Part shown: one piece after another, positions 1 through 64,000 of the stretch
Position numbering within the stretch: the stretch's first letter is position 1
How the letters are laid out: every line of letters starts with the position of its first letter
DNA from: Acidobacteriota bacterium
GTDB lineage: Bacteria; Acidobacteriota; Thermoanaerobaculia; Multivoradales; JAHZIX01
Assembly: GCA_039191605.1 (NCBI GenBank)
Contig: JBCCXL010000003.1
Location: 257,543 to 321,542, forward strand
Length of the DNA stretch: 64,000 nucleotides
Direction: 5' to 3'
Position numbers and translations under genes: made by a program
Notes under the pieces: generated by a model
What the model was told of the DNA's origin: nothing
The model's input: the letters and a program-made list of their open reading frames with translations, nothing else
Databases searched by the model: none

Positions 1-473
1 ATGATGTTGAGGTCGAGGTCCTGATCATGGCCGGCGCCGGGGTAGTAGCTCGAGAGGGAGGAAACCATGGCGCAGAGAATCGCCATCGGATGGCCGGTGG
101 CGGGGAAGCCCTCGAAGAACTTCTTCATGTCTTCGTGGATCAGGGTGTGGCGGGTCAGCTCGGTGCTGAACGCCTTGCACTGTTCCTCGGTGGGCAGATC
201 ACCGTAGATCAGCAGGTAGCAAACTTCGACGAAGGAGCAATTCTCGGCGAGATCTTCGATGTCGTAGCCGCGATAGCGAAGAATGCCTTCTTCGCCGTTG
301 ATGAAGGTGATGGCGCTGTTGCAGGATCCGGTGCTGCCGTAGCCGGGATCCAGGGTGATGACCCCACTCTGGGCGCGGAGCTTGGCAATGTCGACGCCCT
401 GTTCGCCCTCGCTGCCTTCGACCACGGGGAGTTCGTATTCCTGGTCTGCGAACGTCAGCTTTGCGGTGCTCAT
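1..473 (-). CDS. gltA: Citrate synthase (type II), N-terminal ~157 codons; 3' end lies beyond the window start
   Basis: The reverse-strand translation starts MSTAKLTFADQEYELPVVEGSEGEQGVDIAKLRAQSGVITLDPGYGSTGSCNSAITFINGEEGILRYRGYDIEDLAENCSFVEVCYLLIYGDLPTEEQ... and aligns along its length with the N-terminus of E. coli GltA. The ATG is at 471-473 (minus strand) with GGAG upstream. The ORF track omits this ORF because it runs off the window edge. Confidence 0.85.
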   Translation of the reverse strand, partial: MSTAKLTFADQEYELPVVEGSEGEQGVDIAKLRAQSGVITLDPGYGSTGSCNSAITFINGEEGILRYRGYDIEDLAENCSFVEVCYLLIYGDLPTEEQCKAFSTELTRHTLIHEDMKKFFEGFPATGHPMAILCAMVSSLSSYYPGAGHDQDLDLNI

Positions 474-884
474 GGGGACTCCGGGAGTAAGGTGATGGAG
501 CGGATGACGCTCTCAAGAGGTTTCAATCTCTCCTGGAAATGCTCTCAGGAGAGGTATTTGATCTGGTGGGGAGCAGGGGCCAGGCGACGGAAAATCAGTC
601 CTGGAGCCGAGAGGCCCAGGGAGGAGGGGAAGAGGCTTCGGAACGGAATTCGGTCGCGGGAACCACCTCTAGGAATTGTATCTGCGGCCGGAGGCCGGTT
701 CAAGGTGCCGCAGTGCGGCGAGAGCCCTAGTTTAACCTCCGGCGAGGAAGCTCCAAGGGCTGGCAAGGTGGGCTCGTTCCCTGTCTAACGGTACGAAAAA
801 AGCCCCGCGACAGATGTGTGTCACGGGGCCTTGTGCCGCGTTGGGTCGTAATCTGCCGCGGCGCGTCACCGCGGCGGCAGTTCC

Positions 885-2075
885 TTAGCGTTCTCTCAAC
901 CCGGTGGCGATCGGAATGCGGGCCGCTCTCACCGCCGGCAGCAGGCCGCCGAAGAAGCCGAGGATCAGGGCGACGATGGCGCCGCTTACCAAGATTTGTG
1001 GAGTGACGTCGAAGGCGAAGGTGATCTGGCTGAAACTCTGCCAGTTGAGCGTCGCGGCGCGGGTACCGTCGAAGGCGAGGTAGGCGGCTAGCCCGCCGAG
1101 CACGCCGCCGCCGAGAGCTAGCACCATGGCTTCGGTCATCACCGCCGTGAGCACCGCCAAAGGAGAAAAGCCGAGGGCCCTCAGGGTGGCGATCTCCCGG
1201 GTGCGGTTGGCGACTGCCGAATACATCGTGTTGACCGCGGCGAACAGGGCGCCGAGGCCCATGACGATGGCCAGGAGCACCGCAATGGCTCGGATCCAGC
1301 CGGTGAGCAGGGCTCCCTGGCGATTGAAGTAGTTGGAAAGACGCTCGACCTTGACGTTGAGGCGAGGGTCGGCCTCGAGCTGAGCTTTGAAGGAATCGAA
1401 GGATTCGGGGGAGTCCAGGCGAGCGTAAACGCTCTGGAAGCTGTTGCCTCGTCGGTACGCTGGCTGCAGTACCCGGGCATCCGTCCATAGCTCCGATTCA
1501 AAGGCCGATCCACCGGCGGCGAAGGTGCCGACGATCTCCCAATCGTTGACGCCGAGACGCAGGGTCGAGCCCAGGTCGATGCCGGAGAACTCGGCGAGGG
1601 CTCCCTGGCCGACGATGATCTCCCGACGACCGGGGACAAAATTACGCCCGTCGAGGATCTCGAAGCCGTTCCGGATATCGAAGGCGGCGGGTTCGACGCC
1701 GCGCAGAGGAACGTTGGCATCCGTGCCGGTAGACCGTTTGTCGAGGTTCACCACCACGAAGAGCTCGGCGGAGGCGGCGGCCGATTCGCTGCCCCGGACG
1801 ATGCCTTCGGTATCGGCGATGATCCGGGTCTGATCGAGCTGCAGGCCGCTGGTGAGCTCGGTATCGGCACCGTCTCGCAGCACGATGGCCTGATCTTCGT
1901 CGCCGGAAGCGTCGAGGGTCGATAACAGCCCTTGGGCGATGGCGAGCACCGCCACCATCACCAGCACGACGCCGGCGATACCGACCATCGCCACCAGCGA
2001 GGGGCCGAGGCGTTGAGGGAGGCTCTTGATCTGGGTCAGGGTGACGGACACCATCTGGCGCAACAACATGATCAC
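885..2075 (-). CDS. ABC transporter permease, FtsX/MacB-like (N-terminal TM, periplasmic domain, C-terminal 3-TM FtsX domain)
   Basis: 396-aa ORF. It overlaps the upstream permease gene by 4 bp. The C-terminal region ...REIATLRALGFSPLAVLTAVMTEAMVLALGGGVLG... is typical of the FtsX domain. Confidence 0.8.
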   Translation of the reverse strand: MIMLLRQMVSVTLTQIKSLPQRLGPSLVAMVGIAGVVLVMVAVLAIAQGLLSTLDASGDEDQAIVLRDGADTELTSGLQLDQTRIIADTEGIVRGSESAAASAELFVVVNLDKRSTGTDANVPLRGVEPAAFDIRNGFEILDGRNFVPGRREIIVGQGALAEFSGIDLGSTLRLGVNDWEIVGTFAAGGSAFESELWTDARVLQPAYRRGNSFQSVYARLDSPESFDSFKAQLEADPRLNVKVERLSNYFNRQGALLTGWIRAIAVLLAIVMGLGALFAAVNTMYSAVANRTREIATLRALGFSPLAVLTAVMTEAMVLALGGGVLGGLAAYLAFDGTRAATLNWQSFSQITFAFDVTPQILVSGAIVALILGFFGGLLPAVRAARIPIATGLRER

Positions 2076-3229
2076 ACTCTCCTCAGGGCGTCGGCGATGC
2101 GTAGACGGTTCGCCTGTAGCGCAGGCAAGAGGCCGGCTACCAAGCCCACGCCGAGAACCAAGATCACGCCGGTCACGATCTTGTCCGCCGGCAGGTGGAA
2201 GATGGGGAAGAAGTTGCGCACCGCCTCTCCCACCCCGAGCACCATCACGTAGCCGATGCCGAGGCCCAGGAGTCCGCCGGCCAGGGCCAGCAGCATGGAT
2301 TCACCGAGCACGGTGAAGAGGGTCGTGCGATCGCTAAAGCCGAGGGATTTCAGCACCGCCAGCTCCGCGGTCCGCTCCCGGACCGCCTGGGCCATGGTGT
2401 TGGCGGCTACCAGCAGAATGGTGAAGAACACCGCGGTGAGGATCGAGCGGATGATCGAGCTGATATTGCCAATCTGATTGGCGAAGCCCTGGGCGAAGGC
2501 CTTCTCCGTAGAGGTCTTGGTCTCGTTGGGAGAGTTGGCAAACTCGCTATCCACCGCGAGGGCGATCTCCGCTGCTTGTTCTGGTTGGTTGACGCTCACC
2601 AGATACCAGCCCACCTGCCCGAGCTCGCCCATGGCTTGGTCCAGGTAGTCGATGCGGAAGTACATGCTCGACTCGTCGAGGTTCTTGTTCTTGGCCCTGT
2701 AGACGCCAACGATCTCGAATTCCCAGGTCTCTTCTGGGTTGTCGACTTTGCGGAAGATGTCTCCCTGAACGGGGATCCGGTCGCCCACAGACCAGCTGAA
2801 GCGCTTCAGCAGATCCGCCCCAACGATGGCGCCGATGCGGGTGCTTTCCCAGGCCGCCCGGTGCTCCGCTGAAAGATCGATTTCCGGGTACATGTCGAGG
2901 AATCCAGAAGGTTCCACGGCGATCTTGGGAAAGAAGTTTTTGGGGTCCTGATAGACCCCCCCGAACCAAATATTGGGCGTCGCTGCCCGCACTCCCTCGA
3001 TCTTCTCCATTCGTGAGCCATAGCTCGCCGGCAGCAGCTGGATGATCGAGACCTTGTGGCGAACTACCAGACGGTCGACCCCTTCGAGATCGACCCCGGC
3101 GCTGAGGGCCTGTTCGAGGGCTCCCAGCAGCGAGAAGAGGATGAAGGCGACGGCGATGCACAGCACGGTGAGCACCGAGCGCAGGGAGCGCCGCCGCAGG
3201 TTGGCGCGAACCAGCTTGAACCAGCTCAT
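2072..3229 (-). CDS. ABC transporter permease, FtsX/MacB-like (second permease of the pair)
   Basis: 385-aa ORF. The FtsX-domain motif ...RERTAELAVLKSLGFSDRTTLFTVLGESMLLALAGG... is present. It overlaps the ATPase gene by 4 bp. Confidence 0.8.
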   Translation of the reverse strand: MSWFKLVRANLRRRSLRSVLTVLCIAVAFILFSLLGALEQALSAGVDLEGVDRLVVRHKVSIIQLLPASYGSRMEKIEGVRAATPNIWFGGVYQDPKNFFPKIAVEPSGFLDMYPEIDLSAEHRAAWESTRIGAIVGADLLKRFSWSVGDRIPVQGDIFRKVDNPEETWEFEIVGVYRAKNKNLDESSMYFRIDYLDQAMGELGQVGWYLVSVNQPEQAAEIALAVDSEFANSPNETKTSTEKAFAQGFANQIGNISSIIRSILTAVFFTILLVAANTMAQAVRERTAELAVLKSLGFSDRTTLFTVLGESMLLALAGGLLGLGIGYVMVLGVGEAVRNFFPIFHLPADKIVTGVILVLGVGLVAGLLPALQANRLRIADALRRV

Positions 3230-3960
3230 GCCGCCTGCTCCTTCGATACCAGGCGCCCCTTGTCGAGGTGGACGGTGCGCCCCGCTCTCGCGGCGGCTCG
3301 CGGGTCGTGGGTCACCATCACGATGGTCTTCCCGTGCTCCTCGTTGAGGGCCTGGAGCAGGTCGAGGATGCCGTCTCCGCTCTCGCGATCGAGGTCTCCC
3401 GTCGGCTCGTCACAGAGCAGGATGGTGGGATCGGTGACGATGGCGCGGGCGATACCCACCCGCTGTTCCTGTCCGCCGGAGAGCTGGCGGGGGTAATGCC
3501 GGGCGCGGTCCGAGAGCCCCACCAGGGAGAGAGCGGTGGCGGCGTGCTGGCGACGCTGGGCCCGCCCGAGGTTGGTGAGCAGCAGCGGCAGCTCGACGTT
3601 GTCCTGGGCGGTGAGCACCGGCATCAGGTTGTAGAACTGGAAGACGAAACCCACGTGCCGGGCGCGCCAGCGGGCCAGCTGGTTGCCGCTCAGCTGGTCG
3701 ATGCGGGCGGAGCCCACCTCCACCGAGCCCTCGCTGGGGCGATCGAGGCCGCCGATGAGGTTCAGCAGGGTGGATTTACCGGATCCAGAGGGGCCCATCA
3801 GGGCGACGTATTCCCCCTGAGCGACGTCCAGGTCCAGACCCTTGAGCACGTCGACCTGTTCTGAGCCGCGGCGGTAGATCTTGTGGACGCCTCGGACCCT
3901 TACCAGGGGGTCGCCGGATGGTGCTGCGTGAGATTCGTGGGCGGCGTCAGCTGGGCTCAT
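3226..3960 (-). CDS. ABC transporter ATP-binding protein (LolD/MacB-NBD-like)
   Basis: Walker A GPSGSGKST, ABC signature LSGGQEQR, Walker B ILLCDEPTGDLD and the H-loop VTHD are all present. Confidence 0.9.
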   Translation of the reverse strand: MSPADAAHESHAAPSGDPLVRVRGVHKIYRRGSEQVDVLKGLDLDVAQGEYVALMGPSGSGKSTLLNLIGGLDRPSEGSVEVGSARIDQLSGNQLARWRARHVGFVFQFYNLMPVLTAQDNVELPLLLTNLGRAQRRQHAATALSLVGLSDRARHYPRQLSGGQEQRVGIARAIVTDPTILLCDEPTGDLDRESGDGILDLLQALNEEHGKTIVMVTHDPRAAARAGRTVHLDKGRLVSKEQAA

Positions 3961-4125
3961 AATGACTTCCTCCTCGGGGCTCCCCGCGGGCGTTGAGAGC
4001 GGGGGCGATTGAGTTCAGGGCTAAGCTCGAAAAGCGATTGGAGTCCAAAGTTTAGGGGGGTATGTCGATCCGCTGGATGAGGACATCTGCGGGTCTAGCC
4101 GCTAGTGACGGTCACAGGATCATCG

Positions 4126-5346
4126 TCATGGGCTTGTCGTTACCGCAGCGCCGTTGCTGAGCCCTTGCGGAGGGTCGGCGATGGCCCGCTCTCCGGGCGC
4201 CGCTCCGGAGGTGATCTCCATCAGCGCCCCCCGTTCGCGGCCGAGAGTGACGAAGCGCTGCTCCGCGGCGCCGTCCCGGACCACCCAGATGGCGTCCTTG
4301 CCGTCGATGCGGGTGATCGCTCTGCGGGAGAGCAGAATCACCGACTCTGCGGTACCCGAGTCGGCGGCGGGTTCGGGGTCGGCATCCAGGAAGGAAACCT
4401 TCACCCCCATATCTGGGAGAATTCGGGGATCCAGCTGGTCAAAGGCGATGCGCACCTTCACCGTGGCCTTCTGCCGATCGGCGGTGGGCACGGAGGTGAT
4501 CACCGACGCCGGGATATCCCAATCCGGGTAGGCGTCGAGATTGGCGGAGACTCGCTGCTCGCTCTCTACCCGGTCGATGTAGGCCTCGTTGACGTCCACC
4601 TCGATTTCCAGGGAGCTCATATCGACCACGGTGCAGATGCCGGTGCGGGTGAAGCCGCCGCCGGCGGACACCGGCGAGATCATCTCCCCCGGCTGGGCGT
4701 CCTTGGTCACCACCACGCCATCGAAGGGGGCGCGGATGATGGTGTCCTCCAGCTCCTGACGGCGAAGCTCGATGCGTCGCTGGGCCAGGGTCACCTGCTC
4801 GTCGGCGGTAGCTCGCTGGGCGATCAGGGAATCGACGGCGGCGCTGGCGGTGTCCAGAGCGTCTTGCGTCTCTACGCCGGCGGCGGCGAGCTTTTCCACT
4901 CGGGCGAGGCGAACCTGCGCCTCCTGCAGTCGCACCGCGACCTCCCGCTGCTGCGCCTCGCTGGTGGCGAGCTCCTGGCGAGAGAGAGCCAGCTGTCGAG
5001 ATTCCCGCACCGAGTCCAGGCGGGCCAGGACCTGCCCCTGCTTCACCACGTCTCCCTCTTCGATCAGCACCTCGTCAATGCGGGCGGTGGTCTTTGAGGA
5101 GACCGTCGCTCGGCGCCGCGGGGTGACATAGCCGGAGGCGTCCAGCACGCTGGCTTGAGGCGTTCCTGCCTCCACCCGCTGAACGGTTACCGTCTCTACC
5201 TCCGTTGTCTGGGGGCGCTGGAAAAACCACCATGCGCCAGCGCCGAAGGCGAGGATCAGGAGCACCAAGACCCAGGGCCACCGCTTGCGCGGAGACGGGG
5301 CGCTGCGGTCGATACGCAAGTCTTCCAAAGAGGGCTGATTCGTCAT
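4126..5346 (-). CDS. Efflux transporter periplasmic adaptor (HlyD/MacA family membrane fusion protein)
   Basis: 406 aa. It has an N-terminal TM segment (WPWVLVLLILAFGAGAWWFF), a long coiled-coil (repeated ...QRELATSEAQQREVAVRLQEAQ...) and a beta-barrel region. It is the first gene of the adaptor-ATPase-permease-permease operon. Confidence 0.8.
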   Translation of the reverse strand: MTNQPSLEDLRIDRSAPSPRKRWPWVLVLLILAFGAGAWWFFQRPQTTEVETVTVQRVEAGTPQASVLDASGYVTPRRRATVSSKTTARIDEVLIEEGDVVKQGQVLARLDSVRESRQLALSRQELATSEAQQREVAVRLQEAQVRLARVEKLAAAGVETQDALDTASAAVDSLIAQRATADEQVTLAQRRIELRRQELEDTIIRAPFDGVVVTKDAQPGEMISPVSAGGGFTRTGICTVVDMSSLEIEVDVNEAYIDRVESEQRVSANLDAYPDWDIPASVITSVPTADRQKATVKVRIAFDQLDPRILPDMGVKVSFLDADPEPAADSGTAESVILLSRRAITRIDGKDAIWVVRDGAAEQRFVTLGRERGALMEITSGAAPGERAIADPPQGLSNGAAVTTSP

Positions 5347-5402
5347 CGTAGGGGCTTCTCGCCACGGAGTACCGCGGCGCGTCGTGGAAGGATAAAAATC
5401 GG

Positions 5403-5459
5403 AGCTGGCAAGACGGAAACCGGCAAGACCGAGACTGGCAAGTCGAGACTGGCAAATCC
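5403..5459. repeat. Degenerate tandem direct repeats (core GGCAAGAC/GGCAAGTC; 14-bp unit gagactggcaaRtc x2) upstream of the efflux operon
   Basis: ctggcaagacg..ccggcaagacc gagactggcaagtc gagactggcaaatc, read directly from the sequence. Confidence 0.6.
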
Positions 5460-5481
5460 ATCGCTGGCGCGTCTAGGGCCA

Positions 5482-5498
5482 GCGAATTCGAAATTCGC
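5482..5498. promoter_or_regulatory. Perfect 7-bp inverted repeat with 3-bp spacer (gcgaatt-cga-aattcgc), candidate operator
   Basis: Palindrome read directly. It lies about 140 bp upstream of the adaptor-gene start (5346, minus strand), in the queE/efflux intergenic region. Confidence 0.4.
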
Positions 5499-5580
5499 AA
5501 GTTGGGAATGTCTTGCTCCCTAGACTACGCGATAGTGATCGCGATGTTCCATCGTCGAGATCGGAACAGCGACATTGGAA

Positions 5581-5608
5581 CCGCCAGATTGGAGCCGCCA
5601 GATTGGAG
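5581..5608. repeat. Tandem 14-bp direct repeat ccgccagattggag x2
   Basis: Read directly. Same intergenic region as above. Confidence 0.6.
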
Positions 5609-5712
5609 TCACGGAGTACGAGGCCCGCTTCCGGCTCGTACCGAGGGCCAATGAGCCGATTCGGGGTGCTTTTGGGGGGATCTCGAGCCGACCGATGCCC
5701 CTCGGCGTCGGC

Positions 5713-6522
5713 CTAGACGCCGCGGGTGGTGGCGTCCCAGATCACCTTATGCACCTGGACCTGCAGCCGCACCGGAAGCCGATCTTCCAAGATCCAGCGA
5801 GCGAGCTCCGCCGGATCGAGGCCCGGTTGCTGCGGCTGGAGGTTGGTCGATGAGCCGTGCATCGGTGAAAAGTGCACCGGGCAGCGTTCGGCGAGGCGAT
5901 GTTCCCGCAGCAGGTCCCGAGCCCATTCGTAATCCTCGCGGTGGGAGATCACCAGCTTCAGCTCGTCCCGCTCGGTGAGGATTTGAAGGTTGGGCCAGTG
6001 GTTGTTCTCCGCTTCTCCGCTGCCGGGGCATTTGATGTCCAGAATGCGGTGTACTCGCGGATCGACGGCCGAGATGTCGAGCCCCCCGCCGGTCTCCAGC
6101 AGCACTTCATAGCCCGACTCACACAAGCGGTGGAGCAGGGGAATCGCGGCGGGCTGCAGCAAGGGCTCTCCGCCGGTGAGCTCCACTAGGGGGCAGCCGA
6201 AGTCCGCCACCTGGTCCATCACCTCGTCGAGGGAGAGCCACTCCCCCTGGTGAAAGGCGTAGGGTGTATCGCACCAGGTGCAGCGCATCTGGCAGCCGGT
6301 GAGGCGAATCAGCACGCAGGGTCGTCCGGCGAAGGTGGACTCCCCTTGAATGGAGTAGAAGATCTCGTGGATCCTCACTCTCTCGAGGGCCCGTCGCCGG
6401 CGAGGTTGAGCGGCTGAAGCTTCCGGCGTCGAGGTCTCTGTCACCGAAGCGGAAGTAGCCGAAGCCTCCCCTATCGACTCGACAGTCGAAGCCTTGGAAA
6501 GCGGACGGGATGAGCGGTTCAT
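5713..6522 (-). CDS. queE: 7-carboxy-7-deazaguanine synthase QueE (radical SAM); true start probably internal
   Basis: ...IHEIFYSIQGESTFAGRPCVLIRLTGCQMRCTWCDTPYA... matches the QueE cluster-binding CX14CX2C-type motif and its N-terminal signature. The first ~50 aa of the listed ORF are Ser/Thr/Ala-rich low complexity. An in-frame GTG (VRIHEIF, near 6375) is a plausible true start. Confidence 0.8.
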   Translation of the reverse strand: MNRSSRPLSKASTVESIGEASATSASVTETSTPEASAAQPRRRRALERVRIHEIFYSIQGESTFAGRPCVLIRLTGCQMRCTWCDTPYAFHQGEWLSLDEVMDQVADFGCPLVELTGGEPLLQPAAIPLLHRLCESGYEVLLETGGGLDISAVDPRVHRILDIKCPGSGEAENNHWPNLQILTERDELKLVISHREDYEWARDLLREHRLAERCPVHFSPMHGSSTNLQPQQPGLDPAELARWILEDRLPVRLQVQVHKVIWDATTRGV

Positions 6523-6580
6523 CGTGAAGAAGACCCTTGGGCGGCCTGCATCGGGTCACCGCCGGTGGGGGGCGCGGCCC

Positions 6581-6961
6581 TCAGGGCTCGCGGTAGGTGG
6601 CGCAGGAGGTGTCGTTCTCCCAGACCTCCACTTTCTCTACGCTCACTCGGGAGCCGTGACGCTCTGCCAGCTTATTCCGGCACTCGCGATAGACGAATTG
6701 GGCGAGGAGCTCCGCGGTGGGGTTGATGCGGTCGAAGGGCGGGTGATCGTTGATCAGCTGGTGGTCGAAGTGTCCGGCGACATCGTTGACCAGGGCCTTG
6801 AGATCGGAGAAATCGATCACCATGCCCAGCTCATTGAGCTCCGTGGCGCTGAGAAAAAGCCGGACCCTGTAGTTGTGCCCGTGGAGGTTCTGGCAGCCGC
6901 CGGTGTGGCCGCGAACCTGGTGAGCGGCGCTGAACTTGAAGTCTTTGAATACGGTAAACAT
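6581..6961 (-). CDS. queD: 6-carboxy-5,6,7,8-tetrahydropterin synthase QueD
   Basis: 126 aa, starting MFTVFKDFKFSAAHQVRGHTGGCQNLHGHNY... The CxxxHGH zinc motif and the length are typical of QueD and the PTPS family. It sits adjacent to queE. Confidence 0.85.
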   Translation of the reverse strand: MFTVFKDFKFSAAHQVRGHTGGCQNLHGHNYRVRLFLSATELNELGMVIDFSDLKALVNDVAGHFDHQLINDHPPFDRINPTAELLAQFVYRECRNKLAERHGSRVSVEKVEVWENDTSCATYREP

Positions 6962-7257
6962 CGATCGGTGGGGAGTCGTGGAGAGCGCTTGGGGTGGGTC
7001 AGAGGGCTTGCCCGAGTCGCTCCGCGGGGGAGGCGATCGTCGGGCCGTTGTTTACTGAAGAGTGTGTGCTGAGGAGCGTTTGCTGAGGGGGAGTGCCCGC
7101 CGAGAGGTGCCCGCTGAGGAGGGGCAGCCTAGCAGAGGGGAATGTCGCGTCGCGGCGGTCGGTTATTAGGAGATACGACCTCTCGGCCCAGGGAGCCCGA
7201 GGGGACGGGAGCCTCCCTTCGTGGGGACGCTCTCCCAAGTCTCCCTGACTCCCTCTC

Positions 7258-7303
7258 CTCCCCGGGTCGTCGACTCCCTCCTCGACCCGGGCTTTTTTCT
7301 TTG
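7258..7303 (+). terminator. Rho-independent terminator on the plus strand (9-bp GC stem cccgggtcg/cgacccggg, then cTTTTTTcTTT)
   Basis: cccgggtcgtcgactccctcctcgacccgggcttttttcttt, read directly. No plus-strand gene lies upstream. The orientation is wrong for acnA, which is on the minus strand. Confidence 0.6.
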
Positions 7304-7439
7304 CAGGGGGTAGCGAGTCAGTGCGTGATGATCGTTGGGCAGATTCGAGAGACGAGGGGGTGGGCCGGTGGCTTGGGTGACTTCCGGATCTAGCGGTAGA
7401 CCCTCAGCGTCAGCCTGGCGATCGGCCCGCCCCGGTGGC

Positions 7440-10193
<2,754 letters not shown>

Positions 10194-10396
10194 GGGGTGC
10201 TCCTCGAAGCTAAAGGCAGGTCGCCGAAGGCGGCAACTCGATGGGGTGATGCAGTGGAGAGGTGACTACCCTTTTCGGCGCGAGCCAGGCAGTCTAGTGA
10301 GTTAGCCATTGTACACGCTTGCCGGACTTGGCCCGCGGAGTGACGGTGAGGATCCGGAAACGGCGAATGAGGCTCCGTCGCGTTAAGATAATCCCG

Positions 10397-11041
10397 ATGT
10401 CCGAGTCGATGAACGATCTTCGCGCGCCGGTCCTCCTGGTGGCCCTGCCGCAGGTGCTGGATCCTCATTTTCGGCGTTCGGTGGTGCTGATCGTGCGCCA
10501 CGACGAGGAAGGCACCCTGGGTTTCATCATCAACCGGCGCACCGATCTGCGGATGATCGAAGTGCTGGCGGATCTGAAGATCCTGGAAGAGGCGGATCAG
10601 CCAGAGGAACCAGAAGAAATCGCCGGCGACGAGGAGCAGGTCGGAGAATCCGCGGATCGGGTGTACTACGGCGGGCCGGTGCTGCCGCAGCTGGGATCGG
10701 TCTTCTTCTCCGTCGATGAGGCTCCGGAGGTGCTCGATGGTGAGGGGGTCACGGAGGTGATGCCGGGGATCGCCATGACCCAGCAGATCATCGATCTAGA
10801 CCGCCTGTATCGCGATCCGCCGCGGTATTTGCGCCTCTACCAGGGCTGCGCCGGGTGGGGTCAGGATCAGCTGATGGATGAGATCCTGCGCAACGACTGG
10901 CTGACGGTGCCGGCGACGGAAGAGCTGATCTTCGCCGAAGAGCCGGAAAGCGTATGGGAGCGCGCGGTGCGAGGGGCGGGCATCGATCCGGCCTCGCTGC
11001 CGTCCTGGACGACGCCGGCGGATGCCGCCGACGCCAATTGA
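10397..11041 (+). CDS. YqgE/AlgH family protein (UPF0301)
   Basis: ...LLVALPQVLDPHFRRSVVLIVRHDEEGTLGFIINRRTD... is the hallmark N-terminal block of the YqgE/AlgH family. The ORF track starts at 10319; the start at the MSES methionine (10397) is preferred. Confidence 0.7.
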   Translation: MSESMNDLRAPVLLVALPQVLDPHFRRSVVLIVRHDEEGTLGFIINRRTDLRMIEVLADLKILEEADQPEEPEEIAGDEEQVGESADRVYYGGPVLPQLGSVFFSVDEAPEVLDGEGVTEVMPGIAMTQQIIDLDRLYRDPPRYLRLYQGCAGWGQDQLMDEILRNDWLTVPATEELIFAEEPESVWERAVRGAGIDPASLPSWTTPADAADAN

Positions 11042-11094
11042 GCTCCGTCGCCGCCCCCTTGCTCGCCTCTAGCGTTTCGCGGACTCGTTTACCG

Positions 11095-11140
11095 CTTCAC
11101 CTTCAGTTCTTCAGTCCTTCAGTCCTTCAGTCCTTCAATC
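11095..11140. repeat. 8-bp tandem repeat (cttcagtc)n, about 5.7 copies
   Basis: cttcac cttcagtt cttcagtc cttcagtc cttcagtc cttcaatc, read directly. It lies about 30 bp upstream of the holin-family gene. Confidence 0.8.
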
Positions 11141-11171
11141 GACCTATCTGCAAACCTCGAGAGGAGACCCC

Positions 11172-11525
11172 ATGAGAGCGATTCTCCAGGTGGTGATCAA
11201 CGCCGTGGCGATCTGGGCCGCGGCCAAGCTGGTGCCGGGGGTGGACTATTACGGCACCGTTTGGATGCTGCTGCTGGCCGGCTTGGTGATGGGCGTCATC
11301 AACCTCTTGGTGAAGCCCATCGTGACCCTATTGTCTTTGCCTCTGATTCTGCTCACCCTCGGCCTCTTCTACCTGGTGGTCAACGGAGTGATGCTGCAGT
11401 TGGCGGCGATGCTGGTGCCGGGGTTCTCGATCTCCGGCTGCCTGCCGGCGGTGCTCGGAGCGCTGGTGTTTTCGGTGGTCAACTGGGTCCTCGGTGGCCT
11501 GCTGGCGGAATCCGATGACGACTGA
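11172..11525 (+). CDS. Small 4-TM membrane protein, phage holin superfamily IV-like (PF04020-like)
   Basis: 117 aa and strongly hydrophobic. ...PLILLTLGLFYLVVNGVMLQLAAMLVPGFSISG... resembles the family consensus (TLGLF..vvNalll...vpGF). The identity rests on resemblance to the family consensus. Confidence 0.5.
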   Translation: MRAILQVVINAVAIWAAAKLVPGVDYYGTVWMLLLAGLVMGVINLLVKPIVTLLSLPLILLTLGLFYLVVNGVMLQLAAMLVPGFSISGCLPAVLGALVFSVVNWVLGGLLAESDDD

Positions 11526-12300
11526 GCATGACCTCGGAAAAGAAAGCGTTGGGAAGGGCAAGGTCGCGGTGGTCACCGGAGCCAGCGCTGGAATCGGCGC
11601 GGCGACGGTGGTGGCGCTGGCCCAGGCTGGCTACACAGTGTTTGGAGGAGCTCGACGCCGGGAGCCTCTGGAGAAGATTTGCGGCGCCGTCGGCGCCTTT
11701 GCCCACGTGCTGGACGTGGCGGACGCGGAGTCGGTAGCTCGCTTTGCAGCCTGGTTGGAAGAGAAGGCGGGAGCCCTGCATGTGCTGGTCAACAACGCCG
11801 GCTTTGCCGCTGGCGTCGATGCCGTCTCGCAGGCCGATGTCGATGCCTGGCGCAGCATGTACGAGACCAACGTGCTGGGCGTGGTTCGCCTGACGCAGGT
11901 GCTGCTGCCTCGCCTCGAGGCCAGCGGTGATGGCCACGTGATCAACGTCGGCTCCATCGCCGGCTTCGAGACCTATCCCGGCGGCGGCGGCTACACCGCC
12001 ACCAAGCACGCGCTGCGGGCGGCGACCCGGACCCTGCGCATCGAGCTGCTGGGGCGCCCGGTACGGGTCACGGAGATCTGTCCGGGGATGGTGGAGACGG
12101 AGTTTTCCGTCGTGCGCCTGGGAGATGAAGAGAAGGCGGATGCGGTGTACCAGGGAATGCAGCCGCTGGTGGCGCAGGACATCGCGGAGACGATCCGATG
12201 GTGCTCCACCCGCCCGTCCCACGTGAATATCGACGAGATCGTGGTTCGCCCGCGGGATCAGGCTACCGCTACCGCGGTGTACCGCCGCGAGCAGGACTGA
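11515..12300 (+). CDS. SDR family NAD(P)-dependent oxidoreductase
   Basis: TGASAGIG glycine-rich cofactor motif, NNAG, and the catalytic YTATK (YxxxK) are present. The start is moved to the MTTEHD methionine, which overlaps the upstream stop. Confidence 0.85.
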   Translation: MTTEHDLGKESVGKGKVAVVTGASAGIGAATVVALAQAGYTVFGGARRREPLEKICGAVGAFAHVLDVADAESVARFAAWLEEKAGALHVLVNNAGFAAGVDAVSQADVDAWRSMYETNVLGVVRLTQVLLPRLEASGDGHVINVGSIAGFETYPGGGGYTATKHALRAATRTLRIELLGRPVRVTEICPGMVETEFSVVRLGDEEKADAVYQGMQPLVAQDIAETIRWCSTRPSHVNIDEIVVRPRDQATATAVYRREQD

Positions 12301-12453
12301 GGGTAGAACTAGACAGCATCCTTAGAAACCTTCACTGGGAAGCATTACCGGGGGGTATGACGGGGAGCAGCGTGGGAGTTGTCTGACGATGCGTCTCGGC
12401 AGAGGCTGAGCGCCTCCCCTGCCTCTCCCGTCGCTGACCCGAGAGGAAACACC

Positions 12454-12684
12454 ATGGATATCGAAAAGCTCAAGCAGGTCTACGCCGCTCTGGATTCCCT
12501 CGACGATCGGATGAGCTACAAGGTGCGTCCCCGAACCGGTGGCGGCCTCAGCCGGCCGAGCGTCGAGCAGCTGGAGGAGAAGCACCGGCAGCTGGCGGAG
12601 TTCACCCTCGAGCTAAAGGACATTGTGAAGGCGCTCATCGTCGCCGTCGGCTCCCGCCCCAAGGCTCGTCCGGCCAAGCCCTGA
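12454..12684 (+). CDS. Hypothetical small protein (76 aa)
   Basis: ORF with the GAGAGGAAACACC ribosome-binding site before the ATG at 12454. It ends 14 nt before the downstream permease gene. No family recognised. Confidence 0.4.
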   Translation: MDIEKLKQVYAALDSLDDRMSYKVRPRTGGGLSRPSVEQLEEKHRQLAEFTLELKDIVKALIVAVGSRPKARPAKP

Positions 12685-12697
12685 GCGACTAACGCCC

Positions 12698-15202
12698 GTG
12701 GACCCCTGGCTGCAGGATGTGCGCACCGGATGGCGCTCCCTGTGGCGGCATCGGCGCATCAGCGTCGCTGCCGTGCTCTGCATCGCGCTCGGGGTGGGGG
12801 TCAACAGCGTCGCCTTCTCGACCATCGACGGCCTGCTCTTCAAGCCGCTGGATCTTCCCGCGGCTCACCGTCTGGTGACGGCCTACGTCTCTTGGCCCGG
12901 ATTCGAGCACGCCAGCTTTTCCTTCGCCAACTACCGAGACATAGAGCGCGACAACGAGGTCTTCGAGAGCTTCGCCGCGGCGCGCTTGGTCACCGCAAGC
13001 GTGGCTCCCAAGGCAGTCTCGTCAGGTCGAGGAGCATCCAACGCCGGGGTAACTGAGGGCGTAGCAGCTGAGGCCGGCGCCCAGCGGCTGATGGCGCAGC
13101 TGGTCACCGCCCACTATTTCGACGTCCTGGGGGTGGCTCCGGCGCGCGGGCGAGCTTTTCAGGGCGATAGCGACGAGCTGATCGGAAGCCCTGCGGAGGT
13201 GATTCTGGGGCACGATTTTTGGCGCCGGAGATTCTCGGTAGAGGAAGAGGTCCTCGGCGAGACCCTGCGCATCAACGGGCGTCCCTTTCGCATCATCGGC
13301 ATCATGCCGCGAGGGTTTCACGGCACCTATCGCCTGGTGCGGCCGGACGTCTACCTACCGGTCACCATGGCGCAGCTGCTGGTGCCGAAGGCCAATCTCG
13401 AGAATCGCGGCAATGGCTGGCTGCTCTCCGTGGGGCGTTTGAGTCAGGGGGTGAGCATCGATCAGGCGCGCGCGAGTCTGAACCGCCTGGCGGAGGGGAT
13501 GGAGCAGCAGCACCCTCGACTGCTGGACGGTTGGGGGCTGACCCTGGTCTCCGGGGGTGAGCAGGATCTCCCTCCCCCATTGCGCTCCCGGTTGGCCTCC
13601 GCGTCTCGATGGATCCTGGCCCTCGCTGCCCTCGTCCTGCTGGTGGCCTGCGCCAACGTTGCCTCTCTGCTCCTCGCTAGAGATGAGGGGCGACGCCGGG
13701 AGTTGGCGATTCGCCGCGCCCTCGGGGCAGGCTTTGGGCGCTTGTCGAGGCAGCTAGTGACGGAGAGCGGGCTCCTGGCGCTCCTCGGCAGCACCGCCGC
13801 CTTGTCCCTTGCCTGGGTCTGTAGCCGGTGGCTGCCGGCAGCGCTGCCGGATCATCTGCCGGTGCGGATGGAACCTGCCCTGGCTCCCGATGGTCGGGTT
13901 CTGGCCTATGCCTTGGTTCTTTGTCTGGTGACCGCGGTGGTCTGTGCTCTGGCCCCGGCGCTACGGGGGGCGAGGGGGGAGATCTACTCGGCCCTGGGGT
14001 CGAGAGGGCGAGCTAGCGGTCGGCGAAGGTGGGGCTTGGGAAGCTTTCACTCCACTCTGGTGATCGCTCAGCTCGCTCTCTCGCTGGTGCTGTTGGCGAG
14101 CGCCGGTCTCTTTGTGCGCTCCCTGCAGCAGGCGCAGAGGATCGACCCCGGGTTTCGTTCCGAAGGGGTTCTACTGGCGGCCATCGACCCTTCTCTAGTG
14201 GGGTACGACGAGCCTCGTGGGCGCGAGCTCTACGATCGCCTTCTGCAGCGAGTGGCGAGCCTGCCGGGGGTGGAGTCGGCGGCCCTCGGTGAGGTGGTGC
14301 CGTTAGGGGTTGGCGGGGGGCAGCAGCGAGGGATCTTGGTGGAGGGGTACGAGGCGGCGCCGGATGAGCGCATGAACCCCGACTTCAACGTGGTTGGCAG
14401 CGGCTACTTCGAGTTGATGGAGATGGCTCTTGTGGCGGGGCGGACCTTCGATTCCACCGAGACGCCCGGATCTTTGCCGACGGTGGTGGTGAACCGCACC
14501 ATGGCAGAGCGCTATTGGCCCCCAGGGGAGGCGGTGGGAGGGCGGTTGAGCTACGGTGGCCCCTGGGCTCGAGTGGTGGGGGTGGTGGAGGACATTCAAT
14601 ACCAGAGCCTCGGAGAGGCTCCCCGGCCCTACCTTTATCTGCCTTGGGAGCAGGTTTGGGAGGCCTCCATGGAGCTCCATGTGCGCAGCCAGAGTCCGGC
14701 GGATCAGCTGGTGCCGCTGTTGCGCCGGGAGGTGGCGACCCTGGACCCGGCGCTGCCGGTGTTTTCGGTGCGTACCCTGCGGGAACACACCGCTTCTGCC
14801 CTCTACTTGCCTCGCCTCGGGGCCGGCTTTGTCGGTGCTTTCGGCCTGCTGGCGCTGGGGCTAGCGGTGGTGGGGCTAGCGGGGGTGATGGCCTACGGAG
14901 TGCGGCGGGCGCGCTCGGAGATGGGCATCCGAATCGCCCTGGGGGCTGATCCGCGGAGAATCTTCTGGCAGGTGCTGCGGCAGGGCCTGAGCGTGGTCTC
15001 GGTGGGCGTCGCCCTCGGCCTGCTGACGGCGGTAGGCGTCGGCCAGCTGCTGGCGGGCTTTCTCTACGGTACCTCCCACGCCGATCCGGTCACCCTAGGG
15101 CTGGCGGCGGGCTGTTTGGTGCTCGTCGCCGCGGTGGCGGTTTCGGTGCCTGCGCGCCGCGCGATGAAGGTGGATCCGGTGTCGGTGCTGCGGGAGGAGT
15201 AG
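12698..15202 (+). CDS. Duplicated FtsX-domain ABC permease (MacB-like; ADOP 'acidobacterial duplicated orphan permease' type)
   Basis: 834 aa with a GTG start. N-terminus ...WRSLWRHRRISVAAVLCIALGVGVNSVAFSTIDGLLFKPLDLP... There are two FtsX-like 4-TM modules, each preceded by a large extracytoplasmic domain. No adjacent ATPase gene. Confidence 0.8.
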   Translation: MDPWLQDVRTGWRSLWRHRRISVAAVLCIALGVGVNSVAFSTIDGLLFKPLDLPAAHRLVTAYVSWPGFEHASFSFANYRDIERDNEVFESFAAARLVTASVAPKAVSSGRGASNAGVTEGVAAEAGAQRLMAQLVTAHYFDVLGVAPARGRAFQGDSDELIGSPAEVILGHDFWRRRFSVEEEVLGETLRINGRPFRIIGIMPRGFHGTYRLVRPDVYLPVTMAQLLVPKANLENRGNGWLLSVGRLSQGVSIDQARASLNRLAEGMEQQHPRLLDGWGLTLVSGGEQDLPPPLRSRLASASRWILALAALVLLVACANVASLLLARDEGRRRELAIRRALGAGFGRLSRQLVTESGLLALLGSTAALSLAWVCSRWLPAALPDHLPVRMEPALAPDGRVLAYALVLCLVTAVVCALAPALRGARGEIYSALGSRGRASGRRRWGLGSFHSTLVIAQLALSLVLLASAGLFVRSLQQAQRIDPGFRSEGVLLAAIDPSLVGYDEPRGRELYDRLLQRVASLPGVESAALGEVVPLGVGGGQQRGILVEGYEAAPDERMNPDFNVVGSGYFELMEMALVAGRTFDSTETPGSLPTVVVNRTMAERYWPPGEAVGGRLSYGGPWARVVGVVEDIQYQSLGEAPRPYLYLPWEQVWEASMELHVRSQSPADQLVPLLRREVATLDPALPVFSVRTLREHTASALYLPRLGAGFVGAFGLLALGLAVVGLAGVMAYGVRRARSEMGIRIALGADPRRIFWQVLRQGLSVVSVGVALGLLTAVGVGQLLAGFLYGTSHADPVTLGLAAGCLVLVAAVAVSVPARRAMKVDPVSVLREE

Positions 15203-15282
15203 AGCGGTTTTCGCCGCGGCTTCGCCGTTGCCCTTGCCGCCTGTAATTCCCTTGTGCGCTCCGCGTACGGTCCGCTGGTGCG

Positions 15283-18200
15283 CTAACCGCGCATCAAGCG
15301 CAGCGGCATCTCCGGGAAGGTGAGGCGCTGGTCCGTAGCGGCGTCGAGGATCTCGGCGTTCTCCGGTACCTGAAAGAGGAAGACGTTGCGCAGGGCCGGG
15401 TCCAGGAAGCCGGCTTTGCGCATCAGCTCTCGATAGGCCAGGCGGAGAAAGCGGATCGAGCCGGTGCCGGGAATGCCGTAGCGGTGAACCCACTCCAGGC
15501 CGCGATAGAGGCGAAGATCCAGAAGCTCCTGGCGCTCCGCCGGGTCGAGGGTCTCCCGGCGCTGTTCCAGCAGGTGGCAGAGCTCCGGGATGCGGGCGGC
15601 GTCCTGGGTGTTGAGGGCGAGCTCCAGCTCGTAGGACAGGTCCACCAATCCAGAGCTGGAGTTGTTGTGGCGCTGGTGAATCTCTCGCGCGTTGCGCAGA
15701 TGCTCGGCGGCTTCCAGAGCGTTGCGCTGCCGCAGATGGATTCTCCCGATCAGCTGCTCCGCGTCGCCGAGGGTCTCGGATTCGGGCATCATCTGCAGCG
15801 TGAAGTGGGCCCGCCGGGCCGTGGTCATCGCCTCGTTGGTGCGCCCGAGAAGCAGCCAGTTGGCGGCGAGATTGAGCTCGGCGATGGCCGCCCCCACCGT
15901 GTCGCCGATCTCCTCCCGCAGCTTGAGGGATCGCTTCAGGTGAGCCTGGGCTCCGACCCCATCTCCGAGGCGGTGGAGGACCCGGCCAATGCCGAGGAGA
16001 GCGAAGCTCACTTCCCCGGGATCCCCGTGGTCTTCGAGGAATTCCTTGGCCTTTTTGTAGAAGCCCAGGGACTTGGCGTAGTTCCCTCGCGCCAGAGAGG
16101 TGGCTCCGAGGGCGGAGAGGGAGGCTCCGAGAGCCTTCAGGTTGCCTACCCGGTGGCGTAATTCGAAGGCCTTGCGGTGATGTTCCATCGCCTCCTTGAG
16201 CCGGCGCTGGCGCAGCGCGATATTGCCGAGGTAATACCAGCAGGAAGCTACCTGGGTGCGGGATCCACGGGATTCCAGCAGCGGCAGCAGCTGCTCGAGA
16301 AGAGACCTCGCTTCGTCGTAGCGCTCGCGGCGAATCAGGATCTTGACCAGCTGCAGCAGCAACAGGGCCTGGCGGCCGGGGTCTTCCTCCACCACCAGCT
16401 CCAGGGCCTGGCGCAGCACTCGCTCGCTGTCTTCTAGTCGCCCCTTGGCGAGATCGACCTCGCTGCGCAGGCCGGCGAAGGCGAGGTACTTTCGAGGCTC
16501 TCCGTCCGCTAGCTCCAGGGCGCGATCGATCTCCGCCTCGAAGGCCTCGAGGCGGCCCAGGCGTCGCGCCAGCGGGAGCAGGATCCACAGCAGCTGGAGC
16601 TCGATTTCGGCGTTTCCTTCTCGCCTTTGATGCCCGCTGAGCTCTTCCGCCAGGGCATCGAGGATCTCGTCCGGCTCCAGCCCCTGGGGGTGCGATTGAG
16701 CCAGTTCGAGGATCGGAGGCACCGCCGCGGCGCTGCCGGAGAGCAGCTGATACGCGTGCCAGCGGGCCAGGGGAGCATCGCTGGCGTGGGCGAGGATCTC
16801 TCCCGCGGCTTGGCGTACCAGCCCCTCTTCGTCGATCATCGTCTCCCGCAGCCCGACCTCGAAGGCGTCGGAGGTGAAGCGAACGCCGATCCCCCAGGGG
16901 GTGCTCTCCTGGGTAAGCCAGCCGGCGTGCACCAGCCTCACTTCCCAATCCGTCGACAGCTGGGCGCCGAGGAGCTCCGCCGCCGCCGAGATCTCCCGGG
17001 CAGGCATGGCAAGGCTGGCGGTAGCGAGCAGCTGAAGCCCCTGGCCGCCGCCGAGGGCGAGGTTCTCCGCCTCCAGGTGCTGGACGAAGCGGCTGGAGGG
17101 CAGATAGGGCTCCTGTCCGCTGCCGTTGAAGAAGAAGCTGCCGTAGATGCGCCGCAGCACGTTGCGGTGAATCAGCTTGATCAAACCCTCTTCGAAGGCG
17201 AAGGGAATACCGTCGCTGGCCTGGAGGAAGCGCTCCTTCACCTCTTCGGGCATCGATAGGCCGGAGGTCAGGCCGTCCGCCAAGACTTCCATCTCGCGCC
17301 GCGCCATGGCCGGAATCGAGACTTCGGGGCTGGTATTGGCGATCGGCGACCAGCGCGCGCCGCGGCGCCCCAGAAGCACGAAGAGGGTGAGATCTTCGAG
17401 GACCGGTTCGGCGATGAGCCGGTCGATGGTGGCGATATCGCTGGGGTGGGAGTTGGGGACATCGTCGAGAATCAGGCGCACCGGCTCGCCCAGCCTGCGG
17501 GCGGTGCTGCGCAGGGTCTCCGTCAGAACTTCGTGAACGATGGCCGGATCGGGCTCCTCGCCGTGATCCACCAGCCAGTCGGCGTAGGGCTCCAGGCCCA
17601 TGCTGGCGAGGGCCTGCTGGGGGTCTTGATCGAGGAGGTCTCCGGCATGGTTTCTCACCAAGGCCTCAAGGATCCTCGCCGCGACTCCAGAGCGCTGGGA
17701 CCGCAGTGGCGGAACCGTGACCCATACCGGGGTCGCGGTGCGCATCAGGCTGTGGTCCGCTCTCTTCTTGCGTCTTTGGGCCGGGTCGCAGCCGAAGGTC
17801 TGCCAGGCGATGCGGGTCTTGCCGCTGCCCAGAGGGCCCACCAGGCGCAGAACCCGAGCGCCGCTGCGGCCGAGGATCGCCTGCTCAATGGTGGGGCGGG
17901 GGACGTATTCGGGTCTCAGCCCCAGCAGCTCCGGATTGCGCCAGGGCTCCAGGGCCCGCTCTCGGCCATCGAGACGATAGAGGTTGGCCCGGCTCCCGCT
18001 TTGGCCACGGAATTCCTGCTGCGGCGCGGTGGGCCAACGCTTCGCCAATCGACTCGCGGCGTAGCCGGTGAGATAGACCTCGTCCATCGGCACCCGAGGT
18101 GCGTAGCTCAGCAGGTCGTCGAGGAGCGCTTCCGGCACCAGCTCGCAGCGCCCCTGGCGCAGGTGCACCGAGCCGGGGAGCAGCAGAAAGGCACTGGCGG

Positions 18201-18489
18201 CGCCCTGCGCGCCGCGGGCGCTACGACAGCGTCGCAGCAGCTGCAGAGCGCAGCCGGTGGCGGAATCCGCCTCGCCGGCATCTCCCGGGATCGGCAGGAA
18301 GGCATATAGCCTGCCTCCGGAAGCGCTGCGCACGTCGGTGAGGGCCTCGACGCCGGGAAGCTCGTCGAGGTGTTGTTCGGCGAGCTGGAGCTCGTCGTCC
18401 TGGCCCTCGATGGACCAATGATAGAGAAGGACAACGGGCAGGACTCGAGGCAGAGTCTTGGGGCGAGTCGCGTCGGCTTCAATCGACAT
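15283..18489 (-). CDS. Large signal-transduction NTPase: degenerate cyclase-homology-like N-domain, P-loop NTPase (GPLGSGKT), C-terminal TPR repeats
   Basis: 1068 aa. Walker A is LVGPLGSGKTRIAW at about aa 215. The C-terminal half has many ~34-aa helical repeats (…YYLGNIALRQRRLKEAMEHHRKAFEL… …ALLGIGRVLHRLGDGVGAQAHLKRSLKL…). The N-terminal ~190 aa loosely resemble class III nucleotidyl-cyclase folds but lack clear catalytic residues. AGGAG lies upstream of the ATG at 18489. Confidence 0.7.
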   Translation of the reverse strand: MSIEADATRPKTLPRVLPVVLLYHWSIEGQDDELQLAEQHLDELPGVEALTDVRSASGGRLYAFLPIPGDAGEADSATGCALQLLRRCRSARGAQGAASAFLLLPGSVHLRQGRCELVPEALLDDLLSYAPRVPMDEVYLTGYAASRLAKRWPTAPQQEFRGQSGSRANLYRLDGRERALEPWRNPELLGLRPEYVPRPTIEQAILGRSGARVLRLVGPLGSGKTRIAWQTFGCDPAQRRKKRADHSLMRTATPVWVTVPPLRSQRSGVAARILEALVRNHAGDLLDQDPQQALASMGLEPYADWLVDHGEEPDPAIVHEVLTETLRSTARRLGEPVRLILDDVPNSHPSDIATIDRLIAEPVLEDLTLFVLLGRRGARWSPIANTSPEVSIPAMARREMEVLADGLTSGLSMPEEVKERFLQASDGIPFAFEEGLIKLIHRNVLRRIYGSFFFNGSGQEPYLPSSRFVQHLEAENLALGGGQGLQLLATASLAMPAREISAAAELLGAQLSTDWEVRLVHAGWLTQESTPWGIGVRFTSDAFEVGLRETMIDEEGLVRQAAGEILAHASDAPLARWHAYQLLSGSAAAVPPILELAQSHPQGLEPDEILDALAEELSGHQRREGNAEIELQLLWILLPLARRLGRLEAFEAEIDRALELADGEPRKYLAFAGLRSEVDLAKGRLEDSERVLRQALELVVEEDPGRQALLLLQLVKILIRRERYDEARSLLEQLLPLLESRGSRTQVASCWYYLGNIALRQRRLKEAMEHHRKAFELRHRVGNLKALGASLSALGATSLARGNYAKSLGFYKKAKEFLEDHGDPGEVSFALLGIGRVLHRLGDGVGAQAHLKRSLKLREEIGDTVGAAIAELNLAANWLLLGRTNEAMTTARRAHFTLQMMPESETLGDAEQLIGRIHLRQRNALEAAEHLRNAREIHQRHNNSSSGLVDLSYELELALNTQDAARIPELCHLLEQRRETLDPAERQELLDLRLYRGLEWVHRYGIPGTGSIRFLRLAYRELMRKAGFLDPALRNVFLFQVPENAEILDAATDQRLTFPEMPLRLMRG

Positions 18490-18769
18490 GGGGGGCTCCT
18501 ATGAAGCCGCTCTCGCAAGACATCATGAGATTCCGGCGCGATAAAAAAGACCGGAAGGGGGTTCAACTCCCAGGGAATCGGAACGAGATAGGAAATGGAA
18601 AAGAGCTGAGGAGAGAAGAACGCAAATCGGAGCTAAGCGGGAGGATCCGTGGGGCGTTGGACCCAGGCCCGAAGAAATCGAGAGCTGCCTTCAGGATATC
18701 TCGAAGCGCGATCCCGCGCGAGGGGGTCCAGGGTGCCTTGAACTAGCCATTTTGGGCTCATCGGCGACA

Positions 18770-18825
18770 TTTGGAGTGATAATGAATTGTGTATTTAAAT
18801 TATTAAAGCAATTTTTTCTATTAAG
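18770..18825. other. AT-rich island in a GC-rich context (…gataatgaattgtgtatttaaattattaaagcaattttttctattaag…)
   Basis: Read directly. It lies immediately 3' of the PqqB-like gene stop and inside the ~340-bp lower-GC region upstream of the NTPase gene. Confidence 0.6.
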
Positions 18826-19950
18826 TTACAGTGGAATGCGCTGACCTTCCTGGGCCACCGTAAAGCCCTTGGCGGCGAGGTTGCGGTAGAGCTCGCTGCT
18901 GCTGTCGTGAAGAGGGTTGGAGTGATTCAGGTGAATGAAGAAAACCTGGAGCCGGCCCTCGCTGACCGCCCCGGCGAAGCGGCGAGCGCTATCGGTGGCG
19001 AAGGGGTGGGGAACGGCGCTGAGATCGCGTCCGGGAAGCTCGTCGGGGCTGCCGAAGGTAGCGTCTACCAGGGCGACATCCACCTCGTCGAGGATCTCCT
19101 CCACCGGCGGGTCCCAGCGCTCCCAGGAATCTGTGTCGGGAACGTAGAAAACCCTCTGCTGCGGGCCCGAGAAGCGAAAGCCGACGGTGTCGGAGAGCTC
19201 GTCGCGATGGGGTACAGAGATCGCCTCGACCCGCACGCTACCGGCGGCAGTGGTCGTAGCTATTGGCTCCGAGTCGGTATCGGCGGCGGCATTTCCATGA
19301 TCTATTCCCTCCCCCAGCACCACGCTCTCCCCCGGCGCCAGCGGCCGCAGATCGAGCACTCGATCCTCCACCAGCGTGCGCCAAGGCTCGTTGGCGCGCA
19401 GAAAAGCCGCCATGGCGGGAGTGCACCATACCGGGAGATCGCGACTCGCCAGGGTCTCTTTGCCGAAGTAGGCCAAGCCCAGGTAGTGGCCGATATGGGC
19501 GTGGGTGAGAAAGACTCCGTCCACCGGCTGGCGATCGACGCCGCCTTCCCGCGGGCCGTCGATCGCCGCCGCCAGGGCTTCCAGCTGCCGACCCAGATCG
19601 GGGGTGGCGTCTACCAAATAGCGCAGCGGGCGACCTTCGGCCCTCGGTACGACCACCGCCAAGGAGGCCACCGAGCGGCGGTATTGTGGGTCCTCGATGG
19701 CGCGGCGGCAGTTGGCCCGGGTGCATCCGGGGTGAGGAAGTCCGCCGTCCTGCGCATTGCCCAACACCAGCAGGAAGGGAGCCGGCGGGCTCTCGCTCTG
19801 GGCCGACAGTGGAACGGCCAGGGGCGAGGCTAGGGTCGTAGCGAAGGCTGTGCCTAAGAAGAACAGCGCCAAGAAGCAGGGGCCCATAGAGTGCCGGGGG
19901 AAAGCGAGCAGCGCGCGAAGGGGGCGGGAGATGGCGATCAAAGCAGTCAT
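18826..19950 (-). CDS. PqqB-family metallo-beta-lactamase-fold protein with predicted N-terminal signal peptide
   Basis: ...LLVLGNAQDGGLPHPGCTRANCRRAIEDPQYRRSVASLAVVV...YLVDATPDLGRQL... parallels the PqqB N-terminus ([20 protein letters not shown]...RTQSSIIV...NASPDISQQ). The C-terminus ...VFYVPDTDSWER...IHLNHSNPL... parallels PqqB ...LFYAPGLGEPDE...IHINNTNPIL.... A hydrophobic leader MGPCFLALFFLGTAFATTLASPLAVPLSAQS is present. The start is chosen at MTALIAIS (19950); the ORF track extends to 20121. Confidence 0.65.
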   Translation of the reverse strand: MTALIAISRPLRALLAFPRHSMGPCFLALFFLGTAFATTLASPLAVPLSAQSESPPAPFLLVLGNAQDGGLPHPGCTRANCRRAIEDPQYRRSVASLAVVVPRAEGRPLRYLVDATPDLGRQLEALAAAIDGPREGGVDRQPVDGVFLTHAHIGHYLGLAYFGKETLASRDLPVWCTPAMAAFLRANEPWRTLVEDRVLDLRPLAPGESVVLGEGIDHGNAAADTDSEPIATTTAAGSVRVEAISVPHRDELSDTVGFRFSGPQQRVFYVPDTDSWERWDPPVEEILDEVDVALVDATFGSPDELPGRDLSAVPHPFATDSARRFAGAVSEGRLQVFFIHLNHSNPLHDSSSELYRNLAAKGFTVAQEGQRIPL

Positions 19951-20193
19951 GGGGTCTCCGGCGGTAGCCGCCTCAACGGGTCGCGGCGTTACGAGAGCAC
20001 GAAGGAATCTAGATCCGGTGGGAACTCGAGAAGAAGCGTCTTCAGCAATGATATATTCACGGTTTGGGGCAGAGCCGCTGTGCCTGTATCGCCTTTCTGG
20101 CCGACCGCCCCGATTCACCACCTAGATCGATCGCTCTGCGCTCCATCTGTCTCAGGGAGCCTTTTCCCCGCCCGCACTCAGGAGGACACTCCG

Positions 20194-20742
20194 ATGAGCC
20201 CCCGACGGCTACATAACCGACTGTACTATTTCACCGTGGAGGACGAAGGCATTCTCGCCGAAGCCTTCGCCCGCATGGATCCTGACGTCTACGCCATCAC
20301 CTACAAGGTCACCGGTACGGACGATGTCTTCGTCACCACCACCGAGACTCGCGACGCGATGGATCGCGCGGATATCGCCTACAACCTGCTGGCGGAGGAA
20401 GACGGAACCCGGATCTCTCTCTACCACTCTCCCCTCTCCCTGGAGGAGTTGTCGGATTTCGATGACGCCATCAAGGCTCTCGGATTGGCCTATCGCGCCA
20501 TCGGCATGGCCTGCGTTGGGGTCAACGGCGAAGGTAATCTCGGCTTCGATCTATCCCAGGGCACCAAGAAGTACACCTACTTCACCGCCCCCGCTGGACA
20601 CACCTTCATCTGGCGGCTCTTCCATGAGAAGAACGAGGCGCGAACCTTTCTCGAGCAGCTCACCACCGGCGACCAAGAAGCCATGGAATGGGTGGAGGCG
20701 CTGCCGATGGAGAGCTCCGATCAGCTGGTCTCTTACCACTGA
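20194..20742 (+). CDS. Hypothetical protein (~183 aa)
   Basis: ORF with AGGAGGACACTCCG before the ATG at 20194 (MSPRRLHNRLYYFTVEDEG...). No family recognised. Confidence 0.45.
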   Translation: MSPRRLHNRLYYFTVEDEGILAEAFARMDPDVYAITYKVTGTDDVFVTTTETRDAMDRADIAYNLLAEEDGTRISLYHSPLSLEELSDFDDAIKALGLAYRAIGMACVGVNGEGNLGFDLSQGTKKYTYFTAPAGHTFIWRLFHEKNEARTFLEQLTTGDQEAMEWVEALPMESSDQLVSYH

Positions 20743-20814
20743 TCCCCGCACCGATCCCTGGAGAGGGAGGGGAGCCGGAACAAGAGTGAGCAGAGAGTTT
20801 GGTGAGTTGAGGGC

Positions 20815-22257
20815 GTGATGAAGCGTGGCTCGAGATCATTGTGGGCTGAGGTGAACGCCGAGCCCACGGTTCGGGTAGCTCAGCTCTGTGGCGAGATTCA
20901 ATCCCTGGTGCGCCAGGGGTTCTCCTCCCTTTGGGTCGCCGGAGAAGTGCAGAGAGTCCAGCGCAGCCAGCGCGGCCATCTCTACTTCGAGCTGGTGGAC
21001 AAAGGGCAGGGGGATCGGGTCACGGCGAAGATCGACGCGGTGATCTGGCGTTCCGATCTCGCGAAGGTGGAGCGAGAGCTGCGCCGCAGTGATCAGAAGC
21101 TGGCGCCGGGCGTGGAGCTGCGATGCCGCGGAGGGGTGGACTTCTGGCCTCCCGGAGGGCGCCTGCAGCTGGTGGTGCGGGAGGTGGACCCGGCTTTCTC
21201 TCTGGGCCAGCTGGAGCTGCGCCGTCGCCAGACCCTGGCGGCGCTGCAAAAAGCCGAGCTGCTGGATCGCAACTCGGCCCTGACGCTGCCCCCGGTGCCC
21301 CTCAGGGTGGGCATGGTGAGCTCCTACGAGAGCGCGGCGTACCACGATTTCCTCTCCTCGCTGCAGTCCATCGCCTACGGTTTCGAGGTCACCTTCGTGC
21401 ACGCTGCGATGCAGGGGGCCGAAGCCGAACGAGAGGTGGTGTCGGCGCTGCGCGCCCTCGCCGGGCTGCCGCTGGACGTGGTGGTGGTGGTGCGGGGCGG
21501 CGGCTCGCGCACCGACCTAGCGGCCTTCGATAGCCGAGCGATTTCAGAAGCCATCGCCCGCTTTCCGCTACCGGTGGTCACCGGCATCGGCCACGAGATC
21601 GATCAGAGCATCGCCGACCGAGTCGCCCATACCGCGGTGAAGACCCCCACCGGGGCGGCGGAGCTGCTCATCGACCGAGTGGCGGGAGCGGATCTCGCCC
21701 TCGAGCAGATACAGCAGCGCCTATTGATCGCCGCTCGGGATCCGTTGAGCCGCGGCAAGGAGCGCCTGCTTCAGGCGGAGCGCGGGATGCGTCGGGCTCA
21801 GCTGCGATTGGCCTCCGTGTCCGCCCGCCTCGAGGAGCATGGGCGACGGCTGGCGCGCCTCGGCGGCGAGAGCCTGAGGCGCGGCGGGAGTGAAGTCCAG
21901 CGAATCGCCCAGCGCCTCGGCGTGGCCTCGCCCCGTTTTCTGGGGCGTCGCCGCGAGCTGCCGGAGACCCTGATGCATCGGGTGGTGATCAGCGCGCGAG
22001 CGAGGCTGGCCCGGGCTCATGCGGAGGTCGATGGCCGAGCTCGGCTGTGTCGTGATCTCGACCCCCAGCGCACCCTAGAACGGGGCTTTTCCATCACCCG
22101 CAGCGTCGACGGACGGCTGCTGCGGGGAGAGGGAGATCTCGCCGTAGGGGATCAGCTAGTGACTCGTTTCGCCGCCGGCAGCTGGATCAGCCGAGTGGAG
22201 GCGGAGCAAGAGGATTTGAACGTCGAACCCCCTGAGCCTACCGTGGAGACGCCATGA
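20815..22257 (+). CDS. xseA: Exodeoxyribonuclease VII large subunit
   Basis: The N-terminal OB-fold region ...VAQLCGEIQSLVRQGFSSLWVAGEVQRVQRSQRGHLYFELVDKG...RVTAKIDAVIWRS... and the catalytic core ...VVVVRGGGSRTDLAAFD...PVVTGIGHEIDQSIAD... are present. Confidence 0.85.
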   Translation: MMKRGSRSLWAEVNAEPTVRVAQLCGEIQSLVRQGFSSLWVAGEVQRVQRSQRGHLYFELVDKGQGDRVTAKIDAVIWRSDLAKVERELRRSDQKLAPGVELRCRGGVDFWPPGGRLQLVVREVDPAFSLGQLELRRRQTLAALQKAELLDRNSALTLPPVPLRVGMVSSYESAAYHDFLSSLQSIAYGFEVTFVHAAMQGAEAEREVVSALRALAGLPLDVVVVVRGGGSRTDLAAFDSRAISEAIARFPLPVVTGIGHEIDQSIADRVAHTAVKTPTGAAELLIDRVAGADLALEQIQQRLLIAARDPLSRGKERLLQAERGMRRAQLRLASVSARLEEHGRRLARLGGESLRRGGSEVQRIAQRLGVASPRFLGRRRELPETLMHRVVISARARLARAHAEVDGRARLCRDLDPQRTLERGFSITRSVDGRLLRGEGDLAVGDQLVTRFAAGSWISRVEAEQEDLNVEPPEPTVETP

Positions 22258-22532
22258 GCACTGATCCGACTACTGGCCCGATCCCTGGCCCCGAGAGCGC
22301 ATCCCCCGTCGAGAGCCAGCTAGAGGGAGAGAAGCTCTCCTTTTCCGATGCCCTCCAGCAGCTGGAGGAGATTCTCGGCCGCATCGAAGACGAGCGCATC
22401 GATATCGACGAGCTGGCGACGGAGCTGCGGCGAGGAGCGGGTCTACTGGATCTTTGCCGGGGCAAGATCCGGCGGGCGGAGCTCGAAGTGACCCAAATCG
22501 TGCAGCGCCTGGAAGACAGCGACGAGGGTTGA
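22254..22532 (+). CDS. xseB: Exodeoxyribonuclease VII small subunit
   Basis: 92 aa, with an ATGA start/stop overlap with xseA. ...LSFSDALQQLEEILGRIEDERIDIDELATELRRGAGLLDLCRGKI... is the typical XseB helical hairpin. Confidence 0.8.
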   Translation: MSTDPTTGPIPGPESASPVESQLEGEKLSFSDALQQLEEILGRIEDERIDIDELATELRRGAGLLDLCRGKIRRAELEVTQIVQRLEDSDEG

Positions 22533-22552
22533 GAGCTGGGGCCTGGGGCTAG

Positions 22553-22609
22553 GATTTGAGACTAGGCCTGTGATTTGAGACTAGGCCTGTGATTTGGGCC
22601 TAAGCCTGG
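22553..22609. repeat. 19-bp tandem direct repeat (gatttgagactaggcctgt x2, plus one degenerate copy)
   Basis: Read directly. It lies about 20 bp after the xseB stop, at the beginning of a ~500-bp non-coding region. Confidence 0.8.
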
Positions 22610-23034
22610 GGGTTTGGAACCTGTGGCCGGGGCGCCCCACGGGGACATCTTGCCAACCATCAGCGCGCTGCCCGCTTAGCGGTTCTTATTTTCTTCACGG
22701 TAGCGTCGTGCTATTTTTGACGGTACTCATCTGCTCGCAGAGGGTCGCCTGAAGTTCTAGGGGACCCGCTTTTCAACCGAAGGCCCTGCAATAGGCTCTG
22801 CCGCCAGGAAGCATCGATTCCTCCAGGATCTGGACGGGCTGTTCTCTCTGGCAGCGCGGAGCGCGGCTGGAAGGGGGGCGCGTAAAGTCCGCTGAAACAA
22901 GACTTTCGCCACCAACATAGTGTGAACTAAAGGATCTTCCCTCAGCGAAGAATCCGGTAGTGCTCCCCCCTTCTGAAGACTCTGAAAAAAGAATACCTAA
23001 AGCCCCCGCGGCGGAAAATTTCTCACTACCTACG

Positions 23035-23730
23035 ATGATCCAGGAATTTGTCAACGCTCTGCTCGAGCCGCCAACGGTGCTCTTCACCTCCCTGCTGGTG
23101 GTGGTGGTGGTCTACTGGCTCACGGTGATTCTGGGCATTTTCGATCTGGACCTCTTCGACCTCGATCTCGACCTCGATGTCGGAGTGGACGGGGCGATGG
23201 AGGGGGTGGAAGGTGCGCTGGAGCTCGGCGATGCCCCCGAGATTGGAGATGCTGGCCCGACGGGAGTCGCCGGGCTGCTCACCGCCCTCGGTCTCGCGGG
23301 GGTTCCCCTCACCGTCACGCTTTCCTTCCTCATCGTCTTCTCCTGGTTCCTCACCTATCAGGGCATGCGGGTTCTGCCGCTGCTGGACCTCAGCGGCGGC
23401 TTGATTCGCTGGCTGCTGCTCCCGGTGGTCTCGGTGTTGGTCTCGCTGGGGCTGACGTCGGTGCTGGTTCGCCCGCTGCGGCCGGTGTTTCGCACCGTTC
23501 CGGCGGCCTCGAGGCAGGATTTCTCCGGCCGCTCGGCGACGGTGGTTTCCTCCCACGTCGACCGCGAGCAGGGACGAGCGGAGATCGACGATGGCGGCGC
23601 TGGGTTGCTGGTAGAGGCCCGGCTGGTGTCGGGAGCCCCGGCTCTCCGGGGGGACCAGGTGACGGTGGTGCGCTACGACAACGATCTTGACGTGTTCTTC
23701 ATCACTCGCCGGGACGAGAGCCTGCAATAG
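23035..23730 (+). CDS. YqiJ/NfeD-like inner-membrane protein (multi-TM N-terminal half, C-terminal OB-fold-like domain)
   Basis: The hydrophobic N-terminal half is ...LFTSLLVVVVVYWLTVILGIF... with further TM segments. The acidic (DL)n linker is DLDLFDLDLDLDVGVDG. The C-terminal beta-rich region ...GRAEIDDGGAGLLVEARLVSGAPALRGDQVTVVRYDNDLDVFFITR... is typical of the NfeD C-terminal domain. It is encoded immediately upstream of a flotillin gene, as in E. coli yqiJ-yqiK. The start is chosen at MIQEF (23035). Confidence 0.6.
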   Translation: MIQEFVNALLEPPTVLFTSLLVVVVVYWLTVILGIFDLDLFDLDLDLDVGVDGAMEGVEGALELGDAPEIGDAGPTGVAGLLTALGLAGVPLTVTLSFLIVFSWFLTYQGMRVLPLLDLSGGLIRWLLLPVVSVLVSLGLTSVLVRPLRPVFRTVPAASRQDFSGRSATVVSSHVDREQGRAEIDDGGAGLLVEARLVSGAPALRGDQVTVVRYDNDLDVFFITRRDESLQ

Positions 23731-23762
23731 GCTTCCTCGGCAGGTCCGGCGGAGCCGCCGCG

Positions 23763-23787
23763 CTGCACTGCACTGCACTGCACCGCA
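23763..23787. repeat. Pentanucleotide tandem repeat (ctgca)x4 plus a degenerate copy
   Basis: gctgcactgcactgcactgcaccgcacc, read directly. It lies upstream of the flotillin gene. Confidence 0.7.
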
Positions 23788-23835
23788 CCGTGGTGAGCTT
23801 CGTTCCCAGGGCCTCGACGACTAGGAAAGGATCCG

Positions 23836-25893
23836 ATGGTCACTCTTGGCATTATCGCCCTCGTGCTCTTCGGCATTTTCGTGCTGCTGGGTCTACTGGT
23901 TCTTGTCGCTCGCTTCTATAAGAAGGTGGAGCAAGGCAAGGCGCTGATCGTTAACAAGATGTCCGCCGAGCCGGAAGTCACCTTCACCGGGGCCGTCGTG
24001 TTGCCGGTGATCCACAAGGCGGAGGTGATGGATATCTCGGTGAAGACCATCGAGATCGATCGCCGCGGTCTCGACGGTCTGATCTGTCAGGACAACATCC
24101 GGGCGGACATCAAAGTCACCTTCTTCGTGCGGGTGAATAAGACCAAGGAAGACGTCATCAAGGTCGCGCAGGCCATCGGCTGTCAGCGAGCTTCAGATCC
24201 GGGGACCCTCGAGGTGCTCTTCAACGCCAAGTTCTCGGAAGCGCTGAAGACCGTCGGTAAGCAGCTCGACTTCGTCGACCTCTACACCAAGCGGGATGAG
24301 TTCCGGGATCAGATCATTCACGTCATCGGGCGTGACCTCAACGGCTACGTGCTGGAGGACGCGGCCATCGACTATCTCGAGCAGACCCCGCTGGAGAAGC
24401 TCGATCGGGACAACATCCTCGATGCCCAGGGCATTCGCAAGATCACCGAGCTGACGGCGATTCAGCACGTCGCCACCAACGATTTCCGCCGCGACGAAGA
24501 GAAGAAGATCAAGAAGCAGGACGTCGAGGCGCGGGAGACGATTCTCGCCCTGGAGCGTCAGCAGGCGGACGCCGAGGCGCGACAGCGCCGCGAGATCGAA
24601 ACCGTGAAGTCGCGGGAGGAAGCGGAGATCCTGCGAGTCGCGGCGGAGGAGCTGCAGAAATCAGAGACCGCTCGCCTGGACTCCCAGGAGCAGGTCGCGG
24701 TGCGCGAAGAGAATATGAAGCGCCAGGTGGAGGTCGCGGCGAAGAATCGCGAGCGGGTGGTGGCCATCGAGCAGGAGCGGGTGTTGAAAGACAGCTCCCT
24801 AGAGGCGATCAGCCGCGAGCGGGAGGTGGAGCTACAGCGCATCGCTAAAGAGAAGGAGCTCGAGAAGGAGCGTAAGGCCATCGCCGACGTGGTGCGGGAG
24901 CGCATCGCGGTGGACAAGACGGTGGCGGAAGAGGAAGAGGGCATCAAGCGCCTGCGGGTGATCGAGGAAGCGCGCCGCACCAAGGAGGCAGCGGTGCTGA
25001 TCGCTGAGGGCGCCGCGGAAGAAGCGCTGGTGAAGGACGTCAAGGCGGCGGAAGCGGCGGAAGCGGCGGCGAAGCACAAGGCTCGCGAGATGCAGGTGCT
25101 CGCCGACTCGGAGCTCGCGGTGGCGGACAAGGAAGCTCAGTCGAAGATTCGACTCGCCGACGGTACCCAGGCTGCCGCGGCCGCCGAGGGCTTGGCCAAG
25201 GTCAAGGTGAAGGAGGCGGACGCCGTCGCTACCGAGAAATACGGTCTAGCGGAGATTCGGGTGAAGGAGGCGGACGCCGCCGCCCTGCGCCAGGTCGGCA
25301 CCGCGGAGGCGGAAGTGGAGCGCGAGAAGGGGCTCGCCACCGCGTCGGCGCTGGAAGCCAAGCTGGAGGCGGAAGCCAAGGGCCTGCGCGAGAAGGCCGA
25401 TGCGATGGCCGCCCTGGATGAGGTCAGCCGCCAGCACGAGGAATATCGACTGCGACTGGAGACCGAGAAGGACATCGAGCTGCGCGCCATCGAGGCTCGC
25501 CGCCAGGTGGCCGAGGCGCAGGCAGAGATGCTCGCCACCGCGCTGTCCTCCGCGAATATCGATATCGTCGGCGGCGAGAGCATCTTTGTCGACCGCCTGA
25601 TGAGCTCGCTGTCCTCGGCCAAGTCCCTGGACGCCTTCATGGACCGCAGCGAGACCGCGAAGCTGGCTCTGAAGGATTACGTGGACGGCGGACGGAGCTT
25701 CGCCGGAGACGTGCGGGAGGTGCTGGCGCAGAGCGATCTCGGCTCCGAGGACCTCAAGAACCTCACCCTCGCGGGGCTCTTGTCCCGCCTTGCCCGAGGC
25801 AAGTCCGGCGAGCAGGCCGAGCGTCTCGGGGAGCTGGCAAAGTTGGTGAACGAGGCGGGACTCGGAAACCTGCGCGCTCGCCTGGACGATTGA
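23836..25893 (+). CDS. Flotillin family protein (SPFH/band-7 domain; YqiK-like) with long Ala/Glu/Lys-rich coiled-coil
   Basis: 685 aa. N-terminal TM, then the SPFH domain ...FYKKVEQGKALIVNKMSAEPEVTFTGAVVLPVIHKAEVMDISVKTIEIDRRGLDGLICQDNIRADIKVTFFVRV.... An extended EA-repeat coiled-coil follows, typical of bacterial flotillins. Confidence 0.85.
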   Translation: MVTLGIIALVLFGIFVLLGLLVLVARFYKKVEQGKALIVNKMSAEPEVTFTGAVVLPVIHKAEVMDISVKTIEIDRRGLDGLICQDNIRADIKVTFFVRVNKTKEDVIKVAQAIGCQRASDPGTLEVLFNAKFSEALKTVGKQLDFVDLYTKRDEFRDQIIHVIGRDLNGYVLEDAAIDYLEQTPLEKLDRDNILDAQGIRKITELTAIQHVATNDFRRDEEKKIKKQDVEARETILALERQQADAEARQRREIETVKSREEAEILRVAAEELQKSETARLDSQEQVAVREENMKRQVEVAAKNRERVVAIEQERVLKDSSLEAISREREVELQRIAKEKELEKERKAIADVVRERIAVDKTVAEEEEGIKRLRVIEEARRTKEAAVLIAEGAAEEALVKDVKAAEAAEAAAKHKAREMQVLADSELAVADKEAQSKIRLADGTQAAAAAEGLAKVKVKEADAVATEKYGLAEIRVKEADAAALRQVGTAEAEVEREKGLATASALEAKLEAEAKGLREKADAMAALDEVSRQHEEYRLRLETEKDIELRAIEARRQVAEAQAEMLATALSSANIDIVGGESIFVDRLMSSLSSAKSLDAFMDRSETAKLALKDYVDGGRSFAGDVREVLAQSDLGSEDLKNLTLAGLLSRLARGKSGEQAERLGELAKLVNEAGLGNLRARLDD

Positions 25894-25951
25894 GGGCTCG
25901 GCTCGATGACGATCCGCGATGCGTTCCTCCTCCGGTGATGAAGGATCGGTC

Positions 25952-28900
25952 ATGACGGACGATCCTAATCTCGCCCGAGACGGTGCTGCCGAGGAGGCTT
26001 CCGCTCAGGGGGCAGCGCCGGGGGATGGTGACGCCGCCCTGGAGCGCGGCACCTACGAGCTGCTTCGAGAGCGGCTTGAAGGGGCCGCGGCGGTGCTGCG
26101 GCAGCAGGCCCAGCAGCTCAACTCGGCTCGCCTCGAGACCTTCGGCTCCAGCGAGCTGACCCTCGCCGGCCAGAGCCGCATCCGCACCGAGCACAATTGC
26201 CGTCCGCGGGATATCGCTACCGTCGGGGAGCGGCTCATCGTCGGATACGAGGTGCATTTCGGCCTGCGGCGGGAGACCTCCGTCGGTCACGTCTTCAGCG
26301 TCCATCGCTTCGGCGCCGAGGAGGGGGCCGATGCGCCCCCTCATCTGGAGCCAGCCCGTCCGGGAGACGATGGATTCCTGCAGGATGAGCGCTTCGCCCG
26401 AGATTTCGAGGAGCTCTTCCGCTACTACAAAGACACCCGCCTGCTGCAGCTGCGCAACGTCGGCGATCGCCTCTTGGGGGTCTTCCAGGTGGGCACCCGC
26501 CTTTCAGACCTCAAGGTGTTTCGCTGGAGTCTGGATCCCGAGGGTGGCGTCAGCTACATCGACAATCGAGGCGAGCGGGACCATACCTTCGCCGCCGCCT
26601 ACGACTTCGAGTGGCAGGAGGTCAGTCGCGACAGCGTCGTGCCGGGCCGTCACCCGCACCTCTCCATCGAGGACGAGCTCTTCGTCGAGACCATCGGTGG
26701 GGATCTCACCATCAAGGTAGAGAACAACACCGAAGACGGGCTGGGGATCTATCAAGAGCCGGTCATCGACCCCGATCAGAGCCTGGATGACGCCGAGCTT
26801 CGCTACGCTCGGGTGGGATCATTGATCCTGCTCTCGGTGCTGCCCTATCGCGAGCCCCAGGCGCGCTATTTCGTCTACAACACCCGCAACCGCACGGTGC
26901 ACCGTATCGACGCCATCGGCCAATCCTGCCGGCAGCTGCCGGAGGACCACGGCCTGATCTTCCCCGGCGGCTACTACCTGACGGCGACGGATTCTCCCAA
27001 GACCTTCGATCTGCGCCTCGACGGCCTGGAGCTGAAGACTTCGGTGCGCTCCCCCAACGGGGAGGACGTGCTCTACATCTTCCACCAGCGCTCCGAGGGC
27101 CGCAGCGTGCTGCTGCCCTACAACCTGATCCGCAAGGCGGTGGCGACGCCCATCGAATGCTTCGGCTTCACTATTTTCGACGACGGTACGCTGGTGGTCT
27201 TCCGGGCGATCTCCGATGAGCCGTCGCGGGTGCATCCGCTGCAAATCTGGCGTACGCCCTTTGCCAAGGCCGAATTCTTCGAATCTCCCAGCGATGGCTC
27301 TCCGCTGCAGCGATTGGGCAACGCGGAGCTGGTGCGAGGGATCTCCGACGCGCTGTCCCTCGCCCAGCGGGTGATGGAGCAGGAGCCCTCGCGGCGGGTG
27401 TACGAAGATCTCATCGCCGCCGCCCGGCGGATGGAAGACGCCTACCACTGGCTGGGGGACGAAGCCTACGGTGGCCTCGGAGAGGCGGTCGCCGAGCTGG
27501 TGGTGCTGGCGGAGCAGGTGGTCGATGAATTTGAGAAGGTGGAGGCGCTGCGGGCGCGGGCTCACGACGAGGTCAACACCGCTGAGGCGGAGCTCGACGA
27601 GCTGCTGTCGGGCCTCGCGCCGAGCTCCATCGATCGGGTGGAGCCCTTTCTCGAGGCCCTCGCTCAGCTGCGCCGGGCCCGCGGGCATCTGATCACGCTG
27701 CGGGATCTGCGCTACGCTGACCTCGACCGCCTGGAGGCCCTAGAGCAGCGAGCTCAGGGGGCCTTCGACGAGGTCAGCGAGCACGCGGTGGCCTTCTTCG
27801 CCGAGCCGAAAGCCCTGGAGCCCTTCCGCCGTACCCTGGGAGAGCTGGAGAGCTCGGTGGAGGCGGTGAGCTCGCTACGGGAGATCGATCCGCTGGCCCA
27901 GCGGGTGGACGAGCAGGCCCAGGGGCTGGAGCTGCTGGCCCAGGTGACCTCCGGGCTAGAGAGCGACGACGCCACCGTGCGCACCCGCATCCTGGAAGGG
28001 GTGAGCGAGGTGCTGGGGCAGCTGAACCGGGTGCGGGCCATCGTAGACGCTCGTCGCCGCGAGGTCGGAGCGCGGGAGGCGCGGGCGGAATTCGGCGTGC
28101 AGTTCCAGCTTCTCGGCCAGTCCGCCGCCGGGGCTCTGGCGGTGGCGAGCACCCCCGAAGCCTGTGATGAACAGCTGGCCAAGGTGCTGCTGCAGCTGGA
28201 GGACCTGGAGGCGCGCTTCGGCGCCTACGACGACTTCCTGGAGCAGATCACCACCAAGCGCGACGATCTCTACGAGGCCTTCGCCAGCCGCAAGCAGCGA
28301 CTCCTGGACGAGCGTCAGCGGCGGGTGGAGCACCTCTTCGGCGCCGCCCAGCGGGTGCTGGAGGGTATGGAGCGAAGGGCCGAGAGCTTCGACGACGACG
28401 ACGACCTCAACGCCTTCTTCGCCTCCGACCCCCTCGCCGAGCGGCTGCGACGCCTCGGCGGTCAGCTTCGAGAGCTGGGGGCAGGAGTGCGGGCCGACGA
28501 GCTGGAGAGCCGGGTCAAGAGCGCGCGGCAGCAGGCCCGTCGGGGAATGCGGGATCGCCGCGACCTCTTTACCGCCGAGGGGGATCTCATCACCTTCGGC
28601 GCCCATCGCTTCACCGTCAACCAACAGGCTCTAGAGCCAACTCTGGTACCCCGCGGTGACGACCTGGTGCTGCATCTCACCAGCACGGAGTATTACGAGG
28701 CCCTCGAGGACGAGCGGGTACAGGCCGCCCATCAGCTTTGGGAGCAGAGCCTGCCCTCGGAGAGCGAGGAGGTTTACCGCGGGGAGTTCCTGGCCTATTC
28801 CGTGTGGGCGGATTCCTCGCTGCCGGATGATCAGCGCCCGTCTGGATTCCCCTCTCGCCGCGAGCTGGAGTCGGCCGTCGCCGAGGGGGTCGAGGGGCTC

Positions 28901-31654
28901 ACCGCAATCCTGCAGCCGCTGGCGGCTCAGCGCTATGAGGAGGGCTACGAGCGGGGGCTCCACGACGTCGACGGTGCGCGCATTCTCGAGAGTCTGCTAC
29001 AGCTCGACGCGACCGCCGGCCTGCTGCGATTCGAGCCCCAGCCGCGGGCTCTGGCGGCCCTCTTCTGGGCCGGAGCGGAGGAAGATGATCGCGGTCACCG
29101 GGAGCTTCGTCGGGAGATCCGGGATCGAGCCCAGGCGCTGCATCGATTGCGCTCCACCTATGGCGGGGGCCAGGCCGTCGAGGGCTTTCTGGCGGAGCTC
29201 AGCCAGGCGCTGAGGGCGTTTTGTGCCGAACAAGAGCTGCTGTGGGGGGCGGATGAGTCAGCGAATCTGGAGGATGCACCGCCGGAGATTCCGTCAGGGC
29301 ACCCGTCGGGGGCATCGGGAGTACCAGGGGCGCTGCTGCAGGAAGCCGCCGCCTACCTTTTCGAGGTTCTCGCCGTCTCGCCGCAGCGTTTCCCCATGGA
29401 GTCGGCGGCGCAGGAGTTGGTCGAAGCGGCGGAGCCCCGACTGAAGCGGGCCGGGGCCCTCGAGGATCTGCGCCGCGGTCCGCTGGGGCGCCGAGTACAG
29501 ATCGCCGAGGCCTGGCTCTCGGGGGTGGCTCGGGAGCTGGAGGCTGAAGCACCGGAGCGCCAGGGGGGAATCCACCTCGCCTTAGCGCCCGCTACCGCCC
29601 TGCTGCTGGCGGCGGATCGCTTTGACGTGGAGATCAGCCACGGCGCCCTCAGCGCCCGGGTGGAAGGGCTGCTCGGCCGCCACGGACGGATCGAGGAGCG
29701 CACCCTCGCCCTGCGCCTGGACCGCTTTCTCTCTCGCCTGCGAGAGTTTCGCCAGCAGCGGGTTCCGGCCTTCCAGCGCTGGCAGCGGGTGCGTCACGAG
29801 GTGCTGGAAGAGCAGCGCCGCCGTCTGCGCCTCGACTCCATGACCCCGAAGGTGATGAGCGCCTTCGTGCGCAATCAGCTGGTGGATCAGGTTTACCTTC
29901 CCCTGGTGGGAGCAAACCTGGCGAAGCAGATGGGCTCCGCCGGAGCGCAGCGGCGCACCGACCAAATGGGCCTGCTGCTGCTGCTCTCGCCTCCGGGCTA
30001 CGGTAAGACCACCCTGATGGAATACGTCGCCCATCGCCTGGGGCTGGCTTTCCTCAAGATCGACGGGCCCGCCTTGGGCCATGACGTGCATTCTCTGGAT
30101 CCAGCCCAGGCGCCTTCCGCCACCGCCCGGCGAGAGGTGGAGAAGATCAATCTCGCCTTCGAGATGGGCAACAACGTGCTGCTCTACCTGGACGACATCC
30201 AGCACACCCATCCTGAGCTGCTGCAGAAGTTCATCTCCCTCTGCGACGCCCAGCGGCGTATCGAGGGCGTCTTTCGCGGCGAGCCTCGCAGCTACGACCT
30301 ACGGGGTAAGCGCTTCGCGGTGGTGATGGCGGGCAACCCCTACACCGAATCCGGCGAGACCTTCCGCATTCCGGACATGCTGTCCAACCGCGCCGACGTC
30401 TACAACCTGGGCGACGTGCTGAACGGTAAGGAAGATCTCTTCGCCCTGAGCTACCTCGAGAACGCCCTCACCTCCAACGCGACCTTGAGCCCCTTGGCGA
30501 GCCGAGACTTGGCGGATGTCGGGCTCTACGTGCGCTTGGCGAAGGGGGAAACGGTGCCTCCGGATCGCTTCGCCCATGCGGTCACCGGCGCCGAGCGGGC
30601 TGACCTGCTGGCGGTATTGCGTCATCTGCTTCGGGTACAGAGTGTGTTGATGGCGGTCAACCAGGCCTATATTCGATCCGCCGCCCAGGTGGATGCCTAC
30701 CGCTCCGAGCCGCCCTTCCTGCTGCAGGGTAGCTATCGCAACATGAATAAGGTTGCGGAGCGGGTGGTGCCGGTGATGAACGAGGCGGAGCTCGAGGCGT
30801 TGATCGATGATCATTACCTCGGCGAGGCCCAGACTCTCACCACCGGAGCGGAGCACAATCTCTTGAAGCTCGCTTTCTTGCGGGGGCGTGAGACGGAGGA
30901 GCAAAAAGAGCGCTGGGATGCCATCTGCCGTGCCTATGCGCGAGTTCAGGCCAGCGGCGGAGATGCCGACCCGGCGTCGCGGGTGGTAGGGCAGCTGAGC
31001 CTGCTGACAGAGGGGGTCGCCCAGGTCGGCCAGACCTTGGCGTCGGCGGCACAGGGGGAGACAGCTCCCTCCGAGACGTCCTCCCCCTGGACCCCGGAGC
31101 TGGTGCGGAGCGCGGCGACGGAGCTCTCCGCCCACTGGTCTCAGCAGCTGTCCCGCCATTTAGGAGCGCAACTCGGTGAGCACCTCGGGGATCCCCTGGG
31201 GGAGCGGCTGGCGCCGGTGCTGAATCGCCTTTCGGAGCAGCTGGAGCAGGACCGCTCCCCCACCCCCGTGCCGCCTCCGCTACCGGCGGCGGCAAGAATC
31301 GATAGTGAAGCCTTGGCCTCCGCGCTGCGGGGACCCATCGAAGAGCTGGGGGCGCAATTCGCCGAAGTGGCCAAAGCTCTGAGCGAATCTTCTCGTCCCG
31401 CTGTCGTACAATCCCTATCCGGTAGTGTGCGCAATCTGTTGGATGATTTGGTGCGCACGGTGGAGGATTCTTTGCTCCCGGCGGTCAGGCGCCTCAATCG
31501 CCGGGTCGAGGATGCCGAGGATGCTGAGGGAAGACATCTCTCCTCTCAGATCGACCGAGCGCTTACCGATCTCGATCGCTTGAAGGATTTTGCTGCTACT
31601 CTTCGATCGTTGGATGCTTCTTCTTCGAAGCCTCCACAAGCAGACCTCAGCTAG
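25952..31654 (+). CDS. Giant (~1,900 aa) AAA+ ATPase of the bacterial 'DNA repair ATPase'/DUF3686-like family
   Basis: A single uninterrupted ORF. Walker A is LLLLSPPGYGKTTLMEY (GYGKTT at 29996-30013). Walker B-like is NVLLYLDDIQHT. Sensor-like is VVMAGNPYTESGETFRIPDMLSNRADVYN. The beta-rich N-terminal ~500 aa are followed by a long helical middle region. The start is chosen at MTDDPN (25952; GAAGGA ribosome-binding site). An alternative ATG lies at 25919. Confidence 0.75.
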   Translation: MTDDPNLARDGAAEEASAQGAAPGDGDAALERGTYELLRERLEGAAAVLRQQAQQLNSARLETFGSSELTLAGQSRIRTEHNCRPRDIATVGERLIVGYEVHFGLRRETSVGHVFSVHRFGAEEGADAPPHLEPARPGDDGFLQDERFARDFEELFRYYKDTRLLQLRNVGDRLLGVFQVGTRLSDLKVFRWSLDPEGGVSYIDNRGERDHTFAAAYDFEWQEVSRDSVVPGRHPHLSIEDELFVETIGGDLTIKVENNTEDGLGIYQEPVIDPDQSLDDAELRYARVGSLILLSVLPYREPQARYFVYNTRNRTVHRIDAIGQSCRQLPEDHGLIFPGGYYLTATDSPKTFDLRLDGLELKTSVRSPNGEDVLYIFHQRSEGRSVLLPYNLIRKAVATPIECFGFTIFDDGTLVVFRAISDEPSRVHPLQIWRTPFAKAEFFESPSDGSPLQRLGNAELVRGISDALSLAQRVMEQEPSRRVYEDLIAAARRMEDAYHWLGDEAYGGLGEAVAELVVLAEQVVDEFEKVEALRARAHDEVNTAEAELDELLSGLAPSSIDRVEPFLEALAQLRRARGHLITLRDLRYADLDRLEALEQRAQGAFDEVSEHAVAFFAEPKALEPFRRTLGELESSVEAVSSLREIDPLAQRVDEQAQGLELLAQVTSGLESDDATVRTRILEGVSEVLGQLNRVRAIVDARRREVGAREARAEFGVQFQLLGQSAAGALAVASTPEACDEQLAKVLLQLEDLEARFGAYDDFLEQITTKRDDLYEAFASRKQRLLDERQRRVEHLFGAAQRVLEGMERRAESFDDDDDLNAFFASDPLAERLRRLGGQLRELGAGVRADELESRVKSARQQARRGMRDRRDLFTAEGDLITFGAHRFTVNQQALEPTLVPRGDDLVLHLTSTEYYEALEDERVQAAHQLWEQSLPSESEEVYRGEFLAYSVWADSSLPDDQRPSGFPSRRELESAVAEGVEGLTAILQPLAAQRYEEGYERGLHDVDGARILESLLQLDATAGLLRFEPQPRALAALFWAGAEEDDRGHRELRREIRDRAQALHRLRSTYGGGQAVEGFLAELSQALRAFCAEQELLWGADESANLEDAPPEIPSGHPSGASGVPGALLQEAAAYLFEVLAVSPQRFPMESAAQELVEAAEPRLKRAGALEDLRRGPLGRRVQIAEAWLSGVARELEAEAPERQGGIHLALAPATALLLAADRFDVEISHGALSARVEGLLGRHGRIEERTLALRLDRFLSRLREFRQQRVPAFQRWQRVRHEVLEEQRRRLRLDSMTPKVMSAFVRNQLVDQVYLPLVGANLAKQMGSAGAQRRTDQMGLLLLLSPPGYGKTTLMEYVAHRLGLAFLKIDGPALGHDVHSLDPAQAPSATARREVEKINLAFEMGNNVLLYLDDIQHTHPELLQKFISLCDAQRRIEGVFRGEPRSYDLRGKRFAVVMAGNPYTESGETFRIPDMLSNRADVYNLGDVLNGKEDLFALSYLENALTSNATLSPLASRDLADVGLYVRLAKGETVPPDRFAHAVTGAERADLLAVLRHLLRVQSVLMAVNQAYIRSAAQVDAYRSEPPFLLQGSYRNMNKVAERVVPVMNEAELEALIDDHYLGEAQTLTTGAEHNLLKLAFLRGRETEEQKERWDAICRAYARVQASGGDADPASRVVGQLSLLTEGVAQVGQTLASAAQGETAPSETSSPWTPELVRSAATELSAHWSQQLSRHLGAQLGEHLGDPLGERLAPVLNRLSEQLEQDRSPTPVPPPLPAAARIDSEALASALRGPIEELGAQFAEVAKALSESSRPAVVQSLSGSVRNLLDDLVRTVEDSLLPAVRRLNRRVEDAEDAEGRHLSSQIDRALTDLDRLKDFAATLRSLDASSSKPPQADLS

Positions 31655-31751
31655 TTGTCGCTGGGTCTACCTCATCCCTAGATCGCCACGAGGCTTCGCG
31701 TAATCTGTCTTGCCTCGTGCCCTTTATTGCCGCGAAGTAAAGGAGAATTCC

Positions 31752-33689
31752 GTGAATGAACCTCTGCCTCCTTATCTGCGATCCGCGCTGTTCGTAGATT
31801 TCGACAACATCTACATCCGATTACGCGAAGAAAGTGAAGAGGCCGCCGAGCATTTCGCTTCGGAGCCCCACCGTTGGCTCCGCTGGCTCGAAGAAGAGGC
31901 GCCGATGGTGGATGACCGCTTCCTCGATACCAAGGATCTGCCCCGGCGGATTCTGCTTCGCCGCTGCTATCTCAACCCCCGATCCTTCCATCAGAGCCGC
32001 CCTGCCTTTGTTCGGGCTGGCTTCGAGGTGGTGGACTGTCCGCCGCTGACTCACGGTGGCAAGACCAGCAGCGATATCCGCATGGTGATGGACATGATGG
32101 ATGCTCTATCCCACCCCAGCACCCGCTTCGACGAGATGATTCTCTTCTCCGGGGATGCGGACTTCACGCCGATCTTCACTCGCTTGCGGGCCAATGATCG
32201 CTTTACCGTGGCTCTGATCGTCGGCCAGGCCTCTTCCGCCTACCGCTCCGCCTGCGATCTCCTGCTCAGCGCCGACGAATTTGTCGAATCGGGGCTGGGG
32301 GTCTCCGGTGAAGCCCTGGAGGCTCGCCGAGAGGCTCCAACCCGCCTGCGCCCCCTGCTGGAAGGGATGCACGGCACCGTCGCCGATGCGGTGGCCAGCA
32401 CCGGGCCGGTGCCGGCGGATCGGCTGCCGATGATTTACAAGGAGTTCTCGGAGTTCCGCGAGGGTTCCGACTGGCTGGGCTTCATGAGTCTGCGGGGGCT
32501 TACGGAGGCCGTCGTTGAGGCCGGTAGCGGTCTCGTGCTGCGGGAAGAAGACCCCTGGGTCGTCGACTACGGACAGACCCCGGTGGTGAATCGTGGCGAG
32601 TCGGCGGTGCCTGCATCTGGCCCCAGCCCCAGCCCGAGCTCGGGCCCCAGCCTGGGCCCCGGTCCGTCCGCTCCTCCGCCTACCGGTTGGCGCAGCGATT
32701 TCGGCGAGCGCGCCGCGGCGGTGGTGCGGGCAGCGGTGGTCGAGTCCGACGAGCCGCTGAGCCTCGCGGGTCTCTCCCATCGCCTGATGCGCGAGCTGGG
32801 GGAAGGGGTGCGCTCCCGCGCCTGGCAGGGCGCCGGCTCTTTCCGCGCCTTCCTCGAGGGGCTAGACCTCGAAGGCCTGGAGATCTCCCGGGTCACGCCG
32901 GGCTACGTGTATGACCCGGTGCGCCATGACCCGCCGGCGGAGGCCCGCGACGGGGACGAATTCGCCCGCCGCTACCCGGAGCTTTCGGAGCTCGCCCGGC
33001 GCATTCATGACGCCACCGACGCGCCCTACCTGATGCCTGACGTGTACGCGGTGATGATGCGGGTCATCGCCGAGGAGATCAACGAGCGGGGCTACCACCT
33101 GGTGCGGACCTCCAAGGCGGTGCGCGACATCTGCAACGGCAAGGGTGTTCCGGTGGCCCGCTCCCACGTTTCTTTCGTCCTCAAGGGCATCCAATACTCG
33201 GGTTATTCCTATCGCCAGGGTCAGGAGAGCGCCCAGGAGCTGGGCCGAGCCTTCGTCCAGAACCTGCTCTTCCTCTGCGATCGTGCCGAGCTCTCTTTGT
33301 CAGATGACGAGAGCGACGCCGTGCGCCGCTGGATCCTCGCTCCCATCGACTACTCCCCAGGAGCCTCCGCCTCGCCGAGCCCTCCCGCTACGAGCTCCCG
33401 CCCGTCGACCTCCTCCGATGAGAGTTGGGAAGAAGACGACGAGTACGAGGACTACGACGAAGAGGACGATTGGGACGGCGAGGACGAGGAAGGTGACGAA
33501 CCCGACGCCGATCCCGACGCCGAAGCCTCCGACGAGGACGAGGACGAGGAGGACTTCGACGACGAGGAAGACGACGAAGAAGACGACGAAGAAGACGAGG
33601 ATGAGGGCGACGAGGACGACGACGAAGACGAGGATGAGGACGACGACGAAGACGACGATGACGAAGAAGAGGACGACAAGGACGATTGA
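31752..33689 (+). CDS. NYN-domain (LabA-like PIN-fold) protein with OST-HTH/LOTUS-like repeats and ~90-aa polyacidic C-terminal tail
   Basis: The NYN signature is ALFVDFDNIYI...SSDIRMVMDMMDALSHPSTRFDEMILFSGDADFTPIF...FTVALIV. The middle and C-terminal segments (…LPMIYKEFSEFREGSDWLGFMSLRGLTEAV… and …LSLAGLSHRLMRELGEGVRSRAWQGAGSFRAFLEG…) resemble OST-HTH modules. The tail is an uninterrupted D/E run. The GTG start at 31752 sits 6 nt after AAGGAG. The ORF track's TTG at 31710 is less likely. Confidence 0.75.
   Translation: MNEPLPPYLRSALFVDFDNIYIRLREESEEAAEHFASEPHRWLRWLEEEAPMVDDRFLDTKDLPRRILLRRCYLNPRSFHQSRPAFVRAGFEVVDCPPLTHGGKTSSDIRMVMDMMDALSHPSTRFDEMILFSGDADFTPIFTRLRANDRFTVALIVGQASSAYRSACDLLLSADEFVESGLGVSGEALEARREAPTRLRPLLEGMHGTVADAVASTGPVPADRLPMIYKEFSEFREGSDWLGFMSLRGLTEAVVEAGSGLVLREEDPWVVDYGQTPVVNRGESAVPASGPSPSPSSGPSLGPGPSAPPPTGWRSDFGERAAAVVRAAVVESDEPLSLAGLSHRLMRELGEGVRSRAWQGAGSFRAFLEGLDLEGLEISRVTPGYVYDPVRHDPPAEARDGDEFARRYPELSELARRIHDATDAPYLMPDVYAVMMRVIAEEINERGYHLVRTSKAVRDICNGKGVPVARSHVSFVLKGIQYSGYSYRQGQESAQELGRAFVQNLLFLCDRAELSLSDDESDAVRRWILAPIDYSPGASASPSPPATSSRPSTSSDESWEEDDEYEDYDEEDDWDGEDEEGDEPDADPDAEASDEDEDEEDFDDEEDDEEDDEEDEDEGDEDDDEDEDEDDDEDDDDEEEDDKDD
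33420..33686 (+). repeat. Low-complexity GA[CGA]-codon run encoding the D/E-rich tail of the NYN protein
   Basis: ...DEEDDWDGEDEEGDEPDADPDAEASDEDEDEEDFDDEEDDEEDDEEDEDEGDEDDDEDEDEDDDEDDDDEEEDDKDD. Confidence 0.9.
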
Positions 33690-33775
33690 TCGAGGCCTAG
33701 CCTCGGTGAGCTCCTTCTCCTAGCCTCACGACATCTCTTCGCATCTCCCCGCGCTCTGGCCGCGAACTCATCTAC

Positions 33776-34276
33776 ATGTTCAAGAAGCCACAGCGCATCG
33801 AGCCCGGCCCGGGGCAGGAATCGGTTTGGGACTACCCCCGACCGCCTCGGGTCGAGCCCTCCTCCCAGAAAATCGAGATCGTCTTCGGTGGTCGCACCAT
33901 CGCCACCACCGAAAGCAGCCAGCGGGTTCTAGAGACCAGCCATCCTCCGGTCTACTACCTGCCCCAGGACGCCTTCGTCGAGGGCGTCCTGCGTCCCAAC
34001 TCCAAACAAACCTTCTGCGAGTTCAAAGGCTCGGCGAGTTACTTCGACCTCGTCGTCGGCGAGCAAGTCGGCGTCGCCGCCGCCTGGTACTACCCTCGCC
34101 CCGTCGCCCGCGCCGTCGCCCTCACTGACCTCGTCGCCGTCTACCCTGGGCGCATGGACGCCTGCTTCGTCGACGGCGAGCAAGTCCAGGCCCAGGCCGG
34201 CGACTTCTACGGCGGCTGGATCACCAGCGCCATCGTCGGACCCTTCAAAGGCGCCTCCGGCACGTGGGGGTGGTGA
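33776..34276 (+). CDS. Hypothetical protein, DUF427-like
   Basis: 166 aa (…ESVWDYPRPPRVEPS…VYYLPQDAF…AAAWYYPRP…). The family call rests on resemblance to the DUF427 consensus. Confidence 0.4.
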   Translation: MFKKPQRIEPGPGQESVWDYPRPPRVEPSSQKIEIVFGGRTIATTESSQRVLETSHPPVYYLPQDAFVEGVLRPNSKQTFCEFKGSASYFDLVVGEQVGVAAAWYYPRPVARAVALTDLVAVYPGRMDACFVDGEQVQAQAGDFYGGWITSAIVGPFKGASGTWGW

Positions 34277-34424
34277 GGAGGGGTTGGTGATTCGCTAGAG
34301 ATGAGCGCTTTCGCAGGATCTGAAGTTCAGCTACTCTGTCTTTGGAAACCGCTACTACCAGCTAGATTTTCGAAGCGAGATTCTCGAAGAGATTTCAGCT
34401 GAACGATCTCCTGAAGGAGCCTCA

Positions 34425-34826
34425 ATGCGCTACCTAGTTTTGATCGGAGTCACCCTGTGGCTGTTGGTCCTGGTGACTCCCGCAGTGCTTGCAGTCCCTG
34501 TTGGTGAGAGCGACTCGCCCAACTCGCCATCGGAGAGCTGGGCGGGTCAATCGGTGGCGGAAAGCCCTTCGATCTCCACTCCTTCCGAGTCGGTCTTCCT
34601 TCCCGGCGCGAGCGCTGGTGGGGCGGGTCGACAAGGAGATCTCGAGCCGCAGGAGTATCGTGTCTGCGGCGCATCCTGCACCAAGATCACCGGGCTATGC
34701 GCCTGTGCTTTCGATCCGCTGGATTGCTGTGATGGCAAGGCTTGCGCGGCCTTCAATCTCTGCGAGTTCACGGGAGCACAGAAAGCACCGCAGAGAACGA
34801 ATTCCAGCAGTCAGTCCAGCGACTGA
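34425..34826 (+). CDS. Small secreted cysteine-rich protein (133-aa precursor; 9 Cys within ~35 aa)
   Basis: GAAGGAG ribosome-binding site. The signal peptide is MRYLVLIGVTLWLLVLVTPAVLA. After a Ser/Pro-rich region comes the Cys cluster CGASCTKITGLCACAFDPLDCCDGKACAAFNLCEF. Confidence 0.5.
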   Translation: MRYLVLIGVTLWLLVLVTPAVLAVPVGESDSPNSPSESWAGQSVAESPSISTPSESVFLPGASAGGAGRQGDLEPQEYRVCGASCTKITGLCACAFDPLDCCDGKACAAFNLCEFTGAQKAPQRTNSSSQSSD

Positions 34827-34849
34827 GCTGGAGCCTTCATTGGAATCTC

Positions 34850-37285
34850 ATGGACTGGCGCTGGCTCATTTCCTTGGCGGCTCTCCTCGTGTTGGGCGCC
34901 GGCGAGGCGAAGGCGGAGCAATCCTTCCGATTCCTGCTGGTGCCGGAAGCGCATTGGGCTTCAGGGCAGCCTGATGTCAGCGCGGCCCTAGATACAGGGC
35001 AGGTCTATCTGTATCGAGCGGGCGCCTATCGCCCTGAGTTTGTGGCATCGGCCGGAGAGAGCATTTCTCTTCCTGCTGGCGTGTGGCATTGGGTGGCGGA
35101 GTCCGAAGGGTGGGTGAGTGTCGCTTCCGGCCGGCTGGAGATTCCGCTGGGTCGGGTGGGAGCTGAACAGACGCTGATTTGGCCGGTAGTGCCGGCATGC
35201 CGCCTGGAATTAGGATCCATCGCCGGGTGGCAGGGGGTGGAGCGAGTGGACGCGCTGAGCCTCGACCGGTCCACCGTTCATCCCGTGGCGCCGCTGGACC
35301 GGCTAGAAGTCAACGTCCCGGCGGGCCGCTATCTGGTAACCGTCTACGGTGGTCGCGGGCTCGAAGCGATATCGGCCATCGCTCGGTGTCGGGCTGGGGA
35401 GGCTGTCCGGCTCACGAGACCGGAGGTTCCGACGGACACGGTAGATCTCCTGGTGCACGGGCACTGGCCCGGAGGCGCGGAACCGTCGAGGGATACGGAG
35501 GACGACGCTCTCGTCCTCGGCGTTCATGAGCGAGGCTCCGGCCGCCTGGTGCGCCTCGCCGAGGTCGACTTGCGGGTGGGAAGTCGCTCCTCCTTCGTCG
35601 TTCGGAATCTGCCGATGGATCAGGATCTCGAGCTTCGCTGGTCTCACCCAAGTCTGCGCAGCGGCAGCCGGGAGATACCCTCTGACCGCTCCGGGGCCCG
35701 CGAGATGGAAGAGATCCTCTGGCGCCCGCGGGCTGCCGTGGAGGTGCCGGTGGAGTATCTACCGCTCCAGGAGCATGAGGAAGCTCGGCTGTGGATTTCC
35801 CGCTGCGGCGACGGGGCGGTCCAGGACTTCTTGGAAGTGGACTTCGCTGAGTGTCGCGATGTGACGCAAACTCAGCCTCTGAACCAGGGTTTGGGGCGCT
35901 ATCGCTTCGAGGGTCTCGACCTTGGTTGGCACGTAGTGATGGCTCAGGTGGACGACGATTGGATTCCCGGTCTCGGTGAGGCCGTTGCGCTGCAGGTTCT
36001 CGACGCAACGCCGAACCTCGTTGAGCTGGAACCTGCTGCCCTAGAAGAGCTGCGAATTGAGGGCCGCATCTTGTTGGACGGCGAGGCGACCGTCGGCGAG
36101 GTCCGTCTACTGCCTCAGGCGACGCTTCCCGGGACGCCGAGGATCTTCGCCACCGCGGAAGATCTGCGCTACCAGATGACCTTCTTTGCCGAGACTCCCA
36201 CTCGTTTCTACCGCTCTCGCCTGCCCGAAACGCTGCGGGGGCGTTCTGACGCCGAGCTTCGGGGTCTCTTCGTTCGCTACCGGCTGCTCGTCTGTCCAGA
36301 GGTCAATGACGCTGAGGCGGACGAAATCCATCTTGGCGGGTGCCATGCCATTCACCCTCGCTCTACTTTCTCCGGTGGCGGAACGATGGATCTCGAGCTC
36401 TCTGGCCGCTCTCTGCGGGTGGAGCTGGTCGACGACAGCAGCGGCGAGCCCATCGATGGTCGAGGGACTCGAGCTGGGGTGGTCGCTCGCCCCCGAGCTG
36501 GAGCGGCCTACGACACGCTGCATTTCTTTCATGGCGAGATCTATCGTCGTGAGGCTGCTTCCTTCGAAGCAGCGCCGGTTGCTGTCGATGGCGAGGGCAT
36601 CGCTCTTCTTCATGGCGTGAGCGAGGGAGAGATCGTTGTCGTGGCGGTCGCCGATGGCTACCGGCGGGCGGAGCTTTCCGTGGCCGCTGATGTGCACGAG
36701 GCGAGTCTGCGTCTCGAGCGAGACCCCGAATCGGGGCCGGCGGCGATCACATTGGAGCTTCCCTCAGCTTCTGGCGGCCTAGGCGGAGCTCGCGAACCCG
36801 CCGCCGGCGCCTACTTGGTGGCCGCCGGCGCCCTGGGATCCCTACCTAGATGTCACCAGCGCTCCGACCGAGGGGGCCGAGTGAACTGGCCCGGCAGCTG
36901 CCCAACTCAGGGCCTGCGCCGGGCTCTGGTCTTCCATCCTCGTGTTCCGGTACAGGCCGTACGTCTCGTCTTCTTGCCGCCGGACCGCCGAGTGCCGCTC
37001 GTTGCGGGCCCCGCCCGCCCGGTGGAGCTGTGGACTCGCGATCTCAGCGGCCTACCAGCGCCACGGGAACCGGTGGATTGGCGTATCGACGGCATCCTGC
37101 TCAATGCTGATACTGCCTTGCGGGCCCTCAGTGCTAGTGGATCAACGCTTCCCTTTCGCACCGATGCGCAGGGGCGTCTCGATTTTCTGGCGACGGCTGG
37201 AGCCAAGGTCGAGGCCCGTCCTCGGCAGGGAGATGAATGGACTTCGTGGATTCCCGGAGAGCCTCTGGATTTGATCATCCCCTAG
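34850..37285 (+). CDS. Large secreted protein of unknown function (~811 aa)
   Basis: Long ORF with the signal peptide MDWRWLISLAALLVLGAGEAKA. No recognisable catalytic motifs. The start is chosen at the internal Met at 34850, which avoids overlap with the upstream Cys-rich gene. Confidence 0.5.
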   Translation: MDWRWLISLAALLVLGAGEAKAEQSFRFLLVPEAHWASGQPDVSAALDTGQVYLYRAGAYRPEFVASAGESISLPAGVWHWVAESEGWVSVASGRLEIPLGRVGAEQTLIWPVVPACRLELGSIAGWQGVERVDALSLDRSTVHPVAPLDRLEVNVPAGRYLVTVYGGRGLEAISAIARCRAGEAVRLTRPEVPTDTVDLLVHGHWPGGAEPSRDTEDDALVLGVHERGSGRLVRLAEVDLRVGSRSSFVVRNLPMDQDLELRWSHPSLRSGSREIPSDRSGAREMEEILWRPRAAVEVPVEYLPLQEHEEARLWISRCGDGAVQDFLEVDFAECRDVTQTQPLNQGLGRYRFEGLDLGWHVVMAQVDDDWIPGLGEAVALQVLDATPNLVELEPAALEELRIEGRILLDGEATVGEVRLLPQATLPGTPRIFATAEDLRYQMTFFAETPTRFYRSRLPETLRGRSDAELRGLFVRYRLLVCPEVNDAEADEIHLGGCHAIHPRSTFSGGGTMDLELSGRSLRVELVDDSSGEPIDGRGTRAGVVARPRAGAAYDTLHFFHGEIYRREAASFEAAPVAVDGEGIALLHGVSEGEIVVVAVADGYRRAELSVAADVHEASLRLERDPESGPAAITLELPSASGGLGGAREPAAGAYLVAAGALGSLPRCHQRSDRGGRVNWPGSCPTQGLRRALVFHPRVPVQAVRLVFLPPDRRVPLVAGPARPVELWTRDLSGLPAPREPVDWRIDGILLNADTALRALSASGSTLPFRTDAQGRLDFLATAGAKVEARPRQGDEWTSWIPGEPLDLIIP

Positions 37286-37317
37286 GGACGAGGCTCTCCT
37301 CCGGCTTGGAGCAGCTC

Positions 37318-37362
37318 CTTTGTCGTCTTGGGCTTTGTCGTCTTGAGCTTTGTATCTTCAGG
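37318..37362. repeat. ~15-bp tandem direct repeat (ctttgtcgtcttgRg x2 plus a partial copy)
   Basis: Read directly. It lies upstream of the exonuclease III gene. Confidence 0.7.
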
Positions 37363-37412
37363 AGGGTCTTGGGGAGCCTACCCGAGGCCAGAATCCGATA
37401 TCCTCCGGCGCG

Positions 37413-38285
37413 ATGAAGAACGACACGACGACTTCCCACAGCGTCTCTGATTCCAACAGCATCGAGGGCCGCCCCGTGGGGGCAAACGAGGTGCGCCTGG
37501 TCTCCTGGAACGTGAATGGCCTGAGGGCGGCTTTGCGTAAGGGCTTTCTGGACTGGCTCCAGGGCAGCGATGCGGAGATCGTCGGGATCCAGGAGACTCG
37601 GGTTTTAGACGAGCAGCTGACGAAAGCGGCCCGCGAGCCAGAAGGCTGGCATTTTCATCTCCACGCCGCGGAGCGCCCGGGCTACAGCGGGGTCGGCCTC
37701 TACTCCCGGAGCGCTCCGGACGCGGTGGAGACCTCCATGGGGGAGGATCGCTTCGACATCGAAGGGCGGATCCAGATCGCCCGCTTCGGTCAGCTGCTGC
37801 TGGTCAACGGCTACTTCCCCAACGGCAACGGCAAGAATCGGGATCTATCCCGCATTCCCTACAAGCTGGACTTCTACCGCGGCCTCTTCGATCTGCTGGA
37901 GCCGGCGCGGGAGCGGGATATGCCGATCCTGGTGATGGGGGATTGGAATACCTGTCATCGACCGGAAGATCTGGCGCGACCGAAGCAGAACGAGAAGACC
38001 AGCGGTTTTCGCCCGGAAGAGAGGGAAGAGCTGGATCGCTGGATGCGGGAAGGCTGGGTGGACACCTTCCGCCACTTCCATCCGCAGGCGACGGGGCGCT
38101 ATAGCTGGTGGAGCCAGCGGGGCAACGTGCGGGAGCGCAACATTGGCTGGCGGCTGGATTTCTTCCTCGCGTCGGAGGCGGCCCTCCCCTACCTGCGGGG
38201 CGCGGCGATTCACGATCAGGTGCTGGGCTCCGATCACTGCCCGGTGAGCGTCACCGTCGATCGGGAGCTGCTGACGAGCTCATAG
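37413..38285 (+). CDS. xthA: Exodeoxyribonuclease III (AP endonuclease family 1)
   Basis: ...VRLVSWNVNGLRA...VGIQETR...YFPNG...WRLDFFLAS...GSDHCPV matches the XthA and APE1 catalytic motifs. The start may lie further downstream, for example the GTG at VRLVSW. Confidence 0.85.
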   Translation: MKNDTTTSHSVSDSNSIEGRPVGANEVRLVSWNVNGLRAALRKGFLDWLQGSDAEIVGIQETRVLDEQLTKAAREPEGWHFHLHAAERPGYSGVGLYSRSAPDAVETSMGEDRFDIEGRIQIARFGQLLLVNGYFPNGNGKNRDLSRIPYKLDFYRGLFDLLEPARERDMPILVMGDWNTCHRPEDLARPKQNEKTSGFRPEEREELDRWMREGWVDTFRHFHPQATGRYSWWSQRGNVRERNIGWRLDFFLASEAALPYLRGAAIHDQVLGSDHCPVSVTVDRELLTSS

Positions 38286-38302
38286 CCTTCGGTAGGGATG
38301 GG

Positions 38303-39454
38303 CTAGGCGTTGCTCTTCCCGGTGCCGTCTTCCTCGCCCTTGGGTTCGGCGGTCGCCGTGGGGCCAACGAGGCGCGGCTGATCCTTCCAGCGAATCTCGT
38401 AGAGCAGCTCTCCTCCGAAGAGCTGCTGGTGAAGAGTCGAACCTTCGGCGGTAGCCCGTAGGGTTCCTTCGCTCTCCTCCGCCGTGGCCGGTGGGGAGCC
38501 TTCTCGTCGCCAATGGTTCGGGTGCAGCGCGGAATAGGAGCCGTCGGCAGTCAGGGAAACGACGGGGAAGCCGGGCTTGTTGGGGTTGAAGGTGTGGGAG
38601 ATCCAGCTTTGGGTGCCTTCGGTAGTGCGGCGAATGGTGAATTCGGTGGCGTCTGCCCCGCCGGGGTAGATGGACCAAGGGCGCAGCCAGGTGCAGAGGG
38701 TTTCGGATTCGCTGCCGTGCTGGACATGGCGCCTCAAGATCTCTCGCTCACTCTGCTGTAGGCCAAAGGCAGCGGCATCCGCGCCGGGGCCGAAGGGGCG
38801 CCTCAGGGTTTCCTCGACGATCTTCAGAGGCCAGGTATAGGCGTTATCTGTGTTCGGAGGAATGCCGTCGGAGATCTTGCGGCGATATTGCAGGCCGGGC
38901 CAGTCGAGGGCCCAGCCGAGGAGGGCGCCGCACAGGCTCTGCCCGGTGACGGATTCGTGTTCGCGGTTGCCGGCCAGTGCGACAGAAGGGCCGGTGTAGA
39001 ACCTCGTATCCCCCTGGCCGGTGCGCGCCTCGCCTCGATAGTCGTAGCGGGTCGACGTCTTGGCGGTGGGCTGGGCGCAGAGGGCGAGGAGTGCCCAGCT
39101 GTGTCGCAGATAGAGAACCAGCTGGGAAGAGGTTTCCTGCAGGCCCTGTTCGGCGGTGAAGCGCAGGGCCGCGATGGTGGCGGCGAGACCGTCGGGGGTG
39201 TAGAGCTCGGAGCCGAACTCCCGAGACCAAGAGCCCCAGCTCTGCTCCTGGCTGGCGAGATCGGCCAGCCATTGGAGATCTTCTGGGGAATAGAGCGCGG
39301 CGCGGGCGACCCGGGGCCAATTCTGGCTTCCGGGGCCTTCGTTCCAGGTGTCGAGATTTCCCTTGTAGCGGTTCAGGCTATTGACGTTGATGGCCTGTCC
39401 GCGCAGGCGGCGGAAGAGCTGTTCCTTGCAGAAGGCACGGGGTTCGGTAGCCAT
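38303..39454 (-). CDS. Hypothetical protein, paralog A of a tandem pair
   Basis: It shares extensive colinear similarity with the downstream gene (CKEQLFRRLRGQ..., GPGSQNWPRVA, WSREFGS, FYTGPSVALAGNREH, YTWPLKIVEE, FTIRRTTEGTQSW, FNPNKPGFPV). The start is chosen at MATEPRAFC (39454; GAGGAGAG ribosome-binding site). Confidence 0.5.
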   Translation of the reverse strand: MATEPRAFCKEQLFRRLRGQAINVNSLNRYKGNLDTWNEGPGSQNWPRVARAALYSPEDLQWLADLASQEQSWGSWSREFGSELYTPDGLAATIAALRFTAEQGLQETSSQLVLYLRHSWALLALCAQPTAKTSTRYDYRGEARTGQGDTRFYTGPSVALAGNREHESVTGQSLCGALLGWALDWPGLQYRRKISDGIPPNTDNAYTWPLKIVEETLRRPFGPGADAAAFGLQQSEREILRRHVQHGSESETLCTWLRPWSIYPGGADATEFTIRRTTEGTQSWISHTFNPNKPGFPVVSLTADGSYSALHPNHWRREGSPPATAEESEGTLRATAEGSTLHQQLFGGELLYEIRWKDQPRLVGPTATAEPKGEEDGTGKSNA

Positions 39455-39534
39455 CGGACTCTCTCCTCTCGAAATGAATTCCAGCGGGCTGGTTATCCAC
39501 TCGTTCGTGATGGCCACGGAGGCCGGGAATCAAA

Positions 39535-40689
39535 TCAAGTCGGGGTTACGGAAGTGTCCCTCGAGGGTCGAGGCAGCACCCGCCGCGGCCGCTTTCCCCA
39601 CTCGATGCGGTAGAGCTCCTCTCCCCCCAACAGAGGCTGCCGCAGCGTGGATCCCTCGGCACTGGCCAGCAGCACCCCGTCGCGCTCCTCCACCGTGGCC
39701 GGGGGCGAGCTCTCGCGCCGCCAGCGGTTGGGCTGGAGGGCGGTATAGGAGCCGGCGGGGGTCAGGGTGGCGACGGGAAAGCCGGGCTTGTTGGGGTTGA
39801 AGGTTCGGGAGAGCCAGCTTTGGGTGCCCTCGGTGGTGCGGCGAATGGTGAAGGTCACCGATCCGTCGCCCGGGTAGATCGGCCACGGGCTGATGTCTTC
39901 CAGCAGGTCCGCCGCGCGGTCGCCGTCCTGCACGTGGGCGATGAGGTGCTCTCGGTCCACGGCGGAGAGGCCGAAGGGCTCGGGGGGCGCTTCGGCTCCG
40001 TAGGGCTGGCCGAGGAGCTCTTCCACGATCTTCAGCGGCCAGGTGTAGCCGTTGACCTCCCCCGGCGTCATGCCGTCGACGATGGGGCGTCGGTAGAGTC
40101 GCCCGGGCCAGTTCAGCGACCAGCCCAGCAGAGCGCCGAGGATGTCCTGGCCGACGTTGGAGGCGTGGTTTCGATTCCCCGCCAGGGCCAGGGAAGGGCC
40201 GCGATAGAAGCGTCGGTCCCCTTTGCCGACCTCGACCTTGCCCCGCAGGTTGAAGAAGGTGGTGGTTTTGGGAGTCGGCTGAGCGCTGAGGGCGAGCAGA
40301 GTCCAGGTGGCCCGTAGGTAGCTGGTTAGGCTGGCGACGGCTCTTTGCTGCTGCTCCGTGCTCTGCTCTGTGTCCCGTTCTGGGGCCCGACTTGCGCGAC
40401 GAGCCTCCCGAAGGGCGGCCATGGTGGCGACGAGGCCGTCGGCGGTGTAGAGCAGAGAGCCGAACTCGCGGGACCAGAAGCCCCACTCTTTTTCCTTCTC
40501 CGCGAGCTGTACGAGCCAGCGCCAATCTCCCGTAGCCACCCGCGCCACCCGCGGCCAGTTTTGGCTGCCGGGGCCCTGATTCCAGGTCTCCAGCGAGCCG
40601 AGGAAGCGCCGCATCGTTTCCGGCGCGGTCTTCTGCCCCCGAAGCCTGCGGAAGAGCTGGGCTTTGCAGCGTTCACGGGGGTCACTCAT
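39535..40689 (-). CDS. Hypothetical protein, paralog B of a tandem pair
   Basis: 384 aa with the same conserved blocks as paralog A (about half the residues identical by eye). Confidence 0.5.
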   Translation of the reverse strand: MSDPRERCKAQLFRRLRGQKTAPETMRRFLGSLETWNQGPGSQNWPRVARVATGDWRWLVQLAEKEKEWGFWSREFGSLLYTADGLVATMAALREARRASRAPERDTEQSTEQQQRAVASLTSYLRATWTLLALSAQPTPKTTTFFNLRGKVEVGKGDRRFYRGPSLALAGNRNHASNVGQDILGALLGWSLNWPGRLYRRPIVDGMTPGEVNGYTWPLKIVEELLGQPYGAEAPPEPFGLSAVDREHLIAHVQDGDRAADLLEDISPWPIYPGDGSVTFTIRRTTEGTQSWLSRTFNPNKPGFPVATLTPAGSYTALQPNRWRRESSPPATVEERDGVLLASAEGSTLRQPLLGGEELYRIEWGKRPRRVLPRPSRDTSVTPT

Positions 40690-40710
40690 GGTCGGCTCCT
40701 GCGGAGGGGA

Positions 40711-42102
40711 TCAGGGGTCCAGGGGTGGTTCGGACTCCGGAGTATCGGAGCTCTCGGAATAGGGGGAGGGCTCGTGCAGGATGAGCCGTGCGCTGCGCTG
40801 GTAGGTGAAGTACGCCCGGGCCCACTCGAAGATCACCACGATGCGGTTGCGAAAGCCGATGAGAAAGACGATGTGCACCCCGAGCCAGGTGAGCCAGGCG
40901 GTGATGCCGGAGAGGCGGAGCTTGCCCAGGGTCGCCACCGCTGACTTGCGTCCGAGGGTGGCCATGGAGCCTTTGTCTCGGTAGCGGAAGGGCTCGGTGG
41001 GCTTTCCCGCGGCACGCTGGAGGATGACGTTGGCGGCGTAGACCCCGCTTTGAATCGCGGCGGGGGCAACCCCCGGAACTTCTCCACCGGCCTGCTCGAA
41101 AGCCATCAGGTCTCCCACCACGAAGATCTCCGGGAAACCCGGAAGGGTGAGGTCTTCTTCGACCCGCACCCGACCGGCGCGGTCCAGCACCGGAAGGGCG
41201 GTGACGAAATCGCTCCCCTCGCTCCTTGGGGGATCCCCCTGGAGCGGTCGTCCGGTGACCTCCGCGGCGCTCTGTGCCAGCTTCGCTCCCAGGGGAGAGG
41301 CCGCCACTCCGGCGGCCCAGATCACCGTGTGGGTGGGGATCCGCTCGCCTGTCTTCAGCGTGATGCCCTGGTCGTCCAGCTCGGTCACCAGGGAATTGGT
41401 TCGGACCTCGACGCCGAGGGTCTCGAGCTGCTCCTGAGCCTTGGCGGATAGATCCTCTGGGTAGGGCGGCAGCACCCGCTCACGGCCTTCCAACAGCAGC
41501 ACCTTGGCCTCGCGGGCGTCGAAGTGGTGGAAATCCTTGAACAGGGTGTGGCGAGAGAGCTCCGCCAGGGCTCCGGCGAGCTCGCAGCCGGTGGGGCCGG
41601 CGCCAATGACGGCGAAGGTGAGCCAGGCGCGGCGCTTCTCGGGGTCGGTTTCCGCCTCGGCTCTCTCGAAGGCCAGCAGCACCTTGCGGCGGATTTCCAG
41701 GGCATCTTCGAGGGTTTTGAGGCCGGGGGCATGGCGGGCCCATTGATCGTTGCCAAAATAGCTGTGGGTCGCCCCGGTGGCGACGATCAAAGAGTCATAG
41801 CTCAGCCGGCGGCCGTCTTCCAGCTCGACTTTGCGTCCCCCGGCATCGATGTTCACCACCGTCGCCATCAGCACTTCGACCTTGCGCTGGCGGCGGAAGA
41901 TGCGCCTCACCGGCTGAGCGATGTCCACCGCCGACAATCCGGCCATGGCCACCTGATAGAGCAGGGGCTGGAAGAGATGGTGGTTGCGCTGATCCAGCAG
42001 CGTCACCCGCGCGCCCCGCTTCTCCAGACGACGGGCGGCGTAGAGGCCGGCGAAGCCGGCGCCGATGATCACCACATGGGGCGTGTTCGCGCTCTTAGCC
42101 AT
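40711..42102 (-). CDS. ndh: Type II NADH dehydrogenase (NDH-2), FAD/NAD(P)-binding
   Basis: The Rossmann motifs are HVVIIGAGFAGLYAA and VIGAGPTGCELAGAL. There is a C-terminal membrane-anchoring amphipathic region. Length and order match NDH-2. Confidence 0.75.
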   Translation of the reverse strand: MAKSANTPHVVIIGAGFAGLYAARRLEKRGARVTLLDQRNHHLFQPLLYQVAMAGLSAVDIAQPVRRIFRRQRKVEVLMATVVNIDAGGRKVELEDGRRLSYDSLIVATGATHSYFGNDQWARHAPGLKTLEDALEIRRKVLLAFERAEAETDPEKRRAWLTFAVIGAGPTGCELAGALAELSRHTLFKDFHHFDAREAKVLLLEGRERVLPPYPEDLSAKAQEQLETLGVEVRTNSLVTELDDQGITLKTGERIPTHTVIWAAGVAASPLGAKLAQSAAEVTGRPLQGDPPRSEGSDFVTALPVLDRAGRVRVEEDLTLPGFPEIFVVGDLMAFEQAGGEVPGVAPAAIQSGVYAANVILQRAAGKPTEPFRYRDKGSMATLGRKSAVATLGKLRLSGITAWLTWLGVHIVFLIGFRNRIVVIFEWARAYFTYQRSARLILHEPSPYSESSDTPESEPPLDP

Positions 42103-42202
42103 GGGACCCCTCGATCATCCGATGCTCCTTCTGACGACTTGACGGAAGGCACGCGCGAAAGGGCAGCTCGCCGTTGGCGGTTGCCGTCGACAGGGCTGTT
42201 GG

Positions 42203-43489
42203 TCAGTCGTCGACCACCACCGCGTCGACCTCGGTCTCCCCCTCGGACTTGGCGATGATGGCGGCGCCGCAGGAGTCAGAGAAGATGTTGACCGAGGTGC
42301 GGAACATATCCAGGGGGCGATCGACGGCGAGCATCATGCCCACCAGGGCGTTGACCTCCTCGCCGCGCAGGTTCACCGCGTCCAGGACGATGAAGATGAT
42401 CACCAGGCCGGCGGAGGGCACGGCGGCGGCGCCGATGGAGGCGAGCAGGGCGGTGAGCACCACGATGGCTTGTTCCGTGAAGCCCAGCTGGAGCCCCATG
42501 GCCTGGGCGATGAAGAGCACGCCGGCGCATTCGTAGAGGGCCGTGCCGTCCATGTTGACCGTCGATCCCATCGGCAGCACGAAGGAGGAGACCCGGTTGG
42601 AGACCTTCACCTTGCGCTCCACCGTGCGTAGCGTCACCGGCAGCGTGGCGCCGGAGGACGAGGTGGAGAAGGCCGTGGTCAGCGGCTCGATCATGTTGCG
42701 GAAGTGGATGTGAGGCTTGATTCCGCCGAGGAAGAAGAGCAGCAGCGGCAGCACCACGAACATGTGGATGGTGAGGCCGGAGGCGACGGTGAGCATGTAG
42801 AGGCCGAGAGCCTGGAAGACCTCCAGGCCGGCGCTGCCGACGGCCCGGGCGAGCAGCCCGAAGACGCCCAGGGGCAGGAAGATGATCACGTAGCCGGTGA
42901 GCTTCATCATCGCCTGGAAGCCGGCGTCGAAGAAGTTCACCAGGGTGTCCCGCGGCTTGTCCGGCAGGGCGATGATGGAAACCCCGAAGAGGATCGAGAA
43001 CAGGATCAGCGCCAGCATGTCGCCGTTGGCGGCGGCGGCCACCGGATTCTCCGGCACCATCGAGAACAGCAGCCCCTCGATACCGCCGGAGGAAACGTCC
43101 GGGACCTCCTGCACCGTGGCGCGATCTCGATCCAGGCCGGCGCCGGGCTGGATGGCGTTCACCACCACCAGGCCCACCAGGATGGCGAGAGTGCTGGACA
43201 GGGCGTAATAGCCCAGCGTCTTGCGGAACATCCGCCCGACGCTGCTAGCGCTGCCGAGGGAGGCGACGCCGGAGATGATCGAGGTCATCACCAGCGGCAC
43301 GATCACCATCTTGATGGCGCGCACGAAGAGGCCGCCGATCCACCCGACATAGGGAACGACGGCCTCGCCGAAGATCACCCCGACGGCAACGCCGAGCACC
43401 ATGGCGATGAGGGTTTGCCAGTGGAGCTTGCGGTACCAGGCTTTCTTTACCGGGGAGCTATTCTGCGAACTGTCCTGTGAGCTTTCCAT
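42203..43489 (-). CDS. Dicarboxylate/amino acid:cation symporter (DAACS family, GltP/DctA-like)
   Basis: 428 aa and polytopic. The blocks ...SSSGATLPV... and ...VNMDGTALYE... are characteristic of the SDF/DAACS family. Confidence 0.85.
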   Translation of the reverse strand: MESSQDSSQNSSPVKKAWYRKLHWQTLIAMVLGVAVGVIFGEAVVPYVGWIGGLFVRAIKMVIVPLVMTSIISGVASLGSASSVGRMFRKTLGYYALSSTLAILVGLVVVNAIQPGAGLDRDRATVQEVPDVSSGGIEGLLFSMVPENPVAAAANGDMLALILFSILFGVSIIALPDKPRDTLVNFFDAGFQAMMKLTGYVIIFLPLGVFGLLARAVGSAGLEVFQALGLYMLTVASGLTIHMFVVLPLLLFFLGGIKPHIHFRNMIEPLTTAFSTSSSGATLPVTLRTVERKVKVSNRVSSFVLPMGSTVNMDGTALYECAGVLFIAQAMGLQLGFTEQAIVVLTALLASIGAAAVPSAGLVIIFIVLDAVNLRGEEVNALVGMMLAVDRPLDMFRTSVNIFSDSCGAAIIAKSEGETEVDAVVVDD

Positions 43490-43546
43490 AGCTCCGACGG
43501 TACGCTAACAGGCCCGGAAACTCAATCGGGATCACCCCCGAAGAGA

Positions 43547-43589
43547 GGGCCTGTGCTTAAGGGCCTGTGCTTAAGGGGCTGTGCTTAAG
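43547..43589. repeat. 14-15-bp tandem direct repeat (gggcctgtgcttaag x3)
   Basis: Read directly. The third copy contains the stop codon of the upstream minus-strand gene. It shares the core ggcctgtg with the 22553-22609 array. Confidence 0.8.
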
Positions 43590-44196
43590 GGATAGCGCCC
43601 GAAGGCCAGTAGTAGAAGTCGCCCTCGGTCCACACGATGTCGTTGTCGTACTCGGTGGGGTCGTAGCTGCCCTGGGGATAGACGGTGCTCTCGAAGATCC
43701 CGTCACGGCCGGTGCTGCGAATGATCAGCCCCGGGGCGTCGCCCACCCGGTCGGCGAGGTAGAACTCCAGGGGGTTCTCCCAGCCGTCGGCCACCGGCAT
43801 ATCTCCCGTCATGTACTCGCTGACCATCTGGGAGAACTCCTCGGGGGAGACGAAGTTCGTGCCCTCCTCGACGTCGAGACTCACCGAGAGATCCCCCTGA
43901 TAGATGTTGGCCGGCGCCGCCCGATCCAGGAGGTACATCGAATAGGCCTCGGAGATCATCCGCATGTCGGCGACGGTGCGCTTCTGCTTCGCCTTCTGGA
44001 GGGCGTCGACGAAGTTGGGAATGAAGATCGCGGCGAAGCATCCGCCGAAGGAGATGAGACCGAAGCAGCCAACCACGCCGAGGATGATCCACAGGGGGCC
44101 CTTGCTCTTTTTCTGGGGCGGGCGAGGTTCCCACGCCGCCTGCGGCGGGTTCGCTGGTGGTGGCGGCGGCGCTGGGTGAGAAGGGGATCCAGACAT
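43585..44196 (-). CDS. Hypothetical membrane-anchored protein with pseudopilin (GspG)-like domain
   Basis: Pro-rich N-terminus, one TM (LWIILGVVGCFGLISFGGCFAAIF), then ...PNFVDALQKAKQKRTVADMRMISEAYSMYLLD..., which resembles the GspG/pseudopilin core. No prepilin cleavage motif is present. Confidence 0.4.
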   Translation of the reverse strand: MSGSPSHPAPPPPPANPPQAAWEPRPPQKKSKGPLWIILGVVGCFGLISFGGCFAAIFIPNFVDALQKAKQKRTVADMRMISEAYSMYLLDRAAPANIYQGDLSVSLDVEEGTNFVSPEEFSQMVSEYMTGDMPVADGWENPLEFYLADRVGDAPGLIIRSTGRDGIFESTVYPQGSYDPTEYDNDIVWTEGDFYYWPSGAIP

Positions 44197-44395
44197 GACG
44201 ACGGGCTCCTAATTTGAATTGAGAGGCGACGGTGGCCCCGTGGCCCCATAGGGATGGTGCAGGGGCAGGGGTCGACAAGAGGGAGATACCAGCAACATTG
44301 AGAGGATGAGAAGCCTTCAAGCTATCACAGCCAACCGCTGCCGGGAGGCTCTAGAGATCGTAGAGAGGGGCGAGGCTGGGATACCATGACGCTCT

Positions 44396-45301
44396 ATGTA
44401 CGGACGCCGATCCAATCCCTCTGCCGGTTCTCCCGGAGGCTTCCAGCTCACCGAGCCTCCACCGCGGGACGTCGCCATTCTGCTGGTGGTGGTCTTCGTG
44501 ACCTTCTCCCTGCGCTACCTGTCGACGACCACCGCCCTGATCCCGAATTTGCTGGACCTCTCCGCCGCGGTGTGGACCCAGGGTCAGATCTGGCGGATCT
44601 TGACCTATCCCTTCATCGGCAGCGGCCTGCCGGATCTGTGGTTCCTCCTGGAGCTGCTAATTCTCTTCTGGTTTGCCCGCGACACCTATCGCCTCGCCGG
44701 TCGCCGCGGATTCTGGCAGCTGATCCTGGTCACCGGCGTGGGAGCCGGCGTGGTGGCGGTGGCGGTGGAAGCACTGACTCAGGCGGCGGGCAGCCCTGCG
44801 ACGCCTCTCGCCTTCGAACTGATGCAGGGGCAGCGGCTGCTGCTGGCGGTATTCATCACCTCCTTTGCGGTGGCCTTTCGTCACGCCACGATCCGGCTCT
44901 TCTTCGTGCTCCCGGTGCGCGCCGGCTGGTTCCTGTGGCTCACTCCCCTCTTCGCTTTCCTCGGCTTTCTCAGCAGCCGTGATCTCAGCGGCTTCGTGGG
45001 GATCTGCGTCGCCGTCGCCCTGACCTACGGCCAGCTGGTGGAGGGAGGCTTCTCTCGCCTGCTGCGGCGCTTTCGGCTGCGGCTGCAGGAGCGCAAGGTG
45101 CAGCGGGATCTGCGGCGCATTCGCCGCGAGAGCGGATTGCGGCTGGTGGACGAAGACGATGACGATCCCCGCGGCGGCGGTGGCGGTCAAGGCGGTGGCC
45201 GCGGCGGCAATGGCCGCGAAGGCAATGGCCGCGAAGGCAATGGCCGCGAAGGCAATGGCCGCGGCAGCAATGGAGTGTCTAAGGGACCATGGGTGAATTG
45301 A
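44396..45301 (+). CDS. Rhomboid-like polytopic membrane protein (no obvious catalytic Ser) with C-terminal (GNGRE)n repeat
   Basis: ...WRILTYPFIGSG... and the 6-TM layout resemble the rhomboid or DUF1751 superfamily. The C-terminus is ...GGGRGGNGREGNGREGNGREGNGRGSNG. Confidence 0.45.
   Translation: MYGRRSNPSAGSPGGFQLTEPPPRDVAILLVVVFVTFSLRYLSTTTALIPNLLDLSAAVWTQGQIWRILTYPFIGSGLPDLWFLLELLILFWFARDTYRLAGRRGFWQLILVTGVGAGVVAVAVEALTQAAGSPATPLAFELMQGQRLLLAVFITSFAVAFRHATIRLFFVLPVRAGWFLWLTPLFAFLGFLSSRDLSGFVGICVAVALTYGQLVEGGFSRLLRRFRLRLQERKVQRDLRRIRRESGLRLVDEDDDDPRGGGGGQGGGRGGNGREGNGREGNGREGNGRGSNGVSKGPWVN
45191..45265 (+). repeat. In-frame 15-bp tandem repeat (ggcaatggccgcgaa x4-5) encoding the GNGRE repeat
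   Basis: Read directly. Confidence 0.85.
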
Positions 45302-46296
45302 GCGCGGAAGCGGTGCTCGGCCGGGTGCCGGACCGCGAGGTCCTGGAGCTGGCCCGGGAGCGCCTGCTTCCCCACATCCACCGCACCCCGGTGCTCACTA
45401 GCTCAACCTTTGACGAGCTCTGCGGTGCCCGCCTCTATTTCAAGGCGGAGAGCTTTCAAAAGGCCGGCTCGTTCAAGGTGCGGGGGGCGCTGAATACCGT
45501 TCTCGGGCTGAATCAGGAGACCGCCGCTTCCGGGGTGGTGACCCATAGCTCCGGAAACCATGGTCAGGCGGTGGCTCTGGCGGCGCAGCTGCGAGGCATT
45601 CCGGCGGTGATCGTGATGCCCAACAACGCGCCGATGGCAAAGCAGGATGCGGTGCGGGGCTACGGAGCGGAGGTTCAGCTCTGCCCGCCGACTCTGGCGG
45701 ATCGCGAGCGCTCCGCTGCGGCCCTGGTGGCGCAGCGCGGGCTGACCCTGGTGCATCCCTACGATGACCCGAGAATCCTCGCCGGCCAGTCCACCTGCGC
45801 CCGGGAGCTGATGGAGGACGCTCCGGAGCGTCTCGACTGGATTCTGGCGCCGGTGGGCGGCGGCGGGTTGATCTCCGGCTCCGCGCTGGCGGCGAGTTTC
45901 TTCGGCGAGGGAACCCGCGTGCTGGGGGTGGAGCCCGCCGGGGCCGACGATAGTTATCGCTCGCTGCGGGATGGGGAGTTGGAGCGCTGCCTCGATCCCC
46001 GCACCGTGGCAGATGGGCTGCGCACCTCCCTCGGCAAGCTTCCCTTCAAGGTGCTGCGGCAGCTGGGGGTGGACGTGGTGACGGTGAAGGAAGAGACCAT
46101 CGTCGAGGCGATGCGGCTGCTGTGGGAGCGCCTCAAGGTGGTGGTCGAGCCCTCCGGAGCGGTGCCCCTGGCGGCGCTGATGGAGGATCCCGTGGCCTGT
46201 TCCGGCGGAGCGCCGCCGCGGCTCAAAGGCAAGGCTATCGGCGTGGTGCTGTCCGGCGGCAATCTCGACCTCGCCCGCCTCCCCTGGCAGAGCTGA
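45289..46296 (+). CDS. PLP-dependent threonine/serine dehydratase (tryptophan-synthase beta superfamily)
   Basis: The PLP-lysine motif is ESFQKAGSFKVRGALN. The glycine-rich loop is ...GGGGLISG.... Length is 335 aa. Confidence 0.8.
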   Translation: MGELSAEAVLGRVPDREVLELARERLLPHIHRTPVLTSSTFDELCGARLYFKAESFQKAGSFKVRGALNTVLGLNQETAASGVVTHSSGNHGQAVALAAQLRGIPAVIVMPNNAPMAKQDAVRGYGAEVQLCPPTLADRERSAAALVAQRGLTLVHPYDDPRILAGQSTCARELMEDAPERLDWILAPVGGGGLISGSALAASFFGEGTRVLGVEPAGADDSYRSLRDGELERCLDPRTVADGLRTSLGKLPFKVLRQLGVDVVTVKEETIVEAMRLLWERLKVVVEPSGAVPLAALMEDPVACSGGAPPRLKGKAIGVVLSGGNLDLARLPWQS

Positions 46297-46326
46297 GATC
46301 CGTCGAGGGCATTCGGCCGAGGATCA

Positions 46327-46434
46327 CCGGGGGAAAAGCCGCCGGCCGAAAGAAGCTCGTCGAAAGATTCAGTCAAAGCGAAGGTAGCAAAGCCGCCGGC
46401 CGAAAGAAGCTCGTCGAAAGATTCAGTCAAAGCG
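46327..46434. repeat. Perfect 54-bp tandem duplication (aaagccgccggccgaaagaagctcgtcgaaagattcagtcaaagcgaaggtagc x2)
   Basis: Read directly. It sits at the convergent junction between the dehydratase gene (+) and the ABC-2 permease gene (-). The second copy overlaps the permease stop codon. Confidence 0.9.
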
Positions 46435-48015
46435 AAGGTAGCGGCGCCCCAGCCAGGTGAAGAGCATGCCGAAGCCCACCAGGGCGGCGGCCGGCTCCAC
46501 CGTTGCCTCGAGGCCTCGGCCGAACGAAATCAGGGCATGGAAGCCGTCCATCGCCCAACCGGTAGGGAAGGCGAGGCCGAGGGTGCGCATCCACTCCGGC
46601 ATGATCTCCTTCGGCCACCAGCAGCCGCCGAGGGCGGCCATCGCCATGGAGGAGATCCAGGCGATGCTGGACACTTGATCCGGGGTGCGCAGCACCGCTC
46701 CCAAGAGCAGGGAATAGCCGGCGCAGGCAAAGGCGTAGGCGCCGAGGAGCAGCCCCAGACCGAGGGGCGAGGGCCCCCAGTTGAGCTGGAAGACTAGGGT
46801 GCCGACGGCCACCAGCATCAGAACTTGCAGCAGCGCGATGAAGAAGCGGCCGAGGAGCTTGCCGAGGAAGAGCTGGCCTCGGGTCACCGGCAGAGTCGCC
46901 AGCCGCCGCAGCACGCCACGTTCCCGCTCCTGGGCGAGGGAAACGCCGCCGTAAATGGCGGTCATCATCAGCACCAGGAGGGCTAGGGTTCCCGGCACCG
47001 AGAGGGAGAAGCCGGTGGGGACCTCCTGCCCGCTGCCGGCGACGCTGGTGCGCACCTCCACTAGGGTAGGGCGCTCGCCGAGAGTGCGCACCAGGGCGGC
47101 AAGTTGCTCTTCGGAGGGCTCTTCGGATGGTTCTGCCGAGCGCTCATCCCCTTCGGCGTCCGACTCTGAATCACCAGCGCCAGCGCTGCCGCCAAGATCG
47201 CTGAGGGCGGAGCCTAGGGTTGGCTCCACGAGGGTCGTCAGCAGCTGGACCAACGAGCTCGCGGCGTTCCCCGTCTCTTCCTCGGGGGTTAGCTCGAGGT
47301 TGGCCTCCACCAGGCGGGTGAGCACGGAGGTCGCGGCGCGGGTGATGTGGGTGCGGGCAGCGAAGCTATATTCCTGGCTGGCGCCGGAGCGCACTCGCAG
47401 ATGCAGGGTTTGCACCTCCCCCGCGACGGCTCCGGCGGTGAAGCCTTCAGGGATTACCAGGACCCGGGGAACCTGCGGTGGCGGAGGCGGTTCGGCGTCC
47501 TGATCTGGGGCGTCCTGATCTGGGGCCCGTTCTGCGGGCTCGCCGGTTGTATCGCCTGCTGGCTGGCCCTCTGTTGACTGATCCGCGGGGCGGCTTTGGG
47601 TGGGGTTTCCCTCGACGGAGCCATCTCCGCTCGATCCTTCGTCGTCCCCTCCGCTCTGCTGTACCGGCTGGTCTGGGTCTTCGGCCCCAATGTCTGAGGC
47701 TCCGGCATCGGAGGCTCCAGCATCGAGGGCCACCTCGGACCAGGGCAGGGAGCTGATCTCGAGGCTCTCTGACTCTAGGGTGCGCACCAGCTCCTGCGCC
47801 AGCCAGCCGCCGTCGCGGTCGTCGACGGCGAGGTAGATGGGGTTCGGCCCGTTCCCCTGATATTGCATCTGCCCGAAGATCCACATGAAGGCTATCGGCA
47901 GCATCAGCATCCAGAAGATCGAGGCGCGGTCGCGAAAGGCGAGGCGCACGTCCTGAATCGCTAGGCGCAGCAGCTGGCCTACCTGGGAGGGAGTTTGGAG
48001 GGACGGTTCGCTCAT
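46423..48015 (-). CDS. ABC-2 type transporter permease with a ~250-aa acidic low-complexity extracytoplasmic insert
   Basis: An N-terminal TM, then a D/E/S/G/P-rich region with in-frame tandem repeats (DAGASDAGASD; DQDAPDQDAEPPPPP), then 5 C-terminal TM segments typical of ABC-2. The start is chosen at MSEPS (48015), overlapping the upstream gene by 4 bp. The ORF track extends to 48168. Confidence 0.6.
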   Translation of the reverse strand: MSEPSLQTPSQVGQLLRLAIQDVRLAFRDRASIFWMLMLPIAFMWIFGQMQYQGNGPNPIYLAVDDRDGGWLAQELVRTLESESLEISSLPWSEVALDAGASDAGASDIGAEDPDQPVQQSGGDDEGSSGDGSVEGNPTQSRPADQSTEGQPAGDTTGEPAERAPDQDAPDQDAEPPPPPQVPRVLVIPEGFTAGAVAGEVQTLHLRVRSGASQEYSFAARTHITRAATSVLTRLVEANLELTPEEETGNAASSLVQLLTTLVEPTLGSALSDLGGSAGAGDSESDAEGDERSAEPSEEPSEEQLAALVRTLGERPTLVEVRTSVAGSGQEVPTGFSLSVPGTLALLVLMMTAIYGGVSLAQERERGVLRRLATLPVTRGQLFLGKLLGRFFIALLQVLMLVAVGTLVFQLNWGPSPLGLGLLLGAYAFACAGYSLLLGAVLRTPDQVSSIAWISSMAMAALGGCWWPKEIMPEWMRTLGLAFPTGWAMDGFHALISFGRGLEATVEPAAALVGFGMLFTWLGRRYLRFD

Positions 48016-49406
48016 CGTAGATTCCCTCCCAGGATCCGCCGCTTCAGGGTGATGCTGGCGACCACCGTGAGCACCAGCCCGAAGGTGCAGAGGATCGCCA
48101 GGTGGGTGCCGAGCTGAGCGATGGAGGCCTGCTGAAAGAGCAGCTCTTTGAAGCCCTCGGTAGCCCAATAGAAGGGAGTGAAGGGGGCGATGGCCTTGAC
48201 CAACGCGGGCATCTCGTCGAGGGGAAGGAAGGAGCCGCTGGAGAAACCGAGGATCAGGAAGAGGGCGGAGGCCATGGTCGAGCCCTGGGCTTCATCTCGG
48301 GCGAAGGCGTAGAGGCCCGCGGCGGTGCCGCAGACCGCCAGGTTGAGGGCGATGCAGAGAATCAGAAAGCCCAGGATGTCCGCCCTGGCGCCGCCGAGAA
48401 GTACGGCGACCAGAGCGAGGATGATTTCCACCGCGAAGAGGAAGATCGCGGCGACGGCCATCTTGCCGGCGATCAGCAGTCCGGGGTTTAAGGGGCTCGC
48501 CAGCTGGCGGGTGAGGGTGCCGAGCTGGGCCTCCCGGGGCAGGTCGCGCATCATGCGGTCTCCGAGGGAGAACAGGGAGAACACCGCCACCCCCGGCAGG
48601 ATCAGCAGGAAGATGGTGTTGGAGAGGGAGCGATATTCCTCCTCTTCCTCCGCGGGAGCCGCCTCTTGCGCGATTTCCTCCTCGGTAGCGAGGAGCTGCT
48701 GGGCCAGCTCGTCGAGGCCTTCCTGATCCGTCGCTCCAGAGCTGCTCTCTAGCTCCAGCACCGGCGGCATAAGGAACTTCTCGCTGCGCCGCAGCAGTCG
48801 GTTGACCTCGACCGCCAGGGTGGCGATGGTGGCGTCTTCGGGAAATTCGCTGTCGTCGTCCAGCAGTGGGCGAATCGTCGTCAGCGGCTCGGCGAGGAGC
48901 CGGGCGGCGGAGTCCAGGCCCGCCGCCAGGACTTCGGTGCTCTGCACTGCCGCCTCCGGAAGGATCGATTCGCTGGGGTTGCGCACCACTTCCAGCACCG
49001 TTGGCTCGCCGTCGAGGAGAGCGTCGGTGAGACCCTCGGGCAGGATCAGCAGGGCAGAGGCCTCGCCCTGGTCCATCAGCTCTCGGCCGGTGCCCTCCTC
49101 GACCTCCCGCAAGTCGAAGTACTCCGCCACCTGTCGGGAAGCCAAAGCGGAGCGCAGCAGGTCGCCCACCAGCTCCTGATCTCGGTCTTCCAACAGCAGC
49201 TTCACCTTCGGCAGCTGAGGGGATTCGTCGCCGCCGCCGAAGGTGAGCGCCAGCAGCGCCGCGAAGGCGAGGGGGAAGAGCAGAAAGATCGCCGGCGCCA
49301 GGGGGGCGACGATCTGACGCCGGAGATCCTTGCGCACCAGGGCCCGGAGCACCGTGAGGGGCGAGACGGTGTGCGATCCACGGGATTCACTATGCGAAGA
49401 GCTCAT
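48012..49406 (-). CDS. ABC-2 type transporter permease
   Basis: 464 aa with an N-terminal TM, an acidic extracytoplasmic domain and a C-terminal multi-TM ABC-2 region. It overlaps the ATPase gene by 4 bp. Confidence 0.6.
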   Translation of the reverse strand: MSSSHSESRGSHTVSPLTVLRALVRKDLRRQIVAPLAPAIFLLFPLAFAALLALTFGGGDESPQLPKVKLLLEDRDQELVGDLLRSALASRQVAEYFDLREVEEGTGRELMDQGEASALLILPEGLTDALLDGEPTVLEVVRNPSESILPEAAVQSTEVLAAGLDSAARLLAEPLTTIRPLLDDDSEFPEDATIATLAVEVNRLLRRSEKFLMPPVLELESSSGATDQEGLDELAQQLLATEEEIAQEAAPAEEEEEYRSLSNTIFLLILPGVAVFSLFSLGDRMMRDLPREAQLGTLTRQLASPLNPGLLIAGKMAVAAIFLFAVEIILALVAVLLGGARADILGFLILCIALNLAVCGTAAGLYAFARDEAQGSTMASALFLILGFSSGSFLPLDEMPALVKAIAPFTPFYWATEGFKELLFQQASIAQLGTHLAILCTFGLVLTVVASITLKRRILGGNLR

Positions 49407-50329
49407 GCGTCTCGCAGCTCGCGGCCGGTGAGCTTGAGGAACAGACTGTTGAGGCTCGGAGGCCGAATCGCCAGGCTGTCCAGCTGCAGGTCCGCCAGCG
49501 CCTGCAGCAGCTCCGCCGCCCGCCCCCGGGCTCCCCCCGTCGCCAGCAGCACCCGATGCTCCTCCTCCGCCACCAGCCGAACGCCGTCGAGGGATTCCAG
49601 CCGCAGCCGCAGCAGCTCGCGGTTGAAGGAACCGGTGAGCTCCACCGTCTCTTCCTCCCCCACCAGGGCTTCGAGCTCCTGGAGCGTGCCCTCCGCCAGC
49701 AGTCGGCCGTGGTCGACGATGCCGATGCGGTCACACAATCGCTCCGCCTCTTCCAGGTAGTGGGTGGTGTAGAGCACCAGGGTGCCCTGGTTCGCCACTT
49801 CCCGAACGACGTCGAGTATGTGCTGTCGCGCCTGGGGGTCGATGCCCACGGTGGGCTCGTCGAGAAGCACCGCCCGGGGGCTGTGAACCAGGCCGAGAGC
49901 GAGGTTGAGTCGCCTCTTCATGCCGCCAGAATAGGTCTTCACCGCCGAATCCGCCCGCTCCGCTAGGCCCACCAGCTCGAGGGCGCGGTGAGTGGCGTCT
50001 TTCGCCGCCTCCCCCACCAGGCCGTAGAGGCCGGCCCAGAAGCGTAGGTTATCCGTCGCCGAAAGCTCCTCGTAGAGAGCGGTCTCCTGGGGGACGACGC
50101 CGAGCTGGGCGCGATAGCCCAGGGGATCCGCGGCGATATCCGTGCCGTCGAAGAGAATGCGCCCGGCGTCCGGCTGCAAGAGGCCGGCGAGCATCGAGAG
50201 AGTGGTGGTCTTGCCGGCTCCGTTGGGGCCCAGCAGGCCGTAGATAGCGCCTTCTTCCACCTGGAAGGAGAGGTCGTCCACGGCGGTGAGGTCCCCGTAG
50301 CGCTTGATGAGCTGTTGCACTTCGATCAT
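49403..50329 (-). CDS. ABC transporter ATP-binding protein (ABC-2 subfamily, DrrA/CcmA-like)
   Basis: Walker A GPNGAGKTT, ABC signature YSGGMKRRL and Walker B VLLDEPTVGID are present. Confidence 0.9.
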   Translation of the reverse strand: MIEVQQLIKRYGDLTAVDDLSFQVEEGAIYGLLGPNGAGKTTTLSMLAGLLQPDAGRILFDGTDIAADPLGYRAQLGVVPQETALYEELSATDNLRFWAGLYGLVGEAAKDATHRALELVGLAERADSAVKTYSGGMKRRLNLALGLVHSPRAVLLDEPTVGIDPQARQHILDVVREVANQGTLVLYTTHYLEEAERLCDRIGIVDHGRLLAEGTLQELEALVGEEETVELTGSFNRELLRLRLESLDGVRLVAEEEHRVLLATGGARGRAAELLQALADLQLDSLAIRPPSLNSLFLKLTGRELRDA

Positions 50330-50653
50330 GGATCGGTCTCGCTGGCCGTCGGATGCAGTTTCTGGGTTTCTTGGGAAGGACTTCGCTCGAGGGGTCCTCG
50401 AGAGATGCTTTCTAACAGCCGCCTTCTAGGAGCAGCTGCTAGCTCGTGAGCCTATTTTCTAGGCCCATCGTGAAGCGTATGTCTTCAATACGCCGTGGCC
50501 CGGGGTGGGTTGCGATGCGTCGAGGGATTGCCCTGATGGTATCTCGGCTGCTGGTTTCAGTGGCCAGGGACGGAAGGCAAGAAGCCACGGCTGAGAGACT
50601 CAGTGCTGGTCCAGCGTCTTGCGATGGCTCTTCCTCAGGGGGACAATGAATCC

Positions 50654-51457
50654 ATGAGGTTCTCAATCGACGATGGCTCATTCAGCACGCACCTCGAGGG
50701 ATCCCCATGGGGAATTCAGGGGGGATCTCCTTTCGGCAGTCTTCGAAGGAAGAGCCTAGGGGCCGGTCTGCTGTTGTGCATCGCATGGTTGGCTCTGCTC
50801 TGCTTGGCTTCTTCTTCGCTGCAGGCCCAGTCGGCAGATTCTTTCGAGGACTCGCCAGTAAGCCAGTCGGAAGAGGACTCCGCCCCCGCTCTCGAAGGAC
50901 CCTATGCGCCCCTCGGGGGCGGTGCGCCCTTCGGGCTTCACCGAGGCTCAAGCCTGGAGGACGTCGAGAGCCTCGTCGGTCTGCTCTCGCCGGTTTCCGA
51001 GCAGGACTACATGGCGGTGCAGATTCCCGGCTCGCCGCCGCTGCTGGAAACCCTCACCCTCACGGTGACCCCGGAGGACGGCCTCTGCCGTCTGCGGGCC
51101 TCCACCGCGCTGCTGCAGGATCCCGGCGACGGCTCGGTGGTCCTCGACGCCTTCGAGCGTCTGCGGGCTCCCCTGGAGCAGGCCTTCGGAGAGCTTCACA
51201 CCACCCTCGACACCCTGCTGCCGGACTCCCCCTACGCCGCCGCCGATCAATGGCTCGCCGGGCTGCGCCACCGGCATCGGGCGCTGCTGATGTTGTGGAA
51301 TCGGGAGAGCGGTTCGGCGTTGCCGGATTCGGTGGAACACATCAGCCTCGCGGCCCGAGGCTATAGCGATCGGGAAGGCTTCCTGGTGCTCGAATACACC
51401 TTCACCAATTGGTCCGCCTGCGAGGCCCGAAGGGTGGCGGATCAGGCCATCGAATAG
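50654..51457 (+). CDS. Hypothetical secreted protein
   Basis: ORF with a hydrophobic segment LGAGLLLCIAWLALLCLASSSLQA. The start is uncertain; the track start is 50603. No family recognised. Confidence 0.4.
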   Translation: MRFSIDDGSFSTHLEGSPWGIQGGSPFGSLRRKSLGAGLLLCIAWLALLCLASSSLQAQSADSFEDSPVSQSEEDSAPALEGPYAPLGGGAPFGLHRGSSLEDVESLVGLLSPVSEQDYMAVQIPGSPPLLETLTLTVTPEDGLCRLRASTALLQDPGDGSVVLDAFERLRAPLEQAFGELHTTLDTLLPDSPYAAADQWLAGLRHRHRALLMLWNRESGSALPDSVEHISLAARGYSDREGFLVLEYTFTNWSACEARRVADQAIE

Positions 51458-51548
51458 CCGGTAGCTCTCGAAGATGAGGCTCGGAGGCTTCTCGGCTGAG
51501 GTCCGGTAGAGCCTTGCGGCGGAGGCTCAGGAGCCTCGCCGGCTCGGG

Positions 51549-52325
51549 TTAGGAGTCCGTGGGCTCGGGAGCCAGCAGGGCGAGATATTCGATGTTGCCG
51601 GAGCCCGCGGCGGCGGCTCCCGGTTGCCGCTTTCGCCTGCGTCCGCGCCGCCGCCGTTTGCCGCTGCCGCGAATCGGCGAGGGGGTGGTGGCGAGAACCC
51701 GGGCTCCGAGGTTCGGAAGGGTGGCGAGCACCCGCTGCAGCACTAGCTCTGAGGCCTCCTGAGGCAGAATGCCGTCCTCCAGGAGCGCCTCTTCGTCTCC
51801 CTCCACCTCGTAATGAGGCTTGATCAGGGAGATGCAGCGTCCCTCGGGCCGGTCGCCGAGCCAGCGGCGGGCGGCGGGGACCACGAAGCGCTGGCGAGTC
51901 CAGGAAAGGTCCGCCACGACCAGGTCTACGGGCTCTTCCGGCGGTTCCGCGTGGAGCGCGTTGGTGCGCTCCATCACCTCCACCCGCTCGTCGATGCGCA
52001 GGCGATAGTCCAGCACGCCGTAGCCGGTCTCCACCGCCCACACCCGCTGGGCACCCTGGCGCAGCAGGCAGTCGGTGAAGCCGCCGGTGCTGGCGCCGAG
52101 GTCGGCGCAGCGCAGGCCGCTCACCTCGAGGCCGAAGGTGGTGAGGGCGTGCTCCAGCTTCAGCCCGCCGCGGCTGACGTAAGGGCGAGGGGCGTCGGCG
52201 GCATCGGAGGGGGGAGGAGGGAGGGGCAAGGGAGCTTTCGATGGTTGGGAGAGGCAGGTGAGCGCTTGGGTCCGGAGGGCACTGAAGGCTGAAGAGTGTT
52301 GAAGGCTGAAGGGTGCTGGAGGCAA
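51549..52325 (-). CDS. TlyA-family (FtsJ-like) rRNA 2'-O-methyltransferase homolog lacking the N-terminal S4 domain
   Basis: ...YVSRGGLKLEHALTTFGLEVSGLRCADLGASTGGFTDCLLRQGAQRVWAVE... matches the TlyA SAM-binding core. The N-terminal ~47 aa are Pro/Ala-rich. The C-terminus is polybasic (GKRRRRGRRRKRQ). Confidence 0.65.
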   Translation of the reverse strand: MPPAPFSLQHSSAFSALRTQALTCLSQPSKAPLPLPPPPSDAADAPRPYVSRGGLKLEHALTTFGLEVSGLRCADLGASTGGFTDCLLRQGAQRVWAVETGYGVLDYRLRIDERVEVMERTNALHAEPPEEPVDLVVADLSWTRQRFVVPAARRWLGDRPEGRCISLIKPHYEVEGDEEALLEDGILPQEASELVLQRVLATLPNLGARVLATTPSPIRGSGKRRRRGRRRKRQPGAAAAGSGNIEYLALLAPEPTDS

Positions 52326-52470
52326 CCTACCCTAGGGCAGGAAGCGCGACAAGCTCCAGGGCTCCGCAGCGCTGGTTTACGGTAGAGGTCCGCGGTGTGG
52401 GCCCGCGGTACGGGGCCGCGACGTCGATCCGTAACTTCCCCGGGCGGCCGACTGCTACTCTTGAGCGCCT

Positions 52471-53859
52471 ATGGCCCTCTCGACCCTCCGCTTCCGCTGC
52501 CGCGGGCACCACAACCTGCGCCTGAGCCACGGGAAGACGCTGGAATTCACCCAGGAGACCGGGGTCGGCCCCCGGGCGACCTGCGTGGTGGGAGTGGCGG
52601 CGGATTTCGATGCGGCAGAGGTGGCCCGCCTGCGAGGACGGATTCGAGTCCGCCTGAGGCTGGAGGGGGCCGAGAATTTGGGCGAATCCCCGGAATCAGC
52701 CCTCGAGGCCGAACTGGAAGCTCACGTGAGCCCCTTCGTCGAGGCCCGGGATCGGCTGGTGCTGCGCTGCAGCGATGAGCTGCGGGGTGTGACCTTCGCC
52801 TCCGGCGCCAGCCGGGGAGCGGCGGCGCTGGATCGCCGGCTGGCCCTCGCGATGACGAGGGAAGAGTCACGACTGGTGGTGGAGATCCAGGAGCTGGGCC
52901 CTGTTCCCCTTACGGAAGAGTTCCCGGGCACCCTCTGGCTGCTGGCCCCGACGCCGATTCCGTCTCCCCGGGCTCTGCGAGTCTTGGGAGCGGTGGACTC
53001 GGTGATCTGGCCTCGGGGAGGAGCTCCCAGTCCGTGGCGAGAGGGTGCTGTCGGCGGTGGTGCCCGCGGGTCGGATTCGAGGTCGGCCCTAGAGGGCCTG
53101 CGGCGCGGTGAGCGCTGGGCGCTGTGGGCGAGCCCGGAGCAGCTGGGGGCGGGGGGCGGAGAGCTGGTGCGCCAGGCTCGGGCCGAAGGGATTTACCGGG
53201 CGACGGTGGGCTTCGGATCCGCGGCTTCTTCCCTGCTGGCGCTCACCGGGGAGGTCGCCGGGGCTCTGCACGCTCCAATTCAGGACCGGGCCCCATTGCG
53301 GGAGGCTAGTGCGCGGGCCGCGCTGAGAGCTGCCGAGGGCGAGGCGCAGGTCTTTCAGGGGCTGGATCGACGCTCCCTGCGATGGTGCCTGGAGTCGCTG
53401 GCGAGCGTGCCGCGGGGCGTTGAGGTGCTGATTCAGCGGGACCCCGAAGGACCGCGGGAGCGGCTGCTGGGGGGAGAGCCCAAGACGGTGCTGGAGTCGC
53501 TGGCGGAGCTTCGGGCGGAGGACAGCGAGTCGTGGGGGGTGGCCTTGATGGCTCCGTCTTCGTTGACTCTATCGACGGATTCCACGGTGGCTGGATCCCC
53601 CGATGGAAAGTCCCTGGCACCGGTTTCTGGCTTCCCTGCCTCGGAAAGCAGAGAGGGAGGCGCCGAGAGTCAAAAGGAAGACGACGCTGCGGCCGCGCTT
53701 TCCCCGGAAGAGCGCGCCCTCCTCGATGCCCTCCTTCAGGCAGGGGCGGTGCCCACCAAGGTCCTCGCCAAGGCCCTGGCGGCGGCGCGGGGCTGGCCTC
53801 GGCGACGGGCCTATGAGTGGCTGCTGCAGAGGTCTCGAGAGGGGGAGGAAGCAGAATGA
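52471..53859 (+). CDS. Hypothetical protein: N-terminal DUF371-like domain fused to a degenerate tetrapyrrole-methylase (RsmI-like) region
   Basis: The N-terminus FRCRGHHNLRLSHGKTLEFTQETGVGPRATCVVGVAADFD resembles DUF371 (RGHPN...T...E.T). ...GTLWLLAPTPIPSPRALRVLGAVDSVIWPRG... resembles the RsmI N-terminal motif (TLYLVPTPIGN...RAL.VL..VD.IA.ED). The remainder is low complexity. Confidence 0.4.
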   Translation: MALSTLRFRCRGHHNLRLSHGKTLEFTQETGVGPRATCVVGVAADFDAAEVARLRGRIRVRLRLEGAENLGESPESALEAELEAHVSPFVEARDRLVLRCSDELRGVTFASGASRGAAALDRRLALAMTREESRLVVEIQELGPVPLTEEFPGTLWLLAPTPIPSPRALRVLGAVDSVIWPRGGAPSPWREGAVGGGARGSDSRSALEGLRRGERWALWASPEQLGAGGGELVRQARAEGIYRATVGFGSAASSLLALTGEVAGALHAPIQDRAPLREASARAALRAAEGEAQVFQGLDRRSLRWCLESLASVPRGVEVLIQRDPEGPRERLLGGEPKTVLESLAELRAEDSESWGVALMAPSSLTLSTDSTVAGSPDGKSLAPVSGFPASESREGGAESQKEDDAAAALSPEERALLDALLQAGAVPTKVLAKALAAARGWPRRRAYEWLLQRSREGEEAE

Positions 53860-54566
53860 GGCGCCACGATGGACGGCAGCTTCACGCCCTCGCTGACGGG
53901 GAGCTTCGGGAGCTGGCGGAGCGCTACTCCCGCTGCACGGTAGACGTGGGCACGGGGGACGGCCGCTTCGTGCTGCGGACGGCGCGGGAGGATGCCGATG
54001 TTTTGGTGATCGGCGTGGACGCGGTGGCGGACGGCCTCGCTCCCACCGCCCGCAAAGCGCAGCGCAAGGAAAAGAAGGGCGGCGCCCCTAACGCTCTCTT
54101 CCTCATTGCCGCGGCGGAGGATCTTCCCGGTCCCCTGGAGGGGCTGGCGGATCGAGTGATGGTGAATTTCCCCTGGGGCTCCCTGATGCGGGGTCTGGTG
54201 CTGCCGACTCCGGCGCTGCTGCGGGGGCTGGCGGAGGTCGCGAAGCCCGGGGGAGAGCTGGTGGCTCTGCTCAATCTGAGCGTCTTCCAGGACGCCGACT
54301 ATCTGCGACGTCTCGGTATCCCCACCGATCTCGAGGATCTCGAGCAACGTCTTCAGGGAGAAGAGTTTGCGGCCCGCTACGCGGCCAACGGCTGGGAGAT
54401 TCTCGAGACTACGGCGCTGGCGGACGCCGTGCCTCACCGCACCACCTGGGGACAGAAATTAGTGCGGGGGTCCCGCCGCCGCAGCGTCCTGCTGCGGGCG
54501 CGGAGGGTGGGTTTTGCGCCCTCGGAATCGCCGTCAGGGGACCCCAGAAGAGATCCCGCTGGATAA
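53856..54566 (+). CDS. Class I SAM-dependent methyltransferase
   Basis: Motif I is VDVGTGDGRF. The post-I acidic residue (GVD) and ...MVNFPWGSL... are present. The ATG at 53856 overlaps the upstream stop (ATGA), with GAGGAAG upstream. Confidence 0.6.
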   Translation: MRRHDGRQLHALADGELRELAERYSRCTVDVGTGDGRFVLRTAREDADVLVIGVDAVADGLAPTARKAQRKEKKGGAPNALFLIAAAEDLPGPLEGLADRVMVNFPWGSLMRGLVLPTPALLRGLAEVAKPGGELVALLNLSVFQDADYLRRLGIPTDLEDLEQRLQGEEFAARYAANGWEILETTALADAVPHRTTWGQKLVRGSRRRSVLLRARRVGFAPSESPSGDPRRDPAG

Positions 54567-54703
54567 GAAAGCAGGGGGTGGAAGAAGGGGAAAACCGATG
54601 GTTTCTCGTGAAACCATTGAGAACTAAGGGCTTGGAGCGATTCCCCTAGAATTGTGATTCGCGTCCGGTGGACGGGAGGTCCGATCCTTTTTTCTGGCGA
54701 GCC

Positions 54704-55672
54704 CTATTTCCCGTTGCCGCTGGGGGCCGAGAAGCCCCCGCGGTTGTTCCGCGGCCCGGTCAAGGGGCGCTGCTGAGGCGGCGCCACGCCGGGGGCTCGC
54801 TGGGTCTGGGGAGCGTTCCGGGGCGTGTCCTGAGGCATTCTTTGGGGGATCGGGGGATGCCGCTGCCCCGGCGCCTGGAAGTAGCCCGGAAGCAGTCCGC
54901 CGAACACGCCGGCTCCCTGGGGGAAGATCGCCTCCGGCGCTAGACCGAGGGGGTCGAGGCCAGGAAGTCCATAAGATTGAACGGGTTGGGCGGCATAGCC
55001 GTCATGGCTGAGGTTGCCCTCGTCGTCGGGGCTGTCGAAGGTGCGGTAGAGCAGATCCAGCCGTTCCCGGTCTAGATTGATCTGCTGCTGCATCAACCCC
55101 TGCTGCCGGCGAACCAGGCGCAGACCCTCGTCCCGCACCGCCAGCTCTCGGGCCTCGTCGCGGGAAACCCAGCGGTCTCCGTAGCGCACCTGCCGCCGCG
55201 AGGCGCGGTATTCCTCTTCGGTCATCCACCGGCCGTCCACCTGCTGCTGGCCGATGGCGGCCCGCGCTTCGGTGCTCTCCGGCGCTAGATCCACCGTGTT
55301 GTCGCGCACCTGACGGGCGAGGGTGTGGTTGCCGTAGCCCTCCACCCAGTCGGCGATGGCCAGGCGCCCGGCAACGTCGTCTTCCGGCAGCGCGTTGAGC
55401 GCGCTCCACACCGTCGACTCCAGGGAGTCCGCCCGCTGGATCCGCTCCACGTTCTTCGCCGAGAAGATCATCGTGCCGAAGGATGCGTCCAGCTGAATTC
55501 GCCCGTCCTCCAGCACCGTCACCGTGCCTTCCATGGTGCGGCCGTTCTTCATCGTGATCACGTCGGCGCCGAGGGGGGCCGAGATCAAAACCAGAAGAGC
55601 GGCGAGTAGGCAGACCAGGGCCGCGCTCGGAAGGGAGAGGCTGGAGAGGCGAAGGCGGGGAAAGAGCTGCAT
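54704..55672 (-). CDS. Hypothetical secreted protein (Gln/Pro-rich C-terminus)
   Basis: The signal peptide is MQLFPRLRLSSLSLPSAALVCLLAALLVLISAPLGA. AGGAGGATCCGCC precedes the ATG at 55672. Confidence 0.45.
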   Translation of the reverse strand: MQLFPRLRLSSLSLPSAALVCLLAALLVLISAPLGADVITMKNGRTMEGTVTVLEDGRIQLDASFGTMIFSAKNVERIQRADSLESTVWSALNALPEDDVAGRLAIADWVEGYGNHTLARQVRDNTVDLAPESTEARAAIGQQQVDGRWMTEEEYRASRRQVRYGDRWVSRDEARELAVRDEGLRLVRRQQGLMQQQINLDRERLDLLYRTFDSPDDEGNLSHDGYAAQPVQSYGLPGLDPLGLAPEAIFPQGAGVFGGLLPGYFQAPGQRHPPIPQRMPQDTPRNAPQTQRAPGVAPPQQRPLTGPRNNRGGFSAPSGNGK

Positions 55673-55818
55673 GGCGGATCCTCCTGGCATCGTGTCGGAC
55701 GAGCGGGGTGGGCTCAGATCAGATCGCTGGAAAGACTCTACCGACGGGGAGAGGTCTCGTCAAAGTGGGGAGTGAAGTAGGAAGACACTGCGCGTCGTGC
55801 GGCAGATGCTGGCGCCAT

Positions 55819-56874
55819 TCAGCTTCGTGGTGGGCTCTGGCCGAGGATCGGCAGGGCCGGATGGCCGGCTCCGGGAGCGCCAGCCCCCGGAATGGAGTTG
55901 CCGCTCACCGGCTCGCCGCCGCGGTCGCTGAGATCGCTGAGGTCGAAGTGACGGGCGAGGAATTCATCGCACCACAGGCAGATGTTGCCGAGCTCGTCGG
56001 AGCGCTGCCGCCCGTGCTCTTCGGAGATCCCCAGGGATTCGCCCATGCCGTAGGCGTCACCCTGGTTGAGGGCTTTCATCACCGGGTGGTCGGCGACCCG
56101 CCGCAGCACTTCGCTGACCTTCTCCACTCGAGCATCGCCGAGGGGGTCGTGGGTGCCGGGGCAGCAGGGGTTGATCCGCCACAGCTGGATGGAGATCTCC
56201 TGGGGCAGCTCGGTGTCGCCGAGGAAGCCCCGGGCGCCGGAGAGGATGGCGCAGAAATTATGGCTGCCGTCCTGCTTCCAGATGCCCTTCTCCATCGCTC
56301 GGCCGCGGGCCCAATTGCCCCCCAGCCACATGTCTTCGGTGGCTCCCCAGAAGCCGAAGCTCACTTCCCGCTTGAGGTAGTCGTCCTTGCTGATCAGCGG
56401 ATCTGGCGCGTCGTCCACCATGCCCCGGGAGCGGAAGAGCTCGGTGAGGATCTCCTGCCGCTGCCCTTTTTTCTTGTGGTAGCGATCGATGGAGGCGATA
56501 TCGATGCGGGTCACCCCCCGCTCTAGGATTTCGTCCAGGCGCTTCTCGTTGAGCAGGTCGCCGTTGGTTTGCAGCATCACCTGGATGCTGCCGCCGTAGC
56601 GCTCCTGCAGCGCTTCGAGAATGGCGTAGAGCTTCTTGCGCTCCGCCAGCGGCTCGCCGCCGGAGAGGATCAGCCGATCCATGCTCGCCGGCAGGTTCTC
56701 GACGATGGCCAGGCAATCCTCCAGGGAGATGGTGGCGCCGCGAGGACCGGAGAGGTTGTAGCAGTGATCGCACTCGTCGTTGCAGCGCTGGGTGAAGACC
56801 CAATACACGGACTCGCAGTGGTCGTAAGGGCGGGAGTCTTTAGGACGAGAATTGTCGGCGGTGGAGTCGCTCAT
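55819..56874 (-). CDS. Radical SAM domain protein (unassigned subfamily)
   Basis: The CxxxCxxC cluster motif is FTQRCNDECDHCYN. The glycine-rich SAM motif is ...LILSGGEPL.... Length 351 aa. No C-terminal SPASM-type Cys clusters. It overlaps the upstream ATPase gene by 4 bp. Confidence 0.75.
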   Translation of the reverse strand: MSDSTADNSRPKDSRPYDHCESVYWVFTQRCNDECDHCYNLSGPRGATISLEDCLAIVENLPASMDRLILSGGEPLAERKKLYAILEALQERYGGSIQVMLQTNGDLLNEKRLDEILERGVTRIDIASIDRYHKKKGQRQEILTELFRSRGMVDDAPDPLISKDDYLKREVSFGFWGATEDMWLGGNWARGRAMEKGIWKQDGSHNFCAILSGARGFLGDTELPQEISIQLWRINPCCPGTHDPLGDARVEKVSEVLRRVADHPVMKALNQGDAYGMGESLGISEEHGRQRSDELGNICLWCDEFLARHFDLSDLSDRGGEPVSGNSIPGAGAPGAGHPALPILGQSPPRS

Positions 56875-57794
56875 GAGGATGCCTTCGCGGGAGTGGTCGG
56901 TGCCGATGAGTCGAGGGAAGAAGCGCTGGGGGCTTTCCCTTGGGAAGTCTGTAATTCAGGAGCCTGTAGTTCAGGAGTCTGTGGTTCAGGAGCCTGGACG
57001 CCGGGAGATGCCTCGGAGGGCGTCTCGGGAGGTTCCTCAGGAGGTACCGCGGAGGGGGCCTCGGCTTGTCTCTCTAACCGGATCCAGAAGTCCATTTCTT
57101 CCTTCACCCCCAGACGAGGGTCGTGGACCAGCTGCTGAAGACTATCGAAGACCCGGAAGCGCCCCTTCTCCAGATGCCCTACCCGATGCCCCATCTTGAT
57201 CGCCTCTTTGAGGTCGTGGGTGACGAAGAGAGCCGGCAGCTGGCGCTGCTCGGCGACCTGCCGAAAGAGCTGCTGCATGCGGGCGCGGGTATCGGTATCG
57301 AGGGCGCCGAAGGGCTCGTCCAGCAGCAGCAGCTTTGGCTCTACCAGCAGCGCGCGGCCAAAGGCGACCCGCTGTCGCTGGCCGCCGGAGAGCTGATGGG
57401 GGGCCTTGTGGGCGTGCTCGCTGAGCCCCAGCTCTTCCAGCATCTGCTCTACTCGCGGGCGAATCTCGCCCTTGGAGCGCCCGCGGACCTCCAGCCCGAA
57501 GGCGAGGTTGGCGGTGACGTCGAGGTGGGGGAAGAGCAGCGCCTCCTGGTAGAGGTAGAGCACCCCCCGGCGCTGCGGCGGCAGCGGGTCCAGGGCCTCT
57601 CCCGCCAGGGTGACGGAGCCGGCGTCCGCCGACTCCAGGCCGGCGAGGATCTTGAGCAGCGTGGTCTTGCCGCAGCCGGAGCGCCCCACCACCGCCAGGG
57701 TCTCGGCGCCTTCCAGGCGCAGGGAGATGTCCTGCAGCACGCTCTCGCCGCCGAAGGCCTTGCTCAGGCCGTGGACCTCGAGGAGCGGCGTCAT
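56871..57794 (-). CDS. ABC transporter ATP-binding protein (importer type)
   Basis: Walker A GRSGCGKTT, ABC signature LSGGQRQRV and Walker B LLLDEPFGALD are present. The C-terminal tail is Pro/Glu-rich and repetitive (PELQAPELQT). Confidence 0.85.
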   Translation of the reverse strand: MTPLLEVHGLSKAFGGESVLQDISLRLEGAETLAVVGRSGCGKTTLLKILAGLESADAGSVTLAGEALDPLPPQRRGVLYLYQEALLFPHLDVTANLAFGLEVRGRSKGEIRPRVEQMLEELGLSEHAHKAPHQLSGGQRQRVAFGRALLVEPKLLLLDEPFGALDTDTRARMQQLFRQVAEQRQLPALFVTHDLKEAIKMGHRVGHLEKGRFRVFDSLQQLVHDPRLGVKEEMDFWIRLERQAEAPSAVPPEEPPETPSEASPGVQAPEPQTPELQAPELQTSQGKAPSASSLDSSAPTTPAKASS

Positions 57795-58588
57795 CGACTG
57801 ACTCCAAAGGAGGGCGCCGCCCGGCGATTGAGCAGCACCAGCACCAGCGGCGGCAGCACCAGCAGGCAGCTGGCCAGGGCGGCGTAATAGGGGTTGGCTT
57901 CTCGCACGTAATCGAAGACCTTGAGCGGCAGCGTCTTGACCCGGCCGCCGCCCACCAAGAGAGTGAGGCCATACTGGAACCAGGAGATCAGGAAGGCCTG
58001 GAAGAAGCCTACCGCTAGCAGCCCTCGGGAAAGAGGCAGCAGCGCTCGGCGGTAGGCCGTCCAGGTGGAGCCCCCAAGAGTGTAGACCAGCTCTTCGTAG
58101 GCCTGCTTCTGGGGGGTCCAGAAGCCGATGAAGAAGATCACCGCGAAGCCGTAGGAAAACATCGTCTGGGCCAGGGCGACTCCCCCGGCGGTGCCGGCGA
58201 GATCCAGCCGCAGGTAGAGAAAGAGCAGGCAGGTGCCGAGGATCACGGGGGAGAAGGCGAAGGGAATATAGGCCAGCAGCAGCAGCCGGTGGCGGTGGGG
58301 GGAGAAGGCGATGGCCTTGGAGGTGAGATAGCCGGCGGCGGTGGAGACCGTCGCTACCGCCAGGGAGAGGGTGATCGAGAGCACCAGGCTCTCCAGCAGG
58401 GCTCCGCGACCGCTGAACAGCTCCCCCCAGCGCTCGCCGGTGAGCTCGGCGGGCCAGGCCTGCCCTGCCGGCCAGCGGGTGGCGATGGAGAGCAAGATCA
58501 GCACCGCCACCGGAGCCACGCAGCCCACCGCCACGGCGAGGCTGAGGAGCCGCCGCTGGAGTCTTCCCTTCTCCTCCCCCTCAGCCAA
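57791..58588 (-). CDS. ABC transporter permease (PotC/ThiP-like, 6 TM)
   Basis: Polytopic with the EAA-like loop region ...YTLGGSTWTAYRRALLPL.... Overlaps its neighbours by 4-8 bp. Confidence 0.75.
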   Translation of the reverse strand: MAEGEEKGRLQRRLLSLAVAVGCVAPVAVLILLSIATRWPAGQAWPAELTGERWGELFSGRGALLESLVLSITLSLAVATVSTAAGYLTSKAIAFSPHRHRLLLLAYIPFAFSPVILGTCLLFLYLRLDLAGTAGGVALAQTMFSYGFAVIFFIGFWTPQKQAYEELVYTLGGSTWTAYRRALLPLSRGLLAVGFFQAFLISWFQYGLTLLVGGGRVKTLPLKVFDYVREANPYYAALASCLLVLPPLVLVLLNRRAAPSFGVSR

Positions 58589-59450
58589 GGGAGCCTCCCT
58601 CCTGGGGCAGGCGGCGCACCAGGGCGAGGAGCAGGAAGACCACTGCGGTGTAGATCAGCGCGAGGACATAAGCCTCGGGGCGCTCGGCGAGGTCGAAGAG
58701 GGCGAATTTCCGGTAGGTCAGCACCGAGAGCATCTGTGGGGTTTGGCGCCCCAGCAGCAGCGGAATCTCGAAAGAGCCGAGCACCACGATGAAGAAGAGC
58801 ACCAGATTGGTGGAGGCGCGCCGCAGCAGCACCGGCACGGTGACCCGCCACAGCACCTGGGCGCGGGAGGCTCCGAGGCTGGTGGCCAGGGTCTCCAGCT
58901 CGCTCACCGCCTCGGTGCGGTAGAGCTCGGCGAAGAGCAGGGCGAAGAAGGGAATCGCCAGGGCGACGTGGGTGGCGACGATCCCCAGGGCCCAGGGGTC
59001 GTGGACCATCGGCACCAGCTCCCCGGAGGGGGTGGCAATGCCGAGGGTGGCCCCGAGGGCGGAAACCCAGCGCTCCACCAGCCCGCCGCCGACGAAGAGC
59101 TGAAAGGTCAGAAAGGCGGCGACGGTGCCGGGGATCGCCAGGGGAACGTAGAGCAGGGCCGAGAGCGGGCCCCGCTCCAGCGGGCGGCGCAGCAGCAGGG
59201 CGAGGGCCAGGGCGGCGCTGGTGGTGAACAGCAGGGTGGTGGTGGCGACGTGGAGGGAGAGCAGCAGCGAGGTCCACAGCTCCCGGCGCTGGAGCATCGC
59301 CAGCCAATGCTCGGCGGTGATGCCCTCGCTCAGCAGGCCGACGGCGCCGATGCTGTAGAGCAGGGCGTAGCCGAGGCTGAAGCCCACGGGGGCGGCGACC
59401 ACCAGCATCAGCAAGGCGATCCCCACCCGGTCCGGCAGCCTCGGCTTCAC
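58581..59450 (-). CDS. ABC transporter permease (PotB-like, 6 TM)
   Basis: Polytopic, with ...ATSLGASRAQVLWRVTVPVLL... as the EAA loop. Confidence 0.75.
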   Translation of the reverse strand: MKPRLPDRVGIALLMLVVAAPVGFSLGYALLYSIGAVGLLSEGITAEHWLAMLQRRELWTSLLLSLHVATTTLLFTTSAALALALLLRRPLERGPLSALLYVPLAIPGTVAAFLTFQLFVGGGLVERWVSALGATLGIATPSGELVPMVHDPWALGIVATHVALAIPFFALLFAELYRTEAVSELETLATSLGASRAQVLWRVTVPVLLRRASTNLVLFFIVVLGSFEIPLLLGRQTPQMLSVLTYRKFALFDLAERPEAYVLALIYTAVVFLLLALVRRLPQEGGSLG

Positions 59451-59454
59451 CCCT

Positions 59455-60735
59455 TTAGCTCTCCAGCAGTCGGCGGCGCACGTCTTCGTAGAGTCGAATC
59501 ATGGTCTCCGGGGCGGGTTCCTGCAGCGCGTAGGCTCGAATCTCTTCCCGCTTCGGCGACCGCTCCCGCTGGGGGATCTCGCCGAAGCGCTGGGGCCAGG
59601 GCTCCGGCAGGCGCTGGACGTCCAGCACCGTGCCGTCTCCCCACACCGCCGGCTTCATCTTCTCGTATTGCGCCTCCGCGGAGAGCAGGAAGTTGATCGC
59701 CACCAGCGCTCCGGCGCTGTGCTGGCCTCCCTTGACCAGCCCCAAATAGTGGCTGTTCTGGATCGTTCCGGACTCCAGGACGTAGGCCCGGGAGCTCTGC
59801 GGCAGGATGCCCTGGAGCACCTTGTTGTCCACCTCGCCATCGTTGTTGCTCATGGTGAAGTCCACCTCGCCGTTGGCGAAGAGCTGATGGAGCTGGGCGA
59901 CCTCTGTGGGCAGGGTTTGCCCCTGTTTCCACAGGAAGGGCTGGATCTCTTCCAGGTAGGCGAAGAGTCGATCGCTGGCTTGGGCGTAGCGCGCCTCGTC
60001 GAAAGGACCGTCCAGAGAGCCGGGGCCCCCGGCGAAGTGGATCAGCAGGGATTTCAGGAAGGTCATCCCGGTGAAGGCGGTATCGAAGCTGAAGCGCCCC
60101 GGGTTCTCCCGCGCCCACTGAGCCAGCTCCTCGGGGTTGCGGGGCGGCTGGGCCACCCGCTCCGAGTCGTAGATCAGCGCCAGCTGCACGTTGCCCCAGG
60201 GGGCTTCGTAGCCGTCCACCGGCTGCTGGAAGTCGTAGGCGATGAAGGGGTTTTCAAAGTCGATGGCCGCCGCCGAGGGCAGCTTGTCGGTGAAGGGGCC
60301 GGCGAGGGCGTCGATCTGCCGCAGCTGATAGAAGGTCTCGCCGTTGATCCACACCATGTCCAGATCGCTGCTGCCCTTGCCGGCTTCGAGCTCGGTGAGC
60401 AGCAGGTTGACGATCTGATTGCCCTGGGCGCTCACCACGTCCAGCTGAATGTCGTAGCGCTCTTTCAGCTGCTGGCTGACCCAGCCGGAGACGTAGGCGT
60501 TGATCTTGGGGTCCCCGGTCCACATGCCCCAGGTCACCCGCTGACCGCGGGCCTGCTCCTCGATCTGCTCCCAGGAGAGCTGCAGCAAATCCTCCGGAGT
60601 CGTCGACGGGGTTTCCCCGCCGCCGCAGCCGGCGAGGAGGCTGGCTCCCAGCAGGAGAGCGACGAGGGCGGTGGCTCCGAAGGCCGTTCTTCCCGGCAAC
60701 CAGCTCAGGCTTCTCCAGGTTGGATCAGAACGCAT
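59455..60735 (-). CDS. ABC transporter periplasmic substrate-binding lipoprotein
   Basis: The signal peptide plus lipobox is ...ALLLGASLLAGCGG. At ~420 aa it is consistent with the solute-binding-protein family 1 fold. Confidence 0.7.
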   Translation of the reverse strand: MRSDPTWRSLSWLPGRTAFGATALVALLLGASLLAGCGGGETPSTTPEDLLQLSWEQIEEQARGQRVTWGMWTGDPKINAYVSGWVSQQLKERYDIQLDVVSAQGNQIVNLLLTELEAGKGSSDLDMVWINGETFYQLRQIDALAGPFTDKLPSAAAIDFENPFIAYDFQQPVDGYEAPWGNVQLALIYDSERVAQPPRNPEELAQWARENPGRFSFDTAFTGMTFLKSLLIHFAGGPGSLDGPFDEARYAQASDRLFAYLEEIQPFLWKQGQTLPTEVAQLHQLFANGEVDFTMSNNDGEVDNKVLQGILPQSSRAYVLESGTIQNSHYLGLVKGGQHSAGALVAINFLLSAEAQYEKMKPAVWGDGTVLDVQRLPEPWPQRFGEIPQRERSPKREEIRAYALQEPAPETMIRLYEDVRRRLLES

Positions 60736-63700
60736 AGCTCACCCCGAACTGGAACTGCCGCGGCGGCCCGGCGTTCTTGCGCTCGATGCCGGCGCTGCGC
60801 GGCCCCACCTGGATCTGGTTGCTCTGGGTGGCGTTGTTGCTGAAGCCCGAGAGGTTGGTCTCGTTGAGCACGTTGAAGACGTCCACCCGCAGATCGATGT
60901 TGCGGCCGGCGATGGGCAGGCTGTACTGCAGGCTGAGATCCAGGACCTCCGACCACGGCAGGCGGTCGCTGTTGCGGGCCTCGCCGGGCTGACGATCGCT
61001 GTTGCCGACGTAGGCGTCGCCGAAGGAGCGGCCGTCGCCGTTCAGGTCGGTGGTGCCGAAGATGCGGGCATCGGGGATGCGGTTGATGGGCTGGCCGCTC
61101 TGCAGCAGCACGGCGGCGGAGACCGAGAAGCGATCGGTGGGGTGGTACTGGAAGATGCCGCTGATGACGTGGGTGCGGTCGTTCAGGGACGGGCCCCACT
61201 CGGCGCCGAAGTTATTGGAATCCTGGGCCCGGAAGTTGATGTCGTCGGTGTTGTTCTCGAGCTTCGAGAGGGTGTAGGAGAGACGGAAGTTGTAGTTGTC
61301 CCGGGAGCGGCTCTTCACCAGGGTGAAGGTAGCGGCGCGGTAGCGGGCCTCGCCTTCCGCCTCGGAGATCACGATGTTGCGAGCTCCGCCGTCCCGCAGG
61401 GCCACCGGGCGAGTGGCGTCGGCCTCTTCCTGGGTGCGCACCTGGACGTTGTTGGGGTCGATGGGGAAGGGCGCCGGAGCGTTCAGATCCCGCAGGCGGA
61501 AGAGGTTGTAGGAGCGGGTGTGGATGAAGTCCACGTAGAAGAGCATGTCGTCCCGCAGCTGGCGCTGGAAGCCCAGGGAGTATTGCTCCGTCACCGGGTT
61601 GTCGTAGCCGTTGGGGTTGAGGATGCGGCGCTCGTTGCTGAAGATGTCCTCCCGCTGCCCCTGGATCTCGCCGGGAGTCGGTCCGCCGAGGTAGGGGACG
61701 TCGTCGAAGGAGGCGCCGAGGTTGCCGTTGAAGAGCACCTGGTCGATGTCCGTATCCGCCGGCAGGATGCCGAGGGCGATGAGGTCCTCGATCTGGGAGC
61801 GGAAGCCGGCGGCGGTGGAGCTCTGCTGCAGCGCGTCGCTGTACACCGCGTAGAGGATCTTGTCGTAGAACACGCCGAAGCCGGCGCGCACCGTGGAGCG
61901 ATCGTCGATGCGGTAGTTGGCCGCCAGGCGGGGGGCGATGTTGTCGCTGTCGCCGCTGCTGCTGCCGCCCTCCGACAGGCTGTCGTAATCCCAGCGCAGG
62001 CCGGCGGTGAGGGTGAGGTTGGGGTTCACCGCCCAGGTGTCCTCGGCGAAGACGCTCCAGAAATCCTGGGTCTCGCCGAAGGAGCGGGGCTGCAGCTCGA
62101 CGTCGTAGCGCACCACCTCGACGTCCGAGGGGATGTCGAAGATCGACAGGCCGGAGCCGAGATTCTGCGACGCCAGGGCGTCCTGCTGGGCCTGGGTGAG
62201 CTGCACCAAGTAGTTGCCGTCGACGTTGCCGCCGCCGAAGAGCTCGAAGTCGGAGGTGATCAGGCTGGCGCCGAGCTTCACCGTGTGGTCGCCGAGGAGC
62301 AGGGAGAGGCGATCCTGAATCTGCACCGTCTCCTCGCGGTTGTCGAAGATGAAGCCCGGATGGCCGAGCACCGCGATGGTCTGGCCGGCGGCGCCGAGAA
62401 CGTTGACCTGAGGTCCTTCGTTGTTGGGGCGGGCGTAGTTCCAGCGGAAGCGGCTGAACTGGATATCCGCCTCGTTGACCAGGTTCTCGGTGACGAAGCT
62501 GGTGCGCAGGGCGGCGAGGTAGGAGTCGCGGTCCTGGGTGTTGCCGGCGGAGGGGAAGGTCACGCCGCCCTCCAGGCCGCCGCCCTGACGCTCGATGTCG
62601 ATGTCACCCCAATTCACCCGCAGGGAGCTCTGGAAGGAGTCGCTGAAGCGATGATCCAGGCGGGCGGTGGCGTAGAGAAATTCGTTCTCGCCGGCCACCG
62701 TCTCGTTGATTCCCAGCTCCGGCACGTTGAGCAGGTTGTCCTTGTCGTCGAGGGTGTTCTCGACGTTGAGGAAGAAGAAGGTCTGGTCTTCGGCGATGGG
62801 GCCGCCGATGGAAATGCCGAATTGGTCGCGGGCGAAGCCGTCCCGCACCGCGTTACCGGAGAGGTCGCGGCCGGCGAAGGGAGAGCTGGCGTCGACGCTG
62901 GCGCCGGGGCGGGAGAGGTAGAAGACGTCACCCCGCAGCTGGTTGGTGCCGGACTTGCTGGTGACGTTGAACACCCCGTTGCCGGTGCGGCCGAACTCCG
63001 CCGTGTAGGTGGAGGTGAGCACGGTGACGTCCTGCACCGCCCCCAGGGGCACGGCGAACTTCTGGCCGCCGAGGAAGTTTTCGTTGTTGTCCAGGCCGTC
63101 GATCAGGTAGTTGACGTAGAGGGAGTTGGCGCCGTTCACGGAGACGTTGGGAGCCTCCGGATAGAAGCCCGTCGCCTGGCTGACGTTGGGCAGGCGATAG
63201 AGGGAGCGAGTGAGGTCACGGCCCTCCACCGGCAGCAGCGAGAGCTCCTGCTCCACCAGGGTGGAGGAGACCTCCGCGTTCACCGTGTTGAGAGCCACCA
63301 GCTGGGGCGCGGCGGAGACCGATACCTCGTCCTCGAAGGTCTCCTGCACCGACAGCCTTAGGGTGACGCTGGCGAAGGCGTTGGCCCGCAGGGTGATGCC
63401 GGTGAGCTCGGAGTTGCCGAAGCCTTCGGTGTCGACGTTGCGGATGCGGTAGCCGCTACCGGTGGTGAGGCCGCGGAAGATCACCCGGCCCTGACTGCTG
63501 GTCACCTCCTGGCGCACCAGGCCGGTGACGTCGTTGCTGAGCTCCACGAGGATTCCCCCGAGGGGTTCGAAGGAGTCAGCGCTGACCACCGAGACGTCGA
63601 GGTTGCCCTGGGCGTGGGCCGCCGGGGCTCCGAGCAGGAGAACGGCCGCGGCGAGAACCGCGAAGAGCACGCTCCGGGCCGCCCAGGGAGCGGCGGCGAG

Positions 63701-63958
63701 CTTGGTCTTGGCCGAGAAGGAAGAGGAGGCAGGGACGGGACGATCCGAGCTCGTGGGCTCAGGATAGACACAGTCAAAGAAGAGGCAGTCAAGAGATACA
63801 CAGCGCTGGGGCAACAAGGGACGATCCTCTCGGGCGCGACGCCGCAAGCATCGCGCGGTACAACTACTGGGAAGGGCCGAGCCGAGTCGGAGCAGAGAAG
63901 GCTCCGACGACCGCCGGAGGCGGTAGGGATTGGCCTTCGCAATGTCCGACACGAGCAA
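60725..63958 (-). CDS. TonB-dependent outer-membrane receptor with N-terminal carboxypeptidase-regulatory-like domain; true start uncertain (likely near 63700-63720)
   Basis: The signal peptide is ...RSVLFAVLAAAVLLLGAPAAHAQ, followed by GNLDVSVV...GGILVELSN...GRVIFRGL (CarbopepD_reg-like). Plug and barrel motifs are present. The C-terminus ...QFGVSYAF ends in Phe. No ATG follows the listed TTG-type start before the signal peptide, so an alternative start codon is probably used. Confidence 0.75.
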   Translation of the reverse strand: MLVSDIAKANPYRLRRSSEPSLLRLGSALPSSCTARCLRRRAREDRPLLPQRCVSLDCLFFDCVYPEPTSSDRPVPASSSFSAKTKLAAAPWAARSVLFAVLAAAVLLLGAPAAHAQGNLDVSVVSADSFEPLGGILVELSNDVTGLVRQEVTSSQGRVIFRGLTTGSGYRIRNVDTEGFGNSELTGITLRANAFASVTLRLSVQETFEDEVSVSAAPQLVALNTVNAEVSSTLVEQELSLLPVEGRDLTRSLYRLPNVSQATGFYPEAPNVSVNGANSLYVNYLIDGLDNNENFLGGQKFAVPLGAVQDVTVLTSTYTAEFGRTGNGVFNVTSKSGTNQLRGDVFYLSRPGASVDASSPFAGRDLSGNAVRDGFARDQFGISIGGPIAEDQTFFFLNVENTLDDKDNLLNVPELGINETVAGENEFLYATARLDHRFSDSFQSSLRVNWGDIDIERQGGGLEGGVTFPSAGNTQDRDSYLAALRTSFVTENLVNEADIQFSRFRWNYARPNNEGPQVNVLGAAGQTIAVLGHPGFIFDNREETVQIQDRLSLLLGDHTVKLGASLITSDFELFGGGNVDGNYLVQLTQAQQDALASQNLGSGLSIFDIPSDVEVVRYDVELQPRSFGETQDFWSVFAEDTWAVNPNLTLTAGLRWDYDSLSEGGSSSGDSDNIAPRLAANYRIDDRSTVRAGFGVFYDKILYAVYSDALQQSSTAAGFRSQIEDLIALGILPADTDIDQVLFNGNLGASFDDVPYLGGPTPGEIQGQREDIFSNERRILNPNGYDNPVTEQYSLGFQRQLRDDMLFYVDFIHTRSYNLFRLRDLNAPAPFPIDPNNVQVRTQEEADATRPVALRDGGARNIVISEAEGEARYRAATFTLVKSRSRDNYNFRLSYTLSKLENNTDDINFRAQDSNNFGAEWGPSLNDRTHVISGIFQYHPTDRFSVSAAVLLQSGQPINRIPDARIFGTTDLNGDGRSFGDAYVGNSDRQPGEARNSDRLPWSEVLDLSLQYSLPIAGRNIDLRVDVFNVLNETNLSGFSNNATQSNQIQVGPRSAGIERKNAGPPRQFQFGVSYAF

Positions 63959-64000
63959 AAGAGGCTGGGGTCGGGGCGAAGGTTGCTGTCGGTGGAGGCG

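Follow-up and report, generated by a model that had tools for sequence, protein, structure and literature searches.

The window, i.e., the whole 64-kb stretch of Acidobacteriota DNA analyzed here, carries on its minus strand an open reading frame (ORF) of 1,068 amino acids (aa) that begins at the earliest possible ATG. A deposited protein from an Acidobacteriota metagenome genome (MAG), P0001, is 100% identical to its product and is named only 'tetratricopeptide repeat protein'. Upstream of the gene lie an intergenic region, an MBL-fold hydrolase gene and a divergent operon that includes exonuclease VII:

15283..18489, minus strand: putative pseudo-cyclase STAND-TPR protein, complete coding sequence including the stop codon (ORF list and translation, 100% match to P0001, AlphaFold model)
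18490..18825, minus strand: upstream intergenic region, 336 bp, GC 0.51 (sequence, composition)
18496..18500, minus strand: ribosome-binding site AGGAG (Shine-Dalgarno-like), 6 nt before the start ATG at 18489 (read from the sequence)
about 18769-18825: AT-rich island of ~57 bp, abutting the stop codon of the MBL gene upstream
18826..20121, minus strand: gene for a PqqB-like MBL-fold hydrolase (Pfam Lactamase_B_2; NCBIfam PqqB match under the cut-off)
20194..20742, plus strand: p182, an orphan protein of 182 aa, first gene of the divergent operon (translation)
20815-22257, plus strand: xseA, exonuclease VII subunit, following p182 in the operon (Pfam Exonuc_VII_L with OB fold)
22254-22532, plus strand: xseB, exonuclease VII subunit, in the same operon (ORF overlapping the xseA stop codon)

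The sequence at 15283-18489 is a real gene and not a chance high-GC ORF, because it has more than 100 clusters of homologues and a confident fold. AlphaFold modelled the full-length protein with a pLDDT of 93.4 and a pTM of 0.84 and the whole chain could be assigned without a leftover segment, about 14 residues at each terminus falling outside the assigned domains. The chain runs from a cyclase fold into a nucleotide-binding oligomerization module of AAA_16/STAND type (NOD, residues 199-540, with nucleotide-binding, helical and winged-helix domains), followed by an arm and a solenoid of tetratricopeptide repeats (TPR). Its best full-length Foldseek match in the PDB is the STAND protein PH0952 (6MFV; E 1.7e-13, 761 columns, 14% identity). 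The ORF, the full-length model and the family analysis thereby support the preliminary description of this DNA, which had proposed a 1,068-aa STAND-like NTPase. Residue conservation was counted over 80 family homologues, and motifs were contrasted with 17 outgroup proteins. The domains and motifs, all on the minus strand, are:

17971..18447, residues 15-173: catalytically degenerate cyclase homology domain of class III fold (AlphaFold, Foldseek, conservation, no PF00211)
17929..17946, residues 182-187: PWRNPE motif, linker between cyclase fold and ATPase (conservation)
17305..17895, residues 199-395: P-loop nucleotide-binding domain of AAA_16 type (Pfam, conservation, order of strands and helices in the model)
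17815-17838, residues 218-225: Walker A, GPLGSGKT
17461-17478, residues 338-343: Walker B, hhhhDD
17167..17301, residues 397-441: NOD helical domain with GxP (conservation, model)
17122..17157, residues 445-456: beta-hairpin RRIYGSFFFNG between helical and winged-helix domains (model, conservation)
16870..17094, residues 466-540: NOD winged-helix domain, wing 525-538 (four helices then beta-beta in the model; 6MFV match)
15331..16869, residues 541-1053: arm and TPR solenoid of 26 helices with a conserved C-terminal helical cap, no helix-turn-helix (HTH) (Pfam, all-helical model)

Residues 1-205, modelled separately by AlphaFold (pLDDT 88.7, pTM 0.80), show the beta-alpha-beta-beta-alpha-beta topology of cyclases. 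The top 50 Foldseek matches of these residues in the PDB are all catalytic domains of class III adenylyl or guanylyl cyclases (E about 1e-7, probability 1.00, TM 0.5-0.65, ~180-200 columns, 10-17% identity). Class III cyclases such as Rv1264, Rv1900c, Cya2 and the beta subunit of soluble guanylyl cyclase thus share the fold and the order of secondary-structure elements, but at this level of identity there is no Pfam or HMM match, and the metal, substrate and transition-state residues are absent here. Pfam Guanylate_cyc (PF00211) matched none of five close family members even at E<=10, and no match was found between the family sequence profile and solved cyclases. Aligned by hhalign with the cyclase domains of the outgroup, the family is collinear but not significantly so (P = 0.058), and as this profile alignment to active cyclases is weak, the assignment of catalytic positions rests on it together with secondary-structure matching. 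In this weak alignment the first metal-binding Asp (end of beta1) falls on Y23/H24, where 40 of 80 homologues have Arg and none has Asp; the second (the beta2-beta3 'GD') falls on G59, within a query-specific insertion missing from 77 of the 80; the position of the transition-state Asn in helix alpha4 is A121, with Pro or Ala in the family; and that of the Arg in the same helix is D125, an Asp in 55 of the 80. No conserved Lys of the substrate-specifying Lys/Asp pair precedes beta3 in the 80 homologues. By this weak alignment and secondary structure, none of the six canonical catalytic residues is conserved among them. Conservation of at least 90% is confined to the structural residues P66, A77, P105, T141 and G165, and no acidic residue of the domain reaches that level. 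The N-terminal domain is, as judged from its modelled structure, a class III cyclase fold, and probably a pseudo-enzyme. The earlier view of a degenerate cyclase-like N-domain is upheld by the 50 top Foldseek matches and by the lack of conserved canonical residues in 80 homologues, and the search for the catalytic residues of an active cyclase found none at the canonical positions and no PF00211 domain. Downstream of the fold, W183 and N185 of the PWRNPE linker are at least 90% conserved, and the pattern PW[RH]N is specific to the family (53/80 members vs. 0/17 outgroup proteins).

The P-loop GPLGSGKT of the preliminary description was located at residues 218-225 and is nearly invariant, with G218, G221 and G223 present in 80/80 homologues and K224 in 79/80. 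Walker B D342 is found in 77/80 and the sensor Arg375 in 76/80. Pfam AAA_16 is detected in each of the five close homologues (best E 1e-9) and in the query itself at an E value of 4e-5, under Pfam's cut-off. The GxP of the helical domain is G427-I-P429 within 'GIPFAFEEG', both G427 and P429 being at least 90% conserved, and this motif also occurs in 10 of the 17 outgroup AAA_16 proteins. From the conservation of Walker A, the Walker B Asp, the sensor Arg and GxP the ATPase is predicted to be live. Between the helical and winged-helix domains, the model places a hairpin with strands at 445-448 and 451-454 (R446 in 77/80, G450 in 79/80 and F453 in 73/80), a family-specific insertion whose motif is carried by 67/80 members and 0/17 outgroup proteins. 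The pairwise identity of this segment (0.43) is the second-highest in the protein, behind that of the mid TPR region (0.45). Of the features that define STAND proteins, Walker A and B, the GxP helical domain with the winged helix (for these and the role of GxP see PMC6468293), and an arm with a repeat sensor are present, and an ADP/ATP switch with inducer-dependent multimerization would be expected.

The C-terminal half agrees with the TPR sensor region described earlier, with matches to Pfam TPR_12, TPR_2, TPR_10 and TPR_MalT across residues 640-980 and a helical solenoid across 541-1053. Residues 701-900 are the best conserved of the protein and form a gap-free sensor (the 0.45 pairwise identity given above; conservation of 90% or more in 31 of 200 columns), and this conservation fits a conserved endogenous ligand. 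A DNA-binding domain had not been seen in the preliminary description, and none emerged here: domain searches, including one of the C-terminus for a LuxR or HTH domain of the kind that would favor a regulator, gave no GerE/LuxR, other HTH, BTAD or Trans_reg_C match, and Pfam found nothing at E<=5 in the last 105 aa. The modelled C-terminus consists of TPR-like helices, and the fully assigned chain leaves no space for a DNA-binding domain. Against the NCBIfam AfsR model, only the TPR part scores, with 44 bits vs. a cut-off of 1,430 bits.

An exhaustive HMMER search recovered ~107 sequence clusters or representatives at E<1e-30, all of one uniform architecture, followed by a gap. As to phylogenetic distribution, which had been singled out for checking, the family turned up in Acidobacteriota MAGs only, the source of all named members, and many of these are labelled Thermoanaerobaculia (taxonomy as given by the MAG labels of about a dozen loci). 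The next matches past the gap, and the closest non-members by sequence, are Guanylate_cyc + AAA_16 + TPR proteins with intact cyclase Pfam matches (E 1e-14 to 1e-9), including the mycobacterial Rv0386 type; in one of these outgroup proteins (P0146) the match aligns into the C-terminal half of the cyclase domain. They have the same domain order, a similar size of ~1,000-1,150 aa, the AAA_16 Walker motifs and the helical-domain motif 'GxP[FL][AF]lEE' in common with the family. However, they retain a Pfam-detectable cyclase, the FxD and GD aspartates and Asn/Arg, all of which the family has lost, and they lack the PWRNPE linker and the YGSFFF hairpin. Rv0386 itself has 1,085 aa, with a class IIIc cyclase, a MalT-type ATPase and TPR (bioRxiv 10.1101/2024.03.06.583649), and proteins of its type end with a LuxR HTH, which the pseudo-cyclase STAND protein does not have. 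The family appears to descend from these widespread, catalytically intact cyclase-AAA_16-TPR proteins, a proposal that we hold jointly with the whole of the best explanation given below.

For the NOD, arm and TPR, the best structural match is PH0952 (6MFV), which has the same domain order (PMC6468293). The effectors of PH0952 (ArsR-like, N-terminal) and MalT (LuxR-like, C-terminal) both bind DNA, whereas here a dead cyclase fold would take their place, and at the position of the conserved His that contacts ADP after the wing of PH0952, no clear equivalent is apparent. By analogy, autoinhibition and ADP/ATP-driven multimerization are probably the same as in PH0952 and MalT. SARP/BTAD-AAA_16 regulators (P0148) are also among the nearest relatives of the ATPase; AfsR/SARP proteins carry an OmpR-type winged helix and BTAD at the N-terminus, where the present protein has the cyclase fold. 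The mammalian soluble adenylyl cyclase ADCY10, in its full-length form, likewise proceeds from cyclase domains to a region resembling P-loop NTPases and then to TPR-like repeats, a resemblance that would show the cyclase-STAND-TPR plan to be ancient and widespread. However, ADCY10 makes cAMP with two cyclase domains that form active sites, whereas the family protein has one, putatively dead domain.

Of 14 independent homologue loci, 13, distant members included, have the STAND gene and p182-xseA-xseB as divergent neighbors. The window keeps this arrangement with the MBL gene inserted, an interposition seen here only and without counterpart in 13 homologue loci. Intergenic regions between the STAND gene and the p182 operon range from 63 to 480 bp in family loci, and a 21-nt motif is common to those of three related loci. 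Conserved divergence over such short intergenic distances is typical of a regulator and its target, yet the STAND protein has no recognizable DNA-binding domain. The copies of p182 that adjoin the STAND gene in other loci are 58-75% identical. This orphan forms 762 clusters, all 'hypothetical', whose named members belong to Acidobacteriota/Thermoanaerobaculia except for one record labelled Deltaproteobacteria, and it has no match in Pfam, NCBIfam, PADLOC or the PDB. Its position makes p182 the obvious candidate partner. The coupling is not obligatory, because one locus (L015) has p182-xseAB but no STAND gene at that position and in another (L009) the STAND gene is located elsewhere in the genome.

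The ~340-bp region of lower GC with an AT-rich island, reported earlier upstream of the gene, is confirmed (336 bp, GC 0.51 vs. 0.66 in the window), and the most AT-rich 100-nt segments of the 64 kb start at 18726-18776 (GC 0.35-0.39). In 18490..18825, an Rfam scan returned no family at E<=1 and a sigma-70 scan no consensus promoter. Horizontal acquisition, which this composition had been taken to suggest, is not supported, given a GC of 0.672 and a GC3 of 0.827 that are typical of the window and the conserved position beside p182-xseA-xseB; the AT-rich island lies at the junction with the inserted MBL gene. Neighbors of the STAND gene vary only on the downstream side, the p182-xseAB side being fixed in 13 of 14 loci. 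As part of the same best explanation, the gene would be vertically inherited within the lineage, not recently acquired, and dispensable in some members.

This explanation, to which we assign a probability of roughly 55% including the ancestry and inheritance just described, is that the protein acts as a lineage-specific, cytoplasmic pseudo-cyclase STAND signalling switch whose output would not involve cAMP. By analogy with MalT, PH0952 and APAF-1, the TPR and arm would keep the NOD closed on ADP at rest. Once the TPR solenoid has bound a conserved cellular ligand, probably a protein and with the adjacent p182 as prime candidate, autoinhibition would be released, followed by exchange of ADP for ATP and multimerization of the NOD (for the STAND mechanism see PMC6468293). 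The dead cyclase domains would then cluster into a non-catalytic platform for dimerization or docking, or a nucleotide-binding one, and no cAMP would be made; this output step is one that we purely infer.

Alternatively, the protein could control transcription of the divergent p182-xseAB genes, similarly to MalT, AfsR or LAL proteins, with cryptic DNA binding (e.g., by the winged helix) or a separate DNA-binding partner. The family-wide divergence, the 21-nt intergenic motif and the kinship with P0148, together with the weak AfsR match in the TPR part, are consistent with this, but the missing HTH, LuxR, BTAD and Trans_reg_C domains, the mere ~14 unassigned residues per end and the winged helix of the STAND NOD, which clamps the nucleotide and has no known DNA-binding role (PMC6468293), make it unlikely. 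Quite unlikely, too, is a two-protein module of STAND protein and p182, specific to Acidobacteriota/Thermoanaerobaculia and coupled to exonuclease VII, with p182 as TPR ligand or as the target on which the clustered dead cyclase domains dock; if true, a STAND switch with a pseudo-enzyme 'effector' would monitor or regulate the processing of ssDNA ends or DNA damage.

An antiviral role of the Avs type had also been suggested. In a conflict system of this kind, the TPR would recognize a phage protein, with the degenerate cyclase fold serving as a new effector or adaptor. Avs proteins are likewise built of three parts, an N-terminal domain followed by a STAND NTPase and a TPR-like sensor, and activation by oligomerization would be expected for both. 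About a third of STAND clades (198/589) are defense-associated (bioRxiv 10.64898/2026.01.04.697583), the gene is missing from the otherwise syntenic L015, and it evolves faster than its neighbors (33-44% identity vs. 48-58% for xseA and the 58-75% of p182). However, PADLOC matched the STAND protein only with a generic TPR model (PDLC01169) and with no Avs model, and six neighbors gave nothing significant beyond two marginal matches with E near 1e-3. No killing effector (nuclease, protease, SIR2 or TIR) appeared in domain searches or the model, the fixed place beside housekeeping genes differs from the variable islands of Avs systems, and the sensor region is the best conserved part and free of gaps. 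With typical GC and GC3, no defense match and the best conservation in the TPR, both horizontal origin and an Avs role are unsupported, the latter being decidedly improbable, while the STAND, degenerate-cyclase and TPR parts of the preliminary interpretation stand, as does the lack of a DNA-binding domain. Least of all do we expect a still-active cyclase with a non-canonical site, or one half of a heterodimer whose other half, in trans, would be an active cyclase domain, as in the pseudo-symmetric heterodimers of mammalian adenylyl cyclases and soluble guanylyl cyclase, where one site is degenerate: the intact fold under purifying selection and moderately conserved acidic residues (D70 in 53/80, D/E120 in 64/80, D125 as above) point that way, but the metal Asp pair and the Lys/Asp + Asn/Arg set, i.e., the contributions of either half, are both missing, no acidic residue is 90% conserved, and close members lack a Pfam cyclase match.

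The annotation is solidly improved from 'TPR protein', without a new principle as it stands. Cyclase-ATPase-TPR proteins are common and poorly understood, and even in Rv0386 the ATPase and TPR parts are without known role (bioRxiv 10.1101/2024.03.06.583649). The pseudo-cyclase STAND family may represent a natural case of separation of function, in which a whole lineage has given up the cyclase chemistry but still carries the fold, ATPase switch and, most notably, TPR sensor. As this chemistry would be lost while fold, ATPase and TPR are under selection, the output of the STAND scaffold would have to be independent of cAMP. The lineage, from soil and sediment, is abundant but little studied. 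Within it, the link to p182 and exonuclease VII offers a concrete, testable partner and, if true, would extend the STAND repertoire by a pseudo-enzyme effector and give a very conserved orphan its first function.

The 1,068-aa STAND protein encoded at 15283-18489 on the reverse strand of the window combines a nucleotide switch whose motifs are retained and a TPR sensor that is well conserved with an effector position that is occupied by a cyclase fold predicted to have lost its chemistry. Its start codon is the earliest possible ATG and lies 6 nt downstream of an AGGAG, and an overlapping 617-aa ORF in an alternative frame (15095-16948, reverse strand) is a high-GC artefact. An identical twin has been deposited from a 392-kb contig of an Acidobacteriota MAG under no other name than 'tetratricopeptide repeat protein'. 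The P-loop, the TPR region, the upstream low-GC gap and all other features described from the sequence in the preliminary description are present. Pfam TPR families matched over approximately residues 640-980, while AAA_16 matched residues 209-361 at a sub-threshold E of 4e-5 but reached significance in the nearest homologues (best E 1e-9). NCBIfam yielded only partial matches to the TPR region, e.g., AfsR at 44 bits vs. a 1,430-bit cut-off. A full-length model based on 80 sequences (pLDDT 93.4, pTM 0.84) divides the chain as follows.

Residues 15-173: cyclase fold
Residues 174-198: linker bearing a PWRNPE motif
Residues 199-395: P-loop nucleotide-binding domain
Residues 397-441: helical domain
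Residues 445-454: beta-hairpin with RRIYGSFFF
Residues 466-540: winged-helix domain
Residues 541-1053: arm and TPR solenoid, 26 helices

The model assigns all but some 14 residues at either terminus, which excludes a hidden DNA-binding domain. No HTH or LuxR domain was found at either end and the final 105 residues lack a Pfam match even at E ≤ 5, so the earlier impression that neither terminus carries a helix-turn-helix holds. The best PDB match to the whole chain is the TPR-sensor STAND PH0952 (6MFV; E 1.7e-13 over 761 columns), the other matches being TPR proteins. Its predicted structure thus assigns the protein to the STAND ATPases, within the AAA_16/MalT-PH0952 structural type.

The distribution of conservation among the domains is unusual. 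The best-conserved region is the middle of the TPR solenoid (residues 701-900), which is gap-free with a pairwise identity of 0.45 and 31 of 200 columns conserved to at least 90%, and pairwise identity is lowest in the nucleotide-binding domain, at 0.28, and in the cyclase fold, at 0.29. The hairpin RRIYGSFFFNG (17122-17157, reverse strand; residues 445-456), the family's most conserved motif outside Walker A and nearly invariant among its members, separates the helical from the winged-helix domain within the NOD, i.e., the unit of nucleotide-binding, helical and winged-helix domains. YGSFFF was found in 67 and the PW[RH]N linker in 53 of the 80 family members, and neither occurs in any of 17 outgroup AAA_16 proteins; a 'GxP[FL][AF]lEE' motif is common to family and outgroup.

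The gene lies in the following neighbourhood.

12698-15202: MacB/FtsX-type permease gene, convergent with the STAND gene
18826-20121, reverse strand: PqqB-like MBL-fold hydrolase gene, upstream of the STAND gene on the same strand and between it and p182 (NCBIfam PqqB, 114 bits vs. a 245-bit cut-off)
20194-20742, forward strand: p182, encoding a 182-aa orphan protein, beyond the MBL gene
20815-22257, forward strand: xseA, exonuclease VII subunit gene, after p182
22254-22532, forward strand: xseB, exonuclease VII subunit gene, after xseA

A 164-aa ORF at 20324-20818 (forward strand) was considered as the neighbour of xseA and rejected as a wrong-frame, high-GC artefact; the real gene is p182. 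Among homologue loci, the STAND gene is the direct, divergent neighbour of p182-xseA-xseB in L001-L008, L010 and L012, and the same arrangement is found in L014 and L016, which were ascertained from the p182 side, and in the distant family members L017 and L018. Overall, 13 of 14 independent loci with enough flank show this adjacency (L009 is the exception). The genome scan relied on two narrow peptide patterns from a 5-sequence alignment and under-samples the family. The intergenic regions between STAND gene and p182 measure 63-480 bp, and none of 13 homologue loci has a counterpart of the MBL gene at the same place, which makes it an insertion specific to the genome of the window. Variation of the neighbours, which the preliminary description proposed to check, is confined to the downstream side: MacB in the window, and elsewhere M23 peptidases, a CN-hydrolase, an alcohol dehydrogenase or, at several loci, a VWA gene with a 216-aa gene. 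In one locus (L015, 3706-8793), VWA, 218-aa, p182 and xseAB genes are contiguous and syntenic and the STAND gene is missing, which means that part of the lineage can do without it or has lost it. A wider block of an HD/TraI_2 phosphohydrolase, a ~850-aa VWA protein and a ~216-aa protein without family recurs in L001, L002, L014, L015 and L016; in several genomes it sits downstream of the STAND gene, and it is missing from the 64-kb window.

The p182 protein is acidic, approximately 70% identical across the lineage and represented by 762 clusters, each of them annotated as 'hypothetical'; those with a taxon name are from Acidobacteriota/Thermoanaerobaculia, bar one record labelled Deltaproteobacteria. 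It matched no known domain in Pfam, NCBIfam, PADLOC or PDB sequences and is always the first gene of the operon with xseA-xseB. We regard it as a very conserved lineage-specific orphan and possibly an exonuclease VII accessory factor. In a test of co-divergence across nine loci, identities to the STAND, xseA and p182 proteins of the window showed only weak correlation (rho 0.45, p = 0.22; rho 0.67, p = 0.05; n = 9). The p182/STAND intergenic regions of the related loci L002, L003 and L007 share a 21-nt motif, CAATATAGCAGATAGTAGACT, that is not in the window and may serve as a promoter or an operator. Further along, at 23836-33689 (forward strand), three large genes in a row encode a 685-aa protein without family match, a 1,911-aa protein that combines an AAA domain with DUF7902 and DUF3686 (E 3e-191; 'ATPase involved in DNA repair'), and a 659-aa NYN-domain protein; with marginal PADLOC matches only (IetA 5e-4, NYN 9e-4), they may form an uncharacterised nucleic-acid-related system. 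The divergent arrangement makes it attractive to see the STAND protein as a transcription regulator of the p182-xseAB operon; however, the protein is without any DNA-binding domain.

The 336-bp gap upstream of the STAND gene (18490-18825) has a GC content of 0.51 vs. 0.66 for the window, and the lowest-GC 100-nt windows in the 64 kb start at 18726-18776 (GC 0.35-0.39). A 57-bp AT-rich island (cttaatagaaaaaattgctttaataatttaaatacacaattcattatcactcc...) at approximately 18769-18825, immediately after the MBL stop codon, is the lowest-GC stretch of the 64 kb. The region upstream of the STAND gene matched no Rfam family, a sigma-70 promoter scan returned no consensus site, and terminator-like sites all fell inside coding sequence at a frequency not above that of shuffled sequence. 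The equivalent intergenic regions at other loci show no island of this strength. While the island described earlier is real, its reading as a mark of horizontal acquisition was rejected on composition and synteny: the STAND gene matches its neighbours in GC (0.672) and GC3 (0.827) and keeps its place beside p182-xseAB. The most economical reading of the island is a local rearrangement or promoter region rather than acquisition of the STAND gene.

An Avs-like defence function, also raised from the sequence, would fit the architectural plan and the presence/absence polymorphism of the gene. However, PADLOC matched the STAND protein with a generic TPR model only, and none of six neighbouring proteins matched a defence model significantly (two were marginal, at E near 1e-3); on these results and the context, the reading as a defence island was rejected. 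An effector is missing, the surroundings are housekeeping genes and the sensor is the most conserved part of the protein, all of which argue against the antiviral role.

A word-index search with four full-length relatives at 34-43% identity had suggested a tiny family, an impression corrected by an exhaustive HMMER search with a profile of the N-terminal 620 positions, which retrieved 1,171 proteins at E ≤ 1e-3, among them 107 representatives (50%-identity clusters) below 1e-30. Non-fragment members among the 107 are mostly 980-1,080 aa long and covered from approximately residue 10, the fragments being contig-truncated. By their MAG labels, the named members are all Acidobacteriota or Thermoanaerobaculia, the single Deltaproteobacteria label being that of the p182 record. 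A search of the literature for cyclase-dead STAND proteins returned nothing, and no description of this STAND family was found. The 107 are followed by a sharp score gap, with the next proteins at E of about 1e-14 to 1e-9. Most of them have the domains Guanylate_cyc + AAA_16 + TPR, and their cyclase matches are fully significant (P0145, P0146, P0149, P0150, P0151, P0153, P0161); one is a SARP/BTAD-AAA_16 regulator (P0148). In P0146, positions 86-413 of the family profile, starting within the N-domain, align with residues 363-701 and thus reach the C-terminal half of a bona fide cyclase domain, placed at 319-430 by Pfam.

Sequence methods alone do not establish cyclase homology of the N-terminal domain. 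Guanylate_cyc (PF00211) was not matched by Pfam at E ≤ 10, the family HMM matched no solved cyclase among PDB sequences, and hhalign against the outgroup cyclase domains gave a collinear but non-significant alignment of 154 columns (local P = 0.058; global 0.33). Because these tests failed or were marginal, the assignment rests on predicted structure. A model of residues 1-205 from a 45-sequence alignment (pLDDT 88.7, pTM 0.80) has the topology beta-alpha-beta-beta-alpha-beta-beta-alpha-beta-alpha-beta-beta, and its elements are reproduced in the independent full-length model. The top 50 Foldseek matches in the PDB are all class III adenylyl or guanylyl cyclase catalytic domains (E about 1e-7, probability 1.00, TM 0.5-0.65), including soluble guanylyl cyclase beta, RhGC, Rv1264, Rv1900c, Rv1625c, Cya2, Ma1120 and photoactivated cyclases. 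Structure prediction settles the domain as a class III cyclase fold, and the loose resemblance noted initially is borne out despite the lack of a PF00211 match.

To locate the cyclase positions, the family profile was aligned globally with the outgroup cyclases and the result compared with conservation in 80 family members; the alignment is weak and the residue-level mapping depends on it.

First metal Asp ('F-x-D', end of beta1): Y23/H24 in the query; Arg in 40/80 members, followed by Tyr, His and Lys, with no conserved Asp
Second metal Asp ('G-D'): G59 in the query, within a hairpin insertion missing in 77/80 members
Substrate-specifying Lys: none in the query, no conserved counterpart
Transition-state Asn: A121 in the query; Pro/Ala in the family
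Transition-state Arg: D125 in the query; Asp in 55/80 members

Within the limits of this alignment, the canonical metal and substrate positions are not conserved, as had been supposed. The only residues of the domain conserved to at least 90% are P66, A77, P105, T141 and G165, which look structural, and a near-invariant acidic residue is found nowhere in it. The segment quoted in the preliminary description (...LYAFLPIPGDAGEADSA...) falls in this alignment on the beta3 'FG-x-P-x-x-HEDDA-x-RA' stretch known from bacterial cyclases and not on the catalytic 'IGD'. In the ATPase, Walker A is retained (G218, G221 and G223 in 80/80, K224 in 79/80, T/S225 in 78/80), as are Walker B D342 (77/80), sensor Arg375 (76/80) and the helical-domain GxP motif (G427 and P429, at least 90%). 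From these residues, the cyclase fold appears catalytically dead, whereas the ATPase does not. That the domain is still active through a non-canonical site, or pairs as half of a heterodimeric cyclase, is accordingly improbable, as both complementary residue sets are missing.

STAND proteins cycle from an ADP-closed NOD through ligand-induced release of autoinhibition and ATP exchange to multimerisation (PMC6468293). For the STAND ATPase with a silent cyclase fold described here, the resting state would be an ADP-bound, closed NOD held by contacts with the arm and the TPR. Binding of a ligand to the TPR would release autoinhibition, ATP would take the place of ADP, and the NOD would multimerise head-to-tail and thereby gather the N-terminal domains together. 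In catalytically intact relatives, such induced proximity would build the head-to-tail cyclase dimers needed for activity, as we infer from class III cyclase biology. In the present protein it would present a non-catalytic surface only, for partner docking or possibly nucleotide binding. The ligand or partner is probably a conserved cellular one rather than a fast-evolving foreign one, because conservation peaks in the sensor, inheritance of the family is vertical and the gene keeps a fixed position. The obvious candidate is p182, a link that we infer.

By ancestry the protein belongs with cyclase-AAA_16-TPR proteins (e.g., Rv0386 type), and by analogy it would work like MalT/PH0952-type STANDs; it groups neither with active class III cyclases, nor with LuxR/LAL or SARP regulators, nor with Avs. 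Rather than a new principle, the analysis provides a useful annotation of the gene and a testable hypothesis connecting it to p182 and exonuclease VII.

Follow-up and report, generated by a model that had tools for sequence, protein, structure and literature searches.

The gene at 25952..31654 (+ strand) of the analysed DNA, a stretch of 64,000 nucleotides from an Acidobacteriota bacterium (the window), encodes a 1,900-aa DUF3686/DUF7902/AAA+ ATPase and is the last of three adjacent genes, the other two encoding an NfeD-like protein and a YqiK-type flotillin. This NfeD-flotillin-ATPase operon points to the function of the protein and contradicts the name 'DNA repair ATPase' under which the family is filed. 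Because related genes are almost always found directly behind NfeD and flotillin genes, the ATPase probably acts at the membrane and not in DNA repair. On balance we favour a role as the ATP-driven third subunit of an NfeD-like / YqiK-type flotillin / AAA+ module, in which it would remodel the flotillin assembly or its clients.

The reading frame is free of stop codons over 25919..31654 (+), and comprises 1,911 codons from ATG 25919 or 1,900 from ATG 25952. Since competing overlapping ORFs on both strands of the same stretch reach at most 289 aa, its length is far above chance. The NCBI record for the protein has 1,900 aa and is 100% identical. More than 100 homologues of 1,750-1,940 aa share 47-57% identity with it and align over 87-99% of its length, the nearest relative being 55% identical by BLASTP and 57% identical in a multiple alignment. 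At about 50% identity, homologues are colinear with it over 97-99% of its length. The ORF is a genuine single gene without a frameshift. A sequence-only reading of the same DNA had judged such a frame very unlikely to be spurious, which these results bear out, and had named a splitting frameshift as something that would speak against it; none was found.

Two in-frame start codons are available, and the start codon is ambiguous. ATG 25919, which lies 26 nt after the stop codon of the flotillin-like ORF (25891-25893), would add 11 N-terminal residues. ATG 25952 has a Shine-Dalgarno-like GAAGGA at 25940..25945 (+), 6 nt upstream. Both the 26-nt spacing and the better ribosome-binding site of ATG 25952 had been read from the sequence beforehand, and both are correct. 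The leader ahead of the first conserved block is 2-34 aa long across 35 family members, this ATPase included; its own leader is 30 aa with a start at 25952 and 41 aa with a start at 25919. These lengths agree with ATG 25952, which is favoured as the better candidate. Similar SD-like motifs, GAAAGGA and AAAGGAG, occur 5′ of the flotillin ATG at 23836 and of a downstream GTG at 31752.

The domain architecture was derived from AlphaFold models of the N-terminal part (m3e9e9d10b9d7) and the middle region (m2f6b7904feb1), with helices assigned by DSSP. In the predicted order, an N-terminal helix leads into a beta-propeller with some 6-7 blades; then come about 850 residues, mostly helical, the AAA+ module and a variable tail of about 220 residues. 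The long N-terminal helix (residues 34-64, 26051..26143, +; pLDDT 81-96) corresponds to the 'N-terminal coiled coil' of a published description of the family (PMC11237479). It is followed by the propeller (residues 70-434, 26159..27253, +), which is the core of Pfam DUF3686. The earlier assignment to DUF3686 was upheld by a match to PF12458 with E 2.8e-191 and 636.3 bits (cut-off 25), covering profile positions 2-448 of 448 (envelope 26096-27448). The sequence-only reading had described this region as beta-rich, quoting the peptide FRWSLDPEGGVSYIDNRGERDHTFAAAYDFEW, which is present in the translation, and had suggested a structural check for a beta-propeller. The model indeed has about 25 strands with pLDDT 87 to about 90, and its Foldseek matches are propellers of the WD40, clathrin terminal domain, prolyl-oligopeptidase and YncE types (E 5e-6 to 1e-3). 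Conservation of the propeller is very strong (0.7-0.83 per block), and the polar residues H236, E257, D280, R318, D320, N369-D372, R426 and H428 are invariant.

Downstream of the propeller, residues 440-860 (27269..28531, +) form a region of long helices of up to 58 residues (pLDDT 85-97) that includes Pfam DUF7902 (PF25472; 27809-28063, +; 89.4 bits, cut-off 26). In the middle region, residues 861-1290 (28532..29821, +), the model places helical domains after a small beta domain (about 879-917). This region contains the motif EGYERGxHDxD (E997-D1007, 28940-28972, +), whose alignment columns are invariant, and a low-complexity, lineage-specific insertion of about 25-30 residues (29237-29341, +) that is absent from 88% of homologues. 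The earlier claim of some 800 residues of helical repeats holds for the helices, which extend over about residues 440-1340, and fails for the repeats, as none were detected there by BLAST or by profile-profile comparison. Matches to clathrin and IFT-A prompted a 'protocoatomer-like' reading (propeller plus alpha-solenoid), which was judged weak because rmsd values are 24-35 Å and the helices, being very long, do not resemble a solenoid.

The C-terminal tail (residues 1681-1900, 30992..31651, +) is a variable Ala/Leu/Ser-rich helical segment with conservation of 0.26-0.51 and 30-40% gaps among homologues; its pLDDT is 40-68, and about 80 close to the C-terminus. Here the family profile has weak matches to designed coiled coils, and some myxobacterial members carry an appended PilZ domain. 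The C-terminal region had been put at about 400 residues; a poorly conserved tail does exist, at about 220 residues, and the remainder belongs to the conserved lid and post-lid part of the AAA+ module. Pfam detected no protease domain in the protein, and no transmembrane segment was seen on reading its sequence. DUF3686, DUF7902 and AAA follow one another in the family order over the full length, as in 35 aligned homologues that are 48-57% identical. At least 566 species, counted with one genome each, have a member, and at 50% identity the family forms 671 clusters; among the 671 representatives, whose full-length proteins have 1,590-2,036 aa, the DUF3686 propeller is never found outside the N-terminal position of this architecture.

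The AAA+ module occupies residues about 1291-1680 (29822..30991, +), far from the N-terminus as had been noted, and was identified with Pfam, Foldseek and hhalign. It consists of an alpha/beta core, a predicted pre-sensor-1 beta-hairpin, a lid and a conserved post-lid helical part, with conservation of 0.87-0.91 and Pfam matches to AAA (29.4 bits, cut-off 21.2) and AAA_5 (28.2 bits, cut-off 22). Walker A is SPPGYGKTT (K1352; 29987..30013, +), invariant in 35 and in 98 sequences, with GYGKTT itself at nt 29996-30013, exactly where the P-loop had been placed. Walker B is LLYLDD (D1414, D1415; 30179..30196, +), also invariant and 63 residues past the Walker A lysine, close to the 60 or so first estimated; it has Asp-Asp instead of the usual Asp-Glu. 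Conservation of both motifs among homologues, which the sequence-only reading had proposed as a check, thus extends to all 98 sequences. That reading had also taken the P-loop for the only clear catalytic signature, which proved too narrow: candidates for sensor 1, the arginine finger and sensor 2 are likewise invariant across the 98 sequences.

The sensor 1 candidate is N1462 (30335..30337, +) in MAGNPY. In the model this residue terminates the strand that follows the predicted beta-hairpin, and in alignment it corresponds to the 'tsN' of ClpB-D2. The arginine-finger candidate, R1480 (30389..30391, +) in IPDMLxNRAD, corresponds in alignment to the Arg in 'LLDRME' of E. coli Lon, a residue that we take to be the arginine finger of that protein. 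R1596 lies in the lid within LQGSYRNM (30722..30745, +), where Q-G-S-Y-R-N is invariant, and its position and GxxR pattern make it a candidate for sensor 2; LQGSYRNM also serves as a family signature peptide for finding related loci. The roles given to N1462, R1480 and R1596 are putative. With the full motif set invariant and the AAA+ fold confidently predicted, the ATPase is predicted to be catalytically competent. The Asp-Asp form of Walker B could make for slow, switch-like hydrolysis.

By profile and by fold, the best matches of the module are HCLR-clade proteins (RuvB, ClpB-D2/Skd3, ClpX, Lon). hhalign gave probabilities of 95.8% for RuvB, 92% for ClpB-D2, 91% for ClpX and 86% for Lon, compared with 17% for RavA. 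Foldseek retrieved RuvB (E 3e-4), Skd3/ClpB and NorQ/CbbQ, with probability 1.00 for RuvB, NorQ and Skd3 and TM-scores, normalised to the target, of 0.48-0.54 for NorQ/CbbQ. A beta-hairpin before sensor 1 is predicted in the model, and two motifs, GPAL following strand 2 and DDIQH, recall GPxL and DEIH of RuvB. The likeness to the clade has limits, however: the Foldseek E-values are weak (1e-3 to 1e-4), the ATPase lacks the aromatic pore-loop residue of the protein-unfolding members, and its Walker B is DD, not DE. The segment aligned to the GYVG region (pore loop 1) of ClpB-D2 is the conserved SLDPAEAPNATARQE. As it contains no aromatic residue, a classical polypeptide-threading mechanism is doubtful.

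The two genes upstream of the ATPase gene were identified solely by profile comparison with E. coli YqiJ and YqiK, as both proteins retrieved nothing in Pfam, NCBIfam and PDB searches. The first operon gene (23035..23730, +) encodes a multi-pass membrane protein of YqiJ/YuaF type (NfeD2-like) whose C-terminal domain is soluble. Its longest ORF starts at GTG 22960, and the conserved Met corresponds to ATG 23035. A profile of 30 orthologues matched YqiJ with an hhalign probability of 93.5% (E 2e-7). The second gene (23836..25893, +) encodes a YqiK-type flotillin (SPFH/Band-7) of 685 aa and has an AAGGA Shine-Dalgarno site 4 nt before its ATG. The protein has an N-terminal transmembrane helix, an SPFH domain, a long Ala/Glu-rich coiled coil and a C-terminal region with an IDIVGG motif. 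A profile of 26 orthologues matched YqiK with a probability of 99.9% (E 5.8e-34, 412 columns), confirming that the gene ahead of the ATPase gene is a flotillin gene, as had been supposed, and orthologues from distant loci carry precomputed PF01145 Band_7. YqiK, at 553 aa, is shorter than the window flotillin by about 130 residues, and the C-terminal third of the window protein gives no significant alignment to it.

Homologous proteins are encoded in the same gene order by E. coli yqiJ-yqiK and, to our knowledge without a third gene for an ATPase, by B. subtilis yuaF-floT (NfeD2-SPFH2). Unlike the window, E. coli has no ATPase gene after yqiK. The description of the B. subtilis operon, from which its gene order is taken, makes no mention of an ATPase (PMC2636767).

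The linkage of the three genes was examined in 80 related loci from Myxococcota, Actinomycetota, Gamma- and Betaproteobacteria and Acidobacteriota, 78 of them with upstream sequence. All 78 informative loci, which represent four phyla, have a flotillin-like gene upstream of the ATPase gene on the same strand. The gap between the two is less than about 650 nt in 76 loci, with a median of 61 nt, and some of the genes overlap. An NfeD-like gene lies upstream of the flotillin gene in 68/80 loci, and the order in the window (23035-23730, 23836-25893, 25952-31654) matches that of the family. Even the two most divergent members examined, with propellers of 32-33% identity, are preceded by a Band_7 gene and a gene of about 205 aa. 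Further genes join the operon in Gammaproteobacteria: 10-11 loci have DUF2170/YjfI and PspA/IM30 (PF04012, E 5e-48) upstream and equally oriented, seven have a rhomboid protease gene that overlaps the ATPase stop codon, and six have a PLD/HKD hydrolase gene. tblastn with the gammaproteobacterial proteins found no homologue of PspA, YjfI, PLD or the operon-type rhomboid in the 64-kb window.

This operon had already been noted in a comparative genomics study of 2024, which also mentions an abbreviated form and proposes a role in sub-membrane assembly and dynamics (PMC11237479). The three core genes and the ATPase architecture are as described there, the description being the basis of the family match. 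The gammaproteobacterial loci reproduce the full operon including PLD, and the window corresponds to the 'abbreviated' form, lacking the CesT/Tir (YjfI)-PspA dyad and PLD. The rhomboid gene directly after the ATPase gene in seven loci is absent from the main text of that study. The window gene is accordingly one more orthologue of a catalogued family in an operon context already published, and it shows no essential difference from the DUF3686/DUF7902/AAA family, only the insertion at 29237-29341.

Two apparent fusions, P0188 (NfeD1b_N + DUF3686) and P0225 (flotillin C-terminus + DUF3686), were rejected as evidence because they contain long Arg/Pro/Gly-rich stretches typical of out-of-frame translation, and no robust fusion of the ATPase with a flotillin or an NfeD protein turned up. 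An NYN-domain gene was considered as a fourth operon member and rejected, being present in only 2/81 loci. A scan for promoter-like sites found none, and terminator-like sites were no commoner than in shuffled sequences. Hairpins were seen at 22666-22710, between xseB and the operon.

The analysis shows the domain architecture, the intact catalytic motif set and the near-obligatory operon linkage; the physical interaction, ring assembly, substrate and physiological role of the ATPase are inferred, as follows. An SPFH cage or clamp, built by the flotillin with its NfeD partner, would sit against the inner membrane on its cytoplasmic side. The soluble ATPase would ring up via its AAA+ module, the invariant arginine finger implying an oligomeric active site, and dock on the flotillin cage. 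The long helical region would then relay ATP hydrolysis to the beta-propeller, which is highly conserved, and the resulting movement would remodel, open or disassemble the flotillin assembly, or extract or release membrane-protein clients held by it. Such a process may serve envelope stress and membrane protein homeostasis. The gammaproteobacterial accessory genes, which encode membrane-stress and membrane-acting proteins, were counted for this membrane reading.

SPFH proteins are paired with AAA+ proteins in eukaryotes too, as m-AAA with prohibitin and p97 with erlin. A bacterial precedent is FtsH with HflK/C, where an SPFH-family cage is paired with an AAA+ machine at a membrane (PMC13220708); here the pairing is by gene linkage. 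The window ATPase differs from FtsH in having no detected protease domain and no transmembrane segment seen in its sequence, and in having a beta-propeller and about 850 helical residues before the AAA+ module; the window flotillin, unlike HflK/C, is of the YqiK type. FloA-NfeD of S. aureus is an ATP-independent holdase for unfolded proteins (PMC11222466), which leaves room for an ATP-dependent partner. Literature searches found no experimental data on any member of the DUF3686/DUF7902/AAA family. Several points argue against a flotillin-remodelling ATPase. Gene linkage is not proof of physical interaction, the P-loop region has its closest sequence match in RuvB, a DNA motor, the search for fusion proteins yielded no robust case, the pore loop lacks an aromatic residue and Walker B is Asp-Asp. 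Moreover, E. coli and B. subtilis have working flotillin operons that include no such ATPase (PMC2636767).

Other readings of the operon also take account of the membrane context. The protein could be a Vps4-like ATPase that disassembles or remodels ESCRT-III-type PspA/IM30 polymers, with flotillin and NfeD serving only as a recruiting membrane platform. The gammaproteobacterial loci with PspA/IM30 and YjfI/DUF2170 directly upstream are consistent with this, as is the placing of the operon among PspA partners, with an ESCRT-III/Vps4 analogy drawn for other PspA-AAA+ pairs (PMC11237479). We nevertheless consider it unlikely: PspA is nearby in only about 11/80 loci, against the universal linkage to flotillin, and in the window no such gene was found; the ATPase has no MIT-like domain, and its AAA+ core appears to resemble the HCLR clade and not the classical Vps4 clade. 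Defence systems often include giant NTPases with repeat sensors. A membrane-associated anti-phage or conflict system, with the propeller sensing an invader-derived signal and the ATPase setting off an effector at the membrane or a nuclease effector (PLD, NYN), would suit the patchy distribution across phyla, the non-syntenic flanks and the PLD/HKD genes of some loci. An NYN-domain gene follows the ATPase gene in the window, and in one other locus (L073) such a gene lies between the flotillin and ATPase genes, with two small ORFs after it that, read by eye, may be a nucleotidyltransferase/HEPN-like pair. The NYN association is seen in only 2/81 loci, however, and PADLOC returned only a marginal AAA-type IetA match in the AAA region (E 4.8e-4, 17.6 bits), a marginal NYN match for the downstream gene and nothing for the partners. 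As the conserved partners are SPFH/NfeD proteins of housekeeping type, the ATPase is highly and uniformly conserved without sensor-typical hypervariability, and the neighbourhood is ordinary chromosome (xseAB, NDH-2, a symporter), a defence role seems quite improbable.

The AAA+ core itself suggests two further possibilities. A MoxR-type chaperone, maturing or inserting a cofactor or subunit in a specific membrane complex, would account for the above-threshold AAA_5 match and for the best target-normalised TM-scores falling to the MoxR proteins NorQ and CbbQ. We also read the NPxxExG...P..L..R motif as MoxR-like, and one source names one homologue 'MoxR-like ATPase'. This is nonetheless very unlikely, given the low hhalign probability for E. 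coli RavA against those for HCLR-clade proteins and the lack of a VWA-domain partner gene among the conserved neighbours. Least probable, in our judgement, is an ATPase acting on DNA like RuvB, as implied by the names 'ATPase involved in DNA repair' (Pfam) and 'DNA repair ATPase' (NCBI). RuvB does give the best sequence and Foldseek matches to the AAA+ core, and the window has xseA/xseB upstream and an exonuclease III-like gene downstream. The RuvB match, however, spans only about 45 residues around the P-loop, and with the RuvB equivalog models of NCBIfam the scores are 22.7 and 21.5 bits where the cut-offs lie at 282 and 299, a shortfall of more than 250 bits. The exonuclease context was rejected as not conserved, xseA/xseB being near the ATPase gene in 1/80 related loci, and no conserved repair-gene neighbour (RuvA/RuvC or other) was found among the 80. 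No DNA-binding domain was detected in the ATPase, and its universal partners are membrane proteins. Literature searches found no paper supporting the name, and none under DUF3686 or PF12458 or linking 'DNA repair ATPase' with flotillin. A DNA repair role is thus unsupported.

Returning to the ATPase as a flotillin-linked subunit, a bolder form of this proposal can be put forward tentatively. The protein may possibly be the founding example of an AAA+ class dedicated to YqiK-type flotillin cages, a soluble equivalent in bacteria to FtsH in HflK/C or p97 at erlin. Its conserved propeller and a long helical lever, instead of an aromatic pore loop, would open cages or release or extract membrane-protein clients. 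It would work with rhomboid, PLD and PspA in some lineages and under c-di-GMP control in some myxobacteria. The label 'DNA repair ATPase', though widely propagated, is unsupported and should not serve as a basis for inferring function. The function of bacterial flotillins is still debated, and we know of no enzymatic partner in the operons of the best-studied ones, FloA, FloT and YqiK. A large ATPase family with an intact motif set, encoded beside a flotillin gene in all cases examined, provides a concrete handle on flotillin remodelling.

The forward strand is open in one frame from an ATG at 25919 to the stop at 31652–31654 (1,911 codons), and a second in-frame ATG at 25952 gives 1,900 codons. 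As overlapping ORFs on either strand do not exceed 289 aa in DNA of 65–69% G+C, this frame is not due to chance, and the ATPase gene is real. More than 100 homologs of 1,750–1,940 aa are colinear with the product over 87–99% of its length at 47–57% identity, with no frameshift. The product is also 100% identical to a 1,900-aa NCBI protein that is called 'DNA repair ATPase' and comes from an Acidobacteriota MAG. The sequence-only reading, which had described an uninterrupted frame of about 1,900 codons with a P-loop (GYGKTT, 29996–30013) and a Walker B-like motif (LLYLDD, 30179–30196), was essentially correct in its interpretation. Both motifs lie at these positions, the beta-rich peptide that it quoted is found in the translated ORF, and the flotillin gene that it placed upstream ends at 25891–25893.

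The same reading had left the start codon ambiguous, with the better ribosome-binding site at 25952, and this was borne out. A Shine-Dalgarno-like GAAGGA lies 6 nt 5′ of ATG 25952 and none precedes ATG 25919; comparable motifs, GAAAGGA and AAAGGAG, lie 5′ of ATG 23836 of the flotillin gene and of GTG 31752, where the downstream gene probably starts. The NCBI annotation also begins at 25952. The leader ahead of the first conserved block (ERGTYE) is 2–34 residues long in 35 family members, this protein included, and would be 30 residues from ATG 25952 or 41 from ATG 25919. Starting at 25952, the flotillin–ATPase intergenic gap is 58 nt, and the family median is 61 nt. ATG 25952 is therefore the favoured start on motif, annotation, leader length and spacing, and residues are numbered from it.

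Pfam searches with the ATPase gave DUF3686 (636 bits), DUF7902 (89 bits) and AAA/AAA_5 barely over their cut-offs. Two confident AlphaFold models from 98-sequence alignments (mean pLDDT 87 and 82) predict a disordered leader (residues 1–31), a long helix (34–64), a beta-propeller of about 25 strands (70–434), very long helices of up to 58 residues that include DUF7902 (440–860) and a small beta domain (about 879–917). Helical domains with an invariant EGYERGxHDxD motif at 997–1007 follow, then the AAA+ module (about 1291–1680) and a poorly conserved helical tail predicted with low confidence (1681–1900). The region ahead of the ATPase core had been read as helical repeats; the models agree with its helical nature, and no internal repeats were detectable in it. 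An insertion of 25–30 low-complexity residues (29237–29341) is specific to the lineage of the window protein. By Foldseek, the N-terminal model matches WD40, clathrin-terminal-domain, prolyl-oligopeptidase and YncE propellers (E 5e-6 to 1e-3). Per-block conservation of the propeller is 0.7–0.83, compared with about 0.9 for the ATPase core, and the alignments show it to be rich in invariant polar residues. This conservation suggests that the propeller may hold a specific binding or catalytic site.

The catalytic motif set of the AAA+ core is intact. Walker A (SPPGYGKTT), Walker B (LLYLDD, with its Asp-Asp pair), the candidate sensor-1 residue N1462, R1480 in IPDMLxNRAD and the LQGSYRNM motif are all invariant across 98 sequences. 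R1480 aligns with the arginine in Lon LLDRME, which we take to be Lon's arginine finger, and a beta-hairpin is predicted by AlphaFold ahead of sensor 1. Foldseek matches of the core were RuvB (E 3e-4), Skd3/ClpB and the MoxR proteins NorQ and CbbQ (TM about 0.5 on the target). Profile comparison against E. coli ranked RuvB (95.8%, 44 columns), ClpB-D2 (92%, 143 columns) and ClpX (91%) at the top, followed by FtsH (90%), Lon (86%), RavA (17%) and DnaA (6%); PDB sequence searches with the core matched at the P-loop only. Together, the invariant motifs, the fold and the profile comparisons point to an AAA+ domain that is complete, probably active and, by these criteria, closest to the HCLR group yet divergent. 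Whereas ClpB-D2 has an aromatic GYVG pore loop, the aligned segment of the ATPase, SLDPAEAPNATARQE, is without an aromatic residue.

The ATPase gene follows an NfeD-like gene (23035–23730, +) and a flotillin gene (23836–25893, +). Neither protein had a Pfam or PDB match when searched singly, but their ortholog profiles matched E. coli YqiJ, of NfeD2 type (probability 93.5%, E 2e-7), and YqiK (probability 99.9%, E 5.8e-34), respectively. With one genome scanned per species, at least 566 species carry a relative of the ATPase, and gene context was counted in the best 80 loci from these, which belong to Myxococcota, Actinomycetota, Gamma- and Betaproteobacteria, Acidobacteriota and one Clostridia-labelled MAG. 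A flotillin gene lies 5′ on the same strand in all 78 of these loci that have upstream sequence, separated by less than about 650 nt in 76; the two wide-gap loci carry insertions between the two genes. The NfeD-like gene is also present in 68 of the best 80 loci, and the most divergent members examined (32–33% identity) retain both upstream genes, with precomputed Band_7 matches. The propeller domain, searched for among 1.84 billion representatives, was found solely at the N-terminus of the ATPase architecture (671 clusters at 50% identity).

Clustering of the flanking ORFs of related loci revealed no further universal neighbour. The gammaproteobacterial operon adds DUF2170/YjfI and PspA 5′ of the core genes. 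In seven gammaproteobacterial loci (L041, at 15205–15771, L042, L054, L061, L063, L064 and L069) a small gene for a rhomboid-family protease (PF01694, E 1.7e-18) begins at the ATPase stop or overlaps with it; a PLD/HKD hydrolase gene, found in six gammaproteobacterial loci, often follows the rhomboid gene. None of DUF2170/YjfI, PspA, an operon-type rhomboid or PLD/HKD was found in the window. Some myxobacterial members have a C-terminal PilZ domain (P0118 of Chondromyces crocatus, residues 1832–1900, and P0115; E 4e-6, above the gathering score) at the end of the ATPase, which suggests control by c-di-GMP in these lineages. In two further proteins, P0188 and P0225, DUF3686 seems to be joined to an NfeD1b protease domain and to a flotillin C-terminus, respectively. 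Both are probably artefacts of gene calling or assembly, as their long Arg/Pro/Gly-rich segments resemble high-GC DNA translated out of frame.

The remaining window neighbours (xseA/xseB, an NYN-domain protein, DUF427 and an exonuclease III-like gene) are not conserved. The NYN-domain gene directly 3′ of the ATPase (31752–33689, +; longest ORF from TTG 31710; 645–659 aa) encodes an N-terminal LabA-like NYN nuclease domain (E 6e-19) and an acidic C-terminal region of about 100 residues, the final 50 or so nearly all Asp/Glu. In the Lampropedia locus L073 the flotillin and ATPase genes are separated by a different NYN-domain gene (7584–9122), which has on its flanks a 363-aa ORF and two small ORFs that by eye form a putative nucleotidyltransferase/HEPN-like pair. 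As NYN linkage occurs in only 2 of 81 loci, it is probably coincidence. The exonuclease VII genes xseA and xseB (20815–22532, +) lie immediately 5′ of the operon and the exonuclease III-like gene (37350–38285, +) 5.7 kb 3′ of it; with xseA/xseB in 1 of 80 loci, this nuclease cluster was rejected as backing for the 'DNA repair' label. Terminator-like hairpins with T-tracts (22666–22710, +) in the gap of about 500 nt between xseB and the NfeD-like gene are consistent with the three genes forming their own transcription unit; the terminator scan overall gave no excess over shuffled expectation. Farther 3′, an 847-aa ORF (34742–37285, +) had no Pfam, NCBIfam or PADLOC match and no homolog in 80 related loci. 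Two adjacent, clearly paralogous genes (38303–39517 and 39535–40689, both −) encode proteins of 404 and 384 aa whose shared motifs include QLFRRLRGQ, GPGSQNWPRVAR and FTIRRTTEGTQSW, with no Pfam match for either. A membrane-protein ORF with C-terminal GNGRE repeats (44396–45301, +) matched the rhomboid family below threshold (E 8.6e-4, 20 bits; cut-off 22.6 bits) and, at 12.7 kb from the operon, is probably unrelated to it.

We moderately favour a general reading in which a flotillin/NfeD membrane module has the ATPase as its energy-consuming component, and would hold any specific substrate with less confidence. The protein would interact with its flotillin and NfeD partners as a ring-forming AAA+ enzyme, whose helical region and propeller may reshape the flotillin assembly or act on its clients when the membrane is stressed. 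The analysis shows the architecture, the intact catalytic motifs, the gene linkage and the accessory genes, while interaction, ring assembly, substrate and physiology are inferred. Two precedents are relevant: FtsH lies inside HflK/C cages (PMC13220708), and S. aureus FloA–NfeD has ATP-independent holdase activity (PMC11222466). A classic SPFH survey describes NfeD–SPFH operons without the ATPase (PMC2636767). Exactly the flotillin–ATPase operon is described in a comparative-genomics study of the PSP system (PMC11237479; mSystems 2024, preprint 2020), with CesT/Tir-PspA, a YqiJ/YuaF 3TM protein and sometimes PLD among its members and a proposed role in assembling membrane-linked complexes; its main text contains no rhomboid link.

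The same study finds shortened operons that lack PspA to be widespread. Among the rival readings, a Vps4-like enzyme remodelling PspA seems unlikely. A role in defence or conflict is rather less probable, and a MoxR-type maturation chaperone, the class of NorQ and CbbQ, is very improbable. Least credible is the DNA repair ATPase of the database name, for which the sole basis found was a P-loop resemblance to RuvB over about 45 residues, whereas the RuvB model cut-offs are missed by more than 250 bits. Our literature search found no paper on DUF3686/PF12458, or on a 'DNA repair ATPase' with flotillin, and no experimental work on the ATPase family.

The family of the ATPase is already catalogued, and both its architecture and its operon have appeared in print; the gene adds one ortholog to it, so its novelty is limited. 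With the function of bacterial flotillins still debated, the interest lies in a family that is wholly uncharacterised, often carries the wrong name and is closely linked to flotillin.

Follow-up and report, generated by a model that had tools for sequence, protein, structure and literature searches.

A predicted bacterial NYN ribonuclease with two divergent OST-HTH modules and a dense acidic C-terminal tail

What is the role of a protein that begins as a nuclease domain and ends in ninety residues consisting mostly of aspartate and glutamate, and does it act alone or together with the giant ATPase encoded immediately upstream of it? This question is raised by one gene in the window, by which we mean the whole 64-kb stretch of DNA that was analysed. 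The reading that we prefer is that of a metal-dependent ribonuclease which works on its own and belongs to the bacterial type in which an LK-nuclease (NYN/DUF88) is joined to a duplicated OST-HTH, and whose tail may act as a tethered mimic of nucleic acids; to this reading, taken as a whole, we assign a probability of roughly 0.6.

As the first-pass annotation stated, an open reading frame of the window extends from 31710 to 33689 on the forward strand and opens with a TTG. The same annotation preferred a GTG at 31752 as the start, on the strength of an AAGGAG that precedes it with a 6-nt spacer, and the alignment bears this preference out: the N-termini of 36 homologues fit a start at 31752, and the 14 additional residues obtained from the TTG have no counterpart among them. 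We take the gene to be real, with translation most likely starting at the GTG.

31740..31745, + strand: Shine-Dalgarno sequence AAGGAG, 6 nt upstream of the GTG at 31752 (read directly in the sequence)
31752..33689, + strand: coding sequence from its most likely start, 645 aa and a TGA stop (ORF reading; homologue N-termini align to the GTG start)

The protein consists of an NYN domain, two homologous and divergent OST-HTH modules, a helical domain specific to the family, and a disordered acidic tail. Its parts are arranged as follows.

31776..32294, + strand: NYN / LK-nuclease (DUF88) domain, aa 9-181 (Pfam, AF2 model, Foldseek)
32334..32579, + strand: module 1, aa 195-276, a predicted winged helix read as a divergent OST-HTH, motif WLGFxSLRxxTE (AF2 secondary structure, hhalign)
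32580..32684, + strand: Pro/Ser/Gly linker, aa 277-311, disordered (pLDDT <50 over aa 277-309; length varies in the alignment)
32685..32927, + strand: module 2, aa 312-392, a predicted winged helix and repeat of module 1, likewise read as a divergent OST-HTH, motif WxGAGSFxxxLE (hhalign)
32928..33356, + strand: module 3, aa 393-535, conserved helical domain of no known family (pLDDT mostly >90)
33357..33416, + strand: Ser/Pro-rich linker, aa 536-555, disordered (pLDDT <50; composition)
33417..33686, + strand: polyacidic tail, aa 556-645 (90 residues, of which 42 are Asp and 32 Glu; net charge about -73)

A genuine NYN/LK-nuclease domain occupies the N-terminus and has a PIN-like alpha/beta fold in the AF2 model. 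The Pfam NYN model PF01936 matches aa 10-170 with 69.4 bits (cut-off 24.2; E=6e-19) and is matched by all 37 aligned homologues, and the motifs FVDFDN, GKTSSD and SGDADF are present. With the AF2 model (pLDDT 82.9, the acidic tail being left out), Foldseek retrieves VPA0982 (2qip; E=1.3e-5, TM(target) 0.75) and the NYN domain of MARF1 (5yaa/6fdl; TM 0.75-0.79). Thus motifs, Pfam and Foldseek agree on the nuclease identity that had been proposed from the sequence.

Behind the NYN domain, in contrast, the Pfam, NCBIfam and PADLOC scans return nothing usable. A Pfam check for both domains had been suggested; it succeeds for NYN, as above, and gives zero matches for OST-HTH. That is, the OST-HTH model PF12872 finds nothing in aa 187-556 at E<=10, nothing in 37 full-length homologues at E<=1, and nothing in 27 module-1 and 27 module-2 sequences at E<=10. 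The PDB, searched with sequence profiles of the family as a whole and of the single modules, likewise yields noise only, except for 2qip at E=0.05.

The modules are nevertheless accessible to comparison between profiles and between structures. Modules 1 and 2 are homologous to each other (hhalign E=2.1e-5), and in the AF2 model both display the wHTH order of a helix, a short strand, two or three helices and a beta-hairpin wing. All of their Foldseek matches are winged helices, including the LOTUS domains of TDRD5 (3s93, TM 0.57) and TDRD7 (3rco, TM 0.56); since the E-values for the LOTUS structures exceed 1, and other winged helices do as well, the winged-helix fold is no specific mark of LOTUS. 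With five PDB-verified eukaryotic LOTUS sequences as the sole reference, hhalign is not significant for either module (E=0.04 and 0.14), and we therefore turned to a published set of 17 bacterial OST-HTH sequences (Additional file 1 of PMC2848206), together with 150 column shuffles. Module 1 scores 26.8 against this set (E=8.8e-5; shuffles 10.4+/-2.0, maximum 17.0) and module 2 scores 19.9 (E=2.4e-3; shuffles 10.2+/-2.05, maximum 17.6), so that for neither module does any of the 150 shuffles attain the score obtained. Reversed-profile controls score 13.1 for module 1 and 11.7 for module 2, and eukaryotic LOTUS, as a positive control, scores 24.3 against the same bacterial set. The 'hGh.ph.phl' motif of OST-HTH is in register in the profile comparison of both modules. 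By these profile comparisons, then, modules 1 and 2 are divergent OST-HTH domains that the Pfam model misses.

The first-pass annotation had suspected 'two to three' such segments, of which two survive. Module 3 was rejected as a third, its hhalign score of 12.3 against the bacterial OST-HTH set being at noise level. It has no sequence match in Pfam or the PDB; its profile finds 786 proteins, in which it lies nearly always C-terminal to NYN, and K455, R458, D459 and R470 are invariant within it. Three OST-HTH-like modules do occur in the homologues P0009, P0016 and P0075, where the alignment points to a duplication of module 1.

The family to which the protein belongs is found in Acidobacteriota, Chloroflexota, Myxococcota and Desulfobacterota. 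The homologue search gave 1832 matches; the best relatives are 47-53% identical, and none above about 53% exists in the collections searched. [quoted passage not shown] Like the proteins described there (for example NE0665 and VPA0982/2qip), the window protein has an N-terminal NYN followed by a duplicated wHTH, and it too lacks a conserved gene neighbourhood across phyla; the prediction is therefore of an enzyme that degrades RNA on its own. One family member from Thauera, Tmz1t_0056, even sits in the LK-nuclease alignment of PMC2848206, although its gi number appears only in that alignment and lies outside the paper's list of OST-HTH proteins. The window protein differs from the published ones in four respects: its wHTH modules are too divergent for PF12872, it has an extra conserved helical domain of 140 aa belonging to no known family, it carries an acidic disordered tail of 90 aa (82% D/E), and the Asp of beta2 is replaced by Asn. 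No characterised bacterial member turned up in the literature, and the function of such NYN plus OST-HTH proteins outside mammals has been called unknown (PMC6217404).

A close known counterpart is MARF1/Limkain b1 (PMC6217404), which shares the NYN fold, at the TM values given above, and the active-site D, N, D and SxD. It is likewise a nuclease joined to LOTUS/OST-HTH modules that bind RNA, and it needs the LOTUS domains for the cleavage of ssRNA. Unlike the window protein, MARF1 is eukaryotic and germline-specific, combines RRM domains with eight LOTUS repeats, retains the full set of four Asp residues, and is without an acidic tail. By analogy with the LOTUS domains of MARF1, the winged-helix modules of the window protein, and probably module 3 as well, would bind structured RNA and bring it to the active site of the NYN domain.

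What, then, of the tail? It had been described as a pure, uninterrupted run of Asp and Glu encoded by a GA[CGA] codon repeat, a description that needs to be softened on both counts. The C-terminus does consist mostly of GAN codons: 74/90 residues are D/E (82%), and 74/90 codons are GAC, GAG, GAA or GAT. However, W, Y, F, G, P, A, S and K are scattered among the acidic residues, and the longest pure D/E run measures 23 aa. Similarly, the DNA is repetitive, but as a degenerate repeat (periods 9/12/24/33, with 74-80% matches) rather than a clean repeat of codons. Among all ORFs of at least 100 aa in the six frames of the window, this is the only tract with at least 18 D/E per 30 aa.

Whether homologues carry the tail, a check that had been recommended, has a two-sided answer. 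Comparable density is nearly absent: one close homologue in 120 has it (P0077, which the NJ tree places in another clade), neither P0001 nor P0002, the nearest relatives, has it, and no tail as dense was found in the homologue genes read at 160 genome and metagenome loci. Net-acidic tails, on the other hand, are the rule. Members of the family have tails of 0 to >400 aa, and those of at least 15 aa are net-negative in 85/88, 21/23 and 45/45 cases in three homologue sets, with K/R at about 5%; the long homologues have tails of 342-430 aa whose net charge is -83 to -91, compared with -73 here. Since nearly all of these tails are net-negative, acidity is a trait of the family. It is the charge of the disordered C-terminal extension that is conserved among homologues, and not its sequence. 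The window protein is the densest and most compact form of this trait, and a tail of such density is dispensable for the core function of the family.

The conservation of charge bears directly on the most durable of the rival explanations, namely that the tail is a neutral low-complexity expansion, produced by replication slippage on GAN codons in a tolerant, disordered C-terminus and without regulatory role. The repeat structure of the DNA, the isolated occurrence of P0077 in another clade while P0001 and P0002 lack the tail, and the wide range of tail lengths are all as this explanation would have it. Neutrality accounts less readily for a sign of charge that is almost never reversed, or for the convergence of very different lengths upon similar total charges, from -73 to -91; and the repeats, being degenerate, argue that the expansion is not recent. 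We consider neutral expansion a serious but unlikely alternative.

Under the ribonuclease reading, by contrast, the tail would fold back electrostatically onto conserved basic residues of the nucleic-acid-binding surfaces and, as a tethered mimic, would suppress non-specific binding of RNA or DNA or restrain the nuclease; its 90-aa, 82% D/E form would be a lineage-specific compact extreme, grown probably by slippage on GAN codons. A precedent for an acidic tail as a nucleic-acid mimic is the C-terminal domain of E. coli Hfq (PMC5606850), and D/E repeats that autoinhibit proteins binding nucleic acids (PMC10250230) show the same combination of a disordered acidic C-terminus, a flexible linker and nucleic-acid-binding domains, with acidity rather than sequence conserved. 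The analogy has its bounds, as the acidic tip of Hfq comprises about 6 residues against 90 here. Furthermore, the globular core of the window protein is itself acidic (pI about 5, net -23), so that no global charge complementarity exists for the tail to exploit; Hfq-type autoinhibition would act here on a core that is not globally basic, and the simpler notion of a tail that balances a basic core is ruled out. By analogy with Hfq, the tail may function as an autoinhibitory nucleic-acid mimic, and we propose a regulatory role for it tentatively, at odds somewhat short of even.

A second alternative accepts the architecture and denies the catalysis: the NYN domain might be impaired, and the protein an RNA-binding regulator or scaffold instead of a nuclease. 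The NYN pattern of acidic residues, noted in the first-pass annotation, is upheld by the 37-sequence alignment at all positions but one. D16, N19, D108, S133, D135 and D137 are invariant, and the first five match D178, N181, D246, S270 and D272 of MARF1 (residues from PMC6217404), so that the active-site pattern is kept, comprising the DxxN of beta1, the Asp that opens helix 3 and the SxD after beta4. The exception is the Asp that closes beta2, fourth of the catalytic set (D215 in MARF1), which is replaced by an invariant Asn75 (CYLNP) in the 37 sequences; in the published alignment this Asn (YLNP) stands opposite the Asp of YCDW/YGDF in canonical LK-nucleases. As D215A abolishes cleavage by MARF1 (PMC6217404), nuclease activity is not guaranteed. 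Yet every other active-site residue is invariant, an Asn can still ligate a metal ion, and in the published alignment of LK-nucleases (PMC2848206) the beta2 Asp falls outside the 90% consensus, Vapar_0857 being one of the other members with Asn there. We regard a loss of catalysis as improbable and predict a metal-dependent nuclease with reasonable, though not strong, confidence.

A third alternative concerns the neighbourhood of the gene in relatives. DUF2750 (Pfam E=5.6e-22) lies directly 3' of the NYN gene, on the same strand, at 29-30/80 genome loci and 37/80 metagenome loci, often with gaps of 3-22 nt or with overlap of the two genes; at L087/L088, the NYN gene, a 154-aa gene and DUF2750 form a trio whose stops and starts overlap, and whose flanking context is different. 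In polymorphic toxin systems DUF2750 is known as Imm16 (PMC3482391), and its proteins are very acidic, with about 27 D/E versus 8 K/R in 128 aa. It is conceivable, therefore, that the protein is a toxin-like RNase of a conflict system, neutralised in trans by Imm16/DUF2750 in Acidobacteriota relatives and here, where the 64-kb window holds no DUF2750 homologue (tblastn finds nothing better than E=1), by the dense tail or by an unlinked factor. Several observations run counter to this idea. Every DUF2750-linked locus among the named genomes (L001-L080) is from Acidobacteriota, so that the link may be inherited gene order, and members in Chloroflexota, Myxococcota and Geomonas have neither DUF2750 nor long tails. 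The resemblance to Imm16/DUF2750 pairs, close as it is in the often translationally coupled genes of the relatives, fails further in that Imm16 has been described with Ntox8 and not with NYN (PMC3482391), that domains for secretion or toxin delivery are missing from the NYN protein, and that the only NYN match in PADLOC is sub-threshold (E=9e-4). Nor do the data favour simple substitution of the tail for a missing DUF2750. Homologues with a DUF2750 neighbour have the longer, more acidic tails (median 35 aa and 11 D/E, against 8 aa and 1 D/E in those without; p=4e-7), although phylogeny confounds this comparison. We judge a toxin-like role to be rather doubtful. The broader version, in which the whole NYN-OST-HTH family would be a latent, potentially toxic RNase gated by polyanions, with a translationally coupled, highly acidic Imm16/DUF2750 protein and a moderately acidic tail as the gate in many Acidobacteriota and a built-in poly-Asp/Glu mimic of 90 residues in their place here, we consider speculative and of low probability.

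Finally, the first-pass annotation placed the gene directly after the giant ATPase and suggested a functional partnership. The features concerned are these.

22960..31654, + strand: conserved three-gene module encoding a 256-aa protein, a 685-aa membrane SPFH/flotillin-like coiled-coil protein and a 1911-aa DUF3686+DUF7902+AAA ATPase (Pfam; context only, outside the NYN unit)
31687..31719, + strand: hairpin with a perfect 8-bp stem (CACGAGGC...GCCTCGTG) in the 97-nt gap after the ATPase gene (fold of 31645-31760)

The position is right: the ATPase gene (25919..31654, 1911 aa) ends, and the NYN gene begins 97 nt beyond it on the same strand. Moreover, a consensus scan of 23500-35000 finds no promoter anywhere and a single terminator-like match, at 29198-29214; this match falls inside the ATPase gene, so none is found around the NYN gene. 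With neither a terminator nor a sigma-70 promoter of consensus type between the two genes, co-transcription is possible in this genome. The hairpin in the gap, which abuts the TTG at 31710, may on the contrary mark the end of the upstream transcription unit; the terminator scan does not report it, its fold is not significant (z=-1.19), and Rfam has no match in the window. The comparison of loci is the more telling. Among 161 loci of NYN homologues (80 genome, 1 extra and 80 metagenome loci, about 87 of them with at least 6 kb upstream), none contains the ATPase or its 685-aa partner, and none of the four ATPase loci having a downstream flank contains the NYN gene. Conserved synteny ties the ATPase to the two genes upstream of it: those for the 256-aa and the flotillin-like proteins stand together with the ATPase gene in L082, L083, L085 and L086, loci that lack the NYN gene, and the flotillin-like protein keeps 53-61% identity between phyla. 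A literature search on DUF3686 returned nothing. That the NYN protein should be a functional partner or effector of the DUF3686/AAA ATPase is thus very improbable, and we are highly confident both of the absence of this link and of the architecture described above.

Bacterial proteins that combine NYN with OST-HTH are thought to be ancestral to the RNases of the MARF1 type. Our results refine this known system and do not reveal a new kind of system. They remove a misleading tie, by guilt of association, to the giant ATPase, and identify DUF2750/Imm16 as the recurrent neighbour in relatives. They also show that a large and widespread subfamily carries OST-HTH modules which current Pfam models miss, together with a conserved domain that has no annotation, and that net-acidic disordered tails are nearly universal in the family. 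If gating by polyanions were true, the window protein would be an RNase in the form of a toxin plus tethered antitoxin on a single polypeptide, and proteolysis of the tail, a surge of cations or competing foreign nucleic acid would be examples of what might release it. Since the window protein is the most compact extreme of the family trait, it would in any case provide a convenient construct with which to test the regulation of an RNase, or of RNA binding, by an acidic tail.

The protein encoded downstream of the giant ATPase combines an N-terminal NYN domain, two winged-helix modules, a third, helical domain and an acidic tail. Its parts beyond the NYN domain are as follows.

Module 1: aa ~195-276, compact in the AlphaFold2 model
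Module 2: aa 312-392, compact in the AlphaFold2 model
Module 3: aa 393-535, helical domain, confidently predicted in the AlphaFold2 model
Polyacidic tail: aa 556-645, nt 33417-33686, + strand; 42 Asp and 32 Glu among 90 residues (82%)

The NYN assignment made in the first-pass annotation is borne out by Pfam (PF01936, aa 10-170, 69.4 bits, E=6e-19). In the AlphaFold2 model, which rests on a 37-sequence alignment and has a mean pLDDT of 82.9, the N-terminal domain resembles both VPA0982 (2qip; E=1.3e-5) and the mouse and human MARF1 NYN domains (TM 0.75-0.79). Across the family, D16, N19, D108, S133, D135 and D137 do not vary, and among them are the counterparts of MARF1 D178, N181, D246, S270 and D272, which are required in RNA cleavage (PMC6217404). 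A fourth MARF1 aspartate, however, D215 at the end of beta2, is replaced by an invariant Asn75, a substitution that would suit a main rival reading, in which this is an RNA-binding protein with impaired catalysis. Yet the beta2 column lies outside the 90% consensus of the published LK-nuclease alignment, and another bacterial member of that alignment also carries Asn there. Nuclease activity thus seems plausible, though not certain. By analogy with MARF1, the NYN domain would cleave RNA and the OST-HTH modules would recruit its substrate.

Module 2 is a repeat homologous to module 1 (hhalign E=2.1e-5), and in the model a disordered Pro/Ser/Gly linker lies between them. The first-pass annotation had proposed two to three OST-HTH segments; the Pfam OST-HTH model finds none, whether in the protein itself (at E<=10), in 37 full-length homologues or in 54 isolated modules. 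When aa 190-392, modelled separately, are searched with Foldseek, every hit is a winged-helix domain and all lie at E>0.06, with the TDRD5 and TDRD7 LOTUS domains (TM 0.56-0.57) standing beside Z-alpha, forkhead, ESCRT-II and Egalitarian domains. The modelled fold is that of a winged helix, and Foldseek alone is not specific for OST-HTH. We therefore turn to profile-profile comparison against the 17 bacterial OST-HTH sequences in Additional file 1 of the domain-defining paper (PMC2848206). The score is 26.8 for module 1 (E=8.8e-5) and 19.9 for module 2 (E=2.4e-3), and the alignments place both WLGFxSLR of module 1 and WxGAGSFK of module 2 on the OST-HTH 'YGyxxL' motif. Over 150 column shuffles the mean scores are 10.4 and 10.2, respectively (sd ~2.0), with maxima of 17.0 and 17.6; the reversed profiles score 13.1 and 11.7, and an accepted eukaryotic LOTUS profile, the positive control, scores 24.3. 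Since modules 1 and 2 outscore their shuffled and reversed controls while module 3 reaches only 12.3, we conclude from these comparisons that the protein carries two divergent OST-HTH modules, and not three.

Module 2 (32685-32927) also bears a weak resemblance to the RNA-binding winged helix of Egalitarian, through Pfam WH_Egal, matched by 2 of 27 module 2 members (E=0.025), and Foldseek 9rw3 (E ~0.1); both fall short of significance. An extra copy of module 1 is seen in homologues P0009, P0016 and P0075 and in many others of 640-780 aa (alignment columns ~250-400), giving that subfamily three OST-HTH-like modules in total; the module has therefore been duplicated recurrently.

Module 3 is unrelated to modules 1 and 2, and neither Pfam nor the PDB sequences contain a match to it. 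A profile search of 1.84 billion representatives recovers it in 786 proteins, nearly always at the C-terminal end of an NYN protein. The 947-aa P0279 is an exception: it lacks NYN and carries module 3 at its C-terminus, together with ORC/CDC6-like ATPase and cold-shock domains, an architecture which hints that module 3 may be an independent nucleic-acid-related domain.

The mechanical ORF (31710..33689, + strand) opens with TTG, and its 5' region contains the following features.

31687-31719: perfect 8-bp hairpin adjoining TTG 31710; z=-1.19, indistinguishable from shuffled sequence
31740-31745, + strand: Shine-Dalgarno AAGGAG, followed after a 6-nt spacer by an in-frame GTG at 31752

In an alignment of the protein with 36 homologues, the conserved part starts at 'YLRSALFVDFDN', before which the homologues carry just ~8-12 residues, in agreement with a start at 31752; the 14 extra residues from TTG have no counterpart among them. 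We therefore accept GTG 31752, already preferred in the first-pass annotation, as the translation start, giving a product of 645 aa. A second small hairpin is predicted at 31721-31743, where CCUUUAUU pairs with the first bases of the Shine-Dalgarno region; this fold (z=-1.19, not significant) could influence translation initiation.

The acidic tail had been described as uninterrupted and pure, which overstates the case: it also contains scattered W, Y, F, G, P, A, S and K, and no stretch of D/E alone exceeds 23 aa. Among all ORFs of at least 100 aa in six frames, the window contains no second such tract. The tail DNA is a degenerate repeat (periods 9/12/24/33 nt, 74-80% matches), as might be expected if the tail were neutral and slippage-derived, another main rival. 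Of the best 120 homologues (41-53% identity), P0077 alone approaches it in polyacidic character (tail of 56 aa, 80% D/E), and the tail of P0053 is semi-acidic. Because P0077 is not a sister of the window protein in a neighbour-joining tree, and the nearest relatives P0001 and P0002 have no tail of this kind, an independent origin of the two dense tails is probable. The dense form is thus rare, but among tails of at least 15 aa a net negative charge is general, holding for 85 of 88 in the homologues, 21 of 23 in diverse representatives and all 45 of 45 at metagenome loci, a distribution that sits less easily with neutrality. Furthermore, P0241, P0306 and P0323 (871-1062 aa) end in low-complexity acidic tails of 342-430 aa with a net charge of -83 to -91, not far from the -73 that the window tail reaches in 90 residues, an argument that what is maintained is negative charge and not sequence, and that the window tail is the family's most compact version.

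By analogy with the acidic CTD of Hfq (PMC5606850) and with D/E repeats (PMC10250230), the tail might act by electrostatic autoinhibition or nucleic-acid mimicry. Since the globular core is itself acidic (pI ~5), any autoinhibition would be limited to local conserved basic residues (R248, K455, R458, R470 and others), as opposed to global charge complementarity.

The genes surrounding the NYN gene in the window are these.

20815-22257: xseA (exonuclease VII large subunit), upstream of the ATPase module
22960-31654, + strand: three-gene module encoding a 256-aa protein, a 685-aa protein and a 1911-aa ATPase
33776-34276: DUF427 protein, downstream
34742-37285: 847-aa protein without Pfam family, downstream
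37350-38285: endonuclease/exonuclease/phosphatase-family protein, downstream

The ATPase, named 'DNA repair ATPase' by NCBI, has DUF3686, DUF7902 and AAA domains in Pfam; no paper on DUF3686 turned up in a literature search. The 256-aa and 685-aa proteins have no Pfam match, and the latter comprises a TM helix at its N-terminus, an SPFH/flotillin-like region and a long Glu/Ala/Arg/Lys coiled coil. Homologues of both precede ATPase homologues in Acidobacteria, Actinomycetota (Paractinoplanes) and other phyla, with three-gene synteny at four loci (L082, L083, L085, L086) and 53-61% identity for the 685-aa protein across the ATPase-module loci. The NYN gene is absent from the ATPase-module loci examined, and the ATPase and its partners are absent from the NYN loci (0/80 genome, 0/1 extra, 0/80 metagenome). 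Therefore the adjacency, from which a functional partnership had been proposed, is unique to the window in this comparison and is best read as coincidental; co-transcription of the two genes in the window is possible. Neither xseA nor any of the three downstream genes is syntenic with NYN homologues.

The recurrent neighbour in relatives is instead a gene for a very acidic DUF2750 protein, downstream on the same strand, at 29-30 of 80 genome loci, every one from Acidobacteriota, and at 37 of 80 metagenome loci, often with a gap of 3-22 nt or an overlap. These linked loci span L004-L044, L061, L073, L087/L088 and 37 of L089-L168; at L087/L088 a 154-aa gene without Pfam match intervenes, and stop and start codons overlap there. 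In polymorphic toxin systems DUF2750 goes by the name Imm16 (PMC3482391), and the pairing suggests that in Acidobacteriota the two genes form a nuclease-inhibitor operon. The remaining main rival is a toxin-like RNase gated by polyanions. DUF2750 is absent from the whole 64-kb window. The tail is not a simple replacement for DUF2750, because DUF2750-linked homologues carry longer, more acidic tails than those without, a comparison confounded by phylogeny. At L025 (10001-12016), an NYN homologue runs in-frame into DUF2750-like sequence as a 672-aa ORF, either a true fusion or the artefact of an indel error, the assembly being a long-read MAG.

The window protein is a variant of an already known protein kind, since Thauera Tmz1t_0056, plainly a member of its family, is in the nuclease alignment of PMC2848206. 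For bacterial proteins in which one or two OST-HTH domains follow an LK-nuclease, that paper finds no conserved gene neighbourhood and predicts that they degrade RNA as stand-alone enzymes. The window protein differs from the proteins described there in OST-HTH modules too divergent for Pfam, an additional C-terminal domain, Asn at beta2 and the acidic tail. Thus, rather than a new kind of system, we have a solid annotation, established for domain architecture, start codon, family distribution, absence of an ATPase link and family-wide acidic tails, together with one curious extreme feature.
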